Part shown: piece by piece, positions 1 to 64,000 of the stretch | Layout: the number at the start of each line of letters is the position of its first letter | How positions within the stretch are numbered: the first letter of the stretch is position 1 | Notes under the pieces: generated by a model | Database searches by the model: none | What the model was told of the DNA's origin: nothing | Seen by the model: only the letters and a program-made list of their open reading frames with translations | IMG/VR virus record: IMGVR_UViG_3300019487_000031 | Span: 1 to 64,000 of that record | Length of the DNA stretch: 64,000 nt | Reading direction: 5' to 3' (one strand) | Source: a virus | Program-made: the position numbers and the translations under genes

Positions 1-75
1 AAGCCATTAAAAATCTTCCTTGTGGGGTTAAAAGGGGCGATATTGGTGGGTGGATTGAAAGTAAACATCAACTTT

Positions 76-290
76 ATGGGAATGCCTGGGTTTATGAGAA
101 TGCCAAGGTTTCTGGGAATGCCTAGGTTTCTGGAGATGTCAAGGTTTCTGGGAATGCCTGGGTTTCTGGAGATGCCAAGGTTTCTGGGAATGCCAAGGTT
201 TATGGGAATGCCGAGGTTTCTGGGAATGCCAAGGTTTATGGGGATGCCTGGGTTTCTGGGGATGCCTGGGTTTCTGGAGATGTCATTGTT
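76..290. repeat. Tandem array of about 11.5 imperfect copies of an 18-bp unit (approx ATGCCAAGGTTTCTGGGA). It could be an iteron-like array or the coding repeat of a MPRFLG hexapeptide-repeat protein (ORF 22..312)
   Basis: Read directly from the sequence. The unit recurs every 18 nt from about 79 to 287. The variants differ mostly at the third position of a CCN codon if read in the ORF 22..312 frame. Confidence 0.8.
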
Positions 291-2853
291 GATTCTATTA
301 CAGCTATTATAGTTTTGGTTATTGTGATGAAATATTCAGTAACTATTACTAAAAAGTTAATTTTTATTGGATGTAAACAATTTACACATTTAGAAATTAA
401 AAAAATTACTACGAAACAAGCAGAAAACTTAGGATTAGAAAAACAGTATTATAAAGTATATAAAGAAATGATTTTGAGTGCTATAAAACTTCTTAAATAA
501 GAAAAGAATAAAATATGAAAAATCAATTTTATTAAAATTTCTGAATCAGAGTATAAAAAAGCATTGGGGAATAATTCTTGAAGCCGCAGTTGGATTGTTG
601 TATAGAATTGATGAAAGATTGGCAGGCGACGATGATTGATGAAAAAGATCTAGACATTATAATGAAAATATTCCACACAGAATAAGAAGCCCTGAATCGG
701 AGAAACCCCTATTTTCCTAAATAGGAAAATAGCAATAAATGGGAAAAAAATCTTTATAGATACATTAAATCAAAATACGACTTACAGCAACCTAAAATTG
801 TGACGTTTGATTTTCATTCTTCTTGGACTGAAAAGCTCTGAGAATGAATTAGTTTTGTTTGTCGGTATCCTAAATGGGCGATTAATATAATGCCGCACTG
901 GAGAAAAAAATGATGTTAATTTCGCTTGTAATTGTTTTAGCTTTCATTTATCATCAGAATAGCTATTGGAGAAACTTTTGAGAACATTACATGTAAAATT
1001 ATTTGACAGCGAACCCGCTCAAATTTCGTTTGACCAAGATAATAATAAGTTTTATAATATTATTGTCAAATGCGGAGAAAAGGTTTTTCCTTTTGATGAG
1101 TTTGATCTTGTTTATAAACAAGAAATTATGAAACAAATTAACCAAAATAATTGTGACGTAATATGAAATATGATAGTAAATATTTTATTGATTTCTTTAG
1201 TAAAATTCCAGATGATCGGTGGTGATTTTGAAAATATTTTCCATATCAATGATTATTGAACTAAAAATATACCAAAAAACCCCAAACGAAATATTATTAA
1301 ATTTTTAAAAAGTAAGTTGAAAGAAAAAATGAATACTCGTATTCGATATAATAAACAACAAAATGATGGCTCATTTGAATCTGTTCGAACCTATTTGACT
1401 AATGATGGTCAAATGATTTCTATTTTGATTCATACTATTCCTAATTTGATTGTACATCTTGTTTCTTCGGGAAGTAATCCTATCATTCACACTTCCACAG
1501 GGTTTAAAACTCTTCAAGACGCCAAAGTTGGCGCTAAATCGGCTTTGATTGCTTACGGTGTTAATTTTCAACCTGAAGTCAGAACACGTCTTTCTTCTGT
1601 GGAAAAAACCTACTATACGGAAAGGGAGGCAAAAAATGGTTAAGAAATATACTCTTAGAGAATTGTATGAAAAATTTGGCCAAAATTGTGATATATTTGA
1701 TAATAAAGGATGCTATTCAATTCAAAATGAAGGCTCATTTATACCTTGGGATAAGATGCGCACTAATGATTGTTGTACTTTAATCGATTATTTTGAAGAT
1801 AATGAAGAAAAACTAATAAATATCTTAAAAAATGCTCCTCCAATTTATGAAGGAAATTTTTATACAAATCCTATCGTTAAACATAAATGCAAATGTGATT
1901 TTTATAATGTTATTGTTAGATATGGTTGTCAGTGTGGAGGAATTTAAATGATTAAACTTTTATTTTATAAGACTTAGATCGGATTCTTTAATTAACCCGG
2001 GTAAGCTTAAACGATTATCGGGAGTATTAATCAGGGATTTTCAAACGAAAGAGAATCTATGGAAATTGGAAAATCTGGTTTTATTCATGCATGAAATTCA
2101 TGGAACATTTTACGTTTACCCAAAAGCATTTGGAGAAGAAATGCTACTTGAAACCCCCTTGTATTATTCTTATTTAGTAGTTAGTGATGGAGAAGTTGTA
2201 AAAGATCGATGGGATTTATTTGGTTTATACCATAAACTATGAATGCTAAGGATTTAATTTATAACTGGTTTGTTGATAATCGGCCCTGGATCAGAGATAT
2301 TATCGAACAAAACGAAGATACAAAAAGATTTCTCTTTAATAATGAGCCCACAGAATTCCATAATGAAATAGAAAAACAGTTTAATGAAACAATACAAGAA
2401 ATATTAACTATAGAAATTGGAAGAAATTTAGGATTATCAGTTGACAAAGTTAAAGAAGTGTTAGAAGATTTGAATATAGAGGATTTCGCATGACAGTTTA
2501 CGCAGTTGTTATTACAAATACCATAAGTCAATCTGAAGTGTTTTCAGAGCCGCTTTATGAAAACAGGGAAGATGCTGAAATGGAAGCTCATAATCTTGAG
2601 TTTCAACTTCCTCCTGGATATACTTTATCTGTAGAGCCGTTAGAAGTAAGGATGAAAGACGATGAAGAAGACTATTGATTTAACTCCCGAAGAAATTGAA
2701 ATGATTCATGAAGATATTGAATCAACTAAAGAATATTTTGCTAGTATTCTAGATCAAGACGATTTTTCATCGGATACAGAAAAAGAAGATTTTATTAATT
2801 CAGTAAATACCGCCGATAGTATTTTAAAGAAACTCTTATAATAGAAACCTCCA

Positions 2854-3014
2854 ATGTCAGATCTCTCCAAGTTTGCAGACACAATTCTGCAACAAAAGTA
2901 TTCTCATACCAAAAAAGATGGAACATGAGAAACCTGGGAAAATACAGCCTACCGCGGCTCTAAGCATGTAATGAAATCGGTTGCCGCTGATAAAGATCTT
3001 ATTAATCAAATATA
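2854..3014 (+). pseudogene. Remnant of a ribonucleotide reductase N-terminus (about 53 codons) with an in-frame TGA at 2926-2928
   Basis: The translation MSDLSKFADTILQQKYSHTKKDGT*ETWENTAYRGSKHVMKSVAADKDLINQI resembles the conserved N-terminal signature of class II RNR (KY..K.DG..ETWE....R). The ORF stops after about 50 residues and is followed by a GC-rich island. Confidence 0.3.
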
Positions 3015-3087
3015 GCTTGCATTCCCTATTTCTATTTGGTAGTATTTAATTAACGAAAAGGAGCTTTGTAAAGGTGGAGGAATAAAA

Positions 3088-3351
3088 ATGGCTGGAAGCT
3101 TTGGACATTGTGCTGTCGGTAAGAGCCTTGAGTTACGGGACGAGCCACTGCTCGACAATCTCGGTGATGCGGGTGGAGCTATTGAGGAGTACCACTTTAT
3201 GGTCAAGTATCTATCGGGTGGAGACGCTCTGAAAATAAAAGAGGCGAGCGACGCGTACTACAAAAGCGTGAATCCTAGTTACGAGCCAAAATCGTTTGAA
3301 GAGTGGATAGAGAGTTTTGTGGACGAGGACTATGAGAAGGTGGAGGAATGA
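3088..3351 (+). CDS. Hypothetical protein encoded in GC-rich island 1
   Basis: An ORF inside a local GC-rich block (about 3015-3700) that contrasts with the AT-rich surroundings. No recognisable motif. Confidence 0.4.
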   Translation: MAGSFGHCAVGKSLELRDEPLLDNLGDAGGAIEEYHFMVKYLSGGDALKIKEASDAYYKSVNPSYEPKSFEEWIESFVDEDYEKVEE

Positions 3352-3683
3352 TGGAAGGTAACGCACAAATAACCAGTACAATGTTGGGATTTGAAGACCA
3401 TGGAATTTTGACTTGTTTTTTGATGCTTGAACAAAAAGGCGCTGTGCAAGGCTTTGGCGGTTATCGCTTAGATGCGCCAAAAAATGTCCAGCCCCCTATG
3501 GGAACCTTTTGGGTGAAACGAATCCTTGAGACAGTTGGCGTTCAAAAATGGGAAGACTTACCCGGTAAATATGTTCGAGTTGTTGGTGAGAAATTTGGTG
3601 ATATCACTGGTATTGACCACATCACGGAAGACCGCTGGTTTTACCCGAGAAAGGAAACCGATTCCTTGAGGGTAGAGGAGTGA
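3348..3683 (+). CDS. Hypothetical protein encoded in GC-rich island 1
   Basis: The ORF overlaps the previous stop by 4 bp (ATGA coupling). GC-rich codon usage. Confidence 0.4.
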   Translation: MMEGNAQITSTMLGFEDHGILTCFLMLEQKGAVQGFGGYRLDAPKNVQPPMGTFWVKRILETVGVQKWEDLPGKYVRVVGEKFGDITGIDHITEDRWFYPRKETDSLRVEE

Positions 3684-4131
3684 TGGGGGATCAAGAACAT
3701 GAACAAAGATGAAAAGTTTTTGAAAGATTGTGAAGAATCCGAAGTAGGCGGGCGACATTGTGGGCGTTGTAGCTACTACATGAATGGTTCAGTCTTTTAC
3801 CCCTTTGATGAAATGAAGCAACTCATCGCTATGGTGAGGGAAAGAGATCATGTAATAACTAAGATTCGAAAAGTTCTTGATAAAGATGAAGATCAATATA
3901 GTGCTGATGAAATAATGCGGGAAATTAAAGATATTTGGTGCGAAAGATAGTAAGCAAAATTTTTTAAAAGTAATTAGGTTAATCCTTTACCTGATTGCCT
4001 GGCATGGGAATCCCATAAAAAAGGAACTAATTAAAGCTAGTTGGCTGGAGGAGTTTATTATAGTCCCTGTCCATTCATCCTATTCTTTGGACAACTAAAA
4101 TAGGCACCAACTAGCCCTTTAGAAAGCTAGT

Positions 4132-4869
4132 TTGTTAAAACTGTATCTTTTCTTTACTATTGCATTTTTTCTTATCTTTTATCAGTTAAGTTATAGCTAT
4201 TCTTATAGAAACATAAAAGTTAATAGGATAGCCAAGGTTTTAATTCCAGGCGATGAGAAACGCGTTAAAATCGCCGTAATTGATACAGGAATAGATTTTA
4301 ATGAGTATACCAAGCCTTATCTCTGCAAAGGTGCTCATTACGATTTAACCGAAGAAGGGATACATGATAAAATAAGGCATGGAACAAACATAGCCGGACT
4401 TATAGCTAAATCAATGAATCCTAGCAAATCATGTCTATTAATTATTAAGTATCATACTTGGTATGGGAGTATAGATAGAGAATTAGAAGCTCTTAGAATT
4501 ATTAAAGAAGATAATAATATTAAGTTTGTTAATTTTAGTTCGGGCGGCCCCGAATTTAATAAATCAGAACAAGACTTAATAAACGATATTCTTGATAAGA
4601 ATATATACTTTATAACTTCTGCGGGAAATGATGGAAATGATCTATCTAATACTTGCTATTATTATCCAGCATGTTATAATTTCAATAGTAAATACTTTTT
4701 TGTAGTTGGAAATGGATTATCGGTTAATGGTAAAGTTAGCAGTTCCAATTATAATGGTCCCGTTAAATATTGGATGAATGGGATGAAACAATTGGGATTT
4801 GGTATTGTAATGAGTGGAACTAGCCAATCTACAGCCAATATGACAGGAAAGTTAGTAAAAGAAAAATGA
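4132..4869 (+). CDS. Subtilisin-like serine protease (peptidase S8) with an N-terminal hydrophobic anchor
   Basis: Catalytic triad context: VIDTGID (Asp), HGTNIAG (His) and SGTSQSTANMTG (Ser). N-terminal hydrophobic stretch MLKLYLFFTIAFFLIFY. Confidence 0.7.
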   Translation: MLKLYLFFTIAFFLIFYQLSYSYSYRNIKVNRIAKVLIPGDEKRVKIAVIDTGIDFNEYTKPYLCKGAHYDLTEEGIHDKIRHGTNIAGLIAKSMNPSKSCLLIIKYHTWYGSIDRELEALRIIKEDNNIKFVNFSSGGPEFNKSEQDLINDILDKNIYFITSAGNDGNDLSNTCYYYPACYNFNSKYFFVVGNGLSVNGKVSSSNYNGPVKYWMNGMKQLGFGIVMSGTSQSTANMTGKLVKEK

Positions 4870-5614
4870 TTACATTTATGTTTTTCATTCTATTTTTTGT
4901 ATTCTTGAGTATTGTTGTTCAAGGAAGTGAGAATCCGTGAAAGATTTAATTATACAATCTATTAATGCGCACGAAGTCTTTTTTTGTTTAAGGCATTCCG
5001 AACGAATTAATGAGCACTATTCTTCTATGGTTAATACGATTAGGCATCTTATTTTTACTAGCGATAACTATTATATGTCTGTATTGAATTTGTTGTTAGA
5101 ATTCCGCGCTTTAAAAGATCATTGGTATTCTATTAATCAAGAAGTCAGATATAAAAAGTTAGCCCTAGAACATGCCGATGAAATCATTACAAATCTTAAT
5201 AAAAGGTTTGTTGGCGGTTTTCGGTGATGTTTAATTTCTTTAAAAAAACTAATAATTTAGAAGAAATTTCAAAATTATATAAACACATCATTAAGTCGGA
5301 AATGTTAAATCAAAAAACACATGATACTATTAGTAATACTTTATATCTGTTATTGAAAAAGCAGGCAGAAGTTAATGAAGCGTTTGTTCAAGAGTTAGAA
5401 TCTTTAAGAAAAGAAGTTAAAAATTTAAAATTAGAAAGAGATAATGGATCTAAATAATATTGGTAAAGTGCTTAAATTTCCTTCTAAACAAAGGCGAAAA
5501 TATTATAGGAATAAGTTTTTCAGTTTAAATTCTGCGGTAGAAATTGGTAGAATTATTATTGGAGTTTTGCTGGCGGAAGTCACCGCTCATTATATTTTTA
5601 AGTTATGGTAGAAC

Positions 5615-6538
5615 ATGAGTAAAAAATTTGATTTACAAGCTTATAAAAAGTCTATTAAAAAGCGTGAAGTGATTTATAAACCCGCGACATTTCTTCCTGT
5701 GGACGATTGTTTGCGCGCTGTATTAGGACTTCCCGGTATTCCTATTGGCCACATTGTACAAATCTATGGAAAATCTGATACTGGTAAAACGTCTTTACTA
5801 TTTCATTTGGCAGCGGAAGCTCAAAAGAATAATATCCTTCCTATTATTTACATTACTGAAAAAAAGGTTGATTGGGATCGTGCCCTTCAAATGGGATTTG
5901 ATAAAGAAAATGCTCTTGTTGAAGAACATCTATCGACACTTGAGGAAGTATTTGACGATATTTTAAAGAAGTTAGCGGAACAAGCTCGCGAGGAATTACC
6001 TAAGAATATCGTATTCTTCTGGGATTCTATTGGAAATACCCTATCCAAAGAAGAATTTATTGATGATAAAGACGGAAATAGGGATGTAAAATCTACTATG
6101 ATGAAGGCCGCTAAAGTTATTAAAGGCTATTTGCGTCATGTAGGGCCTAAAATCAATGAGACGAGAAAGATTGAAGTTCCCCATGATGCGAGCCTCATTT
6201 TCTTAAACCAAGCTTATACACAGCCCCCTAACGCATATGGAGGGATATCTAGACTAGTTCCGTATGGTGGAGATGGTATTTGGTATGCCGCTTCCCTTGT
6301 AATCCAGACTAAGCGTATTGGGAAGCTGGCCGCTATAGTTAATAAGATTGAAAAGAAGTTTGGTACTAGATCTAAGATTACTATAGAAAAGAATCATATT
6401 AATGGGATTGAACAATCCGGGGATTTTGTTATTACCCCTACTTCTATTATTCCTGATGAAAAGACCGCAATTGATAATTATAAGGCGGAGCATAAAGCCG
6501 AATGGGGAACTTTTAAATTAGAAGAGAAGAAAGAATGA
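5615..6538 (+). CDS. RecA/RadA-superfamily recombinase-like ATPase (UvsX/Sak4-like)
   Basis: HIVQIYGKSDTGKTSLLFHLAAEAQ aligns with the RecA Walker A and L1 region (IVEIYGPESSGKTTL). It is followed by an IYITEKK..D motif like RecA AFIDAEHALD. Confidence 0.65.
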   Translation: MSKKFDLQAYKKSIKKREVIYKPATFLPVDDCLRAVLGLPGIPIGHIVQIYGKSDTGKTSLLFHLAAEAQKNNILPIIYITEKKVDWDRALQMGFDKENALVEEHLSTLEEVFDDILKKLAEQAREELPKNIVFFWDSIGNTLSKEEFIDDKDGNRDVKSTMMKAAKVIKGYLRHVGPKINETRKIEVPHDASLIFLNQAYTQPPNAYGGISRLVPYGGDGIWYAASLVIQTKRIGKLAAIVNKIEKKFGTRSKITIEKNHINGIEQSGDFVITPTSIIPDEKTAIDNYKAEHKAEWGTFKLEEKKE

Positions 6539-7065
6539 AAGAATTTTACGATCTTGATAAAAATTTTGAGTTTAATATAAGTTCAATCGCTAGTAAATTT
6601 GATATGATTTTTAATTTGATAGAATTAAAGTTAATAAGCATTGATGAAGCTAAAGAACTTTTTTTAGCTCCAATTTTAGTTTGTGAATGTGGCGGCGAAA
6701 AATCTTATACAACCCATTCTAGCTGGTGTCCTAAATACCTATGAGTAATCCTTTTAAAATTGGAGATCAAATTGAATATAGAAAGGATAAAGGCTATCCA
6801 AACAGGCTAACTCTAGGAAAAATTTATACAGTAAAAGATATAAATGATATTTTTGTTATTATTACTGATGATACTGGCTACACAGGTCAATGGGCATCAA
6901 CATATTTTGATTATTCACTTCTTACTATTTCTCCTGGAATGATAGATTATAGTAATTATAATCCTGTTTCATTAACAGAGTAACATGGCTGTTTTTATGA
7001 ACGTAAATGCGAATGTGGCTCTGAAAAAGTAGGACGTTCTGCTCATTCAACATGGTGTCCAAAAT

Positions 7066-7230
7066 ATGAAAATATGTGATTATTGTGGCTGTAACTCCGA
7101 TTCGGTTAAAACCGTTAACGATCCTTATTTTCTTGAAGTAGAGAAAATTGAAATTCCTATTTCTGTATGTATTGATTGTTTAATTGAAAAGGAAGAAGAA
7201 GTTTTATTTTTTCAAGATCCTAATGTATGA
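7066..7230 (+). CDS. Small zinc-ribbon protein (54 aa, CxxC...CxxC)
   Basis: Short ORF MKICDYCGCN...SVCIDCLIEKEEE that is below the ORF-track cutoff. Confidence 0.3.
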   Translation: MKICDYCGCNSDSVKTVNDPYFLEVEKIEIPISVCIDCLIEKEEEVLFFQDPNV

Positions 7231-7336
7231 TGATTCCAATTTTAATGATAACTTTTTTCTGGCTTATTCCGGTTATTATGTTTAAACTGGAAATTGATCG
7301 TATTAAAGAGCGACTTTATTGGCTAGGAGATGAAGA

Positions 7337-7969
7337 ATGATTTCTATTTGTCATATTTCTGACACTCATGAAACCCATAGAAAACTGCATATCCCTTATT
7401 CCGATATTTTAATCCATTCTGGCGATTTTACTTTTCAAGGTGATTTAGGAAAAGTTAAAGAATTTCTTTCATGGTTTGACGCACAACAATCCAGATATCG
7501 CGTTCTAATTGCTGGAAATCACGATAAATCTTTTCATAAAACCCCAGATCTTACAAAGCTCTTACTTTCTGAATTTCCTGAAATTACATATTTAGAGAAT
7601 TCAGGAACAGAAATCGAAGGGATTAAAATTTGGGGAAGCCCTTATACCCCAACATTCGGCCACGGATGGGCTTTTAACTGCAACATAGACAAAATACAAA
7701 ACCATTGGGATCTAATTCCTACAGATACTCAAATACTTGTAACGCATGGTCCGCCTTTTGGAATTTTAGATAAAACCGCCTATGGAGATTTAGTAGGCTG
7801 TGAATCTTTATTACAAACAGTCAAAAAAATTAAGCCAGAACTTCATTTATTCGGACACATACATGAAGGCTATGGACTTCTTTTTGAAGATGGTATAACA
7901 TTTAGTAATGGATGCAATCTTGATGAAAGATATATTCCAATTAATATGCCAAGGATTATTGAACTATGA
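7337..7969 (+). CDS. Calcineurin-like metallophosphoesterase
   Basis: Motifs ICHISDTH, HSGDF, GNHD, THGPP and GHIHEG match the metallophosphatase signature (D-x-H, GD, GNH[DE], GH-x-H). Confidence 0.75.
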   Translation: MISICHISDTHETHRKLHIPYSDILIHSGDFTFQGDLGKVKEFLSWFDAQQSRYRVLIAGNHDKSFHKTPDLTKLLLSEFPEITYLENSGTEIEGIKIWGSPYTPTFGHGWAFNCNIDKIQNHWDLIPTDTQILVTHGPPFGILDKTAYGDLVGCESLLQTVKKIKPELHLFGHIHEGYGLLFEDGITFSNGCNLDERYIPINMPRIIEL

Positions 7970-9072
7970 GACTTAGTTTTTCAGCTTTAAATCAATATAT
8001 GCAATGTGGGCGTCGTTACGATCTCCATTATAATAAACGCTTGCGTATTAAAGTCGGCAAAGGTGCCCTTCTTTTTGGTTCTGCAATGGATCATGCCTTA
8101 AACCATCTTCTTAAAACTAGAAATCTTGATGAATCCATCTCTTTATTTAAAAAGTCTTGGAGCTATCAAAATATTAATGATGTTGGCGAATATCTTCCGT
8201 ATTCAACCAAAGTGGTTTATGGTCCCAAGGATTATGATGGAGATTTGATTTTTGAACAAGATAGTTTAAAGTTTCTTGAACTCTTTAAAGAAAAATTCAG
8301 CCTTAATACCGATAAGTCTTTAAAACAACTAACTGCTTTTTACCGCGAGCTTAAAAAAGAAAAAGGATTTGACGGATTAATCGAAGATCAAAAAAGAGTT
8401 TATAATTACGGGCACTGGGTTTGTATGTTCAATAAAGGACTTTTAATGATCCAGGCTTATAATGCTGAGATTATGCCTAAAATTAAAGAAGTTTTATCAG
8501 TACAAGAATCTTTCTCGATTGAGAACAACGCAGGAGATTCTATTCCCGGATTTATTGATATGGTTGTTCGTTGGGAAGATGGTAATGTTTATATTATGGA
8601 TAATAAGACTTCTGGCTCAGAATACGACGATGATGCAGCTAGCAAGTCCCCGCAGTTAATTACTTATTTACATGCTCGTGGTGGACATTATAAAGCAATT
8701 GGTGTGGGTTTTAATGTGCTTTATAAACAAATTGATAAGAATAAAAAGAAGACTTGTTCTTTGTGTCAATACAACGGTTCAGAAGGGCGTCATAAAACTT
8801 GTCCTAATGAATTGGAAGGAAAACGTTGTAATGGAGCTTGGATTGAAACGATTGATCCCAAAGCTAGAGTTCAATATATCTTAAACAAGGTTAGTTCTTT
8901 TGCTGAAGATCTTGTATTGGATGCGTTTGATGAAGCGGTTTCTGGAATTAAGGCCGAGGTTTTTAATCCCAATCTTCAGGCTTGCGGCGATGGTGAATGG
9001 AGATGTCAATTTTATGATAAGTGTTGGAAAGGCGATGAATCGGATTTAATTAAATTGGAGAAAACGTCATGA
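7966..9072 (+). CDS. PD-(D/E)XK nuclease of RecB/Cas4-like type with Fe-S Cys cluster and an inserted zinc finger
   Basis: GFIDMVV...IMDNKTS matches (D...D/E-x-K). There is an N-terminal Cys (MQCGRRY) plus a C-terminal CGDGEWRCQFYDKC cluster (C-x6-C-x5-C), as in Cas4/AddB. The middle carries CSLCQY...CPNELEGKRC. The ORF overlaps the upstream gene by ATGA. Confidence 0.7.
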   Translation: MRLSFSALNQYMQCGRRYDLHYNKRLRIKVGKGALLFGSAMDHALNHLLKTRNLDESISLFKKSWSYQNINDVGEYLPYSTKVVYGPKDYDGDLIFEQDSLKFLELFKEKFSLNTDKSLKQLTAFYRELKKEKGFDGLIEDQKRVYNYGHWVCMFNKGLLMIQAYNAEIMPKIKEVLSVQESFSIENNAGDSIPGFIDMVVRWEDGNVYIMDNKTSGSEYDDDAASKSPQLITYLHARGGHYKAIGVGFNVLYKQIDKNKKKTCSLCQYNGSEGRHKTCPNELEGKRCNGAWIETIDPKARVQYILNKVSSFAEDLVLDAFDEAVSGIKAEVFNPNLQACGDGEWRCQFYDKCWKGDESDLIKLEKTS

Positions 9073-9678
9073 TTGGCGATTTTCTTATGCTTTTGGTTTT
9101 ACTCGGTTGTTGTTGGTTAGTTTATTTACTTCGGGAGGAAAAATGAAAGTTTATGTAGTAGAAATGCTTCGCTATGGTGAGCGAGAATTGCATTCTTATG
9201 TAATTGGAGTTTTTCCAACCAGGACTTTAGCGGAAAAAGAAGGGGAAGAAGAAGAAAGAGAATTTCGTGGTGGGAAATATGAAGCTGAAATTTTAGAATT
9301 TGAATTAGATTTACCCATTGACACTAAACTTTAATTTGATATAATATAGTTTCAAACAATTCTCCCGGGGGGATAGTTTTATAACTCTTATTAGCCATAA
9401 TTATATTAGGAATTGTTTTTCATTTAACAAATCTTAGAATAACCAATAATTGGACACATTATAATGTTGATCGTGAATACCTATATGAACAAAATGCAGA
9501 GTTTATTAAAGTAAAACATAGCCTTCATCAAACTCAACGAATGTTATACGCAACTTGTACGATGTTTGAAGATACAAAAGCCAAAGATCATACAACTTGG
9601 GTTATGAGAGATGTTATTTGTCCAACATATAAAGAGAAACTTATTAATGATCGATGAATCTATATTATAGGATTAATC

Positions 9679-9706
9679 TTGACAGATAGTAGTTTTTTGA
9701 TATAAT
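9679..9706 (+). promoter_or_regulatory. Sigma70-like promoter (TTGACA-16-TATAAT) in the 550-bp non-coding gap upstream of the TROVE gene
   Basis: TTGACA at 9679-9684 and TATAAT at 9701-9706 with a 16-nt spacer. Read directly from the sequence. Confidence 0.5.
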
Positions 9707-9884
9707 ACTTAGTACAGTTTTGGAGTAGTGAAGGATACAGTTACTTCTTATCGGAAAGACAATACACTGTGCCTGATTTTCTCTCCAATAATTTTTCGTA
9801 GTAGTGAGCTAAATGGTTACTTCTTTTGCGTGAAACATACCATTGGCATTTTTCTCTACGATTTTTTTATAAAGGAATGTAATA

Positions 9885-11405
9885 ATGAAATTTAATGAAA
9901 ATGCAACAAAAGAAGAAGTTGTTAATTATATGGGCAAAAAAGCCTATAAACAATCCCCTAAAGAAGAACTAATTTTTGCCGTTTTAACCACTTTCATTGA
10001 AGATTCTTATTATGAAAACAAGACAGATCGTCTTGACCGAATTAAGTCTTTAGTTAAGGCCGCTGATCCTAAATTCGTTGCTAAGTTGGCAGTATACGCT
10101 AGAACAGTATTTCATATGCGGTCTGTGTTCGCCGTTTTAATTGGCGAACTTTCCAAAATTCACAAAGGAACTAGTCTTGTACGAAAAGCTATTGTACAAG
10201 GCGTAACTAGAGTAGATGATATTACTGAGATTGTTTCTTATTTAGGAGTTACTAATCCAATTCCTAATTCTGTAAAAAAAGGAATTAACGAGGCTCTTAA
10301 TAAATTCGATTCATATCATTTTGCGAAATATAGAGGAGAAAATAAAACTGTAAAACTAATAGATGTTGTTAATTTAACTCATCCTAAAGCTACTAATCCT
10401 AAAACGTCTGAAGCCCTTCGAAAACTCGTTAAAAATGAATTAAGAAATACAGATACTTGGGAATCCAAAATGTCAGGCGGACAAAGTGCTGCCTCAACTT
10501 TTAATGAATTGTTAGATTCTAATAAATTGGGATACATGGCACTTCTTAGAAATCTTCGTAATATCGCAAATACCGGAGATACTAATTTAGTTAAAAAAGT
10601 CGCAGCTATGATTAGTAATACAGAACAAGTTAAAAAATCTAAGCAGCTGCCTTTTCGTTTTCTGTCAGCTTTTGAAGCCTTGGAACAAAATACTGATTCT
10701 ACTGGGGTAGTTTTTGAAGAGGATTCAGATAATACTAATATTCTAAAAAATGCTGTAGAAGAAGCTCTAATGGTTTCTATTCAAAATATTCCACTTTTAA
10801 GTGGCAGAACGCTTATTTTGTCTGATAATTCAGGCTCAATGCATGGAGATAAAGGTGGAAATTCTTTAACTTCAGCCTATTCATCTAGAACTACTGCATC
10901 TATTGCGAATTTGTTTGCCGTATTATATTGGATGAGATCTGATAATACTTTTGTTGGACTTTTTGGCGATAGATTAATCACTCCGAAATTGGACCGAACT
11001 AAGTCAATTTTAACAAATTATAAAACTATTGCCCAATCATCTGGAGACTGTGGTTCTGGAACAGAGAGAGGAATTTTTGATGCCATAGAACTCCTTTTGC
11101 AGGAGAAAAAGAAAGTTGAACGGATTGTTATTTTTTCCGATTGTCAGGTTGGTGATGGTTGTGATTGGTATGACGATTATGGAAATAGAGGAGATAACTT
11201 TAATAAACTACTTAAGAAGTATCAAGAATTTAATCCTAACGTAAAAGTTTATACCGTGAATCTAAAAGGGTATAATAATGAAATGACTTCTCAAGGAAAT
11301 GTAATGAGACTTACTGGATGGAGTGATAAGATTTTTGATATTATGGAAAGAAATGAAATTGCCCCTGAAACTATGGTAAAAGAAGTTGAAACTATTGAAC
11401 TATGA
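9885..11405 (+). CDS. rsr: Ro60-like protein with a TROVE domain and a C-terminal vWA domain (MIDAS DxSxS)
   Basis: N-terminal FAVLTTFIEDSYYE and AKLAVYARTVFHMR resemble the Ro60 TROVE region (FLCFGSEGGTYY). C-terminal LILSDNSGSMHG is a vWA MIDAS motif. Length is 506 aa, typical of Ro60 orthologs. Confidence 0.65.
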   Translation: MKFNENATKEEVVNYMGKKAYKQSPKEELIFAVLTTFIEDSYYENKTDRLDRIKSLVKAADPKFVAKLAVYARTVFHMRSVFAVLIGELSKIHKGTSLVRKAIVQGVTRVDDITEIVSYLGVTNPIPNSVKKGINEALNKFDSYHFAKYRGENKTVKLIDVVNLTHPKATNPKTSEALRKLVKNELRNTDTWESKMSGGQSAASTFNELLDSNKLGYMALLRNLRNIANTGDTNLVKKVAAMISNTEQVKKSKQLPFRFLSAFEALEQNTDSTGVVFEEDSDNTNILKNAVEEALMVSIQNIPLLSGRTLILSDNSGSMHGDKGGNSLTSAYSSRTTASIANLFAVLYWMRSDNTFVGLFGDRLITPKLDRTKSILTNYKTIAQSSGDCGSGTERGIFDAIELLLQEKKKVERIVIFSDCQVGDGCDWYDDYGNRGDNFNKLLKKYQEFNPNVKVYTVNLKGYNNEMTSQGNVMRLTGWSDKIFDIMERNEIAPETMVKEVETIEL

Positions 11406-11529
11406 CATATTTACAAGAATTAAAAGAACGCCAAAGAAGATTGGCGCGCGGGTTCAGACGCGGCTAACGACATTAGAGACATTGAAGCCGAACAAGTTGG
11501 TTATGCTCAAGCTATGTTAGATAAAGCCG

Positions 11530-11979
11530 ATGATAAAACTTTGTACTGATTGTAATCAAGAAAAACCAGCAACTAAAGTTTTTTGGTATAAAAATACCGG
11601 AGGAAAACTAGGTTTTCGTTCTACTTGCAAAATTTGCACCAATAAAGATAATATAGCTAGGCATAAAAAATCTTCTAAAAAATGGGAACTAGCCAAACGA
11701 AACGGCGTTCTAAAAAGAAATTACGGAATTACACTGGAACAATATAATAAAATGTTAATGGAACAAGAAAGTTCTTGTTTAATCTGCCATACAAAAAGTT
11801 CTGGAAGAAAAAATAGTAAGCGTTTATGCGTCGATCATTCCCATAAAACCGGAAAAGTTAAAGGACTTTTATGCTCAATTTGTAATTCAATAATTGGATT
11901 TATCGAAAGGACTAATAATCCTTTGTTAACCGTAGAAAATATAGTAAAATACAGGGATAAATTAGATGAAAAATCTTGA
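11530..11979 (+). CDS. Endonuclease VII-type homing endonuclease (T4 gp49-like) with an N-terminal zinc finger
   Basis: CLICH...LCVDHSHKTGKVKGLLCSICNSIIG matches the endonuclease VII signature (C-x2-C ... DHDH.TG.VRGLLC..CN). Paralogous to 16944, 35198 and 37193. Confidence 0.75.
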   Translation: MIKLCTDCNQEKPATKVFWYKNTGGKLGFRSTCKICTNKDNIARHKKSSKKWELAKRNGVLKRNYGITLEQYNKMLMEQESSCLICHTKSSGRKNSKRLCVDHSHKTGKVKGLLCSICNSIIGFIERTNNPLLTVENIVKYRDKLDEKS

Positions 11980-12451
11980 CGTTCATTTTAGCTCTAAATC
12001 TGATGATTGGGCTACGCCGCAAGATTTTTTTAATAAAGTAAATGCCGAATTCGGTCCTTTTGATTTGGATGTTTGTGCTAGCCATGATAATTTTAAATGT
12101 CCAAAGTATTTAACTTCAAAAGGGTTTTTTGATAGTGCGTGGGGATGGATTTCGTCCGCCGATGGTTTAAATGGAGAATGGGCAGCTATCTCTAAACGCG
12201 CTTGGTGCAATCCCCCTTACGGACGACAGATAGGAAAATGGATAAAGAAAGCTTATGAAGAATCACAAAAAGGGTGTCTTGTTGTCGCTTTGCTTCCTGC
12301 TAGAACTGACACTCGTTATTTTCACACTTACATCTACGGACAGGTCAATGTGGAAATTAGGTTTATTCGCGGCAGGCTTAGATTTGGTCGCGCTACCGCT
12401 AGCGCACCTTTTCCCTTAATGCTCGTCATCTTTCATCCGAAAAAGGACTAA
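11966..12451 (+). CDS. dam: Phage-type DNA N6-adenine methyltransferase (Dam family)
   Basis: AWCNPPYGRQIGKW carries the (D/N)PPY catalytic motif. N-terminal WATPQDFF and DLDVCAS are typical of the phage Dam family. Confidence 0.8.
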   Translation: MKNLDVHFSSKSDDWATPQDFFNKVNAEFGPFDLDVCASHDNFKCPKYLTSKGFFDSAWGWISSADGLNGEWAAISKRAWCNPPYGRQIGKWIKKAYEESQKGCLVVALLPARTDTRYFHTYIYGQVNVEIRFIRGRLRFGRATASAPFPLMLVIFHPKKD

Positions 12452-12452
12452 A

Positions 12453-13088
12453 ATGTCTGAAATTCTAGTAGAATTACAAGATTGGCTTGGAAATGACAGA
12501 CAAATCGCCGAAGCCGCCTGGACCCGCGGCTACGATAAATCCAAAAGAGATACAAAAACCGATGAACAAGTTTCTATATTAGTTCGAAGATTAGCACAAG
12601 AAGGTCATTCTGTTCCGTTTGAATCGGTTGTATTGCGTTTCTGGATTAGAATGCCTATATTTGTTGATAGACAGCATATGCCGCATCGTATAGGCCCCCA
12701 CAGCGGATTATCGGACCGTTATAGAACAATGCCCACGGATTACTATGATATACCTGAAAATGTTGATGAAATTCTTTTAAAAATTGAGAATCAGCATCCA
12801 AATATTTTTCCAACAATCGAAACCCATAATAAGACATGGAATATGTTTGATGCATATTATGAATCTTGTGAAATTGCAATAAATAATTATAAATTATCAA
12901 TTAACAAATTAAAATATTACGAAAAACAAAATATTATTACAAACGAGGAGTTTAAAAGAGTCCGTGAAGTTTTACAAGGCCAGCTCCCCTTATCGTGTTT
13001 TACCGAAAGAACTACTATTTTTAACTTGCGGTCCTTTTCTAATTATATTAGATTTAGGATTAAGGCATCGGCACGCCGATTTAGCTAA
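12453..13088 (+). CDS. thyX: Possible flavin-dependent thymidylate synthase (ThyX-like)
   Basis: PHRIGPHSGLSDRY resembles the ThyX RHR..S....S.RY motif, and N-terminal AEAAWTRGYDKSK resembles the ThyX AAR.CY region. Weak. Confidence 0.35.
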   Translation: MSEILVELQDWLGNDRQIAEAAWTRGYDKSKRDTKTDEQVSILVRRLAQEGHSVPFESVVLRFWIRMPIFVDRQHMPHRIGPHSGLSDRYRTMPTDYYDIPENVDEILLKIENQHPNIFPTIETHNKTWNMFDAYYESCEIAINNYKLSINKLKYYEKQNIITNEEFKRVREVLQGQLPLSCFTERTTIFNLRSFSNYIRFRIKASARRFS

Positions 13089-13840
13089 ACGGCTTTCTAT
13101 GGGACCATCATTTTATTGTCCGGAAGAAAAAGTTCGAGAAGGCGTCGTTATTAAGGCAAGAACTTAATATGGACAAAATGGATCTAAAAGAGCTTTGAAG
13201 TTAATTTCTGAGGATTATTTAAACGATCCTTCTAATACGGAGAATCATTAATGCTATTAATTGATAAATTGGCAATTCTTATAGTGATCATTTGTTTCAT
13301 AGTACTTATGTCAATGTTTTTGTTTCAGACAAAAATTACACTTTTATATGAAGTTGGGGATTGTATAAGATTAAAAGATGCCGAAAGATGGGAAACTAAT
13401 AACCCTCTTCTTGTTTTAGATGTTGGCAAAAGGGCTTATAAAGTATCGGATTTTCAAGATGCCGCTAACTGTGAATCGAATGATCGTCGATATGGATGTT
13501 ATAGTTTAAAGTTTACCGAACAACAAGAATACGAAAAAACATCTTGCAATGGATTATAGAATATAATAGAATACTCATATGCCCAAAGGAAGACCAAAAT
13601 TGCCCGATCCTAATGCGAATTATAGCCCAAAAAAGATTGGGGGTTTAACTGATACGGCTTTTAGTATTGCTAAGATTAATGATTCTTTTGTATTTGTTAA
13701 AATTCAGTATAATCCCATTTCTGGTGATGTCGGCGTTCCGGAAATGACTATTAAATCGTCATTAATGGAAGTCGAATATGAATTGAGGGATCAAATAGAT
13801 TTTTATTTAGATAAGAAACAATATACTTAAGGAGATGTAA

Positions 13841-14395
13841 ATGAAGAATTTAATTATTGTATTATTCGCGGCCCTTCTTTCGGGTTGTTCCATTGTTGGA
13901 CCAGGAACTCGCGGAATTCGAGTGTCTTTGGGACAAGCAAATCCCGAATCCTTAAGAGAAGGTCTGTATCTTTGGATTCCATTTGTTTATGGAATGTCTA
14001 AAATGGATGTTCAAATTCAAAAGTCGGAAATTGAAATCAATGCGGCTTCGAAGGATATGCAAGATGTAATCACTCATTTCGCTCTAAACTGGCATATTAA
14101 TCCTGAAAAAGTTGTTGAAGTATATAAAACGATTGGTAATGAAAATAATGTTTTAACTAATATTATTACTCCGGCTAAACAAGCTGAATACGAAGCTATT
14201 AAAGCAAAACAAGACGCCGTGGCCGAAGTAAATCGTGCCGAAGGCCAGGCAAGAGCGCAAAATCTTTTAAAACTAACTCTAACCCCGGAACTTTTACAAT
14301 TAAAGGCTTTGGAAAAGTGGAATGGACAATTTCCGCAAGTTATGGGTTCAGGAACATTACCTTTTATTAATTTAAAAATGAAGGGCAATGAATAA
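13841..14395 (+). CDS. Lipoprotein with an SPFH/band-7-like domain
   Basis: Signal peptide plus lipobox LLSGCS. The downstream region is compatible with SPFH. Confidence 0.4.
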   Translation: MKNLIIVLFAALLSGCSIVGPGTRGIRVSLGQANPESLREGLYLWIPFVYGMSKMDVQIQKSEIEINAASKDMQDVITHFALNWHINPEKVVEVYKTIGNENNVLTNIITPAKQAEYEAIKAKQDAVAEVNRAEGQARAQNLLKLTLTPELLQLKALEKWNGQFPQVMGSGTLPFINLKMKGNE

Positions 14396-14637
14396 ATGAA
14401 AGTAAAAGAACTTATTAAACAGTTAAAAATGCTTAACCCTAATTTTGAGGTTATTTTATCTAAAGATGAGGAAGGAAATGGATATTCTCCTGCCTCTAGT
14501 TTAGTAGAATGCGATTATACCCCAGAAAATACATGGTCAGGAGAAGCCTATTTTGAAGATTACGAAGAAGAAGATTCGGATTATATTTTTGAACCCAATG
14601 CAGTAATTTTATATCCAACAAATTAAAGGAGAAAATA

Positions 14638-15228
14638 ATGGAAGTTAAAACTAAAAAAGGAACTGTTCTACCGCTTATTAATCTTAAGGGTAAACAATAT
14701 TTGCAAGTCGCGCATCGTATTCAGTGGTTTACTGAGGAAGTGCCAAGTTTTCATATTAGCACAGCATTTTTGACGATTAACGAAGAAGAAACCGTTGCAC
14801 AAGTCATTGTATTGGTTTTAGATGAAAAAGGTCAACCCGTTCGAAAGGCCGTTGGAACGAAGCGTGAAACCGCTCAAAGCTTTGCGGACCATACGGAAAA
14901 GGCTGAGACTGGCGCTTTAGGACGTGCTCTTATTCAACTGGGGTTTGGCACCCAATTCGCTCTAGCTGATTTGGATGAAGGAGATCGTATTGTTGATGCT
15001 CCTGTAACCAATACAAGGGCTTCCCAAGCAAGCGCGACTCCAAAAGCCGCCCCCCTAGCCGCTGTGCTATCTAAGGAAGGCTCTATTGGAAGTCCTTCGA
15101 CTAGCGCCGCTGAAGTAGCTCCAACAAAGAAGGCTTCTTTTAGAAATCCTAAGAAGACCAAAATTGTTCAAGAAGAAGTTCCAACCGCTTCAGATAATGG
15201 TTCTGATGGTACTGAATGGATTTCGTAA
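14638..15228 (+). CDS. Rad52/Sak-like single-strand annealing protein with a low-complexity C-terminal tail
   Basis: EKAETGALGRALIQLGFGTQFA aligns with Rad52 [24 protein letters not shown], and AHRIQWFTEE aligns with GHRVINLANE. Confidence 0.5.
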   Translation: MEVKTKKGTVLPLINLKGKQYLQVAHRIQWFTEEVPSFHISTAFLTINEEETVAQVIVLVLDEKGQPVRKAVGTKRETAQSFADHTEKAETGALGRALIQLGFGTQFALADLDEGDRIVDAPVTNTRASQASATPKAAPLAAVLSKEGSIGSPSTSAAEVAPTKKASFRNPKKTKIVQEEVPTASDNGSDGTEWIS

Positions 15229-16943
15229 TTGTTCGAAGTCGTTCAAGGAATTATATTTTGTTATAGATGTAAAAAACGTATTCTTTATGGAGAAGAAACT
15301 GAAATTTATAAATTAATGATTCATTTTCGTTATGCCAAACAAAAAAAGAAAGCTAAAGGAAATACTTATATCGGGCTTAGAGCCCATACAAGATGCCGTT
15401 TATAATTTACAAGGAAAGTACCATCATTTTCGTGATAGAGTAGAACGTATATGGTCTTATATTCCGGTTTTATGGCGAGTATATGATTTTGATTGGACTA
15501 GTGCTTTTCATGTTTTAGAACACCAATTGTCGCGATTGGAATATGCTATTTTAAATGGTCATAGTGCCACTAGAAAAAAAACGGCTAGAGATATTCGAAT
15601 TGTTCGAGATTGCTTGAAAAGATTGTCTGAAGATCATAGAATAAGATTAGCCGAAAAGGAATGGGATGAATGGCACGCTTCTTTCGGAGAAGGAGATTTT
15701 CTTGATAGCATTAATAAACCTAGAACTAAAGAACAAGATAGATTATTCCGAATAGCCCAAGCTAAGGAAGAAGAACTGATTAAATATTTTGAAGGTATGC
15801 TGTTCAGTGGATTAAAAAAATATAGACATTGGTGGGATTAATGAATTATATGGTTGTATACGTTGAAGGATGTATTTCTAAAGTTAAAAACTTTAAAACC
15901 TATAAGAACGCTCTTAAATTTGCACAAAAACATGAAAAATTGCGTGTTAAAGAATATTCAGACGATTGGGCAGAAGGAATTATTAAAGGTAAAGTCATTA
16001 AAACTTATGACTTGGGTTCTTATTTAAAGGGTAAGAAATGATTTCTAAACGCCGAGAAGGAACAATAGTTCTAACAGATCGCCACGTTTCTGTTTTACAC
16101 AATCATTATACAGACGGTTCTGGACCTTCATTAATTTTACAAGTTTCACAAAAAGAGCTTATTCAACTTGGAAAATTAGCTAAAAAGAAAACTAAATTTT
16201 TAGAAGGTAAATATCCTGGGTGTTTTTTACATTTAAGTCCAGAAATCTCCTTCTTTATAGAAAGTAAAAATGGAAAATCAAGAAGTAAAAAATCCCGAAG
16301 CCGATAAACCCCCAACAGATAATTTAGAAATTGCTAATGCAATGTTTGAAAATCTGTTTATTCCGTTTTCTCAAAGCTTAGAAAAGCTTTCACGAAAACA
16401 ATTAGTTCGAGTTATTAAATGTCTAGTCAAATTCCCTTTTCTTGAAAAGAAGGAAATGAATTTGAAAGAAGAGATCGAAAAAGGATCTTTTATGTTTGGT
16501 GAACGAATTATTTATGCGAATATGGTAAAACGTGCTAGACTAGAATTAGATAGAGCTTTTAAAGAAGTTGAAGATCAAAAAGATACAGAGAAATCTAAAT
16601 CAAAAAAAACTAAGGAGAAGAAAAATGGCTAAGGATAAGAAATATACGAAAATTGGTAGTATTTGGCAGGGAAAATATGGTCCTGTCCTTTTTACTGGTG
16701 ATGAAAAGGCTCAAAACCCTGATTATCAGTTTGAAGTTCAAATCTTGGTGAAGGATGGAAAAGGAAATAAGAAAACTGTTGTAAAGAATCCTGTTCTATC
16801 CCTTAAAGATCCTCGCGAGTTTGAAAATCGGGCCGGTAAAGTTCCTGAGAAGCTTCTTTTTGAAGTTTCTATTGTGGAAGAGACTTAATTTTTAAACTGG
16901 TGCCCACTCTAACAGAAAAGGCGATAGGCTTCCCTTTGGGCGT

Positions 16944-17144
16944 TTGGCTGTAAGATATCGCAGCCCGGGAATAATGAATAGAAGTAATTACTCTAAACAT
17001 TTATCTGTTGATCATAATCATAAAACTAAACAAGTCAGAGGTTTATTATGCACCTCTTGTAATTCTGCACTTGGATTATTTAGAGAATCTGCTATAGTTT
17101 TAAAGGGCGCAATTAATTACTTGAAAAAATATGAGAAAAAATAA
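16944..17144 (+). CDS. Mini endonuclease VII-like protein (66 aa)
   Basis: LSVDHNHKTKQVRGLLCTSCNSALG matches the endonuclease VII core. It sits immediately upstream of the intein-containing primase-helicase. Confidence 0.55.
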   Translation: MAVRYRSPGIMNRSNYSKHLSVDHNHKTKQVRGLLCTSCNSALGLFRESAIVLKGAINYLKKYEKK

Positions 17145-20142
17145 AATGGAATATATTCGACTTTCAGAAAATTATAATATCAATTCTTTAATTCCAGTTT
17201 CAAGTTCTCCCTACGGTTTTATTAAAAATAAAGAACTTCCTTATTTTATATCCATGCTTAAATACAATGAAGAGCATTTTAAAATTTGGAAAAAAACTAA
17301 ATCTTTGAAAGGAATTTCTGGTGGTCTAACTAATAAAATTTGGTTTGATTTTGACAGCCATGAGGAATTATCTCTTTGTTTTTCCGATGCTGTAAAATGT
17401 GTAAAATTTCTTAAAACTTTAGATATTCCAGAAGAATGTATACAAATTTCCTTTTCAGGTAATAAAGGTATTGGACTTATTATTGAGACTGATACTGATT
17501 TTACAATCGAAGATATTCGAGCTTTTTGTATCGGGGTTTATAAAGAATTAACTTTGAAAACTTTTGATGTTAAAATGTACGATCACCAGCGCATTTTTCG
17601 TTTAGTTTTTACGAAACATGAAAAAACCGCGCGATATAAAATCCCACTTTCCTTAGAGGAACTCGAATTACAAAATATTCCTCAAATCCTTTCATTCGCT
17701 GAAAGTTTGGAACATTTTAATATTGACGATACCTTGGCTTATTACCAACCTTATAAAGTTACTAAAAAACTAACGGACAAAATTAATTCTTATAAAACCT
17801 TATCCCTTAAGAAGGATAAAACTAATTTATCCCCTATTGCGGATAATTTCATTGATTATTCTAATAAGCCTAAAGATTGGCGAAATTGTAAGTGGGCGAT
17901 TTTACAAGGACATTTTGCTGGTGGAGAACGTCACCAAGCTTTAACTATTATTGCTGCCACGGCTCGCGGATTAGGATATGATCGTGAAACCGCTTATTAT
18001 CTCTGTAAATCCGCTATTAAGAAACAAGCTAGACTTCATTCTCAAGAAGAATTTGATACTGACGAAGTATGGGAAAATATTCTAGAAAGCATTTATGCTC
18101 CCGATTGGAAGGGCGGCCAATATTCTTGTAAAACTGATTTATGGCTTCAAAACTATTGTGAACATCTTGGCGTTCATAAATGTCAAAATGATAAAGCGGT
18201 TAATCCCACAATTCAAATTGAAGAAGCTTATGGGCTTTTCAAAGACTATGCTGAAAATATTGACAAGCTAACTATTAAAACCGGCATTAATCCAATTGAT
18301 CATAATCTTAGAATGACTATTGGAATGTTGGTAGGACTTGTGGCTCCTGCGGGCGTCGGCAAATGTCTTGGAAAAGGTACTCCGATTTTAATGTATGATG
18401 GGACTATTAAAAACGTTGAGGATATTCACTCAGGCGATTTGTTAATGGGAGATGATTCAACTCCTCGTAAAGTATTAAGTACTTGTAGAGGACAAGAAAA
18501 TCTTTATGAAGTTCAACAAGAAACCGGAATGAACTATGTTGTCAATGAATCACACATTCTTTCATTAAAAGGTTCCTGGAAAACTAATAATAAAAGATTA
18601 AAATATATCCAATACGGAAATATTGTTGATATTGAAGTTAAAGAATATTTAAATAAAAGTAAGCAATTTAAACAATACATGAAAGGATACAGAGTTCCTA
18701 TTGAATTTCCTGAAAGTAACTTAGAACTTTCTCCATATTTTCTAGGCTATTGGATTGGGGATGGAACTACCGATAAATGCGAAATCACATTTGGCAAAAC
18801 TGATATTAATCATATTAAATGGTTTGAGAAGTTTGCTTTAGAAAATAATTGTTTTGTTACCAAATATCAAGATCGCGAATGTATGCGATTAAATTTTTCC
18901 GGAGCAAGAGGAGATAATATTGTTGCGAATAATCTTCCTAGTAATAAAACTATTCCTGAAAAATATCTTGTTAACTCTAGAAAAAATCGTTTAGAGCTAT
19001 TAGCCGGTATAATTGATTCAGATGGTCATTATAATAAATCTAGAAATATATATGAAATTATTACTAAATATGAAGAATTAGCTAATCAAATTCAAAATTT
19101 AGCATCACTTCTGGGATTTAGAAGCAAAATCTCTCTTAGTGAAAAATACTGTATTTATAAAAATGAAAAAAGAACTGGGTTGTATTATAGAGTTATTATT
19201 AAGGGTAATAACTTATATGAGATTCCGTGTAAAATTGAAAGAAAAATTTCTAGACCTATAGAACAACAAAGACATTATGATTTAAGTAAAGTTGAAGTAG
19301 TTTCAAAAGGCGTTGGGGATTATTACGGGTTTGAAATTGATGGAAACAAACGATTCGTTTTAAAAGATGGCACTGTAACGCATAACACCTCAATTTCCCT
19401 CCAAGTGCTTAATACTATGTCGAAAAATGACGAGCTTTGTTGTTTCTTCAGCTTTGATATGTTCCACGCTCTTGTATTCCAAAAGCTTGTTCAAAAACAC
19501 TTCCAAGTTGATCCAGAACATATTTTCGATTCCTTTAAAGCCAACCCTGAATATGGTCAACAAGTTATTGAACTACTTCAACAGGAATACAAAAATGTAG
19601 AGTTTTGTTTTGATGCTGGTCAAACCCCAGATCAAATTGCGCAAACTATTAAAATGGTTGAAGAGAAGCGCGGAAAGAAAGTTCGATTCATTGTAATTGA
19701 TTATAATGAGCTTGTACTATCTGATAAGTCAGATCCTACTGCGGCTTCCGCTTATGTTATTCAAAAGCTTCGTGAAATTGCTAATACTCAAAATCTTTGT
19801 GTTCTAGTATTGTTACAGCCTAACAAAATATCCGGCAATCCCTCAGAAGAGATTAATTCTTATCATGCGGCTAAAGGTTCGTCCGCAATCTCTCAAGCCG
19901 TTTCTATTATGCTAGGTGTTAATCGTCCAGGCTATGATCCAAAATATCCAGAAGATGATAAATTCATTACAGTTAATTGTTTAAAGAATCGAATGGGTAA
20001 GTTATTCTCAGTAGATTTACATTGGAATGGATTAACTGGAACCGTTCGAGAATTAACAGTTGAAGAAAAAGGTCATTTAAGAAATGTTCTAGCCCGGAAG
20101 GAAGAAGAGAAGAATAAAAAAGGCGGAGGCTGGATTGAATAA
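17131..20142 (+). CDS. Bifunctional primase-helicase (AEP/prim-pol-like N-terminus plus DnaB-family helicase) interrupted by an intein
   Basis: N-terminal WFDFDSHEE (DxD) and ISFSGNKGIG (AEP motif II-like). C-terminal DnaB-like motifs (FIVIDYNELV...). Walker A APAGVGK|TS is reconstituted after intein removal. Confidence 0.8.
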   Translation: MRKNKMEYIRLSENYNINSLIPVSSSPYGFIKNKELPYFISMLKYNEEHFKIWKKTKSLKGISGGLTNKIWFDFDSHEELSLCFSDAVKCVKFLKTLDIPEECIQISFSGNKGIGLIIETDTDFTIEDIRAFCIGVYKELTLKTFDVKMYDHQRIFRLVFTKHEKTARYKIPLSLEELELQNIPQILSFAESLEHFNIDDTLAYYQPYKVTKKLTDKINSYKTLSLKKDKTNLSPIADNFIDYSNKPKDWRNCKWAILQGHFAGGERHQALTIIAATARGLGYDRETAYYLCKSAIKKQARLHSQEEFDTDEVWENILESIYAPDWKGGQYSCKTDLWLQNYCEHLGVHKCQNDKAVNPTIQIEEAYGLFKDYAENIDKLTIKTGINPIDHNLRMTIGMLVGLVAPAGVGKCLGKGTPILMYDGTIKNVEDIHSGDLLMGDDSTPRKVLSTCRGQENLYEVQQETGMNYVVNESHILSLKGSWKTNNKRLKYIQYGNIVDIEVKEYLNKSKQFKQYMKGYRVPIEFPESNLELSPYFLGYWIGDGTTDKCEITFGKTDINHIKWFEKFALENNCFVTKYQDRECMRLNFSGARGDNIVANNLPSNKTIPEKYLVNSRKNRLELLAGIIDSDGHYNKSRNIYEIITKYEELANQIQNLASLLGFRSKISLSEKYCIYKNEKRTGLYYRVIIKGNNLYEIPCKIERKISRPIEQQRHYDLSKVEVVSKGVGDYYGFEIDGNKRFVLKDGTVTHNTSISLQVLNTMSKNDELCCFFSFDMFHALVFQKLVQKHFQVDPEHIFDSFKANPEYGQQVIELLQQEYKNVEFCFDAGQTPDQIAQTIKMVEEKRGKKVRFIVIDYNELVLSDKSDPTAASAYVIQKLREIANTQNLCVLVLLQPNKISGNPSEEINSYHAAKGSSAISQAVSIMLGVNRPGYDPKYPEDDKFITVNCLKNRMGKLFSVDLHWNGLTGTVRELTVEEKGHLRNVLARKEEEKNKKGGGWIE
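18364..19386 (+). mobile_element. Intein (341 aa) with a LAGLIDADG homing endonuclease domain, inserted in the helicase P-loop
   Basis: Starts CLGKGTPILMYDG (Cys1, block A) directly after GVGK. Contains LAGIIDSDGHY. Ends VTHN followed by Thr(+1). Splicing would give the canonical GVGKTS Walker A. In frame with the host ORF. Confidence 0.8.
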
Positions 20143-20707
20143 AGATATGTTTAATTTTGAAGTTCAAAAACTGGATTCTGAAGTAGAAAAACTTATTAAT
20201 AATATGACAAAACAAGAAGAAAGTATTTTACTTGAACAGTTATCAGAACTTATTTCTAGAGGACTTATTGTTATTTATAAAGAAGAACCCGTGTTAACAC
20301 ACGAAGAAAAAGATGGAACACATACTGTTAAAATTTCTTCAGCAGTCAGATTAGTTCTTAAAGACCACGAATATATTCAAAGGATTGAAAAAGAAAATGC
20401 CGAATTAAAGGCCCGCATTCAAGAAAATGAAAGAAGTTTAACATTGCGATACTAGATTCCTTCTCGACTCAGATGCAGTCGAACAAGATTTGCGCTCGAC
20501 GCCATCTTGGCGAGTTGAGGTAATGCGTGCCTACGGATGCGCGGATCTTTGGCCAACACCTAACGGACACCATGTCCATCTAAGACTCGTCACTCTGAAT
20601 TCTGGCGATAATCCAATCCCTAGCAGTCAGGCGTCGAGCCGCGCACACAAGATGAGCGTGGTTCTCAACGACTATGCTTACAAACTCATTGCTACGGTTG
20701 TCACCCC

Positions 20708-21316
20708 ATGAACAAAACAGCATCAAAGCCAAATCCAGTTTTTACAGTAGGGCATTCCAATCACTCGCTTGAACATTTTTTGGAGTTACTCAAACACCAT
20801 GAAATTACCACTGTGGCGGACGTGAGATCTCAACCGTACAGTCGATTTAGACCAATCTTTAATCGCGAAGCACTGGAGTCGGAGCTTAAAAAAAATCAGA
20901 TCGCATATGTTTTTCTGGGTAAAGAACTCGGTGCTCGTTCAAACGATTCGACCTGCTATGTGAACGGCAAGGTCAGCTACGAGCGACTTGCAAAGACATC
21001 CTTATTTAAAGATGGGATCAACCGAATTCTCAAAGGAGCAAAGAAGTTTCGCATTGCGTTGCTCTGTGCCGAAAAAGTCCCTCTCGACTGCCATCGCACC
21101 ATTCTTGTTAGCAGATACTTGGTAGAACGCGGAGTTGATGTGAGCCGTATTTTATCTGACGGTACGTTGGAAGCGCACGAAGACACGATGAGTAAACTTC
21201 TGGCAGAAACAGGAATTGGTTCCGCTCTTTTTGATTCAAGATCCGATCTTCTCGCAAAAGCCTATGAAGAACGAGGTAGTCAGATAGCATACAAATTGCC
21301 TTCAGAACCGAAGTGA
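20708..21316 (+). CDS. DUF488-family protein (copy 1) in GC-rich island 2
   Basis: The N-terminus VFTVGHSNHSLEHFLELL...TTVADVRSQPYS is the DUF488 signature. Local GC is much higher than in the flanks. Confidence 0.55.
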   Translation: MNKTASKPNPVFTVGHSNHSLEHFLELLKHHEITTVADVRSQPYSRFRPIFNREALESELKKNQIAYVFLGKELGARSNDSTCYVNGKVSYERLAKTSLFKDGINRILKGAKKFRIALLCAEKVPLDCHRTILVSRYLVERGVDVSRILSDGTLEAHEDTMSKLLAETGIGSALFDSRSDLLAKAYEERGSQIAYKLPSEPK

Positions 21317-21801
21317 CGAGAGGATGTGCGATGAAGATTTTTACAGTTGGATTCACCAAAACATCTGCTGAGTCTTTCTTTTCTCGCCTAAAGGAAAATG
21401 GCGTGCGGCAACTTCTCGATGTAAGACTGAACAATGCTTCGCAGCTTGCGGGTTTTGCTAAGAAAGATGATTTGCGGTTTTTTCTGAAATCCATTTGCGG
21501 AATTGAGTACGATCACGGGCCAGAACTAGCCCCGACTTCTGACATGCTCGATGAGTACAAAAAAAGGGGGGGTGGGCGCGCTTTCCACGCTCCTTGGAGA
21601 AACTTTTTGAGTTATAAATGTCAAATTTGCAATAAGCCCTTTCCTGATCAAGTTTTCTATGTTAAACTTCCTGGTCATGAATCTCCAGTTTGTGAGCATA
21701 TAGAACAAATCTTAGTTCATGAAGAAAAACAAAAACAGTTCCAAAAAAGTTTAAAGGATCCCACAAAAGGTTTTTATGAATATAGAGAAAAGTTTGAATG
21801 A
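21313..21801 (+). CDS. DUF488-family protein (copy 2) with an AT-rich C-terminal Cys/His extension. The junction lies at an A7G7 homopolymer tract
   Basis: MKIFTVGFTKTSAESFFSRL...LLDVRLNN is DUF488-like. The composition switches from GC-rich to AT-rich at 21559-21572 (AAAAAAAGGGGGGG), followed by CQICNK...HESPVCEH. Confidence 0.5.
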   Translation: MTRGCAMKIFTVGFTKTSAESFFSRLKENGVRQLLDVRLNNASQLAGFAKKDDLRFFLKSICGIEYDHGPELAPTSDMLDEYKKRGGGRAFHAPWRNFLSYKCQICNKPFPDQVFYVKLPGHESPVCEHIEQILVHEEKQKQFQKSLKDPTKGFYEYREKFE

Positions 21802-23326
21802 TCGTTTAATATATGGTAAAGCTTCTCAATCTCATATCGTTTCTATTGAATGTAAAGACGATAAGGCTATTCTTTTCTTAGAAACCCCCCAAGGTATAGA
21901 AACCAAAGAAGTTCCTAATAGATATTGGCTTCTCTCGCCCAAGCCTTATTACCCAGCCAAATGGCGTAAAATGGCCGGTAATCAATTCTTTCAGTATGGC
22001 AGGCAGTTCTCCTCACGCGAAGCCTTCCAACGCGCTAGAAGCTATTATAAGAAGAATGGCGACGTTTTTAGCGTTTGGAACGAAAAGGAAAGCTTCATGG
22101 TTCTTTTCGGCCATAGCTATTACCGTAATCTCGATATTAAGGATGTTTCTATATTATCCTTCGATATTGAAACTACATCATTAGATCCTAATGAACCTAA
22201 TGCTAAAGTTCTTTTAATCTCTAATACTTATCGTAAAGGCGGAAAAGTAGTTAGACAGCTATTTGCATATGATGATTACGATTCTCAAGAAGAAATGATT
22301 AAATCTTGGTGCAAAGTAGTTCGAGAATATAATCCTTCTATTTTATGTGGTCATAATATTTTCACCTTCGATTTGTATTATCTTAATGAAATTATGAAAC
22401 ATCATGGCGGATTAAAATTGGGCCGCGACGGATCTAATCTTCATTTTTCTAATTACGAATCCCTATTTCGCAAAGACCAAACCCAAAACATTTCATATAA
22501 AAAGGCTTTTATATATGGGCGTGAAATTTGCGACACTCTTTTTCTTTCTATAAAATTTGATATTGTTCAAAAGAAATACGATTCTTATGGATTGAAACAT
22601 ATTATTAATAGAGAAGGATTGGAAGATCCGAATCGTGTTTTTTATGATGCCGAACAAATTAGATTTAAATATCAAGATCTTAAAGAATGGGAAAAAATTA
22701 AAGAATATTGTAAAGGCGATTCGGATGATGCGTTAAAGCTTTTTGATTTAATGGCTCCTCCTTTCTTTTACCTCACGCGCTCAGTTCCTAAGTCTTTTCA
22801 GGAAATCATTTGCCGCGCCACGGGTTCGCAATTAAATTCTATGTTTGTTCGTAGCTATCTTCAAGAAGGGCATTCAATTCCCAAAGCTGATATTGGAAAA
22901 GAGTTTACTGGGGCGATTTCTTGGGGAAATCCGGGCATTTATTCTAATGCCATTAAATGGGATGTGGCGTCTCTGTATCCTTCTATTTGTTTACAATATG
23001 AGATTTATCCTAAACAAAAAGATCCTCAAAAGAACTTCTTGAAAATTTTAGAATATTTTACAAAAGAACGGCTTTCAAATAAAAAGATTGCACAAGAACA
23101 AAAAAGTAAATATCATAAGGATATATCTGAAGCCCAAAAACAAGTTTGTAATTCTGCTTATGGGATGTTAGCAACGAACGGATTAAACTTTAATAATTTT
23201 GAACAAGCTCAATTAATTACAAAACATGGCCAAGAAATTTTATGTAAGGCGATTAAATGGGCAACAGGAAAAGAATATGAAGAATGGAATCCAGAAGAAA
23301 ATGAAGAAGTTGAAACCGAAGATTGA
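21776..23326 (+). CDS. Family B DNA polymerase, N-terminal part (3'-5' exonuclease plus palm motifs A and B)
   Basis: Exo I SFDIETT. Motif A KWDVASLYPSI (DxxSLYPS). Motif B KQVCNSAYG (KxxxNSxYG). The ORF ends about 50 aa after motif B, with an acidic tail. Confidence 0.8.
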   Translation: MNIEKSLNDRLIYGKASQSHIVSIECKDDKAILFLETPQGIETKEVPNRYWLLSPKPYYPAKWRKMAGNQFFQYGRQFSSREAFQRARSYYKKNGDVFSVWNEKESFMVLFGHSYYRNLDIKDVSILSFDIETTSLDPNEPNAKVLLISNTYRKGGKVVRQLFAYDDYDSQEEMIKSWCKVVREYNPSILCGHNIFTFDLYYLNEIMKHHGGLKLGRDGSNLHFSNYESLFRKDQTQNISYKKAFIYGREICDTLFLSIKFDIVQKKYDSYGLKHIINREGLEDPNRVFYDAEQIRFKYQDLKEWEKIKEYCKGDSDDALKLFDLMAPPFFYLTRSVPKSFQEIICRATGSQLNSMFVRSYLQEGHSIPKADIGKEFTGAISWGNPGIYSNAIKWDVASLYPSICLQYEIYPKQKDPQKNFLKILEYFTKERLSNKKIAQEQKSKYHKDISEAQKQVCNSAYGMLATNGLNFNNFEQAQLITKHGQEILCKAIKWATGKEYEEWNPEENEEVETED

Positions 23327-23462
23327 AGTAAAAATTGAACGATGTATAGTTTGTAGTGGTCATGGGCGGTTATCTAATGAAGAAGGGTATTTAATAGACA
23401 TTTCATGTTCATTTTGCAAAGGAACTGGGGAAGTTGAAATAACTTATTACGACTATGATTAA
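23226..23462 (+). CDS. Small zinc-ribbon protein inside the polB-interrupting cassette. The likely true start is ATG 23301, overlapping the polB-N stop
   Basis: CIVCSGHG...CSFCKGTG (CxxC...CxxC). Ends in YYDYD* with the next ATG overlapping. Confidence 0.4.
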   Translation: MAKKFYVRRLNGQQEKNMKNGIQKKMKKLKPKIEVKIERCIVCSGHGRLSNEEGYLIDISCSFCKGTGEVEITYYDYD

Positions 23463-23817
23463 AGAAATAATTTTAGATAATGGATTTTATTCTATTATTC
23501 TTGAACATAAAGATGATAATTTGTATGTTGATTTTAAAGTTTATAGTATTTTCACAGTTTCAAAGGGGAGGAAACAATGGATTGAGTATCGGGATGAAGC
23601 CGATTTAAATAAAACAGTAGAAAATGTCGCCGAAGCTCTTCCATTAATTCAAGGTTATTTAAAATATGATGGTTGTATTAATTATACCTATCCTAGTCAA
23701 GAATGTTATATGCTTCATGGATGTTCTTTAGAACGCTTTCGATCTATTCTAAAAGTTTTTGAAGCTATTTATCGAGAATCTGCAAAATTAATGTCTACTG
23801 TTTACGACTATGATTAA
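23455..23817 (+). CDS. Hypothetical protein in the polB-interrupting cassette
   Basis: This ORF ends with VYDYD*, just as the upstream ORF does. The 18-nt junction TTACGACTATGATTAAAG is repeated at 23447-23464 and 23802-23819. Confidence 0.4.
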   Translation: MIKEIILDNGFYSIILEHKDDNLYVDFKVYSIFTVSKGRKQWIEYRDEADLNKTVENVAEALPLIQGYLKYDGCINYTYPSQECYMLHGCSLERFRSILKVFEAIYRESAKLMSTVYDYD

Positions 23818-24361
23818 AGTTATAGGCCCAAAAGATAAAAAGAAATATAAAAATTATATTAATGTTACGTCTTCAGGTTCAGACAGGTTTAAATTCCTTT
23901 CTCCATTTTTTCTCGGGCCTGTAAAACTTTATAATAATATTTATTCTAAAAATATGGAAAATGCCTGGCAATTTTCTAAAGTTTATAAAGAACATTTAGA
24001 TTTAAATGGTAATCCTTCAGAACAATATTTTAAATGGGCTAAAAAAGGTTGGAACGATTCTTGGGCTCATCGATATCCTATGGGAAAAAATAGAAAGCCT
24101 GAATATTCTTATTGGGATGGAAAGAAATTAGATTATTTACAAGGCCGCCAACAGATTTATATTCCTTTGTATTCTTCTTTAGTTGAAAAAACTGGTCAAT
24201 TTACTGATTTGGTTAACCGAGCAAAACAAAAAGAAGATATAATTATATTTGATTATGATGGTTATTCGGATTATGATACACTTGAAGAAGTTACTAAGAA
24301 TCCTAATCGTAAAATGGGCCATGGATTTGTTTTAGCTTTATGTATAATTTCACGCTTATAA
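23810..24361 (+). CDS. Divergent NADAR (DUF1768)-like protein in the polB-interrupting cassette
   Basis: RFKFLSPFFLGPVKLYNNIYSKNMENAWQFSKV resembles the NADAR N-terminal signature (F.FLSNF.....G..Y.S.EHAYQA.K). The later LVEKTG is compatible with the NADAR C-terminal half. Weaker than the NADAR at 30139. Confidence 0.35.
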   Translation: MIKVIGPKDKKKYKNYINVTSSGSDRFKFLSPFFLGPVKLYNNIYSKNMENAWQFSKVYKEHLDLNGNPSEQYFKWAKKGWNDSWAHRYPMGKNRKPEYSYWDGKKLDYLQGRQQIYIPLYSSLVEKTGQFTDLVNRAKQKEDIIIFDYDGYSDYDTLEEVTKNPNRKMGHGFVLALCIISRL

Positions 24362-25008
24362 ACTGCGACACCGATTCTATTACTATTAGTAAACCCGATA
24401 ATTCCCCTTTCTCCGTTCAAGAACAACAAAAGCTTTTAAAAGAACTTAACTCTTTATTTCCTGAAAAGATTTCTTGGGCGGACGATGGGTATTTCCAAAA
24501 GGTTATTGTATTCAAGGCTAAGAATTATATTTTATGGGATGGGGAAAAGATTAAGTCCAAAGGTTCGGCTCTAAAGGATGGTAAAAAAGAACAAGCTCTT
24601 AAAGATTTTATTCAAGAAACAGTTCAAGCGATTTTAAACGATAAAGAAAACTTTCAAGAAATCTATCATAAATATATTAAAGAAGCTTTGGATATTAAAG
24701 ATATTAAAAGATGGAGTTCCAGAAAAACCCTAACACATAAGACTTATAGTTCTTCTCGTCCAAATGAAACAAAAGTTATTGATGCGATTAAAGGGACTGA
24801 TTATAAAAATGGTGATAGAATCTGGACATTTTTTAAAGAAGATGGTTCTTTAGAACTTGTGGAAAATTTTAATGGTGAATATGATAAAATGGTTATGGTG
24901 AAAAAAGTATTCACGACTAGTAAATTATTTGCTTCTGTATTGGATCATAAGATGATATACTTGAACTATTCTTTGAAGAAAAATTTAGAGGCTCTAGAAA
25001 AACTATGA
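24340..25008 (+). CDS. Family B DNA polymerase, C-terminal part (motif C plus KKRY/thumb)
   Basis: INCDTDSITI is motif C (DTDS) 10 aa from the ATG. KAKNYILWDGEKIKSKG is the KKRY-like motif. Confidence 0.75.
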   Translation: MYNFTLINCDTDSITISKPDNSPFSVQEQQKLLKELNSLFPEKISWADDGYFQKVIVFKAKNYILWDGEKIKSKGSALKDGKKEQALKDFIQETVQAILNDKENFQEIYHKYIKEALDIKDIKRWSSRKTLTHKTYSSSRPNETKVIDAIKGTDYKNGDRIWTFFKEDGSLELVENFNGEYDKMVMVKKVFTTSKLFASVLDHKMIYLNYSLKKNLEALEKL

Positions 25009-25710
25009 GTGATAAACCTTTTAAGAAGTTAAACCTAATTGATCAACAACTTAGAAAACTATTTCCAGTTGGGATGTTCGATGGAGTACAAGTCAAAATT
25101 GAAAAAATTTGTGGGTTTGAATTATTTAATACTCGTAATTATCATAATTATGAAACATGGTCAGATGGTTATCAAATCACCGCTGGCGGTATAGTTGTAT
25201 CGGCGGAAGATTTAGATGATGCAATTAATAAATTAGAAAAAGAACTTTCTAAAAAGAAGCTTTAGGAGTTGAACTTGAAAGTTCTAGTAATTCCCCTTTG
25301 TAAAAAGGTAAAGGATAAAGTTAAAGCGCATGGAAAGATTTGGAATGCTGTTAAAAATGTTGATGGAGAAACGCATTTAGAAACTTTAGTTCCTGTTCAT
25401 AAAGGCGGTTATCCGTATTCAATGTGGGTTGTAGAAGGAAAACATTGTAAATTGGAGAGAGTATGAAACAATATAGAACAAAACTTTTTGTAGTTAATGC
25501 AGTTCGTTGGACTGGGAACAACATACAAGAACTTTTTACCTTTGCCGGTCCTAGAATTTTAGGCAATGAAGAAACTGGAATTCTGATAGATAACTCTTTA
25601 GAAAATATTGCAATTCCTTGTCCAATTGGTCATTGGGTTATTAGAGGACTTAAAGGAGAATTTTATCCGTGTGATAATGAAGTCTTTCAAGCTAAATATG
25701 AAGAAGATAA

Positions 25711-26499
25711 ATGAAATCCCTACCAGATAATATTAAAACTCTTCCTGAACTATCTTCCCAATCTATTCTATTGTCCTATAGAGGTTCCATTGCTCATAAT
25801 CTATATCAACCTTCCAATGAACCCAATTCTATTGATGATATTGATTTAATGGGAATTTGTGTTCCTGAAGTTTCTTATTACTTCGGCTTAGATAAATTCG
25901 CCCCCCGAGATACAAAAGAAATGTTTATTGATGAATGGGATATCGTTTGTTATGAACTTAGAAAGTTTGTATATCTTTTAATGAAGGGAAATCCTAATGT
26001 CATTTCAATGCTTTATTTAAAGCCGGAACATTATTTAGTAAAGCATCCAGCGGCTGAACTTTTAATTGAAAACAGAGCTTTATTTAATTCCCACGAGATT
26101 TATCATTCATTTATTGGCTATGCCAAAGCTCAACTTTATAAAACGGAACATATGGTCTTCAAAGGCTATATGGGAGAAAAAAGAAAGAAACTTGTTGAGA
26201 AGTTTGGATATGATACTAAAAATGCCGGGCATCTTATTAGATTAATGATGATGTGTAATGAATGGTTAGTTGAAAAAAACTTTGAGGTTTATCGGGATTT
26301 TGACCGTCAATTTCTTTTAAATATTAAAAACGGGATATACTCTTTAGATCAGATTAAAGAAATGGCGGCTAATTTATTTACAAAAGGAGAAGCTCTTTTT
26401 AAAGCACAACAAAAAACTATTCCAGAAACGGTTGATACTAAAGCTGTAAATGAATTGTTATTGGAAATGTATAAGAAAATTGATTGGGTGAAATTATGA
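25711..26499 (+). CDS. Pol-beta-superfamily nucleotidyltransferase (KNTase-like: NTase N-domain plus helical C-domain)
   Basis: SYRGSIAHNLYQPSNEPNSIDDIDLMGI fits the GS...DxD nucleotidyltransferase motif. The C-terminal half is all-helical. Confidence 0.4.
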   Translation: MKSLPDNIKTLPELSSQSILLSYRGSIAHNLYQPSNEPNSIDDIDLMGICVPEVSYYFGLDKFAPRDTKEMFIDEWDIVCYELRKFVYLLMKGNPNVISMLYLKPEHYLVKHPAAELLIENRALFNSHEIYHSFIGYAKAQLYKTEHMVFKGYMGEKRKKLVEKFGYDTKNAGHLIRLMMMCNEWLVEKNFEVYRDFDRQFLLNIKNGIYSLDQIKEMAANLFTKGEALFKAQQKTIPETVDTKAVNELLLEMYKKIDWVKL

Positions 26500-27065
26500 C
26501 ATTACATGATTTAATAGCCGATTTAACAAAAGAATTATCTTTAACTCCAGAACAACAATTTAAAGTAACTGCTAAAGTCAAAAGGTTAATTCATAATGAA
26601 AAACATGGATTATGCTATAGACTGTTTCTATATTCCCAAGGATATCCAATTTTCGATAAGCCGCATGATCCAGATAACCCGGACACCGAAAGAACAATTG
26701 TTGGATATGAAGAACCAAAAGATCCTTTTATTAATAATCTTTTAAAAGAAAAATCCGATAGTCATTCAAAACTATCTGAACTTCCTGATGATCAACTTGT
26801 TACATGGAATGTCGGAACGCATATTTATAAATAAGGAATATAATATGACATTACAAGGACTTATTAATAGGCTAGAAAAACTAAAGAAAACGGCGGGCCC
26901 GCGAGCTAAAGTTGTAGTTGATTTAGCGGAGTTTCTCAGTATTTGTAAAGATTATTCCCATTGGGAAATTTGTATGCTCACTCATGAAATTATTAGATTT
27001 GAGGTTGAGGGTAGTTTTGAAAATAAAGATGGCTCCGAAAAACTTCGTTCTGTAATTACTTTATC

Positions 27066-28055
27066 ATGAACTTTCTTCCGAAAAATGATGGGATAGATCA
27101 TATTAATATTTATTCCCAAGGTCAAACCAAGATCGGCCAACTCCTTTCTAATTTCGCACATACCCCTTTTCGCGTTCCTTTAATGGGAACTTTCCAATCC
27201 GTCGAGGGGTTTTGGTATTATTGTTTAATCGGGAAAAAGGAATTAAAAAATCTTGTTGGATTTGAAGCTAAGCAATTCGGGAAACGGCATTTAAAAATTA
27301 AAGATACTGTTGATTCTAGATTACTGGAAATTGCCTATAGAGCCAAATTAAGAGATAATCTTTACATCATTCCAAAATTGCTATTGATGCTTCATTCTAA
27401 GTTACAAATTGCCCACTATTACGTTTATGGTGGTAAAGCGGTAACCCCGAAAGAATTTCAATGGATCGCTGAGTTATGGAAAGAAATTCCTATTAACATT
27501 CTTCCTACAAAAGATAAAGTTTTTAGAGCTTTAACTTATTTCAAACCACAACAAACCAAAGCTATTATCATAGGCCAAGATCCGTACCCGAATCCAGAGG
27601 ATGCTTGCGGGCTTGCTTTTTCTGTAGAACATAATAAACCCCCCGCTTCTTTAAAAAATATCTTTAAAGAACTTAAAACCGATTTAAATATTAATTCCCC
27701 CAAAACGGGAAATCTAGAGCCGTGGGCGAAACAAGGAGTTCTTCTTTTGAATTCAGTTCTTACTACGGAGAAAGGAAAATCCGGAGCGCATAAAAATATT
27801 GGCTGGGAAGAAATTACAACTAATACAATTCAAAAAGCTTTAGATTGTAAACAACCAATAGTTATTATCGCTTGGGGTTTTGACGCAAAGAAAAAGCTTG
27901 AAACTTTAAAATTACATGATAAAGTATTGGTATTAACGGGCGGTCATCCGTCCCCGTTAAATACTTCTGTTTCTTTTTTGGGCGGCAAATATTTTTCTAA
28001 GGCCAATGCATTTTTAAATACGAACGGGATTAAAGAAATTGACTGGAGATTATAA
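27066..28055 (+). CDS. ung: Uracil-DNA glycosylase (family 1) fused to an unrecognised 130-aa N-terminal domain
   Basis: AIIIGQDPYPNPEDACGLAFSV is the GQDPY water-activating loop, and GGHPSPLNTSVSFLGGKYFSKAN is the HPSPLS motif. The first 130 aa show no recognisable motif. Confidence 0.8.
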   Translation: MNFLPKNDGIDHINIYSQGQTKIGQLLSNFAHTPFRVPLMGTFQSVEGFWYYCLIGKKELKNLVGFEAKQFGKRHLKIKDTVDSRLLEIAYRAKLRDNLYIIPKLLLMLHSKLQIAHYYVYGGKAVTPKEFQWIAELWKEIPINILPTKDKVFRALTYFKPQQTKAIIIGQDPYPNPEDACGLAFSVEHNKPPASLKNIFKELKTDLNINSPKTGNLEPWAKQGVLLLNSVLTTEKGKSGAHKNIGWEEITTNTIQKALDCKQPIVIIAWGFDAKKKLETLKLHDKVLVLTGGHPSPLNTSVSFLGGKYFSKANAFLNTNGIKEIDWRL

Positions 28056-28377
28056 TGAAACTAATTGGATTTATTGAAACGGGTTTGGCTAATAATCAAA
28101 CGCATTCTATTCCAAAAAATTCTGAAATTCTTTCAGCTAAGATTTCTCCTTATGGACTTATTATTAGCTATATTTATGATATAACTTTTCAGAATGATAG
28201 AGAAAATAGAAATTTCTTAGTTCTTAATAGTAGTGATACTGTTCCTAGTCATTTGTCTCAAGTTCATTTAGTTGATTCTGTTTTTATTAATGATACGATT
28301 TTTCATGTTTTTGAGAATCCTTGGGTATTTTAACAACTAGTTCTGTAGATATTCAGAAAGAATATTGAAAGGAAAAT

Positions 28378-29502
28378 ATGAGAGAATATAAACACGCCAT
28401 TTTCATTGGCCGATTTCAACCGTTCCATAACGGCCATTACGAAGTCCTAAAACAGGCCCTAGAAATTGCCGACACGGTTCTTGTATTAGTCGGTTCTTAT
28501 AAAGTCTCTACAAATATTAAAAATCCTTTTACGTTTGAAGAACGAGTTCAAATGATTCAATCGGTTATTGATGACCGCACTTATGAATATCCTTCTCCAG
28601 ATCAAGCAGTAACTATTGGCGGGGAACTTTTAAAGCGCGTTAAATTTATCCCCGTTCGTGATCATTATAATAACGATAACTTTTGGATTACAGAGGTTCA
28701 GCATAAAGTTTCTGAATATGTAACTGAAAACGAAACAGTTGCATTAGTGGGAAATTATAAAGATGCAAGTAGTTATTATTTAAATCTTTTCCCGCAATGG
28801 GAATTTGTGCCCACAGAACAAAGTTCTAGGCTTTCCGCTACCCAAATCCGCACCATTCTTTTTAAACGCAGTTCTAAAATCCAAGACTTTAACCCATATC
28901 GTCCTGTAACTACCTACGATTCTTTACTTGATCAATCATACGAAAGCATGATTCCATTTAAAATTAATGAGTGGATGATTAAAAACTACTTTAAAACTGA
29001 AAAATACCATAAACACGTAGAAGAATACCAATTTATAGAAAAATATAAGGAACAATGGTCAAATGCTCCTTTTCCTCCCGTTTTTATGACCACGGATTGC
29101 GTTGTAGTATGCTCAGGACACGTTCTTGTCGTGGAACGCGGGTTCAACCCCGGAAAAGGTCAATTGGCGCTTCCTGGGGGCTTTTTAAAGCAAACTGAAG
29201 CTCTTGAGGATGGGGCTTTAAGAGAACTTAAAGAAGAAACGGGTATTTCTATAGATAAGCTAATATTAAAGAATTGTATTGCAGATAAGCGTATTTTTGA
29301 TTATCCTGGTAGGAGTTTAAGAGGAAGAACGATTACTCAAGCTTTCTATATTAGGCTTAAAGATGGGGCTCTTCCAAAACTTAGAGCCGGAGATGATGCT
29401 AATAAAGCAATATGGATTTCTTTAAATGAAGTATCTTCTAAAGAAGAACTGTTTTTTGAAGACCATGCACATATTATTAATTATTTCATTCGGAGAGATT
29501 AA
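28378..29502 (+). CDS. nadM: Bifunctional NMN adenylyltransferase / Nudix hydrolase (NadM-Nudix, phage NatV-like)
   Basis: IFIGRFQPFHNGH is the (H/T)xGH nucleotidyltransferase motif. The C-terminal Nudix box is LPGGFLKQTEALEDGALRELKEETGI (GX5EX7REUXEEXGU). Confidence 0.8.
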   Translation: MREYKHAIFIGRFQPFHNGHYEVLKQALEIADTVLVLVGSYKVSTNIKNPFTFEERVQMIQSVIDDRTYEYPSPDQAVTIGGELLKRVKFIPVRDHYNNDNFWITEVQHKVSEYVTENETVALVGNYKDASSYYLNLFPQWEFVPTEQSSRLSATQIRTILFKRSSKIQDFNPYRPVTTYDSLLDQSYESMIPFKINEWMIKNYFKTEKYHKHVEEYQFIEKYKEQWSNAPFPPVFMTTDCVVVCSGHVLVVERGFNPGKGQLALPGGFLKQTEALEDGALRELKEETGISIDKLILKNCIADKRIFDYPGRSLRGRTITQAFYIRLKDGALPKLRAGDDANKAIWISLNEVSSKEELFFEDHAHIINYFIRRD

Positions 29503-29646
29503 ATGAAGGGAGATTGTCCGGAATGTGGTTCTATGGAAGTTGATTTATATTTTTTAGGAGAAGGTCCTTATACTCCAGAATCTTTCTATTGGCGCGCCGA
29601 TTGTGAATGGTGCGATAATTATAATTCACAAGAAAACGAAGAATAA
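29503..29646 (+). CDS. Small zinc-ribbon protein (47 aa)
   Basis: MKGDCPECGS...RADCEWCDNY (CxxC...CxxC), placed between the NMNAT-Nudix and macro genes. Confidence 0.35.
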   Translation: MKGDCPECGSMEVDLYFLGEGPYTPESFYWRADCEWCDNYNSQENEE

Positions 29647-30152
29647 TGGGACTTGAATATAAAAAAATGTCTTTATTTGATGCGCCGGAAGGTTCAATTA
29701 TTGTCCATGCTTGTAATGCTCAAGGAAGTTGGAATTCTGGAATTGCTAAAGAATTTAAAGAAAGATATCCAAGATCTTTTCAACATTATGAAGAATATTG
29801 TAGATTAAATCCTCGCCATTTAAAAGTTGGACGAGGAAAATTACTTTCTTCAACTATAGAACATAAGCATAAAGTTGGTATACTTATTACTTCAAATAAA
29901 TACGGCGCAGAAAAAGATCCTAAAGAACTTATTAAAATTCAGACAACTCTAGCAATAAATCAACTTTTAGAAACTAATCTTGCCGCGCATGGACGAAATC
30001 CAAGCGTTAAAGGAATTATATATTCTAATAAATTTAATTCAGGACTTTTTAAAGTTCCTTGGAAAGAAACTGAATTGATTTTGACAACGGTTTTAAAACA
30101 CTATTCATGGATTACTTGGATAGTTTGCGATCCTAATCATGAGACAGACTGA
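29646..30152 (+). CDS. Macro domain protein (ADP-ribose binding/hydrolase)
   Basis: SIIVHACNAQGSWNSGIAKEF resembles the macro-domain N-terminal signature (VNAAN...GGGVDGAI). Confidence 0.65.
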   Translation: MGLEYKKMSLFDAPEGSIIVHACNAQGSWNSGIAKEFKERYPRSFQHYEEYCRLNPRHLKVGRGKLLSSTIEHKHKVGILITSNKYGAEKDPKELIKIQTTLAINQLLETNLAAHGRNPSVKGIIYSNKFNSGLFKVPWKETELILTTVLKHYSWITWIVCDPNHETD

Positions 30153-30651
30153 TAAATATCTTTTCTTTTATGGCGGGTTTTTAAGCCAATGGTATCTTTG
30201 TAAGTTTAATGATTGGTTACGTGATTATAATTGTGCGGAACAATGTATGATGGCTCAAAAGGCTTTACTTTTTGAAGATATTAAATCATTTGATTATATT
30301 ATGAAAGAAACCAACCCGGCTTTCCAAAAAGCACGAGGAAGAAAAATTGAGGGATTTAATCAAGAAAAATGGGATTTGTTTAAAGAAGCCATTGTTTGTA
30401 GTGCCAATTATTTGAAGTTTGCACAAAATAAAACACTTCGAAAGAAATTGTTAGATACTAAAGATTTAATATTGGTAGAAGCTAGTCCATATGATAAAAT
30501 ATGGGGAATTGGATTATCAGAAAATAATCCATTGGCAGATGATGAAAAGAATTGGAAAGGTCAAAACCTTTTAGGAAAAGTTTTAATGAAAGTTAGAGAA
30601 AGTTTAAAAAATGTAGATGAACAATTGAGTTCATTGAATAATAAGGAGTAA
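30139..30651 (+). CDS. NADAR (DUF1768, YbiA-like) ADP-ribose-processing domain protein
   Basis: YLFFYGGFLSQWYLCKF...CAEQCMMAQKA plus LKFAQNKTLRKKLLDTKDLILVEASPYDKIWGIGLS track the E. coli YbiA signatures (FYS..DDYGDFSNF...SEHYFQAQKF ... LLATAPAKLVEHTENDAYWGDG). Confidence 0.8.
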   Translation: MRQTDKYLFFYGGFLSQWYLCKFNDWLRDYNCAEQCMMAQKALLFEDIKSFDYIMKETNPAFQKARGRKIEGFNQEKWDLFKEAIVCSANYLKFAQNKTLRKKLLDTKDLILVEASPYDKIWGIGLSENNPLADDEKNWKGQNLLGKVLMKVRESLKNVDEQLSSLNNKE

Positions 30652-30653
30652 AA

Positions 30654-32021
30654 ATGGAAAATCTAATTCTTGACGTCGATAGTTATAAGTTCTCACATTG
30701 GCTTCAATATCCTGCCAATACATCATACATGTTCTCATATCTTGAAAGTCGTGGAGGAAAGTATTCAAATACACTTTTCTTCGGACTTCAATATCTTATT
30801 AAACAACATTTGACTAAGCCTATTACTCCTGCGATGGTTGAAGAAGCGAAACTTTTTGCTGAAGCGCATGGCGAGCCGTTTAATTATGAAGGCTGGATGT
30901 ATATTGCAAAAGATCTTAAAGGAAAGCTTCCTATTCGTATTAGAGCGGTGGCTGAAGGCGCTGTAGTTCCTACTAGTAATATCCTAATGTCTGTTGAATC
31001 AACTGATCCTAAAGTATTTTGGGTTGTATCCTTCTTTGAAACCCTTTTAATGCGAGTTTGGTATCCTATTACTGTAGCTACTCAATCCTTTCATATTAAA
31101 AAGCTTATTAAGAGTTATTTGGAAAAGACTTCTGATGATGCAAACGCTGAAATTAGTTTTAAGCTTCATGACTTTGGAAGTCGCGGCGTTTCTTCTCAGG
31201 AATCGGCAGGAATTGGCGGGGCGGCGCATCTTGTAAATTTCTTGGGTTCTGATACAGTCGCGGGCGTTTATTATGCCAATCATTTCTATAATAATAAAAT
31301 GGCAGGCTTTTCTATTCCCGCGGCTGAACACTCCACTATGACTATGTGGGGGAGAGAAAATGAAGTCGAAGCATACAGAAATATGCTAAAGCAATATGCA
31401 AAGCCCGGGGCTTTAGTTGCTGTTGTATCAGATTCGTATGATCTTTATAATGCGGTTGAAAATCTTTGGGGAGGAACTCTTAAAGATGAGGTTGTAAATT
31501 CTGGAGCTATTGTTGTAATTCGTCCAGATTCCGGCAATCCTCCTGAAGTAGTTCTTAAAACTCTTCAGCTTCTTGAATCCAAGTTTGGAGTTACTTATAA
31601 TAAGAAGGCTTATAAAGTTTTAAATAATGTTAGAGTAATTCAAGGGGATGGAATTAATGAGGAATCTATTCGTCAAATTCTAGAAGTTGCCACTTCTTAT
31701 GGATACTCGGCTTCTAATATTGCATTTGGAATGGGTGGTGCTCTTTTACAACAAGTTAATCGCGATACTCAAAAGTTCGCCTTTAAATGTTCTGCGGCGC
31801 GAGTTGACGGAAAACTTGTTCCGGTCTTTAAAAGTCCTAAGACTGATCTTGGAAAACAATCTAAGAAAGGTTTATTGGATTTGGTTCTAAAAGGTAATAA
31901 GTTTGAAACGGTTGAAGGATTGGATAATGTTGGTTCTGTATTAAAGGTTGTTTATGAAAATGGACAACTTATAAAAGAACAAACATTGGATGAAATCAGA
32001 AAGAGATCAAACGAGTTTTAA
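30654..32021 (+). CDS. nadV: Nicotinamide phosphoribosyltransferase (NAMPT/NadV)
   Basis: The N-terminus NLILDVDSYKFSHW matches the NAMPT signature (TDSYK.TH). The 455-aa length is typical. Confidence 0.8.
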   Translation: MENLILDVDSYKFSHWLQYPANTSYMFSYLESRGGKYSNTLFFGLQYLIKQHLTKPITPAMVEEAKLFAEAHGEPFNYEGWMYIAKDLKGKLPIRIRAVAEGAVVPTSNILMSVESTDPKVFWVVSFFETLLMRVWYPITVATQSFHIKKLIKSYLEKTSDDANAEISFKLHDFGSRGVSSQESAGIGGAAHLVNFLGSDTVAGVYYANHFYNNKMAGFSIPAAEHSTMTMWGRENEVEAYRNMLKQYAKPGALVAVVSDSYDLYNAVENLWGGTLKDEVVNSGAIVVIRPDSGNPPEVVLKTLQLLESKFGVTYNKKAYKVLNNVRVIQGDGINEESIRQILEVATSYGYSASNIAFGMGGALLQQVNRDTQKFAFKCSAARVDGKLVPVFKSPKTDLGKQSKKGLLDLVLKGNKFETVEGLDNVGSVLKVVYENGQLIKEQTLDEIRKRSNEF

Positions 32022-32417
32022 TATGCATTCTTGGGGAGATGGTTTTCCATATTTTAGAGAAGTTGGTGAAGCGGCGGATTTTATTGGGGACTTCTGTATA
32101 AAATACGGAAGAATTCCAGTAAGACAAACTAAAGAAAAGTTTGGAACAGTTCGAGTTTATTCTGGATGGGGGATATACAATCTTTATTGGTTTTTTAGAC
32201 CTCACTATGTATATTATAGATGGCCAAGATACATCCGAGATTTAGATGATGCCGTTTTTGCAAGGCTGTTTAGGTTTTTTAATAAACCAATTTATACATA
32301 TCAATCTTATATTTATAGATTGGCTTATAAAAAGACTATTGAAAAATATCCAATGATTAAAAAAGAAATTCTTTGTTCTGCGGATTGGCCCGAACTTTTG
32401 GTGGGATTATAAAAAAT

Positions 32418-32660
32418 ATGGGCTATCATAAGATAGAAATAAAAAAGGGGGTTTTGGGAGAATCTTCAAAAATTCAAGAAGAATTAGATGAGTTAAAAGA
32501 TGCTGAAAATCAAGGAGTTAAAATTTTAATTCATTGTGAACTATCTGATTTATATGGAGCTTTAGAAGCCTGTGCTAAAAAATATGGACTTTCTATGATT
32601 GATCTTCAACAAATGGCTTTTCTAACGCGTGAATCTTTTGAAGCGGGTAAACGAAAATGA
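32418..32660 (+). CDS. MazG-like nucleotide pyrophosphohydrolase (small, all-alpha)
   Basis: KIQEELDELKDA...ILIHCELSDLYGALEACAKKYGLSMIDL fits the MazG EExxE...D pattern. Start chosen as ATG 32418, after the upstream stop. Confidence 0.45.
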   Translation: MGYHKIEIKKGVLGESSKIQEELDELKDAENQGVKILIHCELSDLYGALEACAKKYGLSMIDLQQMAFLTRESFEAGKRK

Positions 32661-33238
32661 TTGATTATCGAAAACTAGCTGATAGTATAGATTTTTATAA
32701 AAAACTTGGGTTTACGCGAATTGAGGCCCCTTGGTGGGTTTCTAAAGAAGTTTTGGATATTACTACACCCCCAGATTTACAAACAGATTTACAAAATATT
32801 TATTTTCTTCCTAATAACAAAAAATGTTTAGTAGCATCAGGAGAACAGTCTTTTCTTTATATAGCAGTTAAAGGAAGATTACCAAAAGGAAAATTTCAAA
32901 CCATAACTCCTTGTTTTCGGAATGAATCTATAGGTATCTTAAACAAAAAATGTTTTATGAAAAATGAACTTATTATTACAGATAAAGTAAATTCAAAAAA
33001 TTTAGATTTAGTAATCAAAAATTGTTTTTCGTTTTTCTATGAACAAGTTCCTAAAAAAGATCTTTTAAAAATAATTAAAACGGATGTTGGTTTTGACATT
33101 ACTTATGATAAAATTGAATTAGGTTCTTATGGAATTAGACATTGTGAATTTTTAGATTGGATTTACGCTACTGGGTGTGCCGAACCCCGGTTAAGTAGAG
33201 CAATTGAAATAAGTGAAAAATCACGAGGGTTTAAATGA
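32657..33238 (+). CDS. Minimal class II aminoacyl-tRNA-synthetase-like catalytic core (193 aa, no anticodon-binding domain)
   Basis: Motif 1-like KKLGFTRIEAPWWVSKEVL, motif 2 KFQTITPCFRNES (FRNE) and motif 3-like ATGCAEPRLSRAI (G.G.G.ERL). Confidence 0.55.
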   Translation: MIDYRKLADSIDFYKKLGFTRIEAPWWVSKEVLDITTPPDLQTDLQNIYFLPNNKKCLVASGEQSFLYIAVKGRLPKGKFQTITPCFRNESIGILNKKCFMKNELIITDKVNSKNLDLVIKNCFSFFYEQVPKKDLLKIIKTDVGFDITYDKIELGSYGIRHCEFLDWIYATGCAEPRLSRAIEISEKSRGFK

Positions 33239-33899
33239 AACTTATTATCGCAGGAAGTAGAACATTATTAATCCAAACTTCTTTTCTTCAAGAGATTATG
33301 TATCATCATTTTAATTTATTTCCAAAGGAAATTGTTTCTGGGGGATGTCGAACTGGCGCCGATTTTAAACATAAATACACCAAACATTTCAAGCCTAAAA
33401 AACTTCGTAAAGAAATCTATAATTTAAATAATATTAGAAATAGAGATACGTATAATATTGCTAAATGGACGCATAGATTATATACTTGTTTTTTTTCAAC
33501 CAGACGGTTCTCCAAATAAGGGAACAAAGACAGGAAAAATTTAATGAAATATTCCCACAAACAATTAAGTGAATATTGTCAAGAAGTCCAAAAGATTTTA
33601 GATAATGTTGAATATAAACCCGGAAGTTTATTTGATACCTCTATATCTTCAATCGCCGATGCAATTGTTCTTAGAATTGTAGTTCCTTGTATTAGTTCGT
33701 TCGAACATTCTAAAATAATTCCTATAACACATTCAATGATGATTCCTGTAGATGAACTAGAATATGTACAAATGTACTTAGAAAAATTTATTTTGTATCA
33801 TATTTATAGCATGATACAAAGACTGGAAATTCATGAAATCCAAGAGTTTTTGAAATATAAAGATAATTATTATAATCATCCTCACCCCATTGAGGATAG

Positions 33900-34259
33900 A
33901 TGAAACCTTCCTATTTTAAACTTGCCGAAAAGCTAGCGCAGAAATCCGATCACCCTATACATCGCCACGGGGCAGTCATTGTTTCCGGAAATAAGATTCT
34001 AGGACTTGGATTTAATAAGTATAAAACCCATAGCCGCTCTACTCATCCTTTTAAAATGATTCATGCTGAACTATCTGCCGTTATTAGTTCTGGCCTTGAA
34101 AACCTTACAAATTGTGATATTTATATCTTTAGGCGTCGTAAAGATGGATTATTGGGCAATAGTAAGCCTTGCTATTCATGTCAAAGCATGTTAAAATCTT
34201 TAAATATTAAGAGAGTTTTTTATTCTTTTGAAAACGGTTTTAAAAAGGAGATATATTAA
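33900..34259 (+). CDS. dCMP/cytidine deaminase-family zinc enzyme
   Basis: MIHAELSAV (H-A-E) and SKPCYSCQSM (PCxxC) are the CDA-fold zinc-binding motifs. Confidence 0.7.
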   Translation: MKPSYFKLAEKLAQKSDHPIHRHGAVIVSGNKILGLGFNKYKTHSRSTHPFKMIHAELSAVISSGLENLTNCDIYIFRRRKDGLLGNSKPCYSCQSMLKSLNIKRVFYSFENGFKKEIY

Positions 34260-34870
34260 TGAATCTGTATTCAGTCACTTGGGAAAATGTCTCTAAAACT
34301 ACCCCTGTTCATGTTTTAAAGACTGAAGAGAAAACTCTTCCGACTTATGTTCTGGCTTCTTCTCATAATAATGCCGTAGAAACGGCTTTAAAGCATTCTA
34401 CTTCTAACTTTCAGTTGAAAAGAGTTGTTCTATTAACTGAAAACGTTGTAATAACAGAGGAGCAAATCTAAATGAGATATCCACCAAACCCCGTATTCTG
34501 GGAGCACTACGGAACTTTTAACCACTATGGAAAAGGTTCTATGCTTGTTTTCTGGTCCGGCAAATCCCTACAATACGTAATGTTTACTCCGGACAAATCC
34601 TTTAAGAAGGAAGTTATTGATAAGGAACTCTTAGAAAAATACAAAAAGGATGTTGTAGAAGCTTGATAACGAATCTTGAAACATTTAAAGAAAAGAAAAA
34701 ACTTAAAAAGGTTATTCAAGATTTGGAACGAATTGAATATCTTTTTAATATCATAATGAAAGGAATGGGTTCTTATAAAAAATATAAACCAGTAAAAGAA
34801 GTCCTTTATAATATTATGGAAAATAAGGGATTTGTTTTAGCGCACTTAAAACAACATAAAAAGCTATTAA

Positions 34871-35197
34871 ATGAAAAAGAACAATCGGATAAATTGGACA
34901 AAGATGGCGAGTAAAATCCCTATTTCTGTCCAAGTTGGGCCAAAATGTCATTATAATGTCTATATTTGCGGAGAAATGCTGCAAAATATAGAAAAACATA
35001 TTGGCGAAACTGATTATAATAGAAAAGAGCTTATTATTAAAGATAATCTAGGACCAAAACTAACAACTAAGACATACTTCCATGAATTTTTACACGCACT
35101 ATCCGATGAATATCACCTCAATCTTACGGAAAATCAAATATTGGACTTCGAAGAAGCTCTTCCGTATCTATTTAAATTTTTTAAGGAGCTAACATAG
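34871..35197 (+). CDS. Small HExxH zinc-metallopeptidase-like protein
   Basis: TYFHEFLHALSDEYH contains HExxH. Otherwise unassigned. Confidence 0.3.
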   Translation: MKKNNRINWTKMASKIPISVQVGPKCHYNVYICGEMLQNIEKHIGETDYNRKELIIKDNLGPKLTTKTYFHEFLHALSDEYHLNLTENQILDFEEALPYLFKFFKELT

Positions 35198-35620
35198 AAA
35201 AGAAATGCACAGTATGTGGTATAATTAAGCCCCTAGCAGAGTTCCATAATAGAAGAGTTGCTAAGGATAGAAAAAGATCGGATTGTAAAAAATGTAGTAT
35301 TATTGCATCAATAGAATATAATAAAGCTAATAAACAAAAGATTTACGCTCACAATAAAAAATGGAGGAATAAGCACAAAGATAGAGTTAAATCGTATAAA
35401 ATGACTTATAAATACGGAATATAATCAATTACTTAATTTACAAAATAATAACTGTAAAGTTTGTGGAATAAATCAAAAAGATTTAAAACGTTCTCTTAAT
35501 ATTGATCATTGCCATAAAACGAAAAAAGTTAGAGGATTACTTTGTGAAAAATGTAATTTAGGAATAGGGCTTTTTAATAATTCAACTGAATTATTAGAAA
35601 AAGTTATAAACTATCTAAAA
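35198..35620 (+). pseudogene. Endonuclease VII-type homing endonuclease gene split by a frameshift (a zinc-finger N-part in one frame, the endonuclease VII core in another)
   Basis: The upstream frame reads KKCTVCG...CKKCS...YKMTYKYGI* with no ATG of its own. The next frame reads ITYNQLLNLQNNNCKVCG...LNIDHCHKTKKVRGLLCEKCNLGIG. The architecture matches the intact paralogs at 11530 and 37193. Confidence 0.5.
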
Positions 35621-35628
35621 GGAAATAA

Positions 35629-36366
35629 ATGAAAAAACGTCAAATTAAAGTATTATTTTATGATATTGAAACCTCTCCTAACACCGCGTTTGTTTGGGGC
35701 CGCTATGAACAAAACGTTCTCTCGTATTTAAAAGAATGGGAAATTCTTTCTTGTGCTTATAAATGGCAAGGAGAAAAGAAAGTTCATTGTTTATCTAGGC
35801 AACATAATAAAACCGATAAAGAGTTAGTAATCGCAATTCATAAACTTTTTCAAGAGGCCGATATTATCATCGCTCATAACGGGGATCAATTCGACCAAAA
35901 GAAAGTTAAAACTAGAATGCTTTATCACAAGCTCCCGCCGCCCAAGATTTTGTCCAGCATTGATACAAAGAAGGCAGCGAAAGTCTTTTTCAACTTTAAT
36001 AGCAATAGTTTAAATGATTTAGGAACATATCTAGGATTAGGTCAAAAGTTTAAACATTCTGGATTTGATATGTGGCTTGGTTGTTTAAACGGTGATAAAA
36101 AGTCTTGGAAAGAGATGATTTATTATAATAAACAAGATGTTGTGTTATTAGAAAAGGTTTATAATGCTCTAAAACCGTGGATTCAGGATCATCCGAATAT
36201 GGCTAAGTTATTAAATCCTTTTCAGAATGAAGTAAAAGACTGCCCACATTGCGGTAGCCGGAATACAATGAAACGGGGCTATAGAGCTACGCGCGCAACT
36301 CTTAAACAACAAATGGTTTGTAAAGATTGCGGCGCATGGTTTTTAACTCGCGTATTAAAAGACTAA
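35629..36366 (+). CDS. DEDD-family 3'-5' exonuclease (DnaQ/RNase T-like) with a C-terminal zinc ribbon
   Basis: Exo I LFYDIETS, Exo II IAHNGDQFD and Exo III YYNKQDV. The C-terminus carries CPHCGS...CKDCGAWF. Confidence 0.7.
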   Translation: MKKRQIKVLFYDIETSPNTAFVWGRYEQNVLSYLKEWEILSCAYKWQGEKKVHCLSRQHNKTDKELVIAIHKLFQEADIIIAHNGDQFDQKKVKTRMLYHKLPPPKILSSIDTKKAAKVFFNFNSNSLNDLGTYLGLGQKFKHSGFDMWLGCLNGDKKSWKEMIYYNKQDVVLLEKVYNALKPWIQDHPNMAKLLNPFQNEVKDCPHCGSRNTMKRGYRATRATLKQQMVCKDCGAWFLTRVLKD

Positions 36367-36443
36367 AATGTTTTCATGGTTTCGTAAAGATAACTATAAA
36401 GTCAAATCGGTTGAAGTTAATGTTCAATTTATACAAGATTTTC

Positions 36444-36471
36444 TTGACACTATAGATTCTTCTGGTATAAT
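36444..36471 (+). promoter_or_regulatory. Possible internal sigma70-like promoter (TTGACA-16-TATAAT)
   Basis: TTGACA at 36444-36449 and TATAAT at 36466-36471. It lies inside ORF 36368..36565, just upstream of ORF 36558. Confidence 0.3.
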
Positions 36472-36753
36472 TGAAATAATCCCGCTTACAATCGAAAAGA
36501 AAGCATTTGGGGAAAAAGAAATTATAACACAACTATTAATTATCTATAAGGAGAAAAATGAGTAAAAATCAACCAAAGGAATCAAGCCTGCCCGCGACGT
36601 TTACTGTTAGTCAACGGTTTATTCAGGCCGTTAATAACTATTGCGCTAGTCGTCCATATGCTGAAGTTTATCAGCTAATGGGACTTTTAACTCAAGAAGT
36701 CGCGCCACAAATTCAGCTACATAGTAATGCTCAACCCGCGGAACTAAAAGCTG

Positions 36754-37206
36754 TTGCAAATTCTGACCAACCACAGACGGAGACTTCTAATGCGCAAGAA
36801 AAACCGGCCAAGCGGCAAAAAGCACGATCAGCACAAAATCCGGCTTGATAGTTCAAGCGGAAGAAAGTTTGATAAAAATAAACCTAGACTATCATTAGTT
36901 TCCAAAGTAGCTTTATTTAAGCTCGCTGAGGTCATGACTGATGGTGAAAAAAAATATGATACCCATAATTGGCGTAAAGGGTTTAATTGGTCTAGGATTG
37001 CTGATGCGGCAGAAAGACATTTAAGTATTTGGATTGCCGGACAAGATTTAGATCCTGATAGTAGAAGGTCTAATTTAGCTCATGCAATGGCTTGTATTAT
37101 GATGCTTCTTGAGTTTGAAGAAACGCATAAACATTTAGATGATAGATATAAGTTATCTGAATGGCTTTTAAATAAATTATATCCACCATTAAATGAGACA
37201 AAATAG
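36754..37206 (+). CDS. Phage dATP/dGTP-pyrophosphohydrolase-like (MazG-associated N-domain family) protein
   Basis: FDKNKPRLSLVSKVALFKLAEVMTDGEKKYDTHNWRKGFNWSRIADAAERHL follows the conserved pattern of that family (R.DL.P..AL..LAEV...G..KYG..NW.KG..WSR..DSA.RHL). Confidence 0.45.
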   Translation: MQILTNHRRRLLMRKKNRPSGKKHDQHKIRLDSSSGRKFDKNKPRLSLVSKVALFKLAEVMTDGEKKYDTHNWRKGFNWSRIADAAERHLSIWIAGQDLDPDSRRSNLAHAMACIMMLLEFEETHKHLDDRYKLSEWLLNKLYPPLNETK

Positions 37207-37696
37207 ACCTATATCAAATTGTCATCCTCCTAAGATTTCTATAGGTAGGGGATTGTGTAGAAACTGTTATAGTAAGTTTTTAATTGCGAAAAATCCAGAT
37301 TACCATGAAAAACAAAAAAGAAATGCTAGAGAATGGAGATTAAAAAATCCAGAAAAAGTTAAATTATCGGATCAAAGAAAACGTTTAAGAGAAAAAAATA
37401 ATCCTGAATATAAAGAAAAAAAATTTTACAGTTCTATTAAAAAGAAATATAAGGTAACTAAAGAGCAATATTTAGAGCTACTAAATAAAACAGGGAATAA
37501 ATGTTTTTTATGTAATAAATCTCCAAAAAATGGAAAAAGGTTACATTTAGATCATTGTCATAAAACATTAGTAGTTCGCGGTTTATTATGTGCAGAATGT
37601 AACTGGTACATGTCTAAATTTGATAATATACCAGGTTTTATTGAAAAAGTTAGGAGTTATTTAAATACATGCAAAGAAAATTATTCAATCAAGTAA
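37193..37696 (+). CDS. Endonuclease VII-type homing endonuclease with an N-terminal zinc finger
   Basis: CFLCNK...LHLDHCHKTLVVRGLLCAECNWYMSKF. The N-terminal CRNCYSKF is paralogous to 11530. Confidence 0.75.
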   Translation: MRQNRPISNCHPPKISIGRGLCRNCYSKFLIAKNPDYHEKQKRNAREWRLKNPEKVKLSDQRKRLREKNNPEYKEKKFYSSIKKKYKVTKEQYLELLNKTGNKCFLCNKSPKNGKRLHLDHCHKTLVVRGLLCAECNWYMSKFDNIPGFIEKVRSYLNTCKENYSIK

Positions 37697-38069
37697 GCGT
37701 AGTAGATAAAAGTGGGCTTCATGAGTTTGTTGGCGATTCGCCGGGCGTTATTGTCGATTTTAAAGTTAGAGAAGAAGCATTGCGAGATGGAATTAACTTT
37801 AAATATTCTTATCTAGTTGAGTTTTATAATAAAATTACTAAAGCTCAATTCTGGGTTCCAGAAGAAGAATTGAAAGGATAACATGAATTATAAATTCAGC
37901 ATATTTCAGATTGTTAAGGTTAAAAAAGAATCAGAATACAGTTCTTTTTTTAAAGATAAAACCGGATTTGTTACTAATTATATTGGTAATGATAAATACA
38001 TTATTCAGTTTTTAGGACCATCTGAAGAAATTGAACTTGTAAAAGAAATTCACGAATCGGAGCTAGAAC

Positions 38070-38504
38070 TTGCAAGTTAAGATTAAAAAGTTGCATCCAG
38101 ATGCGGTTATTCCGGCTTATGCTAAAGCTGGCGATGCTGGAATGGATTTAACTGCGATTACTAACACTATAGATTTTTTTACAGGAGTGATTGAATATAA
38201 AACTGGATTATCCATTGAGATCCCAGAAGGTTATGTCGGATTAATTTTTCCTCGTTCTAGTATTTATAAAAAGAATTTAACTTTATGTAATTCTGTTGGT
38301 GTTATTGATTCCGGTTATAGAGGGGAGATTACTTTTAAGTTTAGACCGGCAGTTCTTCCAATTTCAGTTGATCAAGAATATAATATAGGGGATCGCATCG
38401 GACAACTCGTCATCATCCCCTATCCGCAAATCGAATTAGTAGAATCCGAAGAATTATCAGAAACAGAAAGAAATACAGGAGGATATGGATCAACAGGACA
38501 ATAA
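38070..38504 (+). CDS. dut: dUTP pyrophosphatase (trimeric dUTPase)
   Basis: All five dUTPase motifs are present: AGDAGMDL, FPRSS, GVIDSGYRGEI, GDRIGQLVI and the C-terminal GGYGSTG. Confidence 0.9.
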   Translation: MQVKIKKLHPDAVIPAYAKAGDAGMDLTAITNTIDFFTGVIEYKTGLSIEIPEGYVGLIFPRSSIYKKNLTLCNSVGVIDSGYRGEITFKFRPAVLPISVDQEYNIGDRIGQLVIIPYPQIELVESEELSETERNTGGYGSTGQ

Positions 38505-39157
38505 AAAGATCTTAGAAGGACTTCTTAATGATTGGTTTCAAAAGTCTAAGTATCTTCAAGGTGCTGTAGAGGAATTAGTTACAGCTTCTATAGTTTATGG
38601 TGAATCGTTCGCGAAATACCATTACGACGAAGTTAAGAATGAAATTACCCAACATATTATTTCTCTAGAAGAGATATTCCATGACCAAAAAATACGAACG
38701 GGAAGAAAAACTGACAGAACAGCTCCAAAAAGAAAATCGAGAACTAAAAGCGATAAATCGAAGTCTTAGAAAACGATTAAAACAACTTAATAAAGGCTTC
38801 TACAAATTTTTAGATGAACAACAACAGGAAGAAGCCATTGAAGAAGCTCAACAAGTTGCACAAAAAATCTGCTGGGAATGCAACATCGGAGAATACAAAG
38901 AAATAATTGTAGTTAATCGGCGTTGGAGATGCTGCACAAATTGCGGTAAAAAGGGAAAAGTTAGTATAATTAAATGAAAGTCGGACAAACTTTTAAAACT
39001 AAGAATGGTTTAACGGCTAAAATCGTTAAAATTGCTGGGAATCAAGTTATAGCCCATGTTGAAATGAAATACGATCAAAATGGCAAGATTCCAGGATGGG
39101 CAACAGGACATTATTTAGATTTACAAAATGTTCCAGAAGAAGCGAAAAAAGTAGAAA

Positions 39158-39559
39158 ATGTCGAAGAAACCAAAGAAAGAAAAGAAGTTACCAAATCTGG
39201 ACACTTGGCTAAGAGTAAAACTCCGGAGAATCTCTTTAATGTGGCCGGGCCGAACCAAGGCTCTTCAAGCGGCGAGAGTGGACCGGGGACTTTATAAATG
39301 TAATGGCTGTAAAAAGATATTCACTTATAAAGATAAAAAGTCTAAAGAGACAAATGTTCATGTAGATCATATAGAAAGTGTTATTCCATTAGATGGAAAA
39401 ATTAAACGATTAAATAACATAAATAGAATGGATTGGAATTTATATATTGATAGGCTTTTTGTTCCGCCCGAGAAATATCAGATTTTATGCGTTCAATGCC
39501 ACTCCAGCAAAACACTTTTGGAGGACCAATATCGCGCCATTAATAAAAGGAATAAATGA
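39158..39559 (+). CDS. HNH homing endonuclease
   Basis: CNGCKK...VHVDHIESVIPLDG...YQILCVQCHSSKT matches HNH (C-x2-C, DH..P, N...LC..CH..K). Confidence 0.75.
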   Translation: MSKKPKKEKKLPNLDTWLRVKLRRISLMWPGRTKALQAARVDRGLYKCNGCKKIFTYKDKKSKETNVHVDHIESVIPLDGKIKRLNNINRMDWNLYIDRLFVPPEKYQILCVQCHSSKTLLEDQYRAINKRNK

Positions 39560-40125
39560 GATATACTTATACTAAATATATTAAATCAACCGGCGATGTT
39601 ATTGAAGGTCGTGCAAACACTAAAGAATTAGCTAAAGCTCGTTTTAAAAAGGCTTTAAAAGCTTTTAGAATGCATTCTGATGCTGGATTACAACAAACTA
39701 ATACTACCAATAAAAGCGGCGATGCTAAAGTTTTAATTCGTAAGAAATTAGTTGGATGGAAAATGGATCAAGATGAAAAAGGAGAGAAATAATGTTTGAT
39801 TGGTTAAAAAATCTTATTAATGCTATGAACGAACGAGGAATTCCACTTCCTATGATTCGAGTAAATGAAAACCCTTCTTTAACTGCCACTATGGTTTTTT
39901 TAAGTTTTAATACGGCTTTATTGGGACAGTTAGGAAAAGTTACTAAGTTTCTTGGAGAAGTTGATTTATCTCAAGCCAATTATTTGCTTCTAATTTGCTT
40001 GGGTGCATATTTAGGAAGAACTTTTCAAAAGAAGGGTAAAGAAGTTACTTTAAGTGCGGAGGAAACAAAAGATGAGTAATAATAATTCTACTAGCGCAGG
40101 AGTTTGACCTTATAATCCTATCGAA

Positions 40126-40359
40126 ATGGACATTCCAGCCCAAAGCATTGATAGTTTAAATGCTCGCTGCCAACGTTCTGGAAAACCCCATGCCGCTCAC
40201 GTATCTCCTAATACCCAAGTAGTTAATACTTTCGTTTTTTCTACTGATACTCCTTTTTTGACAGTAGTTAAAGTGGAAAATGGATTTATTGTGGAAGTAA
40301 ATGGAAAAACTTATGTTTGTAAAACCGCTGAAGAAGTGGTACAATATTTAAAGGAATAG
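40126..40359 (+). CDS. Hypothetical protein whose first 24 codons are an inverted duplicate of the N-terminus of minus-strand ORF 58945..59178
   Basis: MDIPAQSIDSLNARCQRSGKPHAA versus MDIPAQSIDSLNARCQRPGKPHAA, about 92% nucleotide identity over 72 nt. Confidence 0.4.
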   Translation: MDIPAQSIDSLNARCQRSGKPHAAHVSPNTQVVNTFVFSTDTPFLTVVKVENGFIVEVNGKTYVCKTAEEVVQYLKE

Positions 40360-40360
40360 T

Positions 40361-40492
40361 ATGAATACGGTTCTAATTATTTTATCGGTTCTAGGAAGTA
40401 TTTCTTTAGGAATTACCCTTTTTGTTGTATTCGGTGCTTTACTAACTGCTTTATATTATACCGTGGCTATTAAAGTTATGAGTTGGTTTTGA
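40361..40492 (+). CDS. Small hydrophobic peptide (43 aa), paralog of 41084..41200
   Basis: MNTVLIILSVLGSISLGITLFVVFGALLTALYYTVAIKVMSWF. It shares the C-terminal YT(V/L)AIKVM with the second copy. Confidence 0.3.
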   Translation: MNTVLIILSVLGSISLGITLFVVFGALLTALYYTVAIKVMSWF

Positions 40493-40556
40493 AAGAAAGA
40501 TGTAGTGAAAGTCGCTAAACAACTTCTAACTTCTGAAATTAGGAGAAAATAGTATA

Positions 40557-41075
40557 ATGTTCGGCCTATTTAAAAAATATCCAGATACCCATATAACAAA
40601 ATTAAACAAATGGATGGATAAATATGTAAAAAAGGAATTGAAAGATATTAATAAAAACTGCAAAGTTCTTCCAAAACGATTAGGAAATTGTTTTAATGTT
40701 TTTGAAATTGATAGTAGTAAATTAAAATGGCAAGTTGTTTCTCCAGAAGAAGATGCTTTTAATTTAGATGCTTGTGAAAATGGAATTATTGAGTTAAAAT
40801 CAATAAGAAGTTTACCTTGTGTTAAAAGGGTTTTATTAAGCTATAAATTAATGACGAATTTACATAGTTATAATGAATTTAAAGACGTTATGGATGCAGT
40901 AGTTCATGATCTATTATTAGAACTTAAAAAAGCAAAAGGGTTTGGACCGAAAACTAAATCAATTGGAACTTGTTATTTAAACGTTAGATTAATGAAAAAT
41001 CCCGCAGCTTATGAATTAAGAGCTTATAGTGATTGTGTGGCTGTCAACCCTATTATAGTAAAGAAAGGAAAATAA
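40557..41075 (+). CDS. Hypothetical protein flanked by the two paralogous small hydrophobic ORFs
   Basis: ORF from the track. No motif recognised. Confidence 0.4.
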   Translation: MFGLFKKYPDTHITKLNKWMDKYVKKELKDINKNCKVLPKRLGNCFNVFEIDSSKLKWQVVSPEEDAFNLDACENGIIELKSIRSLPCVKRVLLSYKLMTNLHSYNEFKDVMDAVVHDLLLELKKAKGFGPKTKSIGTCYLNVRLMKNPAAYELRAYSDCVAVNPIIVKKGK

Positions 41076-41083
41076 GAAGTAAT

Positions 41084-41200
41084 ATGAATAACGTTCAAGC
41101 TATTTTATCTATTCTACAAAGTCTTTTTATTATATTCACTAAGTCGATAACTACTTTATTTTATACTTTGGCTATTAAAGTTATGAATAGGAGAAAATAA
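41084..41200 (+). CDS. Small hydrophobic peptide (38 aa), paralog of 40361..40492
   Basis: MNNVQAILSILQSLFIIFTKSITTLFYTLAIKVMNRRK. Shared nucleotide block GGCTATTAAAGTTATGA. Confidence 0.3.
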   Translation: MNNVQAILSILQSLFIIFTKSITTLFYTLAIKVMNRRK

Positions 41201-41889
41201 TGGAATATCTTTTAGGTTTATTAGGACTTTTGGTTGGCGGGGTTATTTATCAATATATTCGAGGAAAGGGTTTAGAAGCTCTTTTAAAGAATTCTGATAC
41301 TAAAGCTGAAGTTCAAAAAGAAGAAGGAAAAAAGCTTCAAAACGATTCTCTTTTAAAGGCCGAGGAATTGGCTCGCGAACTTTTAAAACAATCTGCGGAA
41401 GATAAAAAGAAGAATGACGTAAAGCCCGGAGATTTTAACTAATGTTTTTTGTATTAAAGAGTACATATAAAAAGGCTTTAAAACAACTTAAAGCTTCACA
41501 TGAACAAACTATTATAGAAATGCAGAATACTAATAATCTTGTAAAAGAACAGTTATATAGAAAAGTTGAACAATTAGAAGGCCGAATTGTCGCTTTACAA
41601 GAAAAAAATCAAAATGTATTTTACCAAGAAAATGAAGCTTTAGAAGAGCAATTAGAAAAAAACATCATTGATAGTAAAGAATATTATTATAGTAAACGTT
41701 TATTGGATTTAATAGAAGAGAAGTTAGGATAATGGAAAAAACTGTTAAATGTCCAATTTGTTTAGAACCTTATAAGTTTTATTCGTTTATGGTGGGCGAT
41801 CAATCAGCTTGTCCTGATTGTGTTAATAAAGCTAGCCAAGAACAAGTTAATCAAAATTATGTTTTAGATTATGCTAAACTTTATAGGAT

Positions 41890-42306
41890 TTGGATGAAGA
41901 AGCCGGGAAAATGAAAAATATAGTCCATTATATAGTTTTTATATCATTCTTTATATCGCAAATCGCAATTGGCGATACAGATCCACATTTTGAAGTCAAA
42001 GGATATACTTTAATCCAGGATTCCTGGGTTTTCAGCCAGGATAAAGCTAAATCTGTGCGGGATCGTCTAATTGATTTAGATGTTTCTTTAAAAACTAATG
42101 AATCACTACAAAAATCTATTGACTTATATAAATTAAATGAGACAATACAACAAAAGCAATTAGATATTGTATTACAACAGAATGATAAATTAGCTTCGGC
42201 TTTGCAATCAGAACGAACTTTAAATAATTGGGAACGATTTGGTTGTTTTTTATTGGGTATTGCGGCCACGGTTGGTGCAGGCTGGGCTATTTCGAGAGTA
42301 AAATGA
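41890..42306 (+). CDS. Membrane protein with an N-terminal hydrophobic segment, a central coiled coil and a C-terminal TM (spanin-like topology)
   Basis: IVHYIVFISFFISQIAIG ... coiled-coil-like middle ... FGCFLLGIAATVGAGWAI. Confidence 0.3.
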   Translation: MDEEAGKMKNIVHYIVFISFFISQIAIGDTDPHFEVKGYTLIQDSWVFSQDKAKSVRDRLIDLDVSLKTNESLQKSIDLYKLNETIQQKQLDIVLQQNDKLASALQSERTLNNWERFGCFLLGIAATVGAGWAISRVK

Positions 42307-42370
42307 GTTGGGACGAAATTGAACATGTTTATTGTGAAAATTGCGGCGATTGCATAGCTTGTGATCCTGA

Positions 42371-42616
42371 TTGTTATTGTCGTTTCAAAGAACGAGAAGA
42401 AGCCGAAGAAATAAAAGAATGAAATACCTTAAGATATTATTGTATTGTGTTACTGGAATGTGGTTTACGTCGGCTCTATTGAATTGCTTAGCTTTTAGGG
42501 TTATTAACCAAACTACTTTATATGATAATCCTTTATCTGGTTTAATCTTTTTTGCTCCGTGGTATATTGGACATGTTTTAGGAGCCTGGGCTTATTTGTT
42601 TTTTAATAAGAGTTAG
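42371..42616 (+). CDS. Small two-TM membrane protein (holin-like)
   Basis: Two hydrophobic helices (ILLYCVTGMWFTSALL and GLIFFAPWYIGHVLGAWAYLFF). Confidence 0.3.
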   Translation: MLLSFQRTRRSRRNKRMKYLKILLYCVTGMWFTSALLNCLAFRVINQTTLYDNPLSGLIFFAPWYIGHVLGAWAYLFFNKS

Positions 42617-42833
42617 CGGCGGCGTTGAAGGACACGCAGGAAAACAATAGATACTAGCCCTTCAGGAAGGTTAACGTGTATCCGTTCCGAATACTAGAGG
42701 TCCTGTGAATAGAATTAGCCGGAATCAAGCCCGGTCTGCTAATATTTTTAAGTCTCATGGTGTGGCCCGCATCAAACAACGGCCTGGGTGATTGCTAGCG
42801 ACTACTAGGCAGGGTATTTCTTTAATGGTCAAA

Positions 42834-42880
42834 GGGACTAGGTTATAAACTAATATTTTGCCTAGTCCCCTATTTTTTAT
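42834..42880 (+). terminator. Rho-independent terminator-like hairpin (9-bp stem GGGACTAGG/CCTAGTCCC, 18-nt loop) followed by a T-run
   Basis: Read directly. It follows a 220-nt GC-rich non-coding block and overlaps the first ATG of ORF 42858 (the real start is probably ATG 42879). Confidence 0.45.
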
Positions 42881-43481
42881 GTCAAAGCTTCCAAATAACC
42901 TTTCTGAAGAAGAGCTTTTAAAGATTCTTGAACAAGCTCCAGAAAAAGAAGAATATAAAGATAATATAGCTTTATTCGTTTCCACCTTTGGCCTATCAGA
43001 AGGCTCCCTTAAAATACCTCTAAAACTGCTTTATTCGCTTTATGAGCTATGGGCTAAGCGTCCCCTATCCCTTCCCTCGTTTAATCATAAACTATCGCTT
43101 CTAATGCCAAATAAAGCGATTTTTAATGGAAATGTGCATTTTTTGCTTAATAAAGACACTTTAAAGATTAATGAAGAGGTTTATAACTTAATAAGAGATA
43201 AGCGTAATAAAATGGCCAAAAGTAGCCATCATCAAAAACAATTTGACAATTTTATAGAATCATGTAAAATAGAAGATGGTAAAGATTGGATTTTGTGTAA
43301 ATCCCTTCATAAGATATACCTTTCTTGGACTAAATCAAAAAAGCCATTAGGATATATTAAATTTACTAAATTTTGTACTTTGTATTTTACCACTCGAAAT
43401 AAACCCTTGGAGGTTGCAATAAATAAGAAAACTTTGAATGAAGAAAAAGAAAACACCGAAGAAAGTCCAAAAGAAGAATAA
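42879..43481 (+). CDS. Hypothetical protein
   Basis: ORF from the track, with the start moved to MSKLPNN after the hairpin. Confidence 0.4.
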   Translation: MSKLPNNLSEEELLKILEQAPEKEEYKDNIALFVSTFGLSEGSLKIPLKLLYSLYELWAKRPLSLPSFNHKLSLLMPNKAIFNGNVHFLLNKDTLKINEEVYNLIRDKRNKMAKSSHHQKQFDNFIESCKIEDGKDWILCKSLHKIYLSWTKSKKPLGYIKFTKFCTLYFTTRNKPLEVAINKKTLNEEKENTEESPKEE

Positions 43482-43887
43482 CTTACGTGCCCGAACAAAA
43501 AATCCAGGACTTAAACCCCATCTAAATCTTAGAAGTCGTCAAGATTTATTGGAAATTGATTACTTAGATAAGTTGAACGATAAAGAAAAAGATTGGCTTA
43601 ATCGTTTTAATGAAGAATATGTTGGAGCTAACTTTAAACATGAAGGAAAAATTCTCCATAAGACTAAGAAGTTAAAAAAAGATTGTTATGATAGGAATAA
43701 TTCTAGAAATCGAGACATTCTAACCAAAATAAAAGCGTCCGGAGAGAAACTAGAAGAATTAACGAATTATACAGAAGCGGATTTAGATCCAATAGATAAA
43801 CTTATATTACTGGAGAAATTTAATAATCTCGATAGCCCCACGAACGGCACCAATAAGAGCCAAAATCCCCCCAAGAAGAAGAATTAA
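43438..43887 (+). CDS. Very basic lysine-rich protein (possible nucleic-acid binding). It is the last plus-strand gene before the convergent minus-strand block
   Basis: MKKKKTPKKVQKKNNLRARTKNPGLK... ending PPKKKN. Confidence 0.4.
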   Translation: MKKKKTPKKVQKKNNLRARTKNPGLKPHLNLRSRQDLLEIDYLDKLNDKEKDWLNRFNEEYVGANFKHEGKILHKTKKLKKDCYDRNNSRNRDILTKIKASGEKLEELTNYTEADLDPIDKLILLEKFNNLDSPTNGTNKSQNPPKKKN

Positions 43888-44073
43888 AGAATTTACAATA
43901 TTAACATGCTTTTGGAGAGGTTTTATATTCTCTTCCAAAAGATTAGTTCTTTTAACGTGTTCTTCTAGAACTACCGATTGTTTAGCCAAGGTAATGTTAA
44001 TTTGATCGACATTGTTATCAAGTCGTTCTAAAGTCTTAAACATTTCATGTACTATTTCTTTATCTAAACTCAT
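43807..44073 (-). CDS. Small protein with a C-terminal TM helix at the 3' end of the minus-strand operon (holin-like candidate)
   Basis: LILLLGGILALIGAVRGAIEIIKFLQ. The start overlaps the upstream gene. Confidence 0.3.
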   Translation of the reverse strand: MSLDKEIVHEMFKTLERLDNNVDQINITLAKQSVVLEEHVKRTNLLEENIKPLQKHVNIVNSLILLLGGILALIGAVRGAIEIIKFLQ

Positions 44074-45854
44074 GGTTGATCCCCGCCAGCCGGAATACCT
44101 AAAAGTTCTCTAGCTTTAGGTTGTTGTAATAAAGCAAATAGAATTGCATTCTTTTTATTTAAATCATTGGTTTGAACGGCCAATTGTAAAGCTTCTCCGA
44201 AAGATTGTAATCCTTGATCGCCACTCTGTATTAATTTTTGAGCCGCGCCATCTAATTCTTGCGAAGATGAACTAAAAAATCCATTCATTCGGCCTTTTAC
44301 AGCACCTTTTACTTGTCCATAAAGATTAGCACCTTTTAAAGCGGCCTTTTCAGTTAAGGAACCTAGTCCCAATGGTCCTTTTAAACCCGTAGGAAGGTCT
44401 GAAAGTCCGATTCCAGCTGCGCCTTTTATAATAGCTGCTTCATCGGCTTTATTTAAAATTTCTCTTTCTAAGGAAGCTGGATCAATTCTAATTCGTTTTA
44501 AAAGTTCTGGATTTTCTTTACCTAATTGTTTTAGGCGATTGATCATTTGCCGAAATCCTTTATATGATTGGATTGAGTTTTGGCCGCCACTTCTTAAATC
44601 TTCTAAAACTTTTTCAACTTCTTTACCAAGGTCTAAAGGTGCATTAGACCTTTTAGATAAGAATCCAGCCACTTCTGGTGCTTGGCCGCGCGCAAGCAGA
44701 GATTCAGGACCAGCCTGTAAAAATTTATGATAATCAGCTAGCTTCCCTTGGAATTCCGGAACAGATTCTTCTAACATTCCTTTAATCTTCTCAAGTCCAG
44801 GTTTTACAATACCTTCGTATTCTTCCATTGGAATTTTAGAATATAAGTCTTTTAATTCATTTCTTAACGTATATGCTTCTTCTGGACTTAATAACCCTTT
44901 TTGTAGATTATTAACTTTATCCAAAATTTGCATGGTTTTATTACGGCCAATAGTTCTTGCATTACTAGCAATAATACTTTGGATATCAGAAAGTGCTGCC
45001 ATTTGTTCGGGACTTTGAGATAGAACAATTCCTTCTTCTCCAGCTTTCTTTAGCGTTTGGGAAATTTCACGTCCTAAAGTTTCCCGAGGTTTTAAAAGCT
45101 TTTCTGAAACTTGTTGAACGTTTGATTTTAATTTATCAACAAGTTTACCTATAGCTGCCGGTTTATCTGAAAGTTTTAATCCTTGTTCGCCAAATTCAAC
45201 CGCTTTAGATAATCGAGATTTTAATGGGCTGGCTGTAGTAATATCCGTAGGAGCTTTAACTTTGGGAGAAAACAACTTTCCAAGACCAGCGCCTAATCCA
45301 GTTCCTAATCCAGTTTCTAAAGCTAATTGTCCAGGACTATCTTCTATAGTCGCTTGTGAACTTCCTGCCGCAGATAGCCCGCCACCAACGGCACCAGTTA
45401 ATACCGGAGCAGCTTTAGCTAACCCGCCAGAAGCTAATCCAGGAATTAATCCGCCAAAAAATTCCGCGCCTCTATACGCATAAGGACTAGATTGTTTAGC
45501 TTGGTCATATTCCGCTTGCGCTTCCTGTTGGCCTTGTCTATATTCTTGACCAAAAGAAGGTTCTGGCGCCATTTGTAGGCCCTGTAGATTTTGAGTTTGC
45601 TCTTCGGTTGGTTGTTGAACGCCAGCAAGAAATCTAGCAAAATCAGTATCAGCTAGTTTTGAACCAAAAGCTTTTCCAAGGCCGCGTAATTCATCAGCAA
45701 ACCCCAAAGTCATTCCTTGGTGTGCTCCCATAGCCACATCGCCTAAAGTTGAACCTTGTTGAGGAACTTCTTCTGTTGCAATATCTTGACCACTCTCAAA
45801 AGTTTGGTCTAAATCTACACCAGATTCAAATAAATTGTCTAAATCTTTAGCCAT
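44070..45854 (-). CDS. Gly/Ala/Gln-rich virion protein (internal or ejection-protein-like)
   Basis: Large ORF of low complexity (GLGTGLGAGLGKLF) in a co-directional structural operon. Confidence 0.45.
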   Translation of the reverse strand: MAKDLDNLFESGVDLDQTFESGQDIATEEVPQQGSTLGDVAMGAHQGMTLGFADELRGLGKAFGSKLADTDFARFLAGVQQPTEEQTQNLQGLQMAPEPSFGQEYRQGQQEAQAEYDQAKQSSPYAYRGAEFFGGLIPGLASGGLAKAAPVLTGAVGGGLSAAGSSQATIEDSPGQLALETGLGTGLGAGLGKLFSPKVKAPTDITTASPLKSRLSKAVEFGEQGLKLSDKPAAIGKLVDKLKSNVQQVSEKLLKPRETLGREISQTLKKAGEEGIVLSQSPEQMAALSDIQSIIASNARTIGRNKTMQILDKVNNLQKGLLSPEEAYTLRNELKDLYSKIPMEEYEGIVKPGLEKIKGMLEESVPEFQGKLADYHKFLQAGPESLLARGQAPEVAGFLSKRSNAPLDLGKEVEKVLEDLRSGGQNSIQSYKGFRQMINRLKQLGKENPELLKRIRIDPASLEREILNKADEAAIIKGAAGIGLSDLPTGLKGPLGLGSLTEKAALKGANLYGQVKGAVKGRMNGFFSSSSQELDGAAQKLIQSGDQGLQSFGEALQLAVQTNDLNKKNAILFALLQQPKARELLGIPAGGDQP

Positions 45855-47512
45855 TATTGTACTTGTTCAAATTTATCCGGATTAGATAATAATTTAGTCG
45901 CATCTTGTTTTGAAAATCCTTTGATTCTTCCGGTTTTTTTATCTTTTATTTTAACTAAACCAGCGCTTTCTTCTTGTATTTCTTTATCTGATGGAAGATT
46001 TTGCATTATCAGTCTTTCCCAGCGCTCTGGATCTTTTTTTGCTAAATGTTCAAATCCTGGAATAAGTTGTTGTTGATAGCTGGCTAGTTGTGTATTCGCT
46101 AATTCTTTTTCTCGCCTTACAGTTTTTAAGGTTTGTTTTAAAAAACTAGCGGCTTCGGCCGGCTGTCTTGTATTAGTTAGGGATTCTAAAATCTCGGCGA
46201 TTTTCATTCTTAGTGTGCGAGGCGTTAGTTCCCTAGCTCCGGTAATAGTGGCCTGACCTTGAGCTAATAACGCATCTAAAGACCTAGAAGCTTCGGCGAC
46301 TTCTCGAATATCCGCATAATTTAAATTTCTGCCTTCAAATAGCTTTTCAATTCTTTCCGCTGCCGCTTTATTTAATGCGGCTTTGCCCATGGCGCTACGA
46401 GAAGAGGCTTTCGCGGAAGAAAATTTTTCAGCGGCTTTCATAAAATCGTTATTAGTTTTATCATCAATTTTAACTTGTGCCGCTTCTTTTTTCGCATCAG
46501 CTTGTTGTCCTTTAAGAACCCCTAACATATCATGCCATCTTCCAGATTCGGCCAACTTTGCCTTAGATTCTTCTGATTTAGCAGATAGTTGTTCCTTTTT
46601 AAATCCTAATTCTTTTTCGCCCATTTCACGTTTTAAATCTTGTGCTAATTGTGCTTCATAATGTCTAAAAGCCGCAGGCATTAATTTTTCAGCTTGCATT
46701 GCGGTTAAATCGCCTTTAATTTCTAATCCTAAAGTTTTTAAATAGTTTTTAAATCCTTGAGAAACGCCGCTTTTCGGATCATTTTTCTCCATTTCAAGTT
46801 TAGCATTAAAATCATCAATAGGAGTTCCAGCTTGTCTTTCAATTGATTGAAAAATCGGATTTTGAACGGGCTTAGCGCCAGAAATACCAGCACCTAATAA
46901 ATCTAATGATTGACCAACTCCGGCAATTAAATTAGAACGATCTCTTTTATTTAAAGCATCTTGTAAACCAGCTTGTGTATTTAAAGGTTGATCTCCAAAA
47001 TCAACCGTCATTTGTTCACTAGCTTGCTGAGGACTTATAGGAATTTCAGCTAAAGGTTTTTCTTGTTGAGCGGGTTGTTTAGAAGCTAACATTCTTAAAG
47101 GTGCTGGTTTTTTTATATCGCTTCCGGCAGTTTGCCCGGACATAGAACCAAGGGCTCCTCCACCGCCAAGAGCATCGCCAACAAAAGATTCATCACCATT
47201 CATTGGAACATTTCCAACTTTTGGTTGGCCAGGATTTAATTGCCATTCTTCTAGATTAGGGTAGGCATCATCTGCTGGAGAACGATTTGCTATTTCCTGC
47301 ATAATATTAATTTTCTTTTTAGGAAATAAAACATCTTGAACAGTATCAGCGGGTAAATTAGAATCGGGCATGGCTTCATATTGACCACTTCCAACAGATT
47401 CTAATTGTCCAGTTTGTGGATTATACCGATCTTGCATTAATTCATTATAAGACGAAGTATCCCCTTGACGCCTTAAAAGATCTAAATCTTCTTTTGTAAA
47501 TATTCTTGCCAT
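45854..47512 (-). CDS. Virion structural protein (Q/A-rich, coiled-coil)
   Basis: ORF in a translationally coupled series (stop/start overlap). Low-complexity composition. Confidence 0.45.
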   Translation of the reverse strand: MARIFTKEDLDLLRRQGDTSSYNELMQDRYNPQTGQLESVGSGQYEAMPDSNLPADTVQDVLFPKKKINIMQEIANRSPADDAYPNLEEWQLNPGQPKVGNVPMNGDESFVGDALGGGGALGSMSGQTAGSDIKKPAPLRMLASKQPAQQEKPLAEIPISPQQASEQMTVDFGDQPLNTQAGLQDALNKRDRSNLIAGVGQSLDLLGAGISGAKPVQNPIFQSIERQAGTPIDDFNAKLEMEKNDPKSGVSQGFKNYLKTLGLEIKGDLTAMQAEKLMPAAFRHYEAQLAQDLKREMGEKELGFKKEQLSAKSEESKAKLAESGRWHDMLGVLKGQQADAKKEAAQVKIDDKTNNDFMKAAEKFSSAKASSRSAMGKAALNKAAAERIEKLFEGRNLNYADIREVAEASRSLDALLAQGQATITGARELTPRTLRMKIAEILESLTNTRQPAEAASFLKQTLKTVRREKELANTQLASYQQQLIPGFEHLAKKDPERWERLIMQNLPSDKEIQEESAGLVKIKDKKTGRIKGFSKQDATKLLSNPDKFEQVQ

Positions 47513-47513
47513 A

Positions 47514-48599
47514 TTAATATAATATCGGTTTCGTTTTATACATTCCAGGAACTTGATCTTCTTCTTTTTCGGCTAAAATCTGATTAATTATACTCGGTTG
47601 AGCGGGCTTAGCGACTAATTTATCAGCTAAGGCTTGTTTCTGCATATAATCACCAAATTGAGAACTTAATCCACCAAGACCACTTGCAGCATTTGCCCAA
47701 TTTTGTTTTGTTGCATCGGCTTGTTGTTGCGCCGCTTGAGCTTGACCAGTTAATGCATTAGCTTTTGCTTGAGCTTGTGACATTCTATCTAACCAGTTTT
47801 GTCTTTTAGCTAGAGCTTGTCTATCTCTTTCAGCATTTAACATTCTTGTATTCTCATCTTGAATTCTTTGTTGTTCCGTAAGATTAAACAATTGTCCTTG
47901 ATTTTGTGAAGCAACATTTCTTTGTTGACGCGTAACTTGGTTTGAAGTATTAAAACGATTTAATTCATCTTCAGCCGCCGCTCTAGTTCTATTAACATCA
48001 AAATCTTGACCTCTAATCTGTCCACCTAAATTACCAGCAGACGTAAGAGCTTGTAAAGCGTTTTGTGACGCCATAGCAGCTAATCTATCTCCGGATTCAG
48101 ATAAAGCTTGGTCGCTAGATTGTGCCGATTGTAATTGAGCCGCTAACTCCGCACCACTTCCAGACATTCCACGCTCAGCCATTTGCTGCATAATTCTTTG
48201 TCGGCGTCCAGTATCTTCTTTAGCTACTTGATTTCGAATTTGATTATAAGCCGCTCTATCTTCAGGACTTAAACCGGTTGAACCTCTTTGTTGAAGAAGT
48301 TGAAGAGCTTGCGTTTGCGCTCCTCTTAAACCTGGATCTTCTTTAATTTGTGATAGTTTTGAAACATCTTGCGTGATAGCATCTTCAAGTTTTGGATTAT
48401 AAATACCAACTTGTTTTAGTTTTTCACGTATAATTTCAGCAGAAAGATCTGGAGGTGCTCCAACGGCATTAATTTCTTGCCATGCTTGTGCCATAGCCGC
48501 TCTAGCTCGATCTTGGTCATTACCAGAAGCCATCGAACCAATAATATTACCACCAATTTGAGTAACTGCTCCAGCTATCATAGGAAGGAAAAATCCCAT
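47514..48599 (-). CDS. Gln/Ala-rich virion protein
   Basis: Q-rich repeats and coiled-coil character. Confidence 0.45.
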   Translation of the reverse strand: MGFFLPMIAGAVTQIGGNIIGSMASGNDQDRARAAMAQAWQEINAVGAPPDLSAEIIREKLKQVGIYNPKLEDAITQDVSKLSQIKEDPGLRGAQTQALQLLQQRGSTGLSPEDRAAYNQIRNQVAKEDTGRRQRIMQQMAERGMSGSGAELAAQLQSAQSSDQALSESGDRLAAMASQNALQALTSAGNLGGQIRGQDFDVNRTRAAAEDELNRFNTSNQVTRQQRNVASQNQGQLFNLTEQQRIQDENTRMLNAERDRQALAKRQNWLDRMSQAQAKANALTGQAQAAQQQADATKQNWANAASGLGGLSSQFGDYMQKQALADKLVAKPAQPSIINQILAEKEEDQVPGMYKTKPILY

Positions 48600-48970
48600 T
48601 ATAAACTCCTAACAAAATTACTCATACAAGTATTTGTTTCCATAAATCCTAATTTCTTAACTTTATCTTTTAAGTTAGGATGTTCTACGCTCGCTAAAGC
48701 GTATTTAAATTCTTTTGTTTTTGCTAAAACAACCAAGCCTTCGATTAATTCATCCAATCCTTTGGATCTTTCTTCTTTCGTTGCTTTAGGATTACCCACA
48801 ACAAACTCCAACCAACAAAGCGCACTATCAGTAGAATACAAAAAACCGGCACATAAATTTTCGATAATGAGCCCATTCTTCGGTAAACAATCTAGAGGAA
48901 CAATAGGATAGTCATATTCTTTCCACCATTCACAAATAATTTCATAATCTTTTGGTTCAAAAAATCTCAT
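48599..48970 (-). CDS. Hypothetical protein
   Basis: ORF within the operon. No motif recognised. Confidence 0.35.
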   Translation of the reverse strand: MRFFEPKDYEIICEWWKEYDYPIVPLDCLPKNGLIIENLCAGFLYSTDSALCWLEFVVGNPKATKEERSKGLDELIEGLVVLAKTKEFKYALASVEHPNLKDKVKKLGFMETNTCMSNFVRSL

Positions 48971-50277
48971 TATAATACTTTATCACCACCATATTGAGTT
49001 TTTAGTTCCCCAAGAATTTTTTGTATTGCTCTTTCTCTAGAATCTTGTAATTCTTGATTTCCAGAAGGATTTGCTCTATTATAATCTATAATTTGTTGCA
49101 AACTAGCCGTTGGAGAAGGCACAGGAAGAGAAGTTCCCATATCCGTCATAATTAGTCCCGTGGTTGGTGCTTCGGGAACATTTGAAGGCGCATTTAAAGC
49201 TGCCGTATAGCGTTGTTGTCCTTGTTCAACCGATTGTTGAAATGCCGCCTTATCAAAAGAATATGGATTGTTTGGATCATAAAAACCAACTTCTTGGTCA
49301 ATTGGAGAGCTAACTCCAGATAATTTTCCTAAAGCTCCTAATTTTGCTCTTTCTTCTGCTGAAGCAGAAGTTTGTGCTGTTGCCGCTATTGATGGCGTCA
49401 TATAGTTTTCTGGTACAGCACCCCAAGTTTCATATGGATTCTGAGTTCCTAAAATTCTTTGTCTATCTTCTGGTGTTAATTGACGATTACTAAATCTACT
49501 TAAAGCTTCTTCTTGAACAGTATTATAATCTTTTGCTCTTCCAGTTAAAGGATTTAGAAGATTTTGAAATGCTCCAGTTCCTTCTTGTAAAATATTACCA
49601 GATTGATCAATTCCTAATTGTTCTCTAGTTTGTTTTCCAAACTCTTGAGCTTGTCCCTGTCTTAATTGCCCGATTTGTCGTGCGGTATCTTCTTGTTGTC
49701 CAATTTCTCTAGTTAATCCAGTAGTTCCTCTGGCCGCTTGTTGCATTTGTTTTACGCCCGGACCTTGACCTAAAAGTAAAGTATCTAGGTTTCTTTGTCC
49801 TTGTGTATAATTCGGCCCTTGTCCAACATACGCTTGTAAAACTTGAGATTTATCTCCGGCACCACGTAACTGCTTGCCATATCCTTGCACTTCACGAGCT
49901 TTAGCGCCGATTTGTGCGACTTGGGATTGGTCCAATTGAGTAGGACCAGCATATTGTCCCGCTCTAAAAGTTTCAAATTGCTTTTGAAGATCTGGATTTA
50001 CGTTAGTTTGTCCACTTCCAATATTCTGTAAAGCTTGTTGACGGGCCGCAACATTTTGTGCTGATGCCAAATTTTGAGCACCTGATTGGTTTTCAAAGCC
50101 TTCACGAGTTTGCGCAAGATTTTGACGAACGCCAGAAGCTCCACCAGAAAGACCAGCACTTACCGTTGACGCTAATCTGTTATTTTGATTAGCACCTAAA
50201 ATTCGACCTAAATTAGTAAAACCACTCCCACGTCTAGTCGATTGGGGGGCCTGTGGATTGTTTACAATTGGGGGCAT
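48970..50277 (-). CDS. Gln/Gly-rich virion protein
   Basis: Low complexity (QGQ, GQG repeats). Confidence 0.45.
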   Translation of the reverse strand: MPPIVNNPQAPQSTRRGSGFTNLGRILGANQNNRLASTVSAGLSGGASGVRQNLAQTREGFENQSGAQNLASAQNVAARQQALQNIGSGQTNVNPDLQKQFETFRAGQYAGPTQLDQSQVAQIGAKAREVQGYGKQLRGAGDKSQVLQAYVGQGPNYTQGQRNLDTLLLGQGPGVKQMQQAARGTTGLTREIGQQEDTARQIGQLRQGQAQEFGKQTREQLGIDQSGNILQEGTGAFQNLLNPLTGRAKDYNTVQEEALSRFSNRQLTPEDRQRILGTQNPYETWGAVPENYMTPSIAATAQTSASAEERAKLGALGKLSGVSSPIDQEVGFYDPNNPYSFDKAAFQQSVEQGQQRYTAALNAPSNVPEAPTTGLIMTDMGTSLPVPSPTASLQQIIDYNRANPSGNQELQDSRERAIQKILGELKTQYGGDKVL

Positions 50278-50308
50278 TTTAATCCTATATTAGTTGTTAA
50301 ATTCCTTT

Positions 50309-50722
50309 TTAACCCCATACTACAACTCTAAGTAAAAATTGGTTATTTGCCGGAAGTCCAGTAATATGTTTTATAATAATACTAGTTCCATTCTGGATAA
50401 AGGTAATAAATGGGGCTCCAGTAGGATAAATAGTTGAATTTGTTTGATTTTCTGCAAACATAATGTGCGTTCCTTTTGCTATTTGAACATTATTTGTTAA
50501 GCCTATTGAAGTAGGATTAAGAGGAATGCCCGCAGAATCGACAATTATAGTAATATCTTTAATAGTGCAAAAAATATTATCAGTTAAGGAAATATTATTA
50601 TTTCCAAGGGTATAAAGAACTTCTAATCCGATGTTTAAAGACACGGATAGCCTATCGACAAGATCTTTAAATTCTTGTGCGTAATCTTGTTTATTTAATC
50701 TTTTAAACCCGGGAAGTTTCAT
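50309..50722 (-). CDS. Hypothetical virion-associated protein
   Basis: ORF within the operon. Confidence 0.35.
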   Translation of the reverse strand: MKLPGFKRLNKQDYAQEFKDLVDRLSVSLNIGLEVLYTLGNNNISLTDNIFCTIKDITIIVDSAGIPLNPTSIGLTNNVQIAKGTHIMFAENQTNSTIYPTGAPFITFIQNGTSIIIKHITGLPANNQFLLRVVVWG

Positions 50723-50740
50723 TTTACAACTCTTTACAAT

Positions 50741-53700
50741 CTAGCGCCTATACGCGCGATTTGATTGAGAAATACTACCATCAATAGTAATACCGAAACA
50801 GGACCATTTTTCTCTAGCTATTCTATGCGTAAATTTAATTAATACATAACGACAACGCATAACTTGTCTTGGGAAATACGTTCTAAAAGGTGCCCCGTGA
50901 GAGCCCCCTCCAAAAAACCCATTTCCAAACAAATTAAAGCCAAATATACCATTACCATCGCCTAAAAACTCAACCGGAATGAATTCAGGCAATAAATCAG
51001 ACGCAAAAGCTATCACAGCCTTGGTAAAAGCCTTACTTTCAAACATCATGGTAAAATTCATCAAATGCTTCCAGCCTAATGGATCGCCCATAGTTTGAGG
51101 CTCATATTGAAAATCTGTCTGAATCGCTTTAAAAACGATTATAGGCCCCACTAAGAAGTTAATGCCGGGATCTAATGTCAATTCGTTTGTGAATTGATTT
51201 ACGCCCGTTATAAGCGATTCTAGAGGGGTTGTAGAATCAATTAGAACATAATTATTGAAGATAACGCCCGGATCGATATTTAAGTTATTAACTATAGCAT
51301 TAAAACAAGCGAATAAATCCCTGAAATCACTATTTAAAGTGCTCCAAGAGCCCGTATTTCCTGAAATTGTTACAGAAACTGGAACACTAAAGTTATTAGC
51401 ATCAACTACAGTTATTGCATAATTCCCGTCAATTATAGGAACTGTATTAGTTCCAGTTAAAGCGATATATCTACCATTTTGTAGTTCGTGTCCGGCTGAA
51501 GTTATAACCGCTGGATTAGTTGCAGTAATATTAGTAACAACTCCGGATTTTGAATCAATAATATCAAAATAGTTAGAAAACTGAGTTCCTGGATCAGTAT
51601 CTAATTTATTCGCAAGTTCTACTAATTTAGTTCTGATATCATCTCCACCAATCATTTCTTGAGTAGTTAAATAATCAAAACGCGCGATTCCTGAAGTTCC
51701 TGCGGTGGTCACTGGTTCTGGAATTGCAATAGTAAAACTAAAAGGTGAAGGAACAGTATCAACTTGATAAGTTCCATCAATAATAGGATCACTGTTTGTA
51801 TTAGCTAGAATAACGAAATCATTAACGATAAGGTTATGATATCTATAAATTGTATGAGTTCCTACTCCACCAGTCGTTAAATTAATCGCTGCTCCACCTA
51901 AAGTTGCGGCTAATTGAAATGTATTTAACGTTGGATTAAGAATAAAATAAGTTGTGTCAGCTACTAATGGGGCCGGTAAAGTACCAGTTGATAAAAATCT
52001 TACTTTATTACCAAGAACATATCCATGTCCTGGAATAGTAATAGTATCTGTTACAGTATTAACATCTGCGGCGACGAACTGATCATTCTTAGTAGTAATT
52101 AAAGGATTTGAACCTGTCGTGATAGATTCAATTTGAACAGACGCAACTGCCGCATCATTATCAAGCTTTAGTAATAACGCATTAAAATTAACAACAGTAA
52201 CTCGTTGTTCTTGATAAAAAACATCTCCGATTTCAATTCCAGCAACGGAAGATAATTTAATTTTTGTTCCCGCATTGAAAAAACTATCAGTTGAAAGATT
52301 TAAACGTAATTCTCTATCGGCATAATCCGTTCTATCAAACGATTTTCTTTCTTCTTCTATAAAGTTAACATCTCCGGCCCCGACATACATCTTATCATCG
52401 GCTGGATTAATAATTCCACAAGTTGTGGTTTTATCAATAGTCGTCCAAGAATTGGTTAAATTACCAAATCTATATCCAATCATAGCTACTGTATCGTTCG
52501 TTTCAAAGTTTGTATAAACTGTATATGAGTTATCGGAATCATATCCAACCCCCCAAGTTACAGTTTTAAAATTAATGAAGTTTGCAGATGCCAATCTTAG
52601 AATGTTAATATCAATTTCTCTAGAAACTATATCAATACCAGCTTCAGAAACGGCGTGAATTCCTTGAGTAGTCCATCCATAAATAAGGTTATTAGCTAAT
52701 CCTAGTGAATCTGCTGCTATTAATACGCATGAAGAATCGAATAATGCTAGATTAAATGGGGCAGTTTCTCCAGAAACACGGAATAATCCGTCTTCCTTGA
52801 ACACGAATAAACTATCTCGTAAAGGGAATATTCGTAAAATTGCTTTTTCTTCAGAACCAACATCGAAATAGTTTGTAATAGGAACAGCTTCCGGCTGATT
52901 TATTTTAGAATAATAAATTCGATTTTGCTTCTCTTCGTTATCAGAGGCAACGGACAAACTCTTTTTAATAATTACCCCAGTAGTTCCTGCCGTAGTTACA
53001 TTTACCGGAACACTAAAAGTATTAACAGTTAAAAATGTAATTAATTGTTCCCCATTAATAGAAGGTGAGGAATTACTAAAAGCTATACCAGCTATGTCAC
53101 CGGATACAAGCCCATGAGCGGTTAAAGTCACAACAGATGGATTTGTTGCACTATTACTTAGTGTATCATCAGGATTTGGAACAATAGGAGGATCAAATGA
53201 ATTTCCAGTGTCAAAGTTATTAGCAACAATAAAAAATTCAGGGTCATCAAGCTCCCTACCCTCGAAAAGCATCTTTCCTGGAACATCAACCAATCCTGAA
53301 AGATAGAAAATATATAATGTTTCAGCCGTATTTAAATTAACAACATTCTGAAAACTTCTTGCAGTTTCATCAACAGCTTGAGCAGGAGATACAACAGTAG
53401 ATAATAAAACTTCATTAAACGCGGCATTTTCCCCTCTTCCTTGTTGGGTAATAGTAATAGTAAATCCAGACGTTTCAGCTGTTGCATCAGTAGTCGTGCC
53501 CTGTATAACGTTTGTAACAATTACATTATTAGTAGCACCGCTAATAATAAAATCAGAAGGAACTCTAGCTAACGTATTTCTAGTTTTGAAGGCTACTGTA
53601 TTTGCAGTATCGCCAGTTGCAATAGCGACTTTAATCCCGGTTCTGCCGGAAATTAATGGATCAGTTCCAGATCCGCTAACCTCATACCAAACATAATACA

Positions 53701-55741
53701 TGCTTTGGTCTTTACCAGAGTTTAAATAAAAATAATCTCCAGCTAAGGAACCCGCAACATCGGGAATTGTTGCAATATTAGTAATTTCGGCAGTTCCTCT
53801 AATAAAATAGTATTGATTGGCAGTAGCACCATGAATAATAGCTACCATAGAATTAGACCAATATCCAGTAGTTGAACCCGCTCCGCCAGAAGCCGCAACA
53901 GTAAAAGTTGTAGACGTTGGAGTAGTCGCAACACGATGCACTAATTGATCTAGTGTTGCAATACCAGTTCCGTTAATATAAACAATTTGATCTACTTCTA
54001 GATTATGATCTGTATCCGTGGTTATGGTAGCTGGTGCGCCGGCGGTAACTAAAACGATATTACCCGCATTAAAATTCTGAACACCCAATAAATTGACATT
54101 TAGTCTTTCTCTAGTTTTCGTGTTGGCATAGAATAAAACGTTTTTAAATCTGTTAATATCCTTAGCAAGTGGGGGAACATCGTTTGCCAATAAAATACCA
54201 CCTAGAGATGGGTTTGTATAAAGGTCTTGCCCAGCAAACGCATCAATTGTTTGATCTAAAATTATCATTTGACCAGCCGCCAACTCTGCTGCCGTAGGAA
54301 ATGCCTCATAAACTTGTTGCATTTCATCATCAGGAGTTAAATCGGATAGTACAGTTGTTCCAGTAGCTATTGAAATATTAGAACGATAAATTTGAACGAA
54401 ATGATTGGGCGTTACATCTTGTGGAATATTAACAGTTAAAATAACATTAGCCGTAGTTGTAACGTCAAGCGGTGTAATATATGTAGATTGATTTAATGCT
54501 GAAATTACTGTAGTTGGTTCAGCCTGTAATTGTGTAATAATTTGATCTAGGGCCGCCTGCATTATTTGGAGTTGGTCGCCAGTAGCAGGATTATTAACAG
54601 TCTGAGTAGTAAGGTCAACCGTTGAACCATTAAAATCAATATTAGAAATTGTAAATCTATATTCATAAGAATGTATTTCCGCTGTAGCGCCAGTTGCGGT
54701 TGCGGCAAAAGTCTCGCTTGTATTAAATGTTACAGTGGTAGCAGTAACTGCCGAAACAACTTGAGACCCATTTACAGCCGCCGGGGCTCCAGTAAAGCCT
54801 TGTAAAAATATATGACTTCCAGCGGCCCAGTAGGTTGTAGGATCGCCAACAGCAAAAGTAATTGTGCATGACGTTCCGTTTGCGGAAATTGCAGTAGCTC
54901 CGGTCATGTCTAAAGGCGTAGCACCTCCGCCGACGTTTGCATACCAAATATCGTTATCAATTTTAGCTGCTAATGCTATAATTTGACTTTGAACTTCTGG
55001 TGCCGTGGCATTGTATTCCAAAGCTAGGGTATCGACATAATCGCCATCACCAATAAAAGCGGTAGGCGTCGTTTCAGTAATATCATCTAAGGCACCTAGT
55101 ATTCTATCAAAATCAGAAATTAAGAATGTAAGAAGAGAATTATAAAGAACAATTCTTTCGGAAGGCGTTCCTAAAATGCTATTATTGTTTGCATCTCTAA
55201 TACCCCAAACGGCCCGATAAGCAACAGTGCTATTTTCTGGAAGAAATCCCGTAGAATTACCAAGTTGAAAATCAATACGAGCAGAACCATTAATAGCTTT
55301 AACTCCACCGGCATTAGTAACGTATCCGGCGGCAGTCGTGAATTGATCTGGACTAGCGGCTGAAATCTTTTTAATACCCTCTGAAGTAGTAAAATAGAAG
55401 TTACCATTAGATTCAATAGATTTAATTCTAAGTCCTGGATCTACTTCTTCAAAGTTACTAGCAAATGAATTAAAAATAGATTGTTCATCGGCATTTAGTA
55501 TTTCGGTATCGAATTGTAAGGTAGAGCCGAAATGTCTTAAAATTCTGTCTTTATAAGTAAAAAGTTGCTTGATCGCCGTAGTTGCGGCCGTTCCATAAAG
55601 GCGCATTCCCCTCCTAGATTCCATAACATTATCACGTTTGATAATGATATTAGAAGCGGTGGTAAGTCCGCCATCCTTAGTTTCTAAGGCATTGGGACTT
55701 GTAGATAGACCTTTAGCTTTTAATGTGATTTGCGCTGGCAT
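50741..55741 (-). CDS. Giant (1666 aa) Thr/Ala/Gly-rich structural protein (tail fibre/adhesin or ejection-protein-like)
   Basis: Long stretches of TTATxxT and GATA-type repeats that look like beta-rich fibre. Confidence 0.5.
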   Translation of the reverse strand: MPAQITLKAKGLSTSPNALETKDGGLTTASNIIIKRDNVMESRRGMRLYGTAATTAIKQLFTYKDRILRHFGSTLQFDTEILNADEQSIFNSFASNFEEVDPGLRIKSIESNGNFYFTTSEGIKKISAASPDQFTTAAGYVTNAGGVKAINGSARIDFQLGNSTGFLPENSTVAYRAVWGIRDANNNSILGTPSERIVLYNSLLTFLISDFDRILGALDDITETTPTAFIGDGDYVDTLALEYNATAPEVQSQIIALAAKIDNDIWYANVGGGATPLDMTGATAISANGTSCTITFAVGDPTTYWAAGSHIFLQGFTGAPAAVNGSQVVSAVTATTVTFNTSETFAATATGATAEIHSYEYRFTISNIDFNGSTVDLTTQTVNNPATGDQLQIMQAALDQIITQLQAEPTTVISALNQSTYITPLDVTTTANVILTVNIPQDVTPNHFVQIYRSNISIATGTTVLSDLTPDDEMQQVYEAFPTAAELAAGQMIILDQTIDAFAGQDLYTNPSLGGILLANDVPPLAKDINRFKNVLFYANTKTRERLNVNLLGVQNFNAGNIVLVTAGAPATITTDTDHNLEVDQIVYINGTGIATLDQLVHRVATTPTSTTFTVAASGGAGSTTGYWSNSMVAIIHGATANQYYFIRGTAEITNIATIPDVAGSLAGDYFYLNSGKDQSMYYVWYEVSGSGTDPLISGRTGIKVAIATGDTANTVAFKTRNTLARVPSDFIISGATNNVIVTNVIQGTTTDATAETSGFTITITQQGRGENAAFNEVLLSTVVSPAQAVDETARSFQNVVNLNTAETLYIFYLSGLVDVPGKMLFEGRELDDPEFFIVANNFDTGNSFDPPIVPNPDDTLSNSATNPSVVTLTAHGLVSGDIAGIAFSNSSPSINGEQLITFLTVNTFSVPVNVTTAGTTGVIIKKSLSVASDNEEKQNRIYYSKINQPEAVPITNYFDVGSEEKAILRIFPLRDSLFVFKEDGLFRVSGETAPFNLALFDSSCVLIAADSLGLANNLIYGWTTQGIHAVSEAGIDIVSREIDINILRLASANFINFKTVTWGVGYDSDNSYTVYTNFETNDTVAMIGYRFGNLTNSWTTIDKTTTCGIINPADDKMYVGAGDVNFIEEERKSFDRTDYADRELRLNLSTDSFFNAGTKIKLSSVAGIEIGDVFYQEQRVTVVNFNALLLKLDNDAAVASVQIESITTGSNPLITTKNDQFVAADVNTVTDTITIPGHGYVLGNKVRFLSTGTLPAPLVADTTYFILNPTLNTFQLAATLGGAAINLTTGGVGTHTIYRYHNLIVNDFVILANTNSDPIIDGTYQVDTVPSPFSFTIAIPEPVTTAGTSGIARFDYLTTQEMIGGDDIRTKLVELANKLDTDPGTQFSNYFDIIDSKSGVVTNITATNPAVITSAGHELQNGRYIALTGTNTVPIIDGNYAITVVDANNFSVPVSVTISGNTGSWSTLNSDFRDLFACFNAIVNNLNIDPGVIFNNYVLIDSTTPLESLITGVNQFTNELTLDPGINFLVGPIIVFKAIQTDFQYEPQTMGDPLGWKHLMNFTMMFESKAFTKAVIAFASDLLPEFIPVEFLGDGNGIFGFNLFGNGFFGGGSHGAPFRTYFPRQVMRCRYVLIKFTHRIAREKWSCFGITIDGSISQSNRAYRR

Positions 55742-55753
55742 TTCAACCTCTTA

Positions 55754-57034
55754 TTAATAGCGCCGACGGTCTGTAAAACCTTGGTATCGTAGTATGCTAT
55801 GTCGCGCTAAAACTTTTTGCGGAGAACCATCATCTCGAACATCAATTAGATTTCCTTCGGTTCTATTTAATTTTTCAACCTTACTATCGGAAATCGCCAT
55901 TCCTTCTTTATCGCCAATGGCTTCTAAAATGCGAGAACAAGTTCTTTGTACAAGACTTGAATGAAGTTCTGGAGGCATGAACGGGATAATACATTCATTT
56001 CTAGAACAAACATAATCTCCAACAACAAAATCAGCTGGAACAGAATCTTCTGGCAAATTAAGAGTAGTTCCTGAAATGCTTGCAGTATTTAATAAAATAT
56101 CATAGTTGACAATTCTATGACCAGGAAGAGTTTGTAATAAATCAACATATGTACCTGAAGTCATGTTTGACGGAACGGTACTTAATGATTCTAATCCTAA
56201 AGTGGTTTGTACTAAAAATGCCGCAGAATTAGAACTTTCTACCGTATTCGGTCTGTTTGAGAATAAAACTTTTACTGTATTAGTTGCTGGGTTTCCGTTA
56301 GTTGCTGAAAAATCAATTCCGGCATTATTAATAGCCGTTACTAAATTAGTTGCGGTTGCGGAAGACGTAGCACCAATTAAAAATTGATTGCCGGTAGGCG
56401 CCGCCAAAACGGCTTCAAAAATCGTTGGGGTACTAACCTGCCCATTGACAATGGATAAAGTTACAGTATCACCAGGGATGATACTTGCATTTGTAACCGT
56501 AACAGTTTTAGAAAATCCATTAATCGTAAAAGCCCGAGTTTCTTCTACTAACTGATTAGGTCTAATATGCCAATACATTACAACAAGTCCAGTAGGATTA
56601 TCAGTAATGGATGGAATTAAAACGATGTTATTATTTTGAAAGTAATATCTAAAAGGTGTTTGATTTGAAATGCTAATAGATTGAAACCAGGTTTTATCAT
56701 CAGCATTAACTCTGGTCATTTCAAAAATTTGACCATAGGGTAAAGCTGGGGTAGTATTACCATCAGCATATAGAATATCTCGTAACTTCATTCCAATTGC
56801 TCTATTAGGCACAGGATATTCGCTTCGATTTTCTTCTATGGTAACTGAAGAAGCAACTACTAAAAATTCCTCATGATATTGAAGAATATTAGGAAGTAGC
56901 TCTTCTTTAACTACATCATTGGCAAAGTTTAAGATTTCTTGATCAGTAAACGTACTTTGATAAACAGGAAAAGATATACGTCTTTTTACTGCATTAATTA
57001 AATCGTTTGATGTAAGCCATGGATTAACTGCCAT
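55754..57034 (-). CDS. Virion structural protein
   Basis: ORF within the operon. Confidence 0.4.
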   Translation of the reverse strand: MAVNPWLTSNDLINAVKRRISFPVYQSTFTDQEILNFANDVVKEELLPNILQYHEEFLVVASSVTIEENRSEYPVPNRAIGMKLRDILYADGNTTPALPYGQIFEMTRVNADDKTWFQSISISNQTPFRYYFQNNNIVLIPSITDNPTGLVVMYWHIRPNQLVEETRAFTINGFSKTVTVTNASIIPGDTVTLSIVNGQVSTPTIFEAVLAAPTGNQFLIGATSSATATNLVTAINNAGIDFSATNGNPATNTVKVLFSNRPNTVESSNSAAFLVQTTLGLESLSTVPSNMTSGTYVDLLQTLPGHRIVNYDILLNTASISGTTLNLPEDSVPADFVVGDYVCSRNECIIPFMPPELHSSLVQRTCSRILEAIGDKEGMAISDSKVEKLNRTEGNLIDVRDDGSPQKVLARHSILRYQGFTDRRRY

Positions 57035-57046
57035 TATTAGTTCCTA

Positions 57047-58543
57047 TTAGAACGCCCATGCTGGAATTACATAGTTGGTTCCATTAATATTTAACGTTAG
57101 ATATACGGACGGATCACCGGTTGAGGCGCCAGGACCATTCGTTAGCGTTAATACACCAGCCGCCGGAGCTTGCAAAGCGCCATTAACCTCATGAATTTCC
57201 GTTTCCCCAGTTCCACCAATCTTAACTACCCCCACACCAGATACGGCAAGTCTTTCAATAGAATTAGTAGTCAAACTAATCGGGTTCATGCCATCTTGAG
57301 AAATTCTCATTCCACCAGTAAAGGTAGCATCGGATTGAAGAATAGATTGAGCACCAGCGGCTATGGAAGTTGCGTAAACATCAAAATTACCAGCATCTGT
57401 TACAAAACGCCCACGAACCGTGGCACTTCCGCCAACATCCGAGTTTCTAAAAGTAATAAGAGTGGCCGCATCTTGATCTTGTCTTAAATCAAACTTATTA
57501 ACTGGAGCAGTTCCAACCCCGAGATTTTTGAAAATAGTCACACCATCAGCCGCAACAATTCTCATTTGTTCATCAGCGGCGGTAAATCCGGTAGCCATTA
57601 CTATATTTCCACCCGGAGATAGGTGTAGTAAGCCGCCCGTCATCGCCGCCGGGGCGTACACAATACCTTGACGCATCTTTAGGATATCTTCCGCAAACGC
57701 AACATCGCCATTATTTTGAAGAACTAATCCAATTCCTCCTGCCGCAGTCGCCATATTAATACGAGTGAATCCATCCAAAGTATCATTAACTAGAAAGAAA
57801 TCAGTAGGACCGGCGGCATTCGGTTGATCGACCACAAGAGGCTGTGTTAAACTAGGAATCAATGTCCCAGTGCCTGCCTTAAATCCAGTTACAGCATTAA
57901 CTACAGAAGGGCGATTCGCATTGTCCGCGCCAATACTGCCCTGACCATCGACTGCCCACAAAAGATTAAGATTTACGTTATCTGAGTGATCAAAATGAAG
58001 AAGATTTGCGCCGCCGCTTCGTCTCCATGTTAATACTCTACTACTATCGATATAGCTGAAATGATAGAAAGCCCCCAATCCTGAATCAAAATATCCAAAT
58101 CTTGAAAATCCCGCAATACTATCAGCAAAGAAATATGTATTACCGACGGGACCAATTTGCATGTAGTTTAAAAGATAGAATTTAGAAGGACGGTTTGTTC
58201 CGTTCGCGCCGATATCCCCGGCGCCATCTGATGACCATAAAAGATCATCACTTAAAGTAAGATCTCCCGTAGATACTAAAGCCCCAGTTGACACACTAGC
58301 CGCGCTTAAAGCCGCAATTCCTGAAAGGTTATTAGAATCATCAACAATAACTCCGGAATTTTGTAATAAGTTACCCGCAACTCCATCAAATCTAGGTAAA
58401 GCATTATCAGTTGAACTGCCAGGACCAGTAACATCGCCCGTTCCAGCCGCATTTAAAAGTGCGATTACTCTATCAGTAGTTTCTGGCGTTCCTAAGGCTC
58501 CTAATAGAAGTCTTTTATCAATTTCTGTTAAAGGCGCTGCCAT
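57047..58543 (-). CDS. Tail fibre/spike-like protein
   Basis: Gly/Ser/Thr/Asn-rich repeats (GDIGANGTNRPS repeated twice). Confidence 0.45.
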   Translation of the reverse strand: MAAPLTEIDKRLLLGALGTPETTDRVIALLNAAGTGDVTGPGSSTDNALPRFDGVAGNLLQNSGVIVDDSNNLSGIAALSAASVSTGALVSTGDLTLSDDLLWSSDGAGDIGANGTNRPSKFYLLNYMQIGPVGNTYFFADSIAGFSRFGYFDSGLGAFYHFSYIDSSRVLTWRRSGGANLLHFDHSDNVNLNLLWAVDGQGSIGADNANRPSVVNAVTGFKAGTGTLIPSLTQPLVVDQPNAAGPTDFFLVNDTLDGFTRINMATAAGGIGLVLQNNGDVAFAEDILKMRQGIVYAPAAMTGGLLHLSPGGNIVMATGFTAADEQMRIVAADGVTIFKNLGVGTAPVNKFDLRQDQDAATLITFRNSDVGGSATVRGRFVTDAGNFDVYATSIAAGAQSILQSDATFTGGMRISQDGMNPISLTTNSIERLAVSGVGVVKIGGTGETEIHEVNGALQAPAAGVLTLTNGPGASTGDPSVYLTLNINGTNYVIPAWAF

Positions 58544-58553
58544 TTATTTCTCC

Positions 58554-58937
58554 TTACGAAACGTGTTCTTTATTTTTTAATTTCTCTTTAAGTTTCATCA
58601 AAAGCACAATTCTCTGATCGATATCTTCTTCACTGAGATTATCACCCATTAGGTTTAGATCTCCTTGAGGCTCCTCAGTATCACCTAGTTCAGAATTATC
58701 TTTACCCATATCAGGCATATCATGAACCATTTCATTCGCCGCGTCTAATCCGGCCTCTAATCCTTCTTGACTAGGAGAAGCAACAGAAACCTTTTTAAGT
58801 CCTGCCAACTTTTCTCCCATATCAGACGAAGCTTGATCTTTTAAATCAGATAAAACATCCATTTTCGCTTTTTGATGCATAGGAGAAGAAACTTTCTTTC
58901 CCTTTTTTTCCATCATTTTATCGAATTTGTCGTACAT
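58554..58937 (-). CDS. Acidic protein (scaffold-like composition)
   Basis: Highly acidic, with a helical heptad feel. Confidence 0.3.
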   Translation of the reverse strand: MYDKFDKMMEKKGKKVSSPMHQKAKMDVLSDLKDQASSDMGEKLAGLKKVSVASPSQEGLEAGLDAANEMVHDMPDMGKDNSELGDTEEPQGDLNLMGDNLSEEDIDQRIVLLMKLKEKLKNKEHVS

Positions 58938-58944
58938 ACATCCT

Positions 58945-59178
58945 TTACTTTAAGTTATAATCTTCTTGTTGACTGTTAGCACCAGAAGTTGCTACGCCAG
59001 CGGTCATATCTCTGGTAGTTACTTGAACAGAACCATCAATAGCTCCGCCTAATAAGGCATCGCATAAATCGCGTAGTTCTACAACAGCGGCATGAGGTTT
59101 CCCAGGACGTTGGCAACGAGCATTTAAACTATCAATGCTTTGTGCTGGAATGTCCATTTCTATTACAATGAACGCCAT
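58945..59178 (-). CDS. Hypothetical protein carrying the inverted copy of the MDIPAQSIDSLNARCQR module
   Basis: See 40126..40359. Confidence 0.4.
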   Translation of the reverse strand: MAFIVIEMDIPAQSIDSLNARCQRPGKPHAAVVELRDLCDALLGGAIDGSVQVTTRDMTAGVATSGANSQQEDYNLK

Positions 59179-59445
59179 AATTATTTTCTCCTTTAATATT
59201 AATTATTTAGACTAGCTAATCTTCGAAAATACGAAGAAATTTCAAAACTTATATAATATAGTTGTTAATATGTTATTTTTTCTCTAATACTTTAAATTTA
59301 TGACGTTTTTTGGGAATTTTAGCCCCATTTTTTCTAGCTTCACTTAAAGCTATAGCGGCGGCTTGTTTTTGTTCTCTTCCAGAATTCATTAATTCTTGGA
59401 TATTAGAAGATATAATATCTTTACTTTTGCCGGACTTAAGAGGCA

Positions 59446-61329
59446 TTATAATTCCCCAACTTTTTCAAAAGATATCCAATTAGAATTAACATCTGCCGAT
59501 AGGTTAACTGCCGCACCAGAATCTTGGTTAATATCAATTCTTAATTCATCGCCCGCGACACATTCAAGAATGCCCGAACCGGAAGAAGCTAAAGCATATG
59601 AAGCCGAAGTATTAGCAAATACTAAATCTAATCTATATTGCGTTGATGCGTTTTTCAATAATTTAATGAAAAATCGTTCCCCTAAATCCCAGTTCGCATT
59701 TTGTAATTGGTGGGCACAGGTTATTCTATATTTTCCAGATTCAGGGCATGTAAACAATCCAGTACTAGTGCTATAGGAATTATGAGTATCGAAGATTTTA
59801 GTATTAAACATAACTTGGAAATCGCTGTTATTTGGTACTGAAGGGGCAGTATTAATAGTTGCCCTTGCGGCAATATGTTGTCTGTCAAATGGACGTAGAG
59901 AAATTTCTGAAGGAGCAACCGTCCACGTTCCCGCCACGGGTTGATTAACTTTTAATCTTCCCACGAGCCTAATCGGTACATTAACTCTAGCGGTAGTAGA
60001 ATAAAGAATACGGTTTAAATCTGCTGCGCCAGCGCCGCCTTCTGCCGTAGTAGACCTAACAGTTCCTTCATCAAATCTAGCCATTGAAACTGCCAATTCG
60101 ACCGTTCCAGCATTATCCAATAAATATACATATAAATAATGATCTACCCCGCTAGCAGTACCAAGTGTAGAACCACTAGATGCAGTCATTGATAGCGCGG
60201 CGATTACATTACGAATATTATAAGTGCCAGTTGCCGAAGTTAAGTTTCTAAAACCCACTCTAACGGGACTTGCCCCAGAAGCATCAACTCCCGTTTTAGT
60301 TTTAATAGCAATTGTTAATGCATTTCCAGCTACTGTAGCTGCTATTCCTAAATTCTGATCATCATATGAGGCATCAGATAGATTACTATTAGCATCGGCA
60401 AATGCTAGATTTCCAGCCCCGTCCGTTTTTAAAACCTGATTAACTGTTCCGTCGGCAGGAGGAAGTCGGAATGTGGTGCTCGCCGCTAAAGTGGGAGCTT
60501 CAAATCCCACGAAAAATCCGGAATCTCCAAAACGTAAAGGCCCACCAGCCGGAAGATCAATTTGACCATCACCGTAAATTAAAAGTCTATCGCCCGCAGT
60601 ATTAAATGCTCTTAAAAAGAAGTAGTTTTGAGAATCACCAACCGCAGAATGATCTAGATATAGAAGATGTCTAAAAGCTCCACCAGTCATTTGTGAATGT
60701 AAAAGAGGAACGGTTCCGGTTGAAGTATTAGGCGCGGTAACAATTAAAGGCCCTCTTGATGTATGTTGATCAGTATTTCCTGCGCCTCCTATAGTAATAA
60801 CATCCCCATCAAAAAGAAGATTAAGACTATCAGTCATTACTCCAGAACCATCGTTATAGACAACGCCATTCGCTGTTCCAGAAGCTAGTTTACTTCTCGC
60901 GATATTGGCACCAACTTTAATATCAGCATTATCAATATTTGTAATAGTATTTAAATCTGCATCAATGGTTTTATTTGTAAGAGTTTGAACAACATCAATG
61001 CCAACTAAAGTAGTATTGGCATTAGGAACCGCTAAGGTTCTAGTAGTTCCAGTGGTTACAGGAGCGGCGTCAAAAATAAATCGTTTGGTATTATCAACTT
61101 CATCAATAAAAAATGAAGTATTGTCAATAAAGTTATTATTATCAAACGTTTTACCGGATATAGTTCCAGAACCAGTTTCAGTCACTACTGGGGAATTGAT
61201 TGTGCCATCAAAGAAATAAAGTTTATTATCCGAAGTTAAAACTTCTAAGTCGCCCAATTCACTATTTTGGGTTAAAGCCTTTCCGACTATATTAATACCA
61301 TTTAATAATTTTTTATAAGAAAAAGCCAT
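59446..61329 (-). CDS. Tail fibre protein
   Basis: [24 protein letters not shown] resembles conserved tail-fibre motifs. Asn/Thr/Gly-rich. Confidence 0.5.
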
Positions 61330-61338
61330 TAAGTTCCT

Positions 61339-61821
61339 TTATTGAGCTAAAGCTTGAGCAGTAAAAGAGATTTTTCCAGAATGGTTAGCTCCAACTATTG
61401 CTGTAGTTGAAAAAGAGAATTGTCCCGCGTCATCTATCGTAAAAGTAATTTGTGCATCGCCTATGTATTCTCTTTGTAATTCCCATTTTTGGTTTACTGG
61501 ATTATTAGGATTATAAATAACATTCATTTCGCCCATTTCGTACACACTAGTTGTATCGGTTTCTCTAAAAACTGCATATCTAATAAACCCGGCTCTTACT
61601 ACCGCCGTACTAAAAGATAAACCCGTTAAGGTTGTGCTAGCTGCCGGATTATGAGAAGCATTTAAAGTGAAAAACTGTTTAGAAACATCGCCAGTACTAA
61701 TAAGACCACTTAAAGCGTCTTCAACTAGCTGGGCGAATTGTATGACCGCCTCAGACCACACAGGAGAAGTACCGGTATTTGGAAATGGGATGGGTGTGCC
61801 GTTTATTACAATGATAGGCAT
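61339..61821 (-). CDS. Virion structural protein
   Basis: First ORF of the tail block, downstream of the promoter and the tRNA-like gene. Confidence 0.4.
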   Translation of the reverse strand: MPIIVINGTPIPFPNTGTSPVWSEAVIQFAQLVEDALSGLISTGDVSKQFFTLNASHNPAASTTLTGLSFSTAVVRAGFIRYAVFRETDTTSVYEMGEMNVIYNPNNPVNQKWELQREYIGDAQITFTIDDAGQFSFSTTAIVGANHSGKISFTAQALAQ

Positions 61822-61916
61822 AAATAGAAAATATCCTTAAGAAAAAGGTTCTCCTATTAGTTGTTAAATTTCATTTTATAAAGGGAAAAATAGATAAGCT
61901 ATTGAATTTATTAAGA

Positions 61917-61992
61917 TGGTCTGGAATGCGGGAGTTGCACCCGCACTTCCCTGTCTCCAAAACAGGGCGATTACTAACAATCTCTATTCCAG
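61917..61992 (-). tRNA. tRNA-like gene with anticodon UGG (Pro) and an encoded CCA. The D-arm and T-loop are non-canonical
   Basis: Minus-strand fold: 7-bp acceptor stem CTGGAAT/ATTCCAG, anticodon stem CCTGT/ACAGG with loop TTTGGAG (U33, A37), T-stem GCGGG/CCCGC with loop TGCAACT, discriminator A, then CCA. The 5' end lies 7 nt downstream of a consensus -10 box. Deviations are A8, a weak D-stem and G55. Confidence 0.45.
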
Positions 61993-61998
61993 AAGTGT

Positions 61999-62027
61999 AT
62001 TATATCATTAGTTTATTTTAATGTCAA
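61999..62027 (-). promoter_or_regulatory. Consensus sigma70 promoter (TTGACA-17-TATAAT) on the minus strand driving the tRNA-like gene and the tail operon
   Basis: Minus strand reads TTGACATTAAAATAAACTAATGATATAAT (plus-strand TGTCAA at 62022-62027 and ATTATA at 61999-62004). Confidence 0.55.
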
Positions 62028-62056
62028 TATGACAAGTCTGGCTTGTTATATAAGCT

Positions 62057-62842
62057 TTAAAGTAAACTAGTCTTATACTGCCAATAAAATCCTTTGTATT
62101 TCGTTCTTTCCCCCTTACATACCCGACGGACAGCTTTAGGTTCAAATTCCGTATTTCTTAAAGCTAGAGACGATTCAAAATACATTCTTTTTCCTTCATT
62201 ATTCCAACCTTCAATAGGAATTAAAAAATCTCTTTTAAACCCCCCAATTATTTTTTCGGCTAATAATACGTAACTACTTAAATCTGAATCCTTTTTATAA
62301 AACCAAACATACTCCTGACCTATTTTAGCTCTTTGTTTTAATGATTCTGTAATACAACTTCCAGAAAAGCCTTGTCTAATTGCATTATTTATTGATATAT
62401 ACTCTTTTATATGACCATCATATATATTAATAGCTACAATAGGAATTTGTCTGGATTCTGCTACGGTTTTTTGAATTTGCATTCTTTTAGCTCTTATAAT
62501 CGGATTAGCCCATTGTTCTTTCATTATTTTGGAAACTAATGGACGATTATAAAAAGATGGAATCATATTATATCCGGTTTTAAAATTTAATGAGTTATAA
62601 ATCGTGATAAAATCATTTTCTATAATCTCTAAATTATCAATATTCCTCGTGCAAAATAATATTTCAAATTTAAAATTTTCTTTACCATGTTTTCTTAATG
62701 CTTGGTGAATTGAATATTGAGAATTGTTACTAAAAGCCGCGCATTTATGTTCAGACCATCTTCTACTTGGTAATTTAGTAGTAGAACCAATATAAACCTT
62801 ATTATTAAGAATATTTGTAATTAGATAAATATAACCAATCAT
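62057..62842 (-). CDS. GIY-YIG homing endonuclease inserted between the capsid gene and the tail block
   Basis: The N-terminus GYIYLITNILNNKVYIGSTTKLPSRRWSEHK is the GIY-YIG motif. 261 aa. Confidence 0.8.
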   Translation of the reverse strand: MIGYIYLITNILNNKVYIGSTTKLPSRRWSEHKCAAFSNNSQYSIHQALRKHGKENFKFEILFCTRNIDNLEIIENDFITIYNSLNFKTGYNMIPSFYNRPLVSKIMKEQWANPIIRAKRMQIQKTVAESRQIPIVAINIYDGHIKEYISINNAIRQGFSGSCITESLKQRAKIGQEYVWFYKKDSDLSSYVLLAEKIIGGFKRDFLIPIEGWNNEGKRMYFESSLALRNTEFEPKAVRRVCKGERTKYKGFYWQYKTSLL

Positions 62843-62873
62843 ATAAAACTATAACATTCCTTCCTGGAGCAAT

Positions 62874-62907
62874 AAGAGAAAAAGAAAAGGAAGAACGAAT
62901 TCTTCCT
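62874..62907 (-). terminator. Rho-independent terminator after the capsid gene (8-bp stem AGGAAGAA/TTCTTCCT, TTCG loop, T-run)
   Basis: Minus strand reads AGGAAGAATTCGTTCTTCCT followed by TTTCTTTTTCTC. Confidence 0.55.
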
Positions 62908-62926
62908 AATCTTAAACTCTTAACTA

Positions 62927-63922
62927 TTAAGTCGTTGAGTTAACGATATTCGAAATCAAAACATTTCGTCCCGGCGCCGTACAAAACAACGCTTGATCCG
63001 TATAAAGTCTAAATTCATACGCAGCCGCATCATTTAGTTGACGTAGGATTTGATCTCCAGGCATTCCAGGGATGTTAAATGAAACATCTCGGGAACCCAC
63101 GCGAGACCAGTTCTCTTCCGAGATTAGGTACGCATAGCCCTCTTTCACGTAGATAGAAGGAAGAACTTCGATATCACCATTTTGAGAATGGAATAGGAGC
63201 TTTTCAGAACCGTTTTCCATTTTCTGTTTGGAATAGCTTCCGTCATATTTACGAAGAGCCGCTTGATCGCTCATCATGTTCGCCCAGCCCTTTAGAGAGA
63301 CTAGAGCAAGCATTTTGCCGTGGTGTCCTTTTTCAATCGCACGGGTAACAGCAAGACTTAGCTTATTAAAGCTTAGCGCCGCACCAGAGGCAGAAAAGGT
63401 ATTTCCGCGCCATAATTCGAATTGATCAACAGAAATGTTGAATAGTGAACCAGTCGCTTGGGAAATCACTCGATGGATACCAGCAAACTCGTTACCATAC
63501 GCACCGCGGCGCCAAATAACGTCAGTGGCAACAACTCCCGCAGCAGCCGCTGAGGAATCAAGCGTTAGAATACGAGTATCTAGGTCAACAGATTGGATAA
63601 TGAAGTTACCACGCGAAATCGCACCAGTAGCATCACGAATCTCAATCGGCATACCTTTTGCCCCTGACCAGATTCCAGGTGCCCACTCAGATAGTGTAAT
63701 CGTTACGGCAGAACCAGCAACGACCGAGACCGTTCCATAGCCCATTTGACCGTAAAGCATTTCGATCTCAAGAATTTTCGTGAAAGAACGAAGGGCGTTC
63801 TCAACGACATACTTGCTCGCGCTTCCGAAAGACGCTTTGTCAGAACCAGAACGAGATAGAGCATTGTACCCGATTTGGGAACGTAGCACTTTCGCATTAC
63901 CCTTAACTTGCGCATCACGCAT
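62927..63922 (-). CDS. Putative major capsid protein
   Basis: A 331-aa ORF followed by a strong terminator, placed at the head of the structural block. No motif confirmed. Confidence 0.4.
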   Translation of the reverse strand: MRDAQVKGNAKVLRSQIGYNALSRSGSDKASFGSASKYVVENALRSFTKILEIEMLYGQMGYGTVSVVAGSAVTITLSEWAPGIWSGAKGMPIEIRDATGAISRGNFIIQSVDLDTRILTLDSSAAAAGVVATDVIWRRGAYGNEFAGIHRVISQATGSLFNISVDQFELWRGNTFSASGAALSFNKLSLAVTRAIEKGHHGKMLALVSLKGWANMMSDQAALRKYDGSYSKQKMENGSEKLLFHSQNGDIEVLPSIYVKEGYAYLISEENWSRVGSRDVSFNIPGMPGDQILRQLNDAAAYEFRLYTDQALFCTAPGRNVLISNIVNSTT

Positions 63923-64000
63923 AGGTGAAGAAACCGCAGGTAATAGGTTAAACGCATCCTCATCTGGACCGGCATAAGTAATACCGTGTTCTAGACCAAG

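What the first reader, a model, noticed from the sequence alone, without database searches (positions are those of the whole stretch)
9335..11405. Phage-encoded Ro60 (TROVE-vWA) ortholog preceded by a 550-bp non-coding region with a near-consensus promoter: candidate Y-RNA locus
ORF 9885..11405 has the Ro60 architecture: TROVE N-domain signatures plus a vWA MIDAS motif DNSGSM. Ro60/Rsr partners with Y RNAs, and in bacteria and mycobacteriophages the Y RNA (YrlA-type, tRNA-like) lies adjacent to the gene. The 550-bp gap upstream (9335-9884) has no credible ORF. It carries TTGACA-16-TATAAT at 9679-9706. Downstream of that it carries two direct copies of a GTAGTGA...GTTACTTCTT module (9725-9749 and 9799-9826). 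A short GC-rich palindromic segment, GGCGCGCGGGTTCAGACGCGGC, lies downstream at 11440-11470. Either region could encode the cognate structured RNA.
Basis: partly seen in the sequence, partly recalled or inferred. Interest (0 to 1): 0.75.

Follow-up and report, generated by a model that had tools for sequence, protein, structure and literature searches.

The report
Phage Ro60 gene with two mini Y-RNAs
A phage gene for a Ro60-type RNA-binding protein is preceded by a consensus promoter and two tandem ~67-nt structured RNAs; they belong to a conserved, database-unannotated family always found beside Ro60 genes, so they are most likely its Y-RNA partners: a new variant of a known system.

Summary
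The finding holds, and the RNA can now be named. ORF 9885-11405 is a full-length TROVE+vWA (Ro60-family) protein. Its closest solved relative is Thermus phage phiLo Ro60.

The consensus promoter at 9679-9706 is followed by two tandem RNAs, E1 (9720-9788) and E2 (9796-9861). They share one fold: a terminal helix, an internal loop (UAGUGA opposite UUUUCUC), a second helix, then an invariant GUUACUUC. Eight of 16 base pairs differ on both sides between E1 and E2 yet still pair.

A covariance model built from them finds more than 120 further copies next to Ro60 genes in phages, Bacteroidota and Clostridia. Every copy lies on the Ro60 strand. In an independent test set 92.7% of cells pair, and the covariation score is 0.92 against 0.10-0.19 for slid controls.

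The closest relatives have promoter, three copies, then Ro60. One of those copies carries the permuted tRNA-like domain of YrlA. The window's copies lack that domain and the GNCGAA motif, and Rfam detects nothing. They are therefore short, YrlB/Yrn2-like Y RNAs, not YrlA.

Two corrections. Half of the "non-coding" gap (9385-9657) looks coding. The downstream GC-rich palindrome is not an RNA candidate. Binding to Ro60 is inferred, not shown.

The parts
9679..9706 (+). Sigma-70 consensus promoter with extended -10 (TTGACA, 16 nt, TGATATAAT). Its -10 hexamer ends 13 nt before E1.
   Evidence: 12 of 12 matches; 4 such sites in the window against 0.12 expected. An equivalent TGATATAnT extended -10 lies 4-6 nt upstream of the first RNA copy in all four closest relatives.
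9720..9788 (+). E1, mini Y-like RNA, 69 nt. P1 is UUGGAG/CUCCAA, followed by a U bulge and AG/CU. The internal loop is UGA opposite GAUUUU. P2 is AGG-A-UACAG / CUGUG-CCU. The apical loop begins with UUACUUCUU.
   Evidence: R1 80.2 bits, E 1e-19. R2 69.4 bits. The minimum-free-energy fold gives the same structure.
9789..9795 (+). U-rich spacer (UAAUUUU) between E1 and E2.
   Evidence: U-rich spacers also follow each copy in the closest relatives.
9796..9861 (+). E2, mini Y-like RNA, 66 nt, with the same architecture as E1. Eight of 16 pairs differ from E1 on both sides and still pair.
   Evidence: R1 85.3 bits, E 3.6e-21. R2 73 bits. Fold z-score -2.85.
9862..9884 (+). U7 run, then the Shine-Dalgarno sequence AAGGA (9872-9876) of the Ro60 gene. 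E2 ends 23 nt before the start codon.
   Evidence: The four closest relatives have the same layout: mini copy, U-rich run, AAGGAG, ATG.
9885..11405 (+). Ro60-family protein (TROVE HEAT-repeat ring plus vWA with MIDAS motif DNSGSM), 506 aa.
   Evidence: Pfam TROVE. PHROG 850. Full-length match to phiLo Ro60, PDB 9KOP/9L5Y. A family profile also hits X. laevis Ro60, human RO60 and D. radiodurans Rsr.
9318..9345 (+). Second perfect consensus promoter. It is not part of the RNA locus. It probably serves the small coding-like frame 9385-9657.

Best explanation
The locus is a Ro60/Y-RNA cassette. A strong sigma-70 promoter (9679-9706) starts transcription a few bases before E1. The transcript carries E1, E2 and, by read-through, the Ro60 mRNA.

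Each RNA folds into a rod: a closing helix formed by its own 5' and 3' ends, an asymmetric internal loop, a second helix with a bulged A, and a pyrimidine-rich apical loop that opens with the invariant GUUACUUC. The U-rich spacers are likely sites of partial termination or endonuclease processing that release the two ~67-nt RNAs.

The Ro60 ring binds the stem. The apical loop gates the ring or tethers it to a host effector. By analogy with the Deinococcus, Salmonella and phiLo systems, that effector would be a 3'-5' exoribonuclease such as PNPase. The phage would thereby redirect host RNA surveillance or decay.

Shown here: the promoter, the fold, its covariation, and its exclusive same-strand association with Ro60 genes. 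Also shown: its kinship with YrlA-like RNAs that carry the same stem.

Inferred: transcription, processing, Ro60 binding and the effector.
For: Fold and covariation
- E1 and E2 fold alike on their own. They differ by compensatory changes at 8 of 16 pairs.
- Model R1 found 30 copies in the window plus 12 Ro60-bearing IMG/VR loci, with 2-4 tandem copies per locus. All 16 pairs show changes on both sides. 91% of cells pair, against 46-57% when the partners are slid.
- In an independent set of 91 copies, 92.7% of cells pair. The covariation score is 0.92 against 0.10-0.19 for slid controls. G-U pairs fit the + strand only.

Specificity
- A motif scan of IMG/VR returned 66 loci. The 15 with a Ro60 homologue nearby are the ones with real model hits.
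- Of the other 51 loci, only one has model hits, and there the hits sit at the edge of the stored locus.
- In 80 bacterial Ro60 loci, all 72 hits lie on the Ro60 strand.

Context
- The four closest homologues (66-71% identity) each have an extended -10 promoter, three tandem copies, then RBS and Ro60.
- In three of them, one copy holds a T-arm / closed stem / D-arm insert. Rfam YrlA matches it below threshold, at E 2e-7 to 2e-5.

Precedent
- M. smegmatis YrlA and YrlB lie upstream of rsr and are processed from a single precursor. [quoted passage not shown]
- phiLo Ro60 binds two upstream Y-like RNAs and host PNPase in vitro (PMC12135203).
Against: - There is no expression or binding data for this phage.
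- E1 and E2 are 66-69 nt, shorter than characterised Y RNAs (80-130 nt).
- They lack the GNCGAAN0-1G motif thought to contact Ro60, and they lack the tRNA-like domain.
- Rfam YrlA and Y_RNA give nothing at E<=10.
- The U runs and closing helices are not classical GC-rich terminators, so release as separate RNAs is uncertain.
- E2 sits directly on the Ro60 5' UTR, which equally suits a cis-acting role.
- Which conserved element is the Ro60 contact (UAGUGA/UUCUC or GUUACUUC) is unknown.
- The covariation counts were made on model-fitted alignments, which lean towards the model's structure.
Confidence: 0.75

Rival explanations
1. E1 and E2 are cis-acting parts of the Ro60 mRNA leader, not free RNAs. 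Ro60 would bind its own 5' UTR to autoregulate translation, or the rods would protect the mRNA 5' end.
For: E2 ends 23 nt before the ATG, leaving only a U run and the Shine-Dalgarno sequence. A mini copy occupies this position in all four closest relatives. No classical terminator was called between E2 and the gene.
Against: In many other genomes the same RNA lies downstream of Ro60 or hundreds of bases away, in arrays with YrlA-like RNAs. Examples are L022/L038, cr112_1 and the Bacteroidota loci. Its function therefore cannot depend on being a leader. The two roles are not mutually exclusive.
Confidence: 0.15
2. The modules are transcription attenuators or terminators, or a repeated selfish element, with no relation to Ro60 binding.
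For: Each module is a hairpin-like rod followed by a U-rich run. Copies occur in tandem arrays.
Against: The window has only two copies. No copy was found away from Ro60 genes in 444 kb of unrelated phage loci, apart from the single locus-edge case. An invariant 8-nt loop motif and an internal loop conserved across phyla are not expected of terminators. The U runs are not conserved in GC-rich relatives.
Confidence: 0.05
3. The cognate RNA is instead the GC-rich palindrome downstream of the gene (11443-11464), or the region is protein-coding (ORF 9728-9895).
For: A short stem can form at 11447-11462. A 55-codon GTG ORF overlaps E1 and E2.
Against: Neither RNA model nor Rfam hits 11406-11529. 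Its fold z-score is only -1.9. It lies in a coding-like frame with a score of 0.82. ORF 9728-9895 scores -0.13, which is not coding-like. The substitution pattern there is that of paired RNA.
Confidence: 0.03

Closest known systems
YrlB / Yrn2-type bacterial Y RNAs: the second Y RNA of S. Typhimurium, M. smegmatis and D. radiodurans (Chen et al. 2014, PMC4201824)
   Same: They are encoded next to the Ro60 gene, on its strand, alongside or downstream of a YrlA-type RNA. [quoted passage not shown] In M. smegmatis they are processed from one precursor upstream of rsr. The published probe sequences imply a UUACUUUCC stretch in Yrn2 and UUACCACUUCU in M. smegmatis YrlA, which resemble GUUACUUC here. 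That comparison is my reading of the probes, not a test.
   Different: YrlB carries the GNCGAAN0-1G motif, and M. smegmatis YrlB may have a T-arm. E1 and E2 have neither. YrlB could not be traced beyond S. enterica by sequence search. The family found here spans phages, Bacteroidota and Clostridia. E1 and E2 are shorter (66-69 nt).
YrlA (Rfam RF02553), the tRNA-mimicking Y RNA
   Same: Both have the modular plan of a Ro60-binding stem plus an apical effector module. In the closest relatives, and in many other loci, the same stem signature encloses a permuted T-arm / closed acceptor stem / D-arm domain. RF02553 matches those copies below threshold.
   Different: The window's RNAs have no tRNA-like domain and no GNCGAA motif, and RF02553 gives no hit at E<=10. 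Even the long copies score 29-45 bits against a gathering score of 69. Where RF02553 aligns, its outer helix corresponds to P2 of this family. P1 and the UAGUGA/UUCUC loop are therefore extra.
Thermus phage phiLo Ro60 with Yrl1 and Yrl2 (PDB 9KOP, 9L5Y; PMC12135203)
   Same: This is the closest solved protein (E 1e-21 over the full length). It is also a phage Ro60 with two tandem Y-like RNAs upstream of the gene. The protein binds them and forms a complex with host PNPase in vitro.
   Different: Yrl1 and Yrl2 were defined by CGAA motifs. The models built here do not match the region upstream of the phiLo gene. They give two weak matches downstream of the gene instead. Protein identity to the window's protein is low: 27% by tblastn and 29% in the multiple alignment.
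Metazoan Y RNAs (Rfam RF00019)
   Same: Both have a terminal helix with a bulge made from the 5' and 3' ends, an internal loop, a pyrimidine-rich loop, a U-rich 3' tail, and several paralogues per genome.
   Different: Metazoan Y RNAs are RNA polymerase III transcripts of 80-112 nt with a GGUCCGA/UUGAC Ro60 site. There is no sequence match here.

Membership tests
Ro60 / Rsr protein family (TROVE + vWA) | TROVE (HEAT-repeat ring) domain | tested here: met
   Pfam PF05731, E 1.2e-22, 81 bits against a cut-off of 23. PHROG 850 over the full length, E 1.5e-52. A family profile hits X. laevis Ro60 at 1e-14, human RO60 at 5e-14 and D. radiodurans Rsr at 7e-13.
Ro60 / Rsr protein family (TROVE + vWA) | C-terminal vWA domain with a MIDAS DxSxS motif | tested here: met
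   D314-N-S316-G-S318-M319. D314, S316, G317, S318 and M319 are invariant in a 16-sequence alignment. The motif aligns to DVSGSM of phiLo Ro60. Pfam VWA_2 alone is below its cut-off, at 15.5 against 27 bits.
Ro60 / Rsr protein family (TROVE + vWA) | Equivalog of enterobacterial Rsr (NCBIfam NF041674) | tested here: not met
   16.5 bits against a cut-off of 900. The protein is a distant homologue, not an Rsr equivalog.
Ro60 / Rsr protein family (TROVE + vWA) | Ring-shaped three-dimensional structure | not tested
   No structure was predicted. The inference rests on the full-length sequence alignment to 9KOP.
Y RNA (general definition) | Encoded close to the Ro60 gene | tested here: met
   E2 ends 23 nt and E1 ends 96 nt upstream of the start codon, on the same strand. 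The same linkage holds in more than 60 other loci.
Y RNA (general definition) | Long stem formed by the 5' and 3' ends, with a bulge or internal loop | tested here: met
   P1, U bulge, AG/CU, internal loop, then P2. Supported by covariation at 16 of 16 pairs.
Y RNA (general definition) | Length of 80-130 nt | tested here: not met
   E1 is 69 nt and E2 is 66 nt. Family lengths fall into two groups, 64-87 nt and 99-147 nt.
Y RNA (general definition) | Bound and stabilised by Ro60 | not testable with these tools
   This needs immunoprecipitation or gel-shift experiments.
YrlA (RF02553) | tRNA-like domain (T-arm, closed acceptor stem, D-arm) | tested here: not met
   ARAGORN and Rfam find nothing in 9335-9884. 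The apical loops are only 26-27 nt. The domain is present in sister copies of the closest relatives.
YrlA (RF02553) | GNCGAAN0-1G motif near the 5' end | tested here: not met
   The motif is absent from E1 and E2 by inspection. The corresponding position carries CAGUUACUUC in E1 and UGGUUACUUC in E2.
YrlA (RF02553) | Rfam gathering score (69 bits) | tested here: not met
   No hit in the window at gathering or at E<=10.

The most novel reading that the evidence does not exclude
The GUUACUUC stem is a distinct, still unannotated Ro60-partner scaffold shared by many phages and bacteria. The phages include crAss-like, Vibrio-, Xanthomonas/Xylella-, Caulobacter-, Streptomyces- and cyanobacterial phages. 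The bacteria are Bacteroidota and Clostridia.

The scaffold would carry interchangeable apical cargo: nothing (as in this window), a plain hairpin, a permuted tRNA mimic, or even a canonical-order tRNA nested exactly inside the stem. Nested tRNAs are seen in csAssE-Sib and a Maribacter genome.

If so, Ro60 in phages would act mainly on tRNA-like cargo held in these stems, for example in maturation or protection of phage tRNAs. The stem-only RNAs of this window would be pure gates or decoys for the ring.
Probability: 0.3. Interest if true: 0.7.

Novelty: new variant of a known kind. Interest (0 to 1): 0.55.

Why it matters
Ro60 and Y RNAs are a conserved RNA-surveillance module and a major human autoantigen. 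In bacteria and phages the RNA partners are known for only a handful of species. The second, non-tRNA-like Y RNAs (YrlB, Yrn2) could not previously be traced by homology.

This locus yields a compact, well-supported covariance model. The model recognises such RNAs, and the stems of divergent YrlA-like RNAs, next to Ro60 genes across phages, Bacteroidota and Clostridia, where Rfam's YrlA model stays below its threshold.

That gives three things:
- a minimal 66-nt substrate for testing what a phage Ro60 recognises;
- candidate RNAs for cultured systems such as crAss-like phages and Flavobacterium or Chryseobacterium;
- a way to correct annotation, because some of these RNAs are currently called tRNAs or hypothetical proteins.

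Tried and rejected
- Rfam at gathering over the whole window, and at E<=10 over 9000-11900, returned only chance-level snoRNA and lncRNA matches.
- ARAGORN found only tRNA-Pro at 61917-61992.
- Folding the whole leader 9710-9884 was not significant (z -0.74). The signal appeared only when the two modules were folded separately.
- The protein query against IMG/VR with peptide patterns found no relative. The DNA motif scan succeeded instead.
- A blastn of the locus against GenBank phages gave one weak hit inside the gene.
- MAFFT alignments of all copies misaligned the 3' ends.
- The downstream palindrome was rejected as an RNA candidate.
- ORF 9728-9895 was rejected as coding.
- The 9385-9657 frame has no homologue in GenBank phages or in the fetched loci. 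Region 9350-9678 has no significant fold (z -0.78).
- One literature search was uninformative, and two reviews were not held.
- No paper in the library links Y RNAs to crAss-like phages or describes the GUUACUUC motif. Absence from this library does not prove novelty. The supplementary lists of Chen et al. 2014 were not available.

Full report
**1. What is in the sequence**

The window is a phage region of 34.8% G+C. It encodes a DNA polymerase, a primase-helicase, ThyX, Dam, endonuclease VII and NAD-salvage enzymes.

ORF 9885-11405 encodes 506 residues.
- It matches Pfam TROVE (E 1.2e-22) and, weakly, VWA_2.
- It matches PHROG 850 'RNA-binding protein' over its whole length (E 1.5e-52).
- Its best solved relative is the Ro60 homologue of Thermus phage phiLo (9KOP/9L5Y), aligned over residues 14-495 (E 1e-21). 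DNSGSM aligns with DVSGSM there.
- A profile of 16 family members also reaches X. laevis Ro60, human RO60 and D. radiodurans Rsr (E 1e-14 to 7e-13).
- It is not an equivalog of enterobacterial Rsr.
- More than 3,500 homologues exist in public data, and several are named '60 kDa SS-A/Ro ribonucleoprotein' by their source.

The promoter at 9679-9706 is a perfect TTGACA-16-TATAAT with an extended -10. It is one of four such sites in the window, against 0.12 expected. Another of the four sits 7 nt before tRNA-Pro.

**2. The RNAs**

The whole leader does not fold significantly. The two repeated modules do fold alike when taken singly. These are E1 (9720-9788) and E2 (9796-9861). Each has:
- a 6-bp closing helix made from its own ends;
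- a bulged U followed by an AG/CU step;
- an internal loop, UGA opposite (G/A)AUUUU;
- a second helix of 3 + 5 bp with a bulged A;
- an apical loop that starts UUACUUCUU.

Each module is followed by a U-rich run. Between E1 and E2, 8 of the 16 pairs differ on both sides and still pair. The overlapping 55-codon ORF is not coding-like (score -0.13).

**3. Comparative evidence**

A scan of IMG/VR for GTAGTGA-N8-16-GTTACTTCTT gave 66 loci, roughly the number expected by chance. Fifteen of them encode a Ro60 homologue nearby on the same strand.

Model R1 was built from E1, E2 and two other copies. It finds 30 copies in the window plus 12 of those loci, with 2-4 in tandem per locus and only two in the 64-kb window. 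Among the 51 loci without a Ro60 gene, only one has model hits, and those hits sit at the edge of the stored locus.

Covariation on these 30 copies:
- all 16 pairs show changes on both sides;
- 91% of cells pair, against 46-57% for slid partners;
- the covariation score is 0.78 against about 0.1.

A second model, R2, was applied to sequences not used to build it.
- It finds three tandem copies in the ~430-bp gap upstream of Ro60 in each of the four closest homologues (66-71% identity).
- It finds copies in cultured or curated phages: cr111_1, cr112_1, csAssE-Sib, Atuin, Mvi-JY20, CcrPW, BRock and Xylella phage Usme.
- It gives 72 hits in 45 of 80 bacterial Ro60 loci (Bacteroidota and Clostridia), all on the Ro60 strand.

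On 91 such independent copies, 92.7% of cells pair and the score is 0.92 against 0.10-0.19 for slid partners. The invariant core is G-UUACUUC. These alignments are fitted to the model, which favours the structure. The slid controls, the agreement with single-sequence folds and the strand bias all argue that the signal is real.

**4. Relation to known Y RNAs**

Family lengths fall into two groups, 64-87 nt and 99-147 nt. Many long copies enclose a T-arm, a closed stem and a D-arm in that order, which is the permuted tRNA mimic that defines YrlA. Rfam's YrlA model matches them only below its threshold, at 29-45 bits against a gathering score of 69. Where it aligns, its outer helix corresponds to P2 of this family, and its CGAAUGCuu stretch corresponds to CGGUUACUUC.

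The window's two RNAs are the short form. They have no tRNA-like domain, no GNCGAAN0-1G motif and no Rfam hit.

Chen et al. 2014 (PMC4201824) reported YrlA-like RNAs near Ro60 in 254 bacterial species and 22 phages. [quoted passage not shown] In M. smegmatis, YrlA and YrlB lie upstream of rsr and are cut from one precursor. E1 and E2 fit that second type.

phiLo Ro60 binds two upstream Y-like RNAs and host PNPase in vitro (PMC12135203). A phage Ro60 with two tandem upstream RNAs therefore has direct precedent.

**5. How it most likely works**

The conserved layout is an extended -10 promoter 4-13 nt before the first copy, tandem copies separated by U-rich spacers, then the Shine-Dalgarno sequence and ATG of Ro60. 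This suggests one transcript from which the RNAs are released, with the Ro60 mRNA made by read-through.

The protein would bind the stem. The pyrimidine-rich loop would gate the ring or tether an exoribonuclease. These steps are inferred from the characterised systems and are not shown here.

A cis-acting leader role for E2 cannot be excluded and may coexist. It cannot be the family's general role, because many copies lie downstream of Ro60 or far from it.

**6.

- Positions 9385-9657, half of the 'non-coding' gap, are coding-like by codon usage. This holds for the part before the first ATG as well. The frame has its own perfect promoter at 9318-9345. It has no canonical start codon before 9541, and no homologue was found.
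- The GC-rich segment at 11443-11464 matches no RNA model. It lies where a 21-codon frame, opened by an ATG that overlaps the Ro60 stop codon, gives way to a +1 coding-like frame running to 11549.

**7. Verdict**

The locus is a real and well-supported Ro60/Y-RNA cassette. The kind of system is known. The specific RNA is a new variant: stem-only, 66-69 nt, with an invariant GUUACUUC, unannotated in Rfam, and traceable across phages and two bacterial phyla. Interest is moderate (0.55).

Noticed in passing
window 9318-9657: A 90-codon open frame (9385-9657) begins with a hydrophobic stretch, LLLAIIILGIVFHL. Its codon usage is clearly coding-like, but it has no ATG/GTG/TTG before 9541. It is preceded by a perfect consensus promoter (9318-9345) and a hairpin containing a G6 run (9361-9373). 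It may use an ATT/ATA start, have lost its start, or reflect a homopolymer sequencing error.
   Followed up: partly
window 11402-11549: An ATG overlapping the Ro60 stop codon (ATGA) opens a 21-codon frame that stops at 11466. The +1 frame is coding-like (score 0.82) from about 11445 to 11549. The switch falls in the GC-rich palindrome 11443-11464. This is either a frameshifted small gene or an assembly error.
   Followed up: partly
window 61917-62027 (- strand): A perfect TTGACA-17-TATAAT promoter lies 7 nt upstream of tRNA-Pro(UGG). The phage's four perfect consensus promoters include two placed directly before small RNA genes.
   Followed up: partly
window 28378-32021; L080 4767-7542; L081 292-2566; L083 4945-6015; L068 6796-7602: NAD-salvage genes (NAMPT, NMNAT-NUDIX, NAPRTase, PRPP-synthetase-like) lie immediately beside the Ro60 cassette in the closest relatives and in crAss-like phage cr111_1. 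In this window they lie about 17-20 kb away. The recurring linkage is unexplained.
   Followed up: no
L079 (Thermus phage phiLo) 4523-4586 and 4714-4791: Two weak tandem matches to the model (13 bits each, with GGUACUUC and CUUUCC) lie downstream of phiLo Ro60. The second, and part of the first, overlap the annotated CDS phiLo_25. They are not the published Yrl1 and Yrl2, which lie upstream.
   Followed up: partly
L069 (phage csAssE-Sib) 2633-2761 and 2779-2908; L089 (Maribacter MAG) 354-487: Canonical-order tRNAs (Tyr, Lys, Thr) are predicted exactly inside the conserved stem, starting 27-29 nt into the element, soon after GUUACUUC. Either annotated 'tRNAs' next to Ro60 genes are Y-RNA cargo, or real pre-tRNAs carry a Ro60-type stem.
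   Followed up: partly
L080 2730-2850, L081 2754-2880, L083 2767-2894: The second of the three tandem copies in three of the closest relatives carries a conserved ~60-nt insert that is not tRNA-like (for example ...GGGACGCCCGACAGCCGCAAGGUUGGGAAAUU...). Its structure and role are unknown.
   Followed up: no
L129 4066-4154 (-), L105 5986-6086 (+); L075 4992-5155: Flavo-1 RNA (RF01705) occurs within about 2 kb of rsr in a Chryseobacterium and a Flavobacterium locus. A near-threshold manA RNA match (49.7 bits against 55.2) lies among the tRNAs of Streptomyces phage BRock.
   Followed up: no

Follow-up and report, generated by a model that had tools for sequence, protein, structure and literature searches.

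What are 341 in-frame residues doing inside the ATP-binding loop of a phage replication protein? The question is raised by one long open reading frame in the window, that is, the whole 64,000-nucleotide stretch of viral DNA analysed here. The insert begins CLGKGTPILMYDG, includes LAGIIDSDGHY and ends VTHN. It is bordered by ...APAGVGK on one side and TSISLQVLN... on the other, and its excision rejoins GVGK/TS. A sequence-only reading had taken the insert for a LAGLIDADG intein at 18364–19386, lodged in the Walker A P-loop of an AEP-primase/DnaB-helicase fusion. The analysis bears this out, with coordinates that are exact to the base, Pfam scores above their cut-offs, and an alignment and fold match to the yeast intein PI-SceI.

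Across the 3 kb of the reading frame (Table 1) there are no stop codons or frameshifts. The ORF encodes 1003 aa if translation starts at ATG 17131 and 998 aa if it starts at ATG 17146. The second start is that of the database gene call (P0001, 998 aa, MEYIRL), and the closest N-terminal homologue (P0010, MEYIRLSENYN...) also begins at the equivalent position. The numbering first given for the intein, Cys412 to Asn752, and the predicted spliced product of 662 aa are correct for ATG 17131; with ATG 17146, these become Cys407 to Asn747 and 657 aa. The boundary codons are TGT (Cys) at 18364–18366 and AAC (Asn) at 19384–19386, with ACC (Thr) from 19387, and His340, Asn341 and the following Thr together occupy 19381–19389. 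This Thr (Thr+1) is predicted to have two roles, as the Walker A Thr and as a splicing nucleophile. The DNA of the rejoined (empty) site reads CTTGTGGCTCCTGCGGGCGTCGGCAAA followed directly by ACCTCAATTTCCCTCCAAGTGCTT. A second locus (L004, SRR7811987) shows 0 mismatches to the window over 10,342 bases.

Table 1. Coordinates of the intein-split gene, its parts and the neighbouring short ORF within the window.
Feature	Position	Strand	Remarks
Short ORF, not part of the intein	16944..17144	+	HNH core only of an endonuclease VII domain; 66 aa (TTG) or 56 aa (ATG 16974)
Precursor ORF, intein-split primase-helicase	17131..20142	+	From the ORF list; stop codon 20140..20142
N-extein	17146..18363	+	AEP-fold primase (~aa 1-200), helical PriCT-like region, start of RecA-type helicase; last residues are Walker A GVGK
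Intein, class 1, nested LAGLIDADG homing endonuclease	18364..19386	+	Cys1 to His340-Asn341, 341 aa; by Pfam, PI-SceI alignment and fold
Splicing block A CLGKGTPILMYDG	18364..18402	+	Cys1, predicted first nucleophile
Splicing block B NYVVNESHILSL	18532..18567	+	Asn61-Glu-Ser-His64
First LAGLIDADG motif PYFLGYWIGDGTTD	18733..18774	+	LGYWIGDG; Asp133 presumed catalytic, aligns with PI-SceI Asp218
NKTIPEKY	18943..18966	+	Lys195, equivalent of PI-SceI Lys301 by alignment
Second LAGLIDADG motif RLELLAGIIDSDGHY	18988..19032	+	LAGIIDSDG; Asp220 presumed catalytic, aligns with PI-SceI Asp326
Splicing blocks F and G GVGDYYGFEIDGNKRFVL..DGTVTHN	19309..19386	+	Penultimate His340, terminal Asn341; aligns with PI-SceI C-terminus (...VVHN)
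C-extein, 251 aa	19387..20139	+	Thr+1, then remainder of the DnaB-like RecA-type ATPase domain

The insert is matched by the Pfam families Hom_end_hint (PF05203; 71.3 bits, cut-off 32.1), LAGLIDADG_3 (PF14528; 47.2 bits, cut-off 22.5) and Hom_end (PF05204; 36.1 bits, cut-off 21.1). By phmmer, its residues 1–341 align with residues 1–454 of PI-SceI (chain 1dfa, E 1.2e-16), and MAFFT places its NESH opposite NATH in an approximate PI-SceI sequence. The AlphaFold model of the intein (pLDDT 96, pTM 0.92) matches PI-SceI structures 1ef0/1vde in Foldseek with E 1.7e-26 and TM 0.80. PI-SceI accounts for the top 11 entries of the PDB ranking (TM 0.76–0.82), followed by the Tli VMA intein, PI-PfuI and the Prp8 intein, with I-DmoI further down. 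A Hint fold is supported by PF05203 and by the match of the model to the PI-SceI and Prp8 intein structures, and a duplicated alpha-beta-beta-alpha-beta-beta-alpha endonuclease fold by the matches to PI-SceI, PI-PfuI and I-DmoI.

Splicing blocks A, B, F and G were all located, each with its conserved residues. Among 79 relatives, the splicing residues are strongly conserved (Cys1 76/79, Asn61 77/79, His64 79/79, His340 73/79, Asn341 76/79), as are those of the endonuclease (Asp133 72/79, Lys195 76/79, Asp218 79/79, Asp220 74/79), and a C-terminal HN is present in 70 of 78. At all nine of these scored positions the window's intein has the consensus residue. Class 3 inteins are without a nucleophile at position 1 and have a Trp-Cys-Thr triplet, with the Cys at block F position 4; this class was ruled out, as Cys1 is present and block F, GVGDYYGF, has Asp instead of Cys. 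On the evidence of sequence and predicted structure, then, the insert is real and intact, and is an intein of class 1 that carries a LAGLIDADG endonuclease. We infer from the conserved residues and fold that it would be capable of both splicing and DNA cleavage.

Intein-free alleles define the insertion site. Among the 120 homologues that best match the spliced protein, 117 are without intein domains and have lengths of ~640 aa (574–690), and these read uninterrupted ...APAGVGKTSISLQVLN... across the site; at 23 of 23 IMG/VR loci the site is also empty. Homologues P0002, P0003 and P0004 read GLVAPAGVGKTSISLQVLN there, with flanks identical to those in the window. In locus L005, the DNA of the empty site agrees with the two flanks in the window at 39/45 and 30/45 bases, and in the helicase half the extein protein is 80–96% identical to that of intein-free alleles. 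Splicing in silico raises the DnaB_C match from 48 to 63 bits. In the unspliced protein this match covers residues 753–967, and in the spliced protein it spans residues 382–626 and crosses the junction. At the rejoined junction, the alignment runs through the Walker A motif of RecA (GPESSGKTTLTLQV) and of the DnaB-like G40P, in agreement with the earlier proposal that removal restores GVGKTS. Two other family members, P0040 and P0099, carry homologous inteins at the same Lys/Thr bond. Aligned in this way, the insert falls between Lys and Thr of Walker A, at the 'classic' P-loop intein site, as Lys/Thr insertions have been termed (PMC5050341); insertion point b of DnaB is likewise the P-loop (PMC4760082). 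The sequence-only reading had called this the DnaB hotspot, which is apt for the site, equivalent to DnaB site b (PMC4760082, PMC5050341), but not for the host, which is not a DnaB orthologue.

The host protein is, as judged by its sequence matches, an AEP-fold primase fused to a DnaB-like (SF4, RecA-type) helicase. For the helicase part, the evidence consists of the DnaB_C score of the spliced protein, a match of the C-extein to PHROG 19 'DnaB-like replicative helicase' (E 3.8e-30) and PDB matches to G40P (3bh0) and DnaB (4nmn). An AEP catalytic fold was found for the N-extein, and the acidic triad, FDFDS (Asp68, Asp70) plus YDHQR (Asp141), is invariant in 49 homologues. Motif II of AEPs is sGxGxH, with His. 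This His is missing from the window, where FSGNKGIGL has Gly in its place; among relatives, the residue is His in P0040 (FSGRKGFHL) and Ser in P0002. The window sequence falls short of the Pfam cut-offs for PF01896 (E 0.13) and PriCT_1 (E 0.1), whereas 14 of 49 family members match PF01896 at E < 0.01 (best 2.2e-9), and LigD_Prim-Pol is matched by 12 of 49 homologues. The fusion assigned by the sequence-only reading is thereby upheld. The possibility that the host is itself DnaB was rejected, there being no PF00772 match and a TIGR00665 score of 40.6 bits against a cut-off of 385; the DnaB N-terminal domain is missing, and the N-terminal part is the AEP primase. The protein was not found in any sequenced-phage record, the best tblastn matches being 23–27% identical and covering one half only. 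It comes from an uncultured phage lineage with genomes of ~85–90 kb, in which identity to the best sequenced-phage match is only 27% for the major head protein and no more than 27% for the DNA polymerase.

We consider it highly probable, from sequence and model, that the primase-helicase P-loop holds a canonical intein of class 1, with a LAGLIDADG homing endonuclease, capable of self-splicing and homing. Translation would give a precursor of ~1000 aa in which the ATP site is split by 341 residues and the helicase is inactive; for Pyrococcus horikoshii RadA, a P-loop intein is reported to disrupt ATPase function (cited in PMC6195587). Cys1 would make the N-S acyl shift, the hydroxyl of Thr+1 would attack the resulting thioester, and cyclisation of Asn341 would release the intein. 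An O-N shift would then yield a normal peptide bond, and the resulting primase-helicase, of 657 or 662 aa, would have its GVGKTS back. Once released, the intein would presumably act as a site-specific endonuclease: in co-infecting related phages the empty Walker-A-coding site would be cut, and the intein gene would be copied into it during repair. As the catalytic loop interrupted by the insert is essential, nothing short of precise removal would be tolerated, and the element would be kept in place.

Whether the homing half of this cycle still runs is a separate matter. It is possible, if doubtful, that splicing is intact and the endonuclease is inactive or has lost its natural target, so that the intein is a stranded, vertically inherited passenger, kept only since the Walker A motif would not survive an imprecise loss. 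The site is filled in just 3 of the 120 best homologues and in 0 of 23 IMG/VR loci, and the three resident inteins (window, P0040 and P0099) share 45–50% identity, from which they appear old, not freshly spreading. In the P0099 copy, the first LAGLIDADG Asp, a catalytic residue, is replaced by Asn (LGYWLGNG); therefore endonuclease decay occurs in this lineage. Identity at third codon positions to the closest intein-free alleles is only ~50%, and hence recent homing is not documented; synonymous sites show no recent exchange with neighbouring alleles, and no intein-bearing donor or recently invaded allele pair was found. In the window's own copy, however, the aspartates of both LAGLIDADG motifs, the equivalent of Lys301 and the complete endonuclease fold are preserved, and the endonuclease domain has not undergone shortening to a mini-intein, as usually happens to such domains once they are inactivated. 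Low occupancy is, moreover, equally predicted by a homing cycle, with an active element in a large and diverse population.

A second view of the intein's history concerns its relatives in other hosts. No close relative was found among 5.8 billion proteins; the nearest inteins are ~45–49% identical, with the best at 47–49%. The three primase-helicase inteins are 46–49% identical to inteins in other hosts, and they grouped together with bootstrap support of only 9/50. 'GK' precedes the intein in 58 of 75 informative relatives, and the +1 residue in the 75 is T (57), S (16) or C (2). Hosts of the relatives include DnaB, thymidine kinase, AAA, ResIII/SNF2 and PhoH proteins. A relative of the window's intein is present in 697 phage records, 285 of them from Mycobacterium phages, and the intein's PHROG matches are terminase families containing inteins. 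By sequence comparison, the intein belongs to a large clade specialising in the Lys/Thr or Lys/Ser bond of P-loops in many unrelated ATPases. It is conceivable, though we think it unlikely, that the intein is active and deep-branching and that its endonuclease recognises Walker-A-coding DNA itself, jumping between non-orthologous ATPases of co-infecting phages; the primase-helicase copy would then record such a jump, not spread within one gene family. The ATPases in question would be SF2 helicases, DnaB, thymidine kinase, AAA+, PhoH and terminases. Two observations bear on this idea: the Lys/Thr or Lys/Ser bond is common to relatives across many host families, and the primase-helicase inteins are no closer to one another than to inteins in other hosts.

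That the intein is a conditional switch, with redox, metal ions or temperature holding back splicing and gating primase-helicase activity, strikes us as very improbable. The P-loop DnaB intein of Mycobacterium smegmatis would be a parallel. With the insert in the ATP site, the precursor must lack ATPase activity; the seven cysteines (positions 1, 41, 139, 163, 173, 263 and 289) could in principle form a trapping disulfide; and there is precedent at the same helicase site (PMC6195587). The mycobacterial example, however, is a class-3 mini-intein with a different mechanism, no sequence evidence supports a switch here, and nearly all relatives function without the intein, so the family does not need to be regulated by one. 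It is scarcely credible that the insert is a domain that does not splice, or a dead remnant, in a pseudogene or a permanently interrupted protein. Splicing is predicted from residues and fold, in a sequence and a model, but all class-1 splicing residues are present and the frame is open throughout. The high extein identity in the helicase half also indicates purifying selection on a protein needing a rejoined P-loop, and the model folds like PI-SceI and unlike a helicase accessory domain, which speaks against the insertion-domain alternative raised in the sequence-only reading. As the window is of metagenomic origin, an assembly chimera of a phage helicase gene and an unrelated intein gene might be suspected, but the chance of this is negligible, given that the precursor protein is identical in records from three sources (jgi, lgn and ena) and on two contigs, that the insert is in frame at both ends and exactly at the Lys/Thr bond, and that P0040 and P0099 have homologous inteins at exactly that bond.

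A mini endonuclease VII ORF had been pointed out just upstream of the gene. It contains DHNH and CTSCN and does match Pfam Endonuclease_7 (E 2.6e-15), over profile positions 36–82 of 82 only, and it is 40% identical to residues 96–148 of a full-length, 149-aa paralogue at 11530–11979. A complete domain was rejected, as the zinc site lacks its upstream Cys pair; neither this pair nor a remnant of the N-terminal half is present in any upstream frame, leaving a truncated HNH core. The ORF is absent from relatives L005, L007, L008, L009 and L011. It is also absent beside the two other intein-bearing alleles and is on that account considered unrelated to the intein. Short PHROG 'endonuclease VII' families exist (phrog_17507, 65 positions), and a minimal active form is possible.

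Conceptually, little changes, since inteins in the P-loops of replication ATPases, phage proteins included, are well documented, and the present intein is an ordinary example of a well-known insertion type. The annotation of the gene does change, from a 1000-aa protein to a primase-helicase of ~660 aa plus a mobile element, and an AEP-primase/SF4-helicase fusion of an uncultured phage lineage is added to the intein hosts. The intein itself is a divergent one of the Cys1/Thr+1 type, with no recorded sequence more than 49% identical to it and with a predicted intact endonuclease, and might find use as a splicing tool or rare-cutting nuclease. Many natural empty sites and an intact intein together offer a workable system for studying homing in phages and the specificity of P-loop-targeting endonucleases.

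Several known systems invite comparison. The host has the same domain order as the AEP primase-helicase fusions of the PrimPol-PV1 supergroup (AEP, PriCT and RepA/DnaB-type ATPase; PMC5862659), from which it differs in scoring below the PF01896 and PriCT_1 cut-offs and in the motif II change of His to Gly. In a non-exhaustive search, an intein in an AEP-DnaB-type fusion was not reported in PMC4760082, PMC5050341 or PMC5862659, the last of which does not contain the word 'intein'. The TerL1-a inteins of mycobacteriophage large terminases also lie in a phage ATPase, as 'classic' P-loop insertions between an invariant Lys and a nucleophilic Thr (PMC5050341), but their host is a packaging rather than a replication ATPase and their similarity to the window's intein is lower. 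Cellular DnaB site b inteins occupy the equivalent Walker A position in an SF4 helicase (PMC4760082), and metagenomic DnaB inteins at ARPxMGK/T (P0122, P0127, P0134, P0135 and P0141) are 42–47% identical to the window's. Here the host differs in having an AEP primase and PriCT-like region and no DnaB N-terminal domain, and it is only a distant relative of DnaB_C (63 bits). The best-studied site-b intein, DnaBi1 of M. smegmatis, is a class-3 mini-intein without an endonuclease (PMC6195587), whereas the window's is of class 1 and has one. Closest in sequenced phages are the P-loop inteins of SF2 helicases, for example in Bacteroides phage BS162P1 ('helicase D10'), Klebsiella phage MEW1/JD001 and Vibrio phage 1.009.O, which align over their full length at 41–46% identity and share the same ends (CLGKGT...TVTHN/T) and the same bond, GxGK/T, although their SF2 hosts are not orthologous to the SF4/RecA-type domain of the window.

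Among solved structures, the best match by both sequence and fold is PI-SceI, the VMA1 intein of Saccharomyces cerevisiae (PDB 1vde, 1ef0, 1lws). Identity is only ~20–26%, and the two inteins differ in host protein and in insertion position. The +1 residue of PI-SceI is Cys, compared with Thr in the window's intein. At 341 versus 454 aa, the latter is 113 residues shorter, and its splicing domain is without most of the DNA-recognition insert. PI-SceI is no guide to the target length and specificity of the window's intein. The two nevertheless have in common a Hint splicing domain in which a two-motif LAGLIDADG endonuclease is nested, Cys1, an Asn-x-x-His block B and a terminal His-Asn, and equivalents of Asp218, Lys301 and Asp326 are present in the window's intein. 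As in the window, the host of PI-SceI, the V-ATPase A subunit, is a P-loop ATPase.

We re-read the codons and translation of the 341-residue insert that the sequence-only reading had placed at 18364-19386, and both its coordinates and its sequence strings were exact. The insert starts CLGKGTPILMYDG, contains LGYWIGDG and LAGIIDSDGHY, and ends GTVTHN; it is flanked by ...GLVAPAGVGK on the N side and by TSISLQVLN... on the C side. The start codon of the precursor is the one uncertainty. The spliced length of 662 aa proposed earlier holds for ATG 17131, but the database gene call for the same precursor (P0001, 998 aa) and the homologue P0010 both begin MEYIRLSENYN, corresponding to ATG 17146. With that start, the intein spans Cys407 to Asn747 and splicing would leave a product of 657 aa. 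The intein-bearing gene is not an assembly accident, since the identical precursor protein has been recorded by three sources, on two contigs, and a contig piece of 10.3 kb from run SRR7811987 shows no difference from the window.

When searched alone, the insert passed three Pfam models: Hom_end_hint (71.3 bits; cut-off 32.1), LAGLIDADG_3 (47.2; 22.5) and Hom_end (36.1; 21.1). Its best matches among all PDB chains were PI-SceI, the yeast VMA1 intein (E 1.2e-16), and then Prp8 inteins. Residues 1-341 align with PI-SceI 1-454 end to end, placing Asp133, Lys195 and Asp220 opposite PI-SceI Asp218, Lys301 and Asp326, the residues that form the endonuclease active site of PI-SceI. A very confident AlphaFold model (pLDDT 96, pTM 0.92), based on 79 aligned relatives, was compared with the PDB using Foldseek. 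The top 11 matches were all PI-SceI entries (E down to 1.7e-26, TM 0.76-0.82), followed by the Thermococcus VMA intein, PI-PfuI and a Prp8 intein, with I-DmoI lower. Given these top matches, the insert has a Hint fold and is not a normal helicase insertion domain. Together, the data confirm the P-loop intein and support its interpretation as an intein carrying a LAGLIDADG endonuclease. In the 79-sequence alignment, the window agrees with the consensus at the splicing positions (Cys1, block B Asn61 and His64, His340, Asn341) and at the DNA-cleavage positions (Asp133, Lys195, Asp218, Asp220). Because Cys1 is present and block F contains Asp, not Cys, these residues identify a class 1 intein.

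Removal of the intein restores the P-loop of the host protein, as had been claimed. In silico excision regained GVGKTS and raised the DnaB_C match from 48 to 63 bits, with the match (residues 382-626) running across the junction. Across the rejoined junction, the protein aligns with the Walker A motif of E. coli RecA (GPESSGKTTLTLQV vs APAGVGKTSISLQV) and also with the helicase domains of phage SPP1 G40P and bacterial DnaB. The spliced protein matches PHROG 19, 'DnaB-like replicative helicase', at E 3.8e-30. We rejected the idea that the host is a DnaB orthologue, as it is without the DnaB N-terminal domain and scores far below the TIGR00665 cut-off. Pfam and NCBIfam gave no significant primase match for the unspliced N-terminal part. 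The window's own N-terminal 400 residues gave no more than weak family matches (PF01896, E 0.13; PriCT_1, E 0.1; PHROG 'primase', E 1.4e-13), and the AEP assignment was settled by a fold search and a scan of homologues. Among 49 aligned homologues, Pfam identified DNA_primase_S in 14 (best E 2.2e-9), LigD_Prim-Pol in 12 and PriCT_1 in 4. Asp68 and Asp70 (FDFDS) and Asp141, the AEP acidic triad, are invariant in the homologue alignment; the His of AEP motif II is Gly in the window (FSGNKGIGL). The description of the host as an AEP-primase/DnaB-like helicase fusion holds, based on the DnaB_C match across the junction, the primase matches of the homologues and the acidic triad.

The insertion site had been called a known DnaB-type hotspot, and the literature and relatives agree. 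No bacterial protein hosts inteins more often than DnaB, in which insertion point b coincides with the ATP-binding P-loop (PMC4760082). Inteins are also known from genes of crAss-like phages (PMC7886860). Against 5.8 billion proteins, the top identity among the matches listed was 47-49%; these matches are all <600 aa, and P0001, P0040 and P0099 are not among them, so the list is not exhaustive for long hosts. Among sequenced phages, 697 records contain a relative of the window intein. The best of these match it over the full length; they come from Bacteroides, Klebsiella, Vibrio and Salmonella phages, where they interrupt SF2 helicases at GSGK|T, GGGK|T and GAGK|T. Across 78 aligned relatives, the N-flank ends in GK in 58 of the 75 informative cases, and the +1 residue is Thr (57), Ser (16) or Cys (2). 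Their hosts include cellular DnaB (insertion at ARPxMGK|T, DnaB site b), thymidine kinase, AAA, ResIII/SNF2, PhoH, KaiC-like and DnaA/IstB-like ATPases. These flanks, +1 residues and hosts place the window intein in a large clade that specialises in the Walker A Lys|Thr/Ser bond. A second insertion register exists in the same clade: in a minority of aligned relatives (e.g. P0169, P0170, P0185, P0189, P0136, P0184), the intein lies two or three residues earlier in Walker A, not after Lys (VGSSG|SGKST, GKPG|TGKTT).

Most members of the host family have an empty site. At E 1e-5 or better, 239 homologues of the spliced protein were found; among the best 120 of these, intein domains occur in only three: P0001 itself, P0040 and P0099. 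In the last two, homologous inteins occupy the very same bond as in the window. The other 117 are without an intein and are 574-690 aa long; the closest intein-free proteins (P0002, P0003 and P0004; 60-64% identity overall) read GLVAPAGVGKTSISLQVLN uninterrupted through the site. In an independent IMG/VR sample, on contigs mostly of 63-105 kb and a few shorter, 23 of 23 related loci were empty. Empty-site DNA of the intein-free relative L005 matches the window flanks at 39/45 bases on the left and 30/45 on the right; for intein-free L007, the left flank matches at 32/45. No related genome was found among sequenced phages by DNA similarity, only matches of 58-113 bases in the intein and the HNH core. 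A search of all six-frame ORFs of the 64-kb window (phmmer and profile) revealed no second intein of this family, and Rfam at gathering thresholds revealed no structured RNA or group I intron near the intein gene.

The host gene has a mosaic make-up, with residues 1-250 closest to P0010 (46-70% identity) and residues 250-650 to P0002, P0003 and P0004 (80-96% protein identity). In the DNA (+ strand), the break separates 17146..17900, encoding the AEP domain, from 17900..20139, with P0010-type and P0002/3/4-type alleles on the two sides. This pattern suggests an old domain-level recombination inside the gene. We considered a recent invasion, given the high protein identity of the helicase half to intein-free alleles, but third-codon-position identity is ∼50% and flat along the gene. 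None of these relationships is therefore recent, no co-conversion tract can be claimed, and the data give no evidence of a recent exchange. The three primase-helicase inteins share 45-50% identity, no closer to each other than to inteins of other hosts. A neighbour-joining tree groups them, but with a bootstrap of only 9/50, so the host family may have been invaded once or several times. In the P0099 intein (locus L009, 28..3000), the motif reads LGYWLGNG, with Asn replacing the first LAGLIDADG catalytic Asp, which likely reflects decay of the endonuclease in a member of the same host family.

Following the established class 1 pathway, the precursor would be translated with its ATP site split by the intein. 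Cys1, Thr+1 and Asn341 would then perform four-step splicing, recreating GVGKTS, and the ligated product would read ...VAPAGVGK-TSISLQVLNTMSK... across the junction. For P. horikoshii RadA, a P-loop intein has been shown to abolish ATPase activity until its removal by splicing (cited in PMC6195587). Under the homing-endonuclease paradigm, the freed intein would cut empty alleles of co-infecting relatives, and repair would copy it in. Continued endonuclease activity is the weakest step of this putative mechanism: the window retains intact catalytic residues, but P0099 has Asn at the first catalytic position and few sites are occupied.

A mini endonuclease VII ORF had been noted at 16944, just upstream. 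The ORF is present, ending one base before ATG 17146, but it comprises only the C-terminal HNH core and has no demonstrated link to the intein. In the full-length 149-aa paralogue, its counterpart is residues 96-148 (40% identity over the shared core). The ORF retains DHNH and CTSCN; no first Cys pair or remnant of the missing N-terminal half is visible in other frames. No such ORF lies upstream of the host gene in intein-free L005, L007 and L011 or in intein-bearing L008, while L009 and L010, whose sequence before the gene is limited to 27 bases, are uninformative. Collaborative homing with the intein was rejected on account of this truncation and of the absence beside both L008 and the intein-free alleles. 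The most plausible reading of the ORF is a free-standing HNH gene, truncated or minimal, that inserted separately. Given its absence from the related loci, it resembles a homing nuclease of the free-standing type that has been truncated.

Features of the window. Positions are those of the whole stretch.
Feature	Position	Strand	Remarks
TROVE (Ro60-like) domain protein, 506 aa	9885..11405	+	Pfam 81 bits
Full-length endonuclease VII paralogue, 149 aa	11530..11979	+	Pfam 67.8 bits
Dam methylase	11966..12451		
ThyX	12453..13088		
Short ORF, C-terminal HNH core of endonuclease VII	16944..17144	+	Pfam Endonuclease_7 E 2.6e-15, profile 36-82 of 82
Precursor ORF, 1003 aa	17131..20142	+	ORF list
Intein first codon (codon 412)	18364..18366	+	TGT (Cys)
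Intein last codon (codon 752)	19384..19386	+	AAC (Asn); then ACC (Thr)
DUF488 gene	20708..21316	+	
DUF488 gene	21313..21801	+	
Family B DNA polymerase ORF, 516 aa	21776..23326	+	Exonuclease domain and part of palm, Pfam 122-202 of 453
RlaP (RNA-repair-pathway nucleotidyltransferase) homologue	25711..26499	+	
329-aa protein	27066..28055	+	Uracil-DNA glycosylase superfamily domain in the C-terminal half; N-terminal half unassigned
NMN adenylyltransferase-Nudix fusion	28378..29502	+	
Macro domain	29646..30152	+	
NADAR	30139..30651	+	
NAMPT	30654..32021	+	
tRNA-Pro, anticodon TGG	61917..61992	-	Single, amid structural genes
Major head protein gene	62927..63922	-	Single match among sequenced phages

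Several neighbouring features are listed in the table. The full-length endonuclease VII gene adjoins those for Dam methylase and ThyX. Between the helicase and PolB genes lie two adjacent DUF488 genes, in a segment (20490..21801) with a GC content of 0.40-0.41, compared to 0.30-0.35 on both sides. Since the whole segment is missing at the same position in L005, L008 and L009, it was probably acquired as a cassette; the 250 bases before the genes (20456..20707) contain no convincing ORF or Rfam match. In L008 the polymerase is encoded by two adjacent genes (500 and 235 aa; 7223..9429). A split polymerase appears normal for this phage lineage, and in the window a separate ORF may encode the C-terminal part, perhaps 24340..25008 (222 aa; without a Pfam match). 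The genes at 28378..32021 look like a phage module for NAD salvage and ADP-ribose reversal; modules of this type are reported to counter NAD-depleting defence systems. With regard to the TROVE protein, no Y-RNA-like RNA was detected with Rfam at gathering thresholds. Judged by protein identity (27% for the major head protein; at most 27% for PolB, to Salinibacter phages), the phage is far from anything cultured.

The window intein is a clear-cut but unexceptional instance of a known phenomenon. What sets it apart is its divergence, together with the host that it interrupts: a fusion of AEP primase and SF4 helicase from an uncultured phage lineage. AEP, helical PriCT-like region and RecA-type helicase form a known order in mobile-element primases (PMC5862659), and the window host shares it. 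With the SF2-helicase phage inteins, the window intein shares the same Lys|Thr bond at 41-46% identity. The mycobacterial DnaB P-loop intein, in contrast, is class 3 (PMC6195587), whereas that of the window has the residues of class 1.

Follow-up and report, generated by a model that had tools for sequence, protein, structure and literature searches.

A phage family B DNA polymerase encoded as two separate genes with three small genes at the break

The DNA polymerase locus of an uncultured phage raises the question of how an enzyme is made whose conserved motifs are distributed over two open reading frames (ORFs) about 1 kb apart. A preliminary description of the sequence offered three answers, i.e., a genuinely split two-subunit family B polymerase (PolB), an unusual intron, or an insertion of cargo genes. 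The window, which is the whole stretch of 64,000 nucleotides analyzed here (IMG/VR record IMGVR_UViG_3300019487_000031, positions 1 to 64,000), shows the following features at this locus.

21776..23326, + strand: PolB-N gene, 516 aa, 60.5 kDa, recognized by Pfam, PHROG and motif positions
23277..23462, + strand: small zinc-finger ORF, 61 aa, with two CxxCxGxG motifs
23447..23464, + strand: junction repeat, copy 1, TTACGACTATGATTAAAG, in which the YDYD-stop of the zinc-finger ORF overlaps the Met-Ile-Lys of ORF120
23455..23817, + strand: ORF120, member of a sparse family of 105-150-aa proteins
23802..23819, + strand: junction repeat, copy 2, in which the YDYD-stop of ORF120 overlaps the Met-Ile-Lys of the DUF6939 gene
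23810..24361, + strand: DUF6939 gene, 183 aa, Pfam DUF6939 (7e-11)
24340..25008, + strand: PolB-C gene, 222 aa, 25.9 kDa, with its own ATG, recognized by identity to C halves and by invariant residues

A polymerase encoded as two genes

PolB-N comprises the N-terminal domain, the 3'-5' exonuclease, the first palm segment including motif A, the fingers, which carry motif B, and a single palm helix. It matches Pfam DNA_pol_B_exo1 (2.6e-14) and DNA_pol_B (5e-7) as well as a PHROG DNA polymerase (2.4e-39), and the DxE, NxxxFD and YxxxD Exo motifs of family B DNA polymerases (Pfam PF03104 and PF00136) are all present, namely, Exo I FDIETT (residues 129-134), Exo II GHNIFTFDL (192-200) and Exo III YCKGDSDD (311-318), followed by motif A DVASLYPS (396-403) and motif B KQVCNSAYG (455-463). 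The assignment of Exo I-III and motifs A and B to ORF 21776..23326 in the preliminary description was correct in its coordinates and agrees with Pfam, and the residues D130/E132, N194/D199, Y311/D315, D396/Y401 and K455/N459 are invariant across 30 homologs. The closest cultured relatives of the polymerase are found in Salinibacter and Nostoc/Anabaena phages (27-30% identity). The C-terminus of PolB-N consists of WATGKEY and a subsequent 15-aa acidic tail, EEWNPEENEEVETED, that lies outside the homologous region.

PolB-C contains a beta-strand with motif C (DTDS, residues 10-13), the KxY motif (KAKNY, residues 59-63) and the thumb, in line with the earlier placement of DTDS and a KKRY-like motif just behind the ATG of ORF 24340..25008. 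Searched alone, it found no match in Pfam or PHROG. Its identity is 42-68% to stand-alone C halves, 30-56% to the C-terminal part of fused homologs and 37-68% to the C-terminal third of single-ORF homologs, the residues D10, T11, D12, K61, N62 and Y63 are invariant across 21 C halves, and public assemblies call it as a 222-aa gene. The fused homolog P0014 aligns with KOD polymerase across the junction, including motif C and the KKKY region, and the motif assignment stands. Summed over the two ORFs, motifs A, B, C and KxY occur in normal order and spacing; they are not carried by a single polypeptide, as PolB-N stops at 23326 and the ATG of PolB-C is located at 24340. The B-to-C distance had been judged normal at about 60 aa; the judgment was right but the number was too high, since the homologous spacing amounts to about 53 aa; the 15-aa tail and a 3-aa head of PolB-C are outside the homologous region.

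The break lies 9-10 residues N-terminal of DTD, in the loop that links the palm helix to the motif C strand. The former designation as the classic pol-c site is only approximately right; the break is near motif C, upstream of DTD, and not inside the motif. Four assemblies, made independently and representing three samples or more, contain the region with 99.96-100% identity and with both repeat copies kept, and it is therefore not an assembly artifact. The presence of a family B polymerase encoded as two separate genes is real.

The gap and its three genes

From the stop of PolB-N to the start of PolB-C, the gap measures 1013 nt and is wholly covered by three plus-strand ORFs, which overlap one another and both polymerase halves (overlaps of 8 nt, 8 nt and 22 nt): the zinc-finger ORF begins shortly before the PolB-N gene has ended, and the final 22 nt of the DUF6939 gene overlap the start of PolB-C. 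No enrichment of promoter-like or terminator-like sites was found, and the genes of the gap are probably co-transcribed and translationally coupled.

The identical 18-nt motif reported for the two internal junctions was confirmed together with its YDYD-stop/MIK overlap. Exact copies of the 18-mer at 23447 and 23802 are the only two in the window, and at least two matches occurred in none of 100 shuffles. If extended, 24 of 28 nt are identical at a spacing of 355 nt. Beyond the locus, no other copy was found in a related context, and a variant lacking ORF120 was not found among the four near-identical assemblies. The repeat, whose two copies flank ORF120, looks like a scar of short-homology recombination.

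With respect to the three genes, the NADAR-like protein of the preliminary description is a Pfam DUF6939 protein that resembles NADAR at the fold level only. Three starts are conceivable for the zinc-finger ORF (23226, 78 aa; 23277, 61 aa; 23301, 53 aa), the second of which is used in public gene calls, including that of an independent assembly. Its matches are Pfam DnaJ_CXXCXGXG (weak, 3e-3) and a PHROG "anti-termination Q-like" family (8e-5), and no homolog was found in any of the related loci. The ORF120 family has an invariant KWDGC...H.C signature and a predicted fold of a beta-sheet and a long helix. As had been stated, none of the three ORFs carries an HNH, GIY-YIG or LAGLIDADG signature (Pfam, PHROGs).

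The DUF6939 protein is a divergent NADAR-fold protein with conserved motifs of its own (ENAWQ, RYPMGK, DFDGYD and GH.FVL). NADAR domains (PF08719) are known, e.g., from Escherichia coli YbiA and from the NADARs of Geobacter lovleyi and Phytophthora (PMC11543638, PMC11125620). In contrast to these, ORF 23810..24361 has no match to the Pfam NADAR profile and only one to DUF6939, and hhalign against the window's own NADAR (30139..30651; PF08719, 6.8e-49) gave a probability of 0.15; the NADAR fold was found for it.

The same break in related phages and what it may mean

The polymerase belongs to a large clade of uncultured phages of about 70-90 kb, approximately half of which have a PolB that is cut at exactly the same codon. 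Among the 120 nearest protein clusters (90% identity), 74 represent the N half only and 41 are fused, and the 74 end 1-25 residues after the W-A-T-G-K-x-Y segment. The C half always starts with the pattern M-x-(Y/H)-N-F-x-L-x-N-x-DTDS. Both halves were present at 71 loci, of which 35 are split; alignment with related polB genes, as had been proposed, revealed uninterrupted homologs at the other 36, fused at the same codon position, so that the gene is in two ORFs where relatives have it in one. Split and fused states are interleaved in a crude neighbor-joining tree of the N halves. Ten split loci lack any insert, with stop and start overlapping by -4 to -62 nt, and on contig IMGVR_UViG_3300020049_005939 an intact C gene is located 8.1 kb upstream of the N gene, i.e., in C-then-N order. 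All members of the window's subclade (L003, L004, L005, L008 and L073-76) are split, with gaps of 200-3117 nt and differing content. The interpretation of the 1-kb block as one inserted cassette was not supported, as the split is much older than the present content, which differs in every close relative. The two halves are 40-68% identical across dozens of split lineages and their active-site residues are invariant, which is indicative of purifying selection on a working enzyme.

The site is also a habitat of homing endonucleases, which could not be seen in the preliminary description and probably hold the key to the origin of the split. In at least 15 related loci a single endonuclease ORF resides between the pieces, and three unrelated families are involved: one GIY-YIG+NUMOD3 family (Pfam 1e-6 to 7e-9; PHROG homing endonuclease 1e-30) and two HNH families (PHROG HNH/endonuclease VII 1e-9 to 1e-17; best PDB match PacI). 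The highly conserved coding sequence of motif C is about 30 nt away, and in L073/74 a stretch of 87 nt from the polN 3' end is duplicated beside the HNH gene, which is a repair scar. The same families also occur directly outside the polymerase genes, 5' of polN and 3' of polC. The window's gap contains neither an endonuclease gene nor a recognizable remnant. In some relatives the cargo reaches 3.8 kb and includes NAD+ salvage genes, Macro, RlaP and DUF6939, e.g., Macro+RlaP+DUF6939 in L073/74, RlaP+ABA sandwich in L076 and NMNAT-Nudix+NAMPT+DUF6939 in L077-79. The window has RlaP, NMNAT-Nudix, Macro, NADAR and NAMPT genes just downstream of PolB-C. Of the three answers in the preliminary description, the data support the cargo insertion as well as the split two-subunit PolB, as two sides of a single phenomenon.

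We consider it likely that this polymerase is a two-subunit "gene in pieces" whose endonuclease-prone split site was turned into a slot for accessory genes. The replicative PolB would be made as two separately translated polypeptides, a 60.5-kDa N piece and a 25.9-kDa C piece, which would have to associate non-covalently because motifs A and C, with the two metal-binding aspartates of the active site, are on different chains. A genuinely split enzyme is supported by the many split lineages with conserved halves and by the overlapping or unlinked halves of relatives; assembly of an active heterodimer is suggested by the conservation of both halves and their catalytic residues. The break affects a surface loop of the palm that is hypervariable in the clade, tolerating insertions of 25-40 aa and repeatedly hosting free-standing HNH and GIY-YIG homing endonuclease genes. 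An endonuclease gene, or a mutation in an expanded loop, most likely converted the gene into two cistrons, and the resulting intergenic gap in an essential, well-expressed operon may have become a slot with gain and loss of genes. In the window's lineage the endonuclease gene would be gone, with three tightly packed cargo genes filling the gap; as the window has no such gene or remnant, an endonuclease origin is deduced here from the relatives.

A rather unlikely alternative retains the two-subunit polymerase but has it split by expansion of the loop and a subsequent nonsense or frameshift mutation with an internal start, endonucleases and cargo arriving later. It would account for the ten split loci without any insert and for fused homologs with palm-loop insertions of 25-40 aa (L041, L042, L044, L047, L048, L053, L056, L057, L060, L062 and L066); the long loop of some of them resembles N-tail, linker and C-head, and the gene was therefore perhaps split without an endonuclease inside a pre-existing expansion, or the genes were re-fused. 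The occurrence of the same endonuclease families on both flanks of the polymerase genes also suggests that these elements favor any intergenic gap here, and the equivalent caveat has been published for T4-like gene 43, where later colonization by an endonuclease has been suggested with regard to phages 44RR and 25 (PMC2988022). However, at least 15 loci have one of three unrelated families at precisely this codon, and this, the typical homing target so close to motif C, the duplication scar in L073/74 and the interleaving of states on the tree, which is expected for horizontally spreading elements, speak against the alternative.

That the 1-kb block is a group I or II intron with ORFs, spliced out to give a single polymerase, is extremely improbable, even if it sits between conserved motifs of an essential gene, like known phage polymerase introns, with the halves collinear on one strand. 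Overlapping ORFs occupy the whole 1013 nt and leave no space for a ribozyme core, PolB-N is terminated by a stop codon of its own behind the non-homologous tail, and PolB-C starts from its own conserved ATG. The covariance search for group I introns suggested for 23327-24339 was extended to 22800-24900 and revealed no intron family (Rfam 15, E<=10), but only six chance-level matches to unrelated families. The unusual intron of the preliminary description was hence rejected. Given the overlapping genes at ten loci of relatives, and the C gene that precedes the N gene by 8.1 kb in one contig, neither RNA nor protein splicing in cis can be a requirement.

Ligation of the halves after translation by a split intein, as in the PolB of Nanoarchaeum, has next to no probability, in spite of polymerase genes being classic intein hosts and of a full intein in the DnaB helicase of the same phage. 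The non-homologous residues, 15 in the N tail and 3 in the C head, are far too few for intein halves, and a Hint, Hom_end or intein domain was not found in the five ORFs, whereas the same search easily recognized the window's DnaB intein (2.4e-18) as a positive control. Inteins at pol-a/b/c and split inteins are, like the endonucleases here, selfish elements aimed at conserved polymerase motifs, but the window's PolB break has no Hint domain or room for one. A decaying pseudogene that was broken by the insertion while another enzyme replicates the phage is scarcely believable: the missing database matches of PolB-C alone would fit, but all catalytic motifs are intact, dozens of split lineages conserve both halves, most of the nearest relatives have the split form, and a non-exhaustive check of the large ORFs of the window showed no second polymerase.

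Regarding the cargo of this two-subunit polymerase, DUF6939 is located directly 5' of PolB-C in at least four lineages, and the adjacency seen in the window recurs in four others; in L077-79, as in the window, the two genes overlap at the PolB-C start. Based on its fold and the recurrent linkage with NAMPT, NMNAT-Nudix and Macro, the protein probably acts on substrates derived from NAD+ or ADP-ribose in phage counter-defense. A more speculative idea, to which we assign a low probability, is that the palm-loop split is exploited as an expression slot for counter-defense genes with an NAD+/ADP-ribose theme, DUF6939 stripping DarT-type ADP-ribose adducts from phage DNA together with the replisome or processing NAD+ breakdown products. 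If true, production of a polymerase subunit would be tied to that of a repair or salvage enzyme.

Comparison with known split polymerases

"Genes in pieces" have been reported for nrdA of Aeromonas phage Aeh1, which is interrupted by mobE, and for T4 gene 60/39, which is interrupted by mobA (PMC2988022, PMC3045599). In these cases insertion of a free-standing homing endonuclease gene into a conserved stretch of an essential gene resulted in two ORFs, the products of which reassemble into a functional enzyme. They differ in the host gene, and in the window the endonuclease is gone and unrelated cargo is present instead. Functionality of divided enzymes has been documented for the split NrdA of Aeh1 and for the split gp43 of Aeromonas phage 25, whose subunits co-purify and are active (PMC2988022), and Pfu PolB rebuilt from two fragments is fully active (PMC3061061).

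A close phage counterpart is split gene 43 (43A/43B) of the T4-related Aeromonas/Acinetobacter phages 25, 44RR, 31, 65 and 133, for which the work of Petrov et al. (2006, 2010; summarized in PMC2988022 and PMC3061061) describes a hypervariable site, an inter-cistron spacing of 2 bp to 3 kb and, between 43A and 43B of phage 25, a free-standing homing endonuclease gene of the seg type. It is likewise a phage family B polymerase made from two cistrons, but its cut separates the two finger helices at the finger tip, N-terminal to motif B, whereas the window's polymerase is interrupted in the palm, between motifs B and C and 9-10 residues short of the latter. Moreover, those phages belong to another clade, and the break studied here is associated with three endonuclease families and with multi-gene cargo of an NAD+/ADP-ribose theme.

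The split PolB of Methanothermobacter thermautotrophicus, described by Kelman et al. (1999, cited in PMC3061061), consists of two subunits encoded by unlinked genes, with a palm break near motif C. The break resembles that of the window and the unlinked halves those of the relative L012/L116, but the enzyme is archaeal and is not known to have an associated endonuclease or cargo. Its break is said to lie an estimated 83 residues or so beyond Pfu 467/468 in the C-terminal direction, which would be opposite to the window's break with respect to motif C. What is new is a palm-loop split of PolB with three non-endonuclease genes, which extends the theme of split gp43 and of Methanothermobacter PolB.

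The polymerase locus of the window

At the family B polymerase locus, five ORFs on the same strand are packed without spacers:

21776..23326, + strand, N-terminal half of the polymerase (PolB-N), 516 aa
23277..23462, + strand, zinc-finger ORF, 61 aa (alternative starts at 23226 and 23301)
23455..23817, + strand, ORF120, 120 aa
23810..24361, + strand, DUF6939 ORF, 183 aa
24340..25008, + strand, C-terminal half of the polymerase (PolB-C), 222 aa

Four assemblies made independently from three or more samples reproduce the region at ≥99.96% identity, and the locus is therefore not an assembly artefact. The preliminary description had placed the Exo I to III motifs and palm motifs A and B in the first ORF and motif C in the last, and these positions hold: PolB-N matches the Pfam families DNA_pol_B_exo1 and DNA_pol_B and its catalytic residues are invariant across 30 homologues, while PolB-C carries DTDS at residues 10-13 and KAKNY at residues 59-63. 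PolB-C alone has no match in Pfam or PHROGs. The C-terminal third of single-ORF homologues is collinear with it, and the alignment of the fused homologue P0014 to the KOD polymerase continues straight over the junction, where IKWAEEN-GFKICNVDTDS pairs with IKEIEEKYGFKVIYSDTDG of KOD. As judged from these alignments, the break is in the loop between the palm helix and the motif C beta-strand, 9-10 residues before DTD. PolB-N has an extra acidic tail of 15 residues (EEWNPEENEEVETED), and PolB-C an extra head of three residues (MYN); in the subclade of the window the tail shows a conserved Y-E-E-W-N-P plus acidic residues.

The "unusual intron" considered in the preliminary description was rejected, since a permissive Rfam scan of 22800-24900 returned no intron family and the gap of 1013 nt is wholly coding with overlapping genes (8, 8, and 22 nt), which leaves no room for a ribozyme. 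A split intein was likewise rejected, as there is no Hint domain and the tail and head beyond the homology are far too short; the same Pfam search readily finds, as a positive control, a Hint+LAGLIDADG intein in the DnaB helicase. The conserved catalytic residues are located on separate polypeptides of two genes, without a splicing apparatus. In a scan of the locus, promoter-like and terminator-like sites did not exceed the shuffled expectation, which is consistent with a single transcription unit.

The DnaB-like replicative helicase (17131..20142, + strand, 1003 aa) holds a full intein, with Pfam matches to Hom_end_hint (2.4e-18) at residues 412-499 and to LAGLIDADG_3 and Hom_end at residues 608-697; DnaB_C matches residues 753-967. 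The helicases of relatives have 644-652 aa and therefore lack the intein. With this selfish element, a second replication gene of the phage has been invaded.

The split site among related phages

Near-identical DNA was not found in GenBank phages, and a tblastn search of these with PolB-C gave no match; the GenBank phage relatives of the polymerase, those of Salinibacter and Nostoc/Anabaena phages, are distant (27-30% identity) and uninterrupted. In the IMG/VR scan, a single-protein query found nothing and an alignment-based query retrieved relatives. At least 1924 metagenomic proteins are homologous to PolB-N, and among the 120 nearest clusters the split form (480-535 aa, ending soon after W-A-T-G-K-x-Y) accounts for 74 and the fused form (691-760 aa) for 41. 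The loci compared comprised 68 from IMG/VR (handles beginning with L denote related metagenomic loci) and several Logan contigs, with both halves located in each; 36 were fused and 35 split, the latter always at the same codon.

Arrangement of the two polymerase halves at split loci
Overlapping stop/start, -4 to -62 nt: 10 loci
Gap of 86-344 nt, small ORF or none: 9 loci
Gap of 464-707 nt with exactly one ORF: 9 loci
Gap of 1013 nt: the window
Gap of 1.6-3.8 kb with several genes: L076, L003, L073/74, L077/78
Halves unlinked: L012/L116

In the unlinked case (contig IMGVR_UViG_3300020049_005939; L012 7001-8539, L116 254-928), the halves stand in reverse order on one strand: the C gene, which is intact, encodes 224 aa, and has its own ATG and DTDS, precedes the N gene by 8.1 kb. 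The N gene is directly followed by its usual neighbours, a dCMP deaminase and an AAA ATPase.

The single ORFs inserted in relatives encode homing endonucleases from three families unrelated to one another; the assignment is based on matches in Pfam and PHROGs, on all-against-all BLAST, and on a profile match to the HNH enzyme PacI.

Homing endonucleases at the split site
GIY-YIG with NUMOD3: L025, L038, L052, L072, L118, L120/122
HNH family A: L004, L011, L065, L073/74
HNH family B, I-HmuI-like C-terminal domain: L040, L063, L119

At other loci, members of the same families are located just upstream of polN or downstream of polC. Right after the HNH gene of L073/74, an 87-nt stretch duplicates the 3' end of polN (L073 4524-4610, L074 2932-3018; residues 482-510, 69% identical to the window); it resembles a scar left by repair when the endonuclease gene was inserted. 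PolB-C is broken again at about residues 99-109, by about 780 nt, in L053 (8591-9996) and L132 (2928-4333), and this may represent a second insertion site within the same polymerase. Pfam and PHROGs bear out the earlier statement that the three ORFs in the gap of the window include no endonuclease, and the zinc-finger ORF was rejected as an HNH remnant, given that it has no similarity to the HNH endonucleases of relatives.

Fused genes are either compact, with the form W-A-x4-[FY]-x-[ILV]-[IV]-N-x-DTDS, or carry an insertion of 25-40 aa resembling N-tail, linker, and C-head; together with the inserts of relatives, this identifies the split site as a hypervariable, insertion-tolerant loop. In a neighbour-joining tree of the N halves, split lineages are intermingled with fused ones, a pattern expected of elements that spread horizontally and are repeatedly lost, and the subclade of the window is entirely split with differing cargo. 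MAG bins (four of seven Bacteroidota) are too weak a basis for assigning a host. PolB-C of L003 (10371-11714, 436 aa) is joined to a UDG-superfamily domain, in L051 the ORF of the fused polymerase extends to the end of a UDG-like match, and a UDG-like gene lies directly downstream in L022, L025, and L032; its homologue in the window is located at 27066..28055 (329 aa).

Cargo genes and the NAD+/ADP-ribose module

A search of over 130 related loci for the three cargo ORFs of the window showed that DUF6939 alone recurs. The zinc-finger ORF, with its two CxxCxGxG motifs, lacks informative relatives. ORF120 is a member of a sparse family of proteins of about 110-130 aa; its 129 distant members, most of 105-160 aa (range, 71-374 aa, except for one protein of 1058 aa whose match is short and partial), share a KWDGC...H.C signature whose invariant Gly-Cys and His-x-Cys suggest a metal site. 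It is outside every Pfam family and has one marginal match to a PHROG without known function; its fold is predicted confidently (pLDDT, 92.8), with no informative structural neighbour.

The 18-nt repeat reported for the two junctions flanking ORF120 is indeed exact and confined to them; it extends to 24 of 28 nt, with a period of 355 nt. A native start with M-I-(K) is common to members of the ORF120 and DUF6939 families, and aromatic-D-(G/Y)-D is a frequent C-terminus among relatives of ORF120. Accordingly, the repeat consists of a right half that is part of both genes and a left half that is part of the ORF120 end. The copies bracket ORF120 exactly, and the simplest reading of the sequence would be that ORF120 was inserted, or is deletable, via recombination at short gene-boundary homology. 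None of the related loci contains the 18-mer junction, nor does IMG/VR; its four matches in JGI metagenomes are all due to chance (GC differs and no genes are in common), and no ORF120-less variant occurs among the four near-identical assemblies.

The third cargo ORF had been called NADAR-like, which stands for the fold, but hhalign of DUF6939 against the canonical NADAR of the window gave no signal. In the window, L073/74, and L077-79, DUF6939 is the gene immediately before PolB-C; it is preceded by Macro and RlaP and followed by a 215-nt gap and PolB-C in L073/74, and preceded by NMNAT-Nudix and NAMPT in L077-79. The latter two constitute the pair of genes behind NARP2, a pathway by which phages reconstitute NAD+ (bioRxiv 10.1101/2024.02.11.579819). 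NADARs undo ADP-ribosylation of DNA bases and serve as DarT antitoxins (PMC11543638, PMC11125620), and antitoxin-like hydrolases are used by phages against DarTG (PMC11825919). A counter-defence role may reasonably be proposed for DUF6939.

Cargo genes of relatives are present in the window just downstream of PolB-C:

25711..26499, + strand, RlaP nucleotidyltransferase ("RNA repair pathway")
28378..29502, + strand, NMNAT-Nudix
29646..30152, + strand, Macro
30139..30651, + strand, canonical NADAR (Pfam NADAR, 6.8e-49)
30654..32021, + strand, NAMPT

The stretch 28378..32021 comprises a NARP2-type NAD+ reconstitution pair and two ADP-ribose hydrolase-type genes. This module is inside the PolB split in L077/78, and RlaP, downstream of PolB-C in the window, is within the split in L073/74 and L076. 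Since NAMPT of the window and of L077/78 share 81-84% identity, compared with only about 50% for PolB-N, the module moves between these phages. The window also encodes a TROVE (Ro60-like) protein (9885..11405, + strand) and, directly upstream of PolB-N, tandem DUF488 genes (20708..21316 and 21313..21801, + strand), the second of which overlaps the PolB-N start. The local GC of the pair is 0.41 versus about 0.33 elsewhere, and because it is absent in all related loci, it is probably a recent acquisition.

Proposed assembly of the polymerase and comparison with known splits

The N and C pieces would join non-covalently into one polymerase, whose two-metal site would be built from motif A of the former and motif C of the latter, and the conserved PolB-N tail may contribute to docking. 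The five genes are presumably co-transcribed, and translation of PolB-C would be coupled to the DUF6939 ORF. Functional precedents are the split NrdA of Aeh1, which works, and the 43A/43B subunits of phage 25, which co-purify and are active (PMC2988022, PMC3045599), as well as Pfu PolB, which is fully active when split by termination and reinitiation (PMC3061061).

One palm site right before motif C is polymorphic throughout a large uncultured phage clade, being fused, loop-expanded, split-overlapping, endonuclease-occupied (three families), filled with accessory genes of up to about 3.8 kb, or unlinked. This natural series makes it possible to ask how, through selfish endonucleases, an essential gene comes to encode an enzyme of two subunits, how a composite polymerase active site forms from two chains, and how a gap becomes a landing pad for anti-defence cargo (NAD+ reconstitution, Macro, and NADAR-fold genes). 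For annotation, it is relevant that PolB-C halves evade Pfam and PHROG models, that N-only polymerases may be taken for truncated, and that DUF6939 is flagged as a family with a predicted NADAR fold in an NAD+/ADP-ribose context. A published description of this clade's split or of DUF6939 was not found, which does not prove its absence.

Split family B polymerases are known from a few T4-like phages and a single archaeon. Natural splits of PolB have been described at three places (PMC3061061, PMC2988022), including T4-like gp43, which is split at the finger tip with a spacing of 2 bp to 3 kb, a seg endonuclease being present in phage 25, and M. thermautotrophicus PolB, which is split in the palm. 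The polymerase of the window represents the same kind of phenomenon, but it differs in the site, a palm loop just before motif C, and in the clade, which is large and uncultured, with Bacteroidota hosts as a weak hint from MAG bins. Moreover, three endonuclease families are involved in this clade, and the gap serves as a slot for NAD+/ADP-ribose-themed cargo.

Follow-up and report, generated by a model that had tools for sequence, protein, structure and literature searches.

Why do genes for NAD+ synthesis and genes for ADP-ribose processing stand side by side in the genome of a large uncultured phage? The question is raised by a compact block at positions 28378–32021 of IMGVR_UViG_3300019487_000031, of which we analysed a stretch of 64,000 nucleotides (the 64-kb window). 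The block comprises five genes, all on the plus strand: a bifunctional NadM-type NMN adenylyltransferase/Nudix (putative ADP-ribose pyrophosphatase) protein (374 aa, 28378–29502), a zinc-ribbon-like ORF (47 aa, 29503–29646), a Poa1p/Adpp-type macro domain protein (168 aa, 29646–30152), a Glu-type NADAR of the NADAR/YbiA-like class (170 aa, 30139–30651), and NAMPT, the nicotinamide phosphoribosyltransferase (455 aa, 30654–32021). Pfam profile searches recovered all four domain calls of an earlier note on this DNA (NMNAT-Nudix, macro, NADAR, and NAMPT) above the curated cut-offs, and searches of PHROGs and NCBIfam were in agreement; the tiny zinc-ribbon ORF that the note placed inside the block is also present. 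Four data sets (Logan SRR7811987 and SRR7811943, JGI 3300019458, and ENA ERZ27251176), each assembled on its own, yielded an identical block, which excludes an assembly artefact. At the junctions, NadM and the zinc ribbon abut with a gap of 0 nt (TAA, then ATG), the zinc ribbon and the macro overlap by 1 nt (TAATG), the macro and the NADAR overlap by 14 nt, and the NADAR and NAMPT are 2 nt apart, with the Shine–Dalgarno sequence AAGGAG. The description of the four genes as a translationally coupled block holds as far as tight packing goes; however, this is not special to them, as the whole gene run 25711–33519 is equally packed, with intergenic gaps of −47 to +44 nt throughout. Because a scan for promoters and terminators found no enrichment over shuffled sequence, the boundary of the operon is not definable.

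The two outer genes form the core of the block. NadM matched Pfam CTP_transf_like (2.9e-18) and NUDIX (3.7e-16) and, over its full length, phrog_395 (2.8e-77); its closest solved relative is the Synechocystis NMNAT/Nudix protein 2QJO (E = 9.8e-91, residues 3–372). The motifs H17-N-G-H20 and L152-SATQIR are intact, as is the Nudix box (268–290). The NatV homologue encoded by the KVP40-like Vibrio phage ValKK3 shares 34% identity with NadM, which scores 386 bits against NCBIfam NF003791, slightly below the equivalog cut-off of 409. NAMPT matched Pfam NAPRTase (5e-61) and NAMPT_N (1.1e-29), phrog_448 (3.3e-157), and NF006629 (649.5 bits; cut-off 405), with the bacterial NAMPT 7YQO as the closest PDB match (1.7e-176), and the motifs HDFGSRG (172) and RPDSG (290) are present. 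Its match to Namat of NARP1 reached 5e-59 only and was far stronger to Nampt, and no homologue of Adps, also of NARP1, was found among the ORFs of the 64-kb window. To our knowledge, NARP1 and NARP2 are reported to be mutually exclusive. The phage thus combines a Nampt-clade enzyme with an Nmnat, without Adps in the 64-kb window, which is how NARP2 is recognized by sequence, and NadM is followed by NAMPT in 29 of 36 related IMG/VR loci. Homology therefore bears out the earlier assignment of NAMPT and NMNAT-Nudix to a NARP2-type pathway, which resembles that of KVP40, reportedly described by Lee et al. in 2017 and Osterman et al. in 2024. Both enzyme families and their domain architectures (the Nampt NadV and the Nmnat/Nudix protein NatV) are shared with KVP40 NARP2, and neither it nor the 64-kb window has an Adps gene; the block differs in that the zinc ribbon, macro, and NADAR are inserted between the core genes. 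KVP40 NARP2 experimentally defeats type I Thoeris and DSR2 (bioRxiv 10.1101/2024.02.11.579819), and NARP2 also defeats aRES and Nezha (bioRxiv 10.64898/2026.01.28.702374); adding SEFIR and CBASS to the defences countered, as the earlier note did, is an extrapolation. In this phage, NAMPT would convert nicotinamide and PRPP to NMN, and the adenylyltransferase domain of NadM would convert NMN and ATP to NAD+, together refilling the pool destroyed by TIR, SIR2, and RES-type defence effectors.

The macro domain protein matched Pfam Macro PF01661 (1.4e-8; 35.1 bits, cut-off 22) and phrog_335 ('phosphatase'), and its top PDB match is yeast Poa1p (6LFQ, E = 7.5e-14; next macro 1.3e-3), an ADP-ribose-1''-phosphate phosphatase. 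The two proteins share the motifs HxCNxxGxWGxGIA and NSGxFxVPW, although they are only about 30% identical and the context here is a phage; S28 is Ser in both but Val or Met in most phage members of the family. Several of its 346 homologues are labelled 'ADP-ribose 1''-phosphate phosphatase' by JGI, and residues H21, N24, G27, W29, G32-I-A34, and N131-S-G133/F135/W139 are invariant among 34 family members. A DarG-type de-ADP-ribosylase was ruled out, as the macro scored a mere 23.6 bits with the DarG equivalog model NF048014 (cut-off 250), over the N-terminal 50 residues only, and Poa1p is the sole significant solved relative. By sequence, the macro is of the Poa1p/Adpp type and a predicted ADP-ribose-1''-phosphate phosphatase; the proposal that it hydrolyses ADP-ribosylation of protein or DNA fails on this assignment and on its kinship with the macros of NARP1 operons. 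Among the IMG/VR loci that carry the macro family (n = 36), Adps and Namat adjoin it in 17, Namat lies at the locus edge in 2 more, and one (L054) is arranged NadM-x-macro-HNH-NAMPT. These neighbourhoods match the published NARP1-AP (Adps-Adpp-Namat of Vibrio phage Gary; Osterman et al. 2026 preprint), indicating that the macro family is NAD-linked, the tie being one of operon family rather than of direct sequence comparison to Gary Adpp. In NARP1-AP, ADPR is formed from ADPR-1''P by Adpp, a Poa1p-like macro, which enables NARP1 to overcome aRES (bioRxiv 10.64898/2026.01.28.702374). Unlike Adpp, the macro of the block is found with NARP2. This pathway requires PRPP rather than ADP-ribose, and the NARP1-AP rationale is thus not directly applicable to the macro; and since NARP2 by itself suffices to cancel aRES defence in the assay published (bioRxiv 10.64898/2026.01.28.702374), the macro is without demonstrated benefit in a NARP2 phage.

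The in-block NADAR matched Pfam NADAR PF08719 (6.8e-49; 166.7 bits, cut-off 35.1), and its top PDB match is P. nicotianae NADAR (PnNADAR, 8BAU, 1.9e-16; YbiA 2B3W, 1.2e-5). By manual mapping from the 8BAU alignment, it keeps all ADP-ribose-contacting residues, with E34, K41, R68, W78, K82, E114, D119, and W122 corresponding, in this order, to E43, K50, R79, W89, R93, E125, D130, and W133 of PnNADAR; a check of the protein sequence bore out the residues of the window protein. The class of a NADAR follows from a residue of the last strand, which is Glu in NADAR/YbiA, Asp in DarG1, and His in phage gp30.3 (PMC11543638, PMC11125620), and E114 places this protein, a putative ADP-ribosyl N-glycohydrolase, in the Glu class. 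All tested NADAR families remove guanine-ADP-ribose from DNA in vitro, and Glu-type enzymes, whose shown substrates lie on DNA and RNA, also remove cytosine-ADP-ribose (PMC11125620, PMC12945103); the thymine modification of the DarT2 type is not a NADAR substrate (PMC11543638, PMC11825919). The earlier expectation that this NADAR hydrolyses ADP-ribosylation thus survives as a possibility for guanine and cytosine adducts, given the in vitro activities of its class, but falls for DarT2 thymine. We know of no soluble substrate for any NADAR, and the demonstrated activities known to us concern base-linked ADP-ribose or riboflavin intermediates only. Members of the same subfamily, 45–48% identical, lie between Namat and macro in loci L068 and L073–75, and the subfamily adjoins a macro in the NARP1 phage FADO. 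In Synechococcus phage B3/B23 and Xanthomonas phage XacN1, it lies between NadM and NAMPT (45–46% identity), but these phages, unlike the present one, have no Poa1p-type macro in the block; NadM-NADAR-NAMPT neighbourhoods are mentioned generically by Iyer et al. 2022 (PMC9503650).

Judging from the identities and families of the genes, their intact motifs, and the patterns of their neighbourhoods observed here, the block is probably a NARP2-type operon for NAD+ reconstitution to which two enzymes acting on ADP-ribose derivatives have been added; the core pathway is assigned by strong homology, and the accessory steps we infer. RES-type NAD+ phosphorolysis yields ADP-ribose-1''-phosphate, which Tpt1-type RNA repair also generates as a by-product. 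The macro would strip the 1''-phosphate from this compound, the Glu-type NADAR would free ADP-ribose from N-glycosidic adducts, and both may funnel into the Nudix domain of NadM, which would convert free ADP-ribose to AMP and ribose-5-phosphate; host Prs could then turn ribose-5-phosphate into PRPP, the substrate for NAMPT. Such a block would join NAD+ rebuilding to the recycling or detoxifying of non-canonical NAD+ breakdown products, with a presumed role in counter-defence.

A different reading, which we consider possible but unlikely, is a module with two arms, where NAMPT and NMNAT rebuild NAD+ and the macro and NADAR strip DarT-type or other ADP-ribose from phage DNA or proteins. It is consistent with the guanine- and cytosine-directed activities described above, and with the finding that the non-T4-type phage NADARs AdfN-Bas32 and AdfN-Bas60 neutralise DarT1 in vivo (PMC11825919); NADARs from Vequintavirus-like E. 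coli phages share about 39% identity with the in-block NADAR, whose ADP-ribose contacts are all conserved. However, the macro is not DarG-type, DarT2 thymine modification lies outside the reach of NADARs, and the recurrence of the same macro and NADAR families in both NARP1 and NARP2 operons points to NAD+ metabolites rather than DNA. Moreover, a separate His-type NADAR fused to a uracil-DNA glycosylase (UNG) is encoded upstream and is closer to AdfN-T4.

This fusion gene (27066–28055, plus strand) lies two genes 5' of the block and had been overlooked in the earlier note. It encodes a NADAR domain (residues 1 to ~145), which H117 places in the His class, and a family-1 UNG (~143–329); the C-terminus scored 222.7 bits against NF003592 (cut-off 162), and the UNG motifs GQDPY and HPSP are at positions 170 and 294. 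PF08010 (Phage_30_3) was matched by 7 of 32 homologues (best 2.3e-6), the window protein itself being unmatched. The N-terminus resembles AdfN (T4 gp30.3), a proven phage anti-DarT1 factor (PMC11825919), in its NADAR fold, catalytic Glu, and phage-class His, but the protein, unlike AdfN-T4, carries the fused family-1 UNG, a combination found in none of 50,697 deposited phage genomes. The in-block NADAR, being of the Glu class, is unlike AdfN. On these features, ORF 27066 is a better candidate than the in-block NADAR for reversing DarT1-type DNA ADP-ribosylation.

It is improbable that the block serves metabolic housekeeping, whereby NAD+ would be raised for phage replication and the macro and NADAR would clear ADP-ribose by-products of RNA repair. 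Provision of NAD+ for the phage's own replication is said to have been first proposed for KVP40, and Tpt1/KptA-type 2'-phosphate removal yields ADPR-1''-2'' cyclic phosphate and then ADPR-1''P. The native role of Poa1p is in tRNA splicing, and RNA-related genes are nearby, namely a TROVE/Ro-like gene (9885–11405) and an RlaP nucleotidyltransferase gene (25711–26499). In addition, NARP2 produces a surplus of NAD+ even when no defence system is present (bioRxiv 10.1101/2024.02.11.579819), and Iyer et al. 2022 associate both domains, macro and NADAR, with systems of RNA repair. Against this, Tpt1/KptA, 2H phosphoesterase, RNA ligase, and RtcB were not found among the scanned ORFs of the 64-kb window, and the macro family is at home in NARP1 operons, for which no role other than counter-defence is known. 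That the NADAR is a YbiA-like N-glycosidase destroying reactive riboflavin-pathway intermediates and lies in the block by chance is very hard to credit: it passes the cut-off of TIGR02464, 'riboflavin biosynthesis intermediates N-glycosidase' (146.6 versus 73.7 bits), and many of its phage homologues bear the annotation 'GTP cyclohydrolase II', but riboflavin genes are absent from the 64-kb window, the protein resembles P. nicotianae NADAR, known in its ADP-ribose-bound form, more closely than E. coli YbiA, and unrelated phages also carry it beside genes for NadM, NAMPT, Namat, and macro proteins.

The individual parts of the putative extended NARP2 operon are known, and the combination of all four is rare. 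NadM-NADAR-NAMPT also occurs in the cultured phages Synechococcus B3 and Xanthomonas XacN1, and NadM-macro-NAMPT, with the macro within a NARP2 operon, in one other uncultured phage only; all four genes were found together in this phage only. Loci L018, L020 (of which L025 is a duplicate), L021, and L022 gave only weak macro-family matches, 3–4 kb downstream. Chance alone may have brought the four genes together within this dense array of early genes.

A further NADAR-like ORF had been noticed inside polB. This ORF (23810–24361, plus strand), of the Pfam family DUF6939, indeed sits between the halves of a split polB, the first of which (21776–23326) contains motifs A and B and the second (24340–25008) begins with motif C, 'CDTDS'. 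Its predicted structure is a NADAR fold similar to solved NADARs; hhalign of DUF6939 gave a probability of 0.6% (E = 0.097) against NADAR and of 17% (E = 0.0015) against the gp30.3-like family. Across a whole clade of related phage loci, DUF6939 genes come after NAMPT. We tentatively raise the idea, itself doubtful, that NADAR-fold enzymes (Glu-type and DUF6939) are a second general type of accessory to phage NAD+ reconstitution, like Adpp, turning N-glycosidic ADP-ribose products of NAD+-consuming defences into free ADP-ribose. Candidate substrates would be cADPR-type or His-ADPR-type signals, base-exchange products, and base-linked ADP-ribose; NARP1 could consume the released ADP-ribose directly, and in NARP2 phages, the Nudix domain of NadM could recycle it to AMP and ribose-5-phosphate. 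If this is the case, the block with its macro, NADAR, and Nudix would be a closed salvage loop, and a defence class is predicted that makes N-linked ADP-ribose and is unbeatable by plain NARP1.

The 47-aa ORF exactly fills the space from the stop codon of NadM to the start codon of the macro and encodes CPEC...CEWC with an acidic tail. It had no family match in the Pfam, PHROGs, and NCBIfam searches, and among 1.84 billion representative proteins, it matched itself and, weakly, two long multi-ribbon proteins only. This zinc ribbon is an orphan; the slot between NadM and NAMPT holds unrelated small Cys-rich ORFs in loci L004, L007–9, and L030–31.

The block comprises five ORFs on the plus strand (28378–32021), four of which encode proteins scoring above the respective Pfam gathering thresholds: a NadM-type NMN adenylyltransferase/Nudix protein (28378–29502, 374 aa; CTP_transf_like and NUDIX), a macro protein (29646–30152, 168 aa; Macro), a NADAR protein (30139–30651, 170 aa; NADAR), and a NAMPT (30654–32021, 455 aa; NAMPT_N and NAPRTase). 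PHROGs and NCBIfam gave concordant assignments, bearing out the four domain calls made in an earlier note on this sequence. The remaining ORF (29503–29646, 47 aa) is zinc-ribbon-like, with a CPEC...CEWC pattern and without a family match. The junctions within the block are, in order, 0, −1, −14, and +2 nt. However, all genes between 25711 and 33519 are equally tightly packed (gaps of −47 to +44 nt), and a promoter/terminator scan showed no enrichment (43 promoter-like sites versus 48 expected); we therefore regard the block as a stretch of a long plus-strand array of replication and nucleotide-metabolism genes, not as a demonstrable stand-alone operon. Four independent data sets each assembled the identical block. 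Elsewhere, the window, which derives from a large phage, encodes a UvsX-like recombinase, a primase-helicase, a split family-B polymerase, ThyX, Dam, a dUTPase, and a dCMP deaminase, and its structural genes lie on the minus strand from 44 kb onward. Megablast of the window against deposited phages returned no match and blastn just short gene-level matches (63–74% identity), indicating that this phage has no close cultured relative.

Few outcomes of bacterial immunity are commoner than NAD+ depletion, and research on the pathways by which phages reconstitute NAD+ (NARP1, NARP2, and NARP3) is very active. NadM aligned along its entire length with 2QJO, a bifunctional NMN adenylyltransferase/ADP-ribose pyrophosphatase from Synechocystis (E 9.8e-91), and retains the HxGH motif, an ISSTxxR-like motif, and the Nudix box. 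NAMPT, which retains the HDFGxRG and RPDSG motifs, matched bacterial (1.7e-176) and human (about 1e-122) NAMPT structures far better than it did Namat (5e-59), the partner of Adps in NARP1. No Adps homologue was found within the 64-kb window; with no Adps and a NAMPT in the Nampt clade, a NARP1 identity for the locus was rejected. By their sequences, NadM and NAMPT without Adps define a predicted NARP2, a name introduced by Osterman et al. (bioRxiv 10.1101/2024.02.11.579819). Homologues of NadM occur in 483 of 50,697 deposited phage genomes, including KVP40-like vibriophages at about 34% identity, a comparison made through the KVP40-like phage ValKK3, which stood in for KVP40 NadV/NatV. The two NARP2 genes of KVP40 defeat both type I Thoeris and DSR2 (bioRxiv 10.1101/2024.02.11.579819), and they likewise cancel aRES, a RES-domain NAD+-consuming defence (bioRxiv 10.64898/2026.01.28.702374). 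Among 36 IMG/VR loci whose NAMPT is 47–69% identical to that of the window, NadM precedes NAMPT in 29, and none has a macro or NADAR gene between the two.

The sole strong solved relative of the block macro protein is yeast Poa1p (E 7.5e-14; next macro 1.3e-3), an ADP-ribose-1''-phosphate phosphatase, and its score against the NCBI DarG model was 23.6 bits, with a cut-off of 250. These results contradict the proposal of the earlier note that the macro protein erases macromolecular ADP-ribosylation. It has 346 database homologues (about 50% identity), several of them named 'ADP-ribose 1''-phosphate phosphatase' by JGI; the family carries a sharply conserved signature, HxCNxxGxWGxGIA ... YSNKFNSGLFxVPW, and the protein is predicted to be of the phosphatase (Poa1p/Adpp) type. 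An IMG/VR search with the single macro sequence gave no match; an alignment-based scan yielded 36 macro-family loci. The macro gene lies beside an Adps and Namat pair in 17 of these and stands alone in 16, and in two others Namat is found at the edge of the locus. Another locus (L054) reads NadM, a 103-aa ORF, macro, an HNH endonuclease, and NAMPT, the last being 71% identical to the window NAMPT. In the published NARP1-AP system, the Poa1p-like macro protein Adpp turns the aRES product ADP-ribose-1''-phosphate (ADPR-1''P) into ADPR, enabling NARP1 (bioRxiv 10.64898/2026.01.28.702374), and our scan independently reproduces this arrangement. Since tblastn of the macro protein against deposited phages returned just Myxococcus phage Mx1 at E<=1e-5, the family distribution is drawn from IMG/VR and the protein database. 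The same preprint reported the macro gene with NARP1 only and found that NARP2 by itself already beats aRES (bioRxiv 10.64898/2026.01.28.702374). Thus, an Adpp-type phosphatase, published solely as a NARP1 accessory, does occur in a NARP2 operon; this is a rare arrangement for which the published model offers no explanation, its rationale being inapplicable there.

The block NADAR was matched better by the P. nicotianae NADAR structure 8BAU (1.9e-16) than by E. coli YbiA (1.2e-5). Through the 8BAU alignment, we mapped eight ADP-ribose-contacting or catalytic residues of PnNADAR (PMC11543638) and confirmed their counterparts in the window sequence: E43, K50, R79, W89, R93, E125, D130, and W133 correspond to E34, K41, R68, W78, K82, E114, D119, and W122, respectively. 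E114 places the protein, on sequence grounds, in the Glu class and excludes the Asp class of DarT1-linked antitoxins and the His class of T4 gp30.3 (classes per PMC11125620). Its subfamily occurs in 719 deposited phage genomes, and a single-sequence IMG/VR search returned two loci only. In Synechococcus phage B3, the NADAR (gp47) is encoded between NadM (gp46) and NAMPT (gp49), and Xanthomonas jumbo phage XacN1 carries it within a 3.6-kb insert that separates NadM from NAMPT. It also sits between Namat and macro in the NARP1-AP operons of four IMG/VR loci (L068 and L073-75), and Bacillus phage FADO, a model phage for NARP1, encodes a NADAR (gp035) one gene apart from an 'ADP-ribose 1''-phosphate phosphatase related' macro protein (gp033; L083 5001-6277). 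The FADO pair is distant from the region of that phage inspected for NARP1. One NADAR subfamily accompanies both NARP1 and NARP2. The occurrence of NADAR genes near NadM/NadV was reported earlier by Iyer et al. (2022, PMC9503650), who argued for soluble ADP-ribose derivatives as the main targets of macro, NADAR, and Nudix domains in phages; the supplements of the aRES preprint (bioRxiv 10.64898/2026.01.28.702374) do not mention NADAR.

A second NADAR-type gene lies upstream at 27066–28055 (plus strand). The N-terminal 145 residues of its product belong to a family of stand-alone phage proteins of about 140–180 aa, 7 of 32 members of which match Pfam Phage_30_3. BLASTP of this N-terminus against the block NADAR found no match; profile comparison with NADAR gave 96% probability (E 3.8e-9), with E47 aligned to the catalytic Glu and the class-defining position taken by an invariant His117. 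By sequence, the domain is assigned to the His class of T4 gp30.3, that is, AdfN, a proven anti-DarT1 factor (PMC11825919). GQDPYP and HPSP motifs and a match to NF003592 (222.7 bits) identify the C-terminal half as a family-1 uracil-DNA glycosylase (UNG). No such NADAR-UNG fusion occurs in 50,697 deposited phage genomes, where none of 623 matching records spans 80% of the protein; elsewhere, the N-terminal domain has relatives that stand alone or are joined to DUF4326 (PF14216) or PF10686. The fusion is a separate lead for DNA ADP-ribosylation repair.

A third gene (23810–24361), described in the earlier note as a second NADAR-like ORF, belongs to Pfam DUF6939, a family unmentioned in the literature searched. 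BLASTP against the block NADAR found no match, and profile-profile comparison of the family yielded probabilities of 0.6% (E 0.097) with NADAR and 17% (E 0.0015) with the gp30.3-like family. Like NADARs, DUF6939 proteins retain an invariant E-x6-K pair. Structure prediction alone settled the matter, the predicted structure having a NADAR fold, and the earlier call held. The gene lies between two plus-strand halves of polB, 21776–23326 (motifs A and B) and 24340–25008 (motif C, 'DTDS'), in about 1 kb that also holds a 78-aa CxxCxGxG ORF and a 120-aa ORF. One or two DUF6939 copies lie 0.2–2 kb downstream of NAMPT in the IMG/VR loci L005-L010, L030, L031, and L033, making this uncharacterised family, with its predicted NADAR fold, a recurrent NARP2 neighbour. 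The NAMPTs of this clade are mutually 69–93% identical, and those of L007 and L030 are identical, so these two loci should not count separately. The NAMPT-neighbouring copies fall into two paralogous subtypes that share about 45% identity. In Leptospirillum ferriphilum, DUF6939 (L084 5979-6620) follows a 989-aa gene without a Pfam match and adjoins an MmeI-like restriction-modification gene, a setting that looks like a defence island.

Collectively, the system is a NARP2 into which an Adpp-type macro gene and a NADAR gene are inserted, in a neighbourhood of three NADAR-fold genes. Given its strong homology, the core would rebuild NAD+ from nicotinamide, PRPP, and ATP, and this part of the earlier interpretation stands. 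We infer that macro and NADAR may funnel non-canonical NAD+-derived products toward free ADP-ribose: macro would strip the 1''-phosphate, NADAR would cut N-glycosidic ADP-ribose adducts, and the NadM Nudix domain would convert ADP-ribose to AMP and ribose-5-phosphate, precursors of the ATP and PRPP used by NARP2. Such a funnel would compensate for the PRPP consumption behind the cost of NARP2 and would clear ADPR-1''P. However, NARP2 does not need ADP-ribose, and we know of no soluble NADAR substrate; moreover, much of the evidence comes from related phages, so neighbourhood counts are inflated by shared ancestry. Erasure of macromolecular ADP-ribosylation, contradicted for macro, is possible for the block NADAR, but the upstream His-type NADAR-UNG fusion suits that role better. 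Weak support for a housekeeping or RNA-repair role of the block comes from nearby genes for a TROVE/Ro60-like protein (9885–11405, plus strand) and an RNA-repair-pathway (RlaP) nucleotidyltransferase (25711–26499, plus strand), a hint that the phage has a module for RNA quality control or repair; against it, no Tpt1/KptA or RNA ligase gene, nor any ART or Prs gene, was found among the window ORFs scanned, small ORFs being covered in part. A riboflavin role is unlikely in this context for the block NADAR, which also passes the TIGR02464 'riboflavin-intermediate N-glycosidase' model, a YbiA-like annotation. The parts of the system and most of their pairwise associations are already published; new and testable are the NARP2-macro combination, a NADAR accessory that NARP1 and NARP2 have in common, DUF6939 as a predicted NADAR-fold family linked to NARP2, and the NADAR-UNG fusion. 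Together, the Adpp-type gene in a NARP2 operon, the NADAR subfamily common to both pathways, and DUF6939 open the study of the part NADAR enzymes play in phage NAD+ metabolism, and they hint at undescribed NAD+-derived defence products.

Several minor features were also recorded. A database search found no relatives of the 47-aa zinc-ribbon ORF. A family of small Cys-rich ORFs (~64–90 aa) fills the NadM-NAMPT gap in loci L004, L007-L009, L030, and L031, in L009 within a 193-aa ORF, and another zinc-ribbon ORF (6424–6609) follows macro in the NARP1-AP loci L073-75; none is similar in sequence to the 47-aa ORF. Just downstream of the block are a PRA-PH/MazG-like small protein gene (32418–32660, weak match) and a class-II aminoacyl-tRNA-synthetase-core-like gene (32657–33238, 193 aa, phrog_4806), both on the plus strand; the same pair lies 2–3 kb upstream of NadM in L020, L022, and L025. 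The next plus-strand ORF (33235–33519, 94 aa, no Pfam match) has a SLOG/DUF2493-like start (GSR...SGGCRTGAD) and then a degenerate Lys-rich tail, and may represent a SLOG gene disrupted by truncation or a frameshift. In the 1003-aa primase-helicase (17131–20142, plus strand), the central ~360 aa (residues about 400–770) match intein-bearing terminase PHROGs, which suggests an intein within the helicase. Two tandem DUF488 genes (20708–21801, plus strand), the second shorter, lie in the sole GC-rich patch of the plus-strand array (41% versus about 32%), suggesting recent acquisition. The gene at 36754–37206 (plus strand) encodes a MazZ-like dATP/dGTP diphosphohydrolase N-terminal domain (PF18909, 8.3e-32), a family known from modified-purine phages. 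Finally, a 78-nt inverted repeat (40120–40197 and 59086–59163), without an Rfam family or tRNA match, is 92% complementary between arms 18.9 kb apart, each of which overlaps the start of a small ORF.
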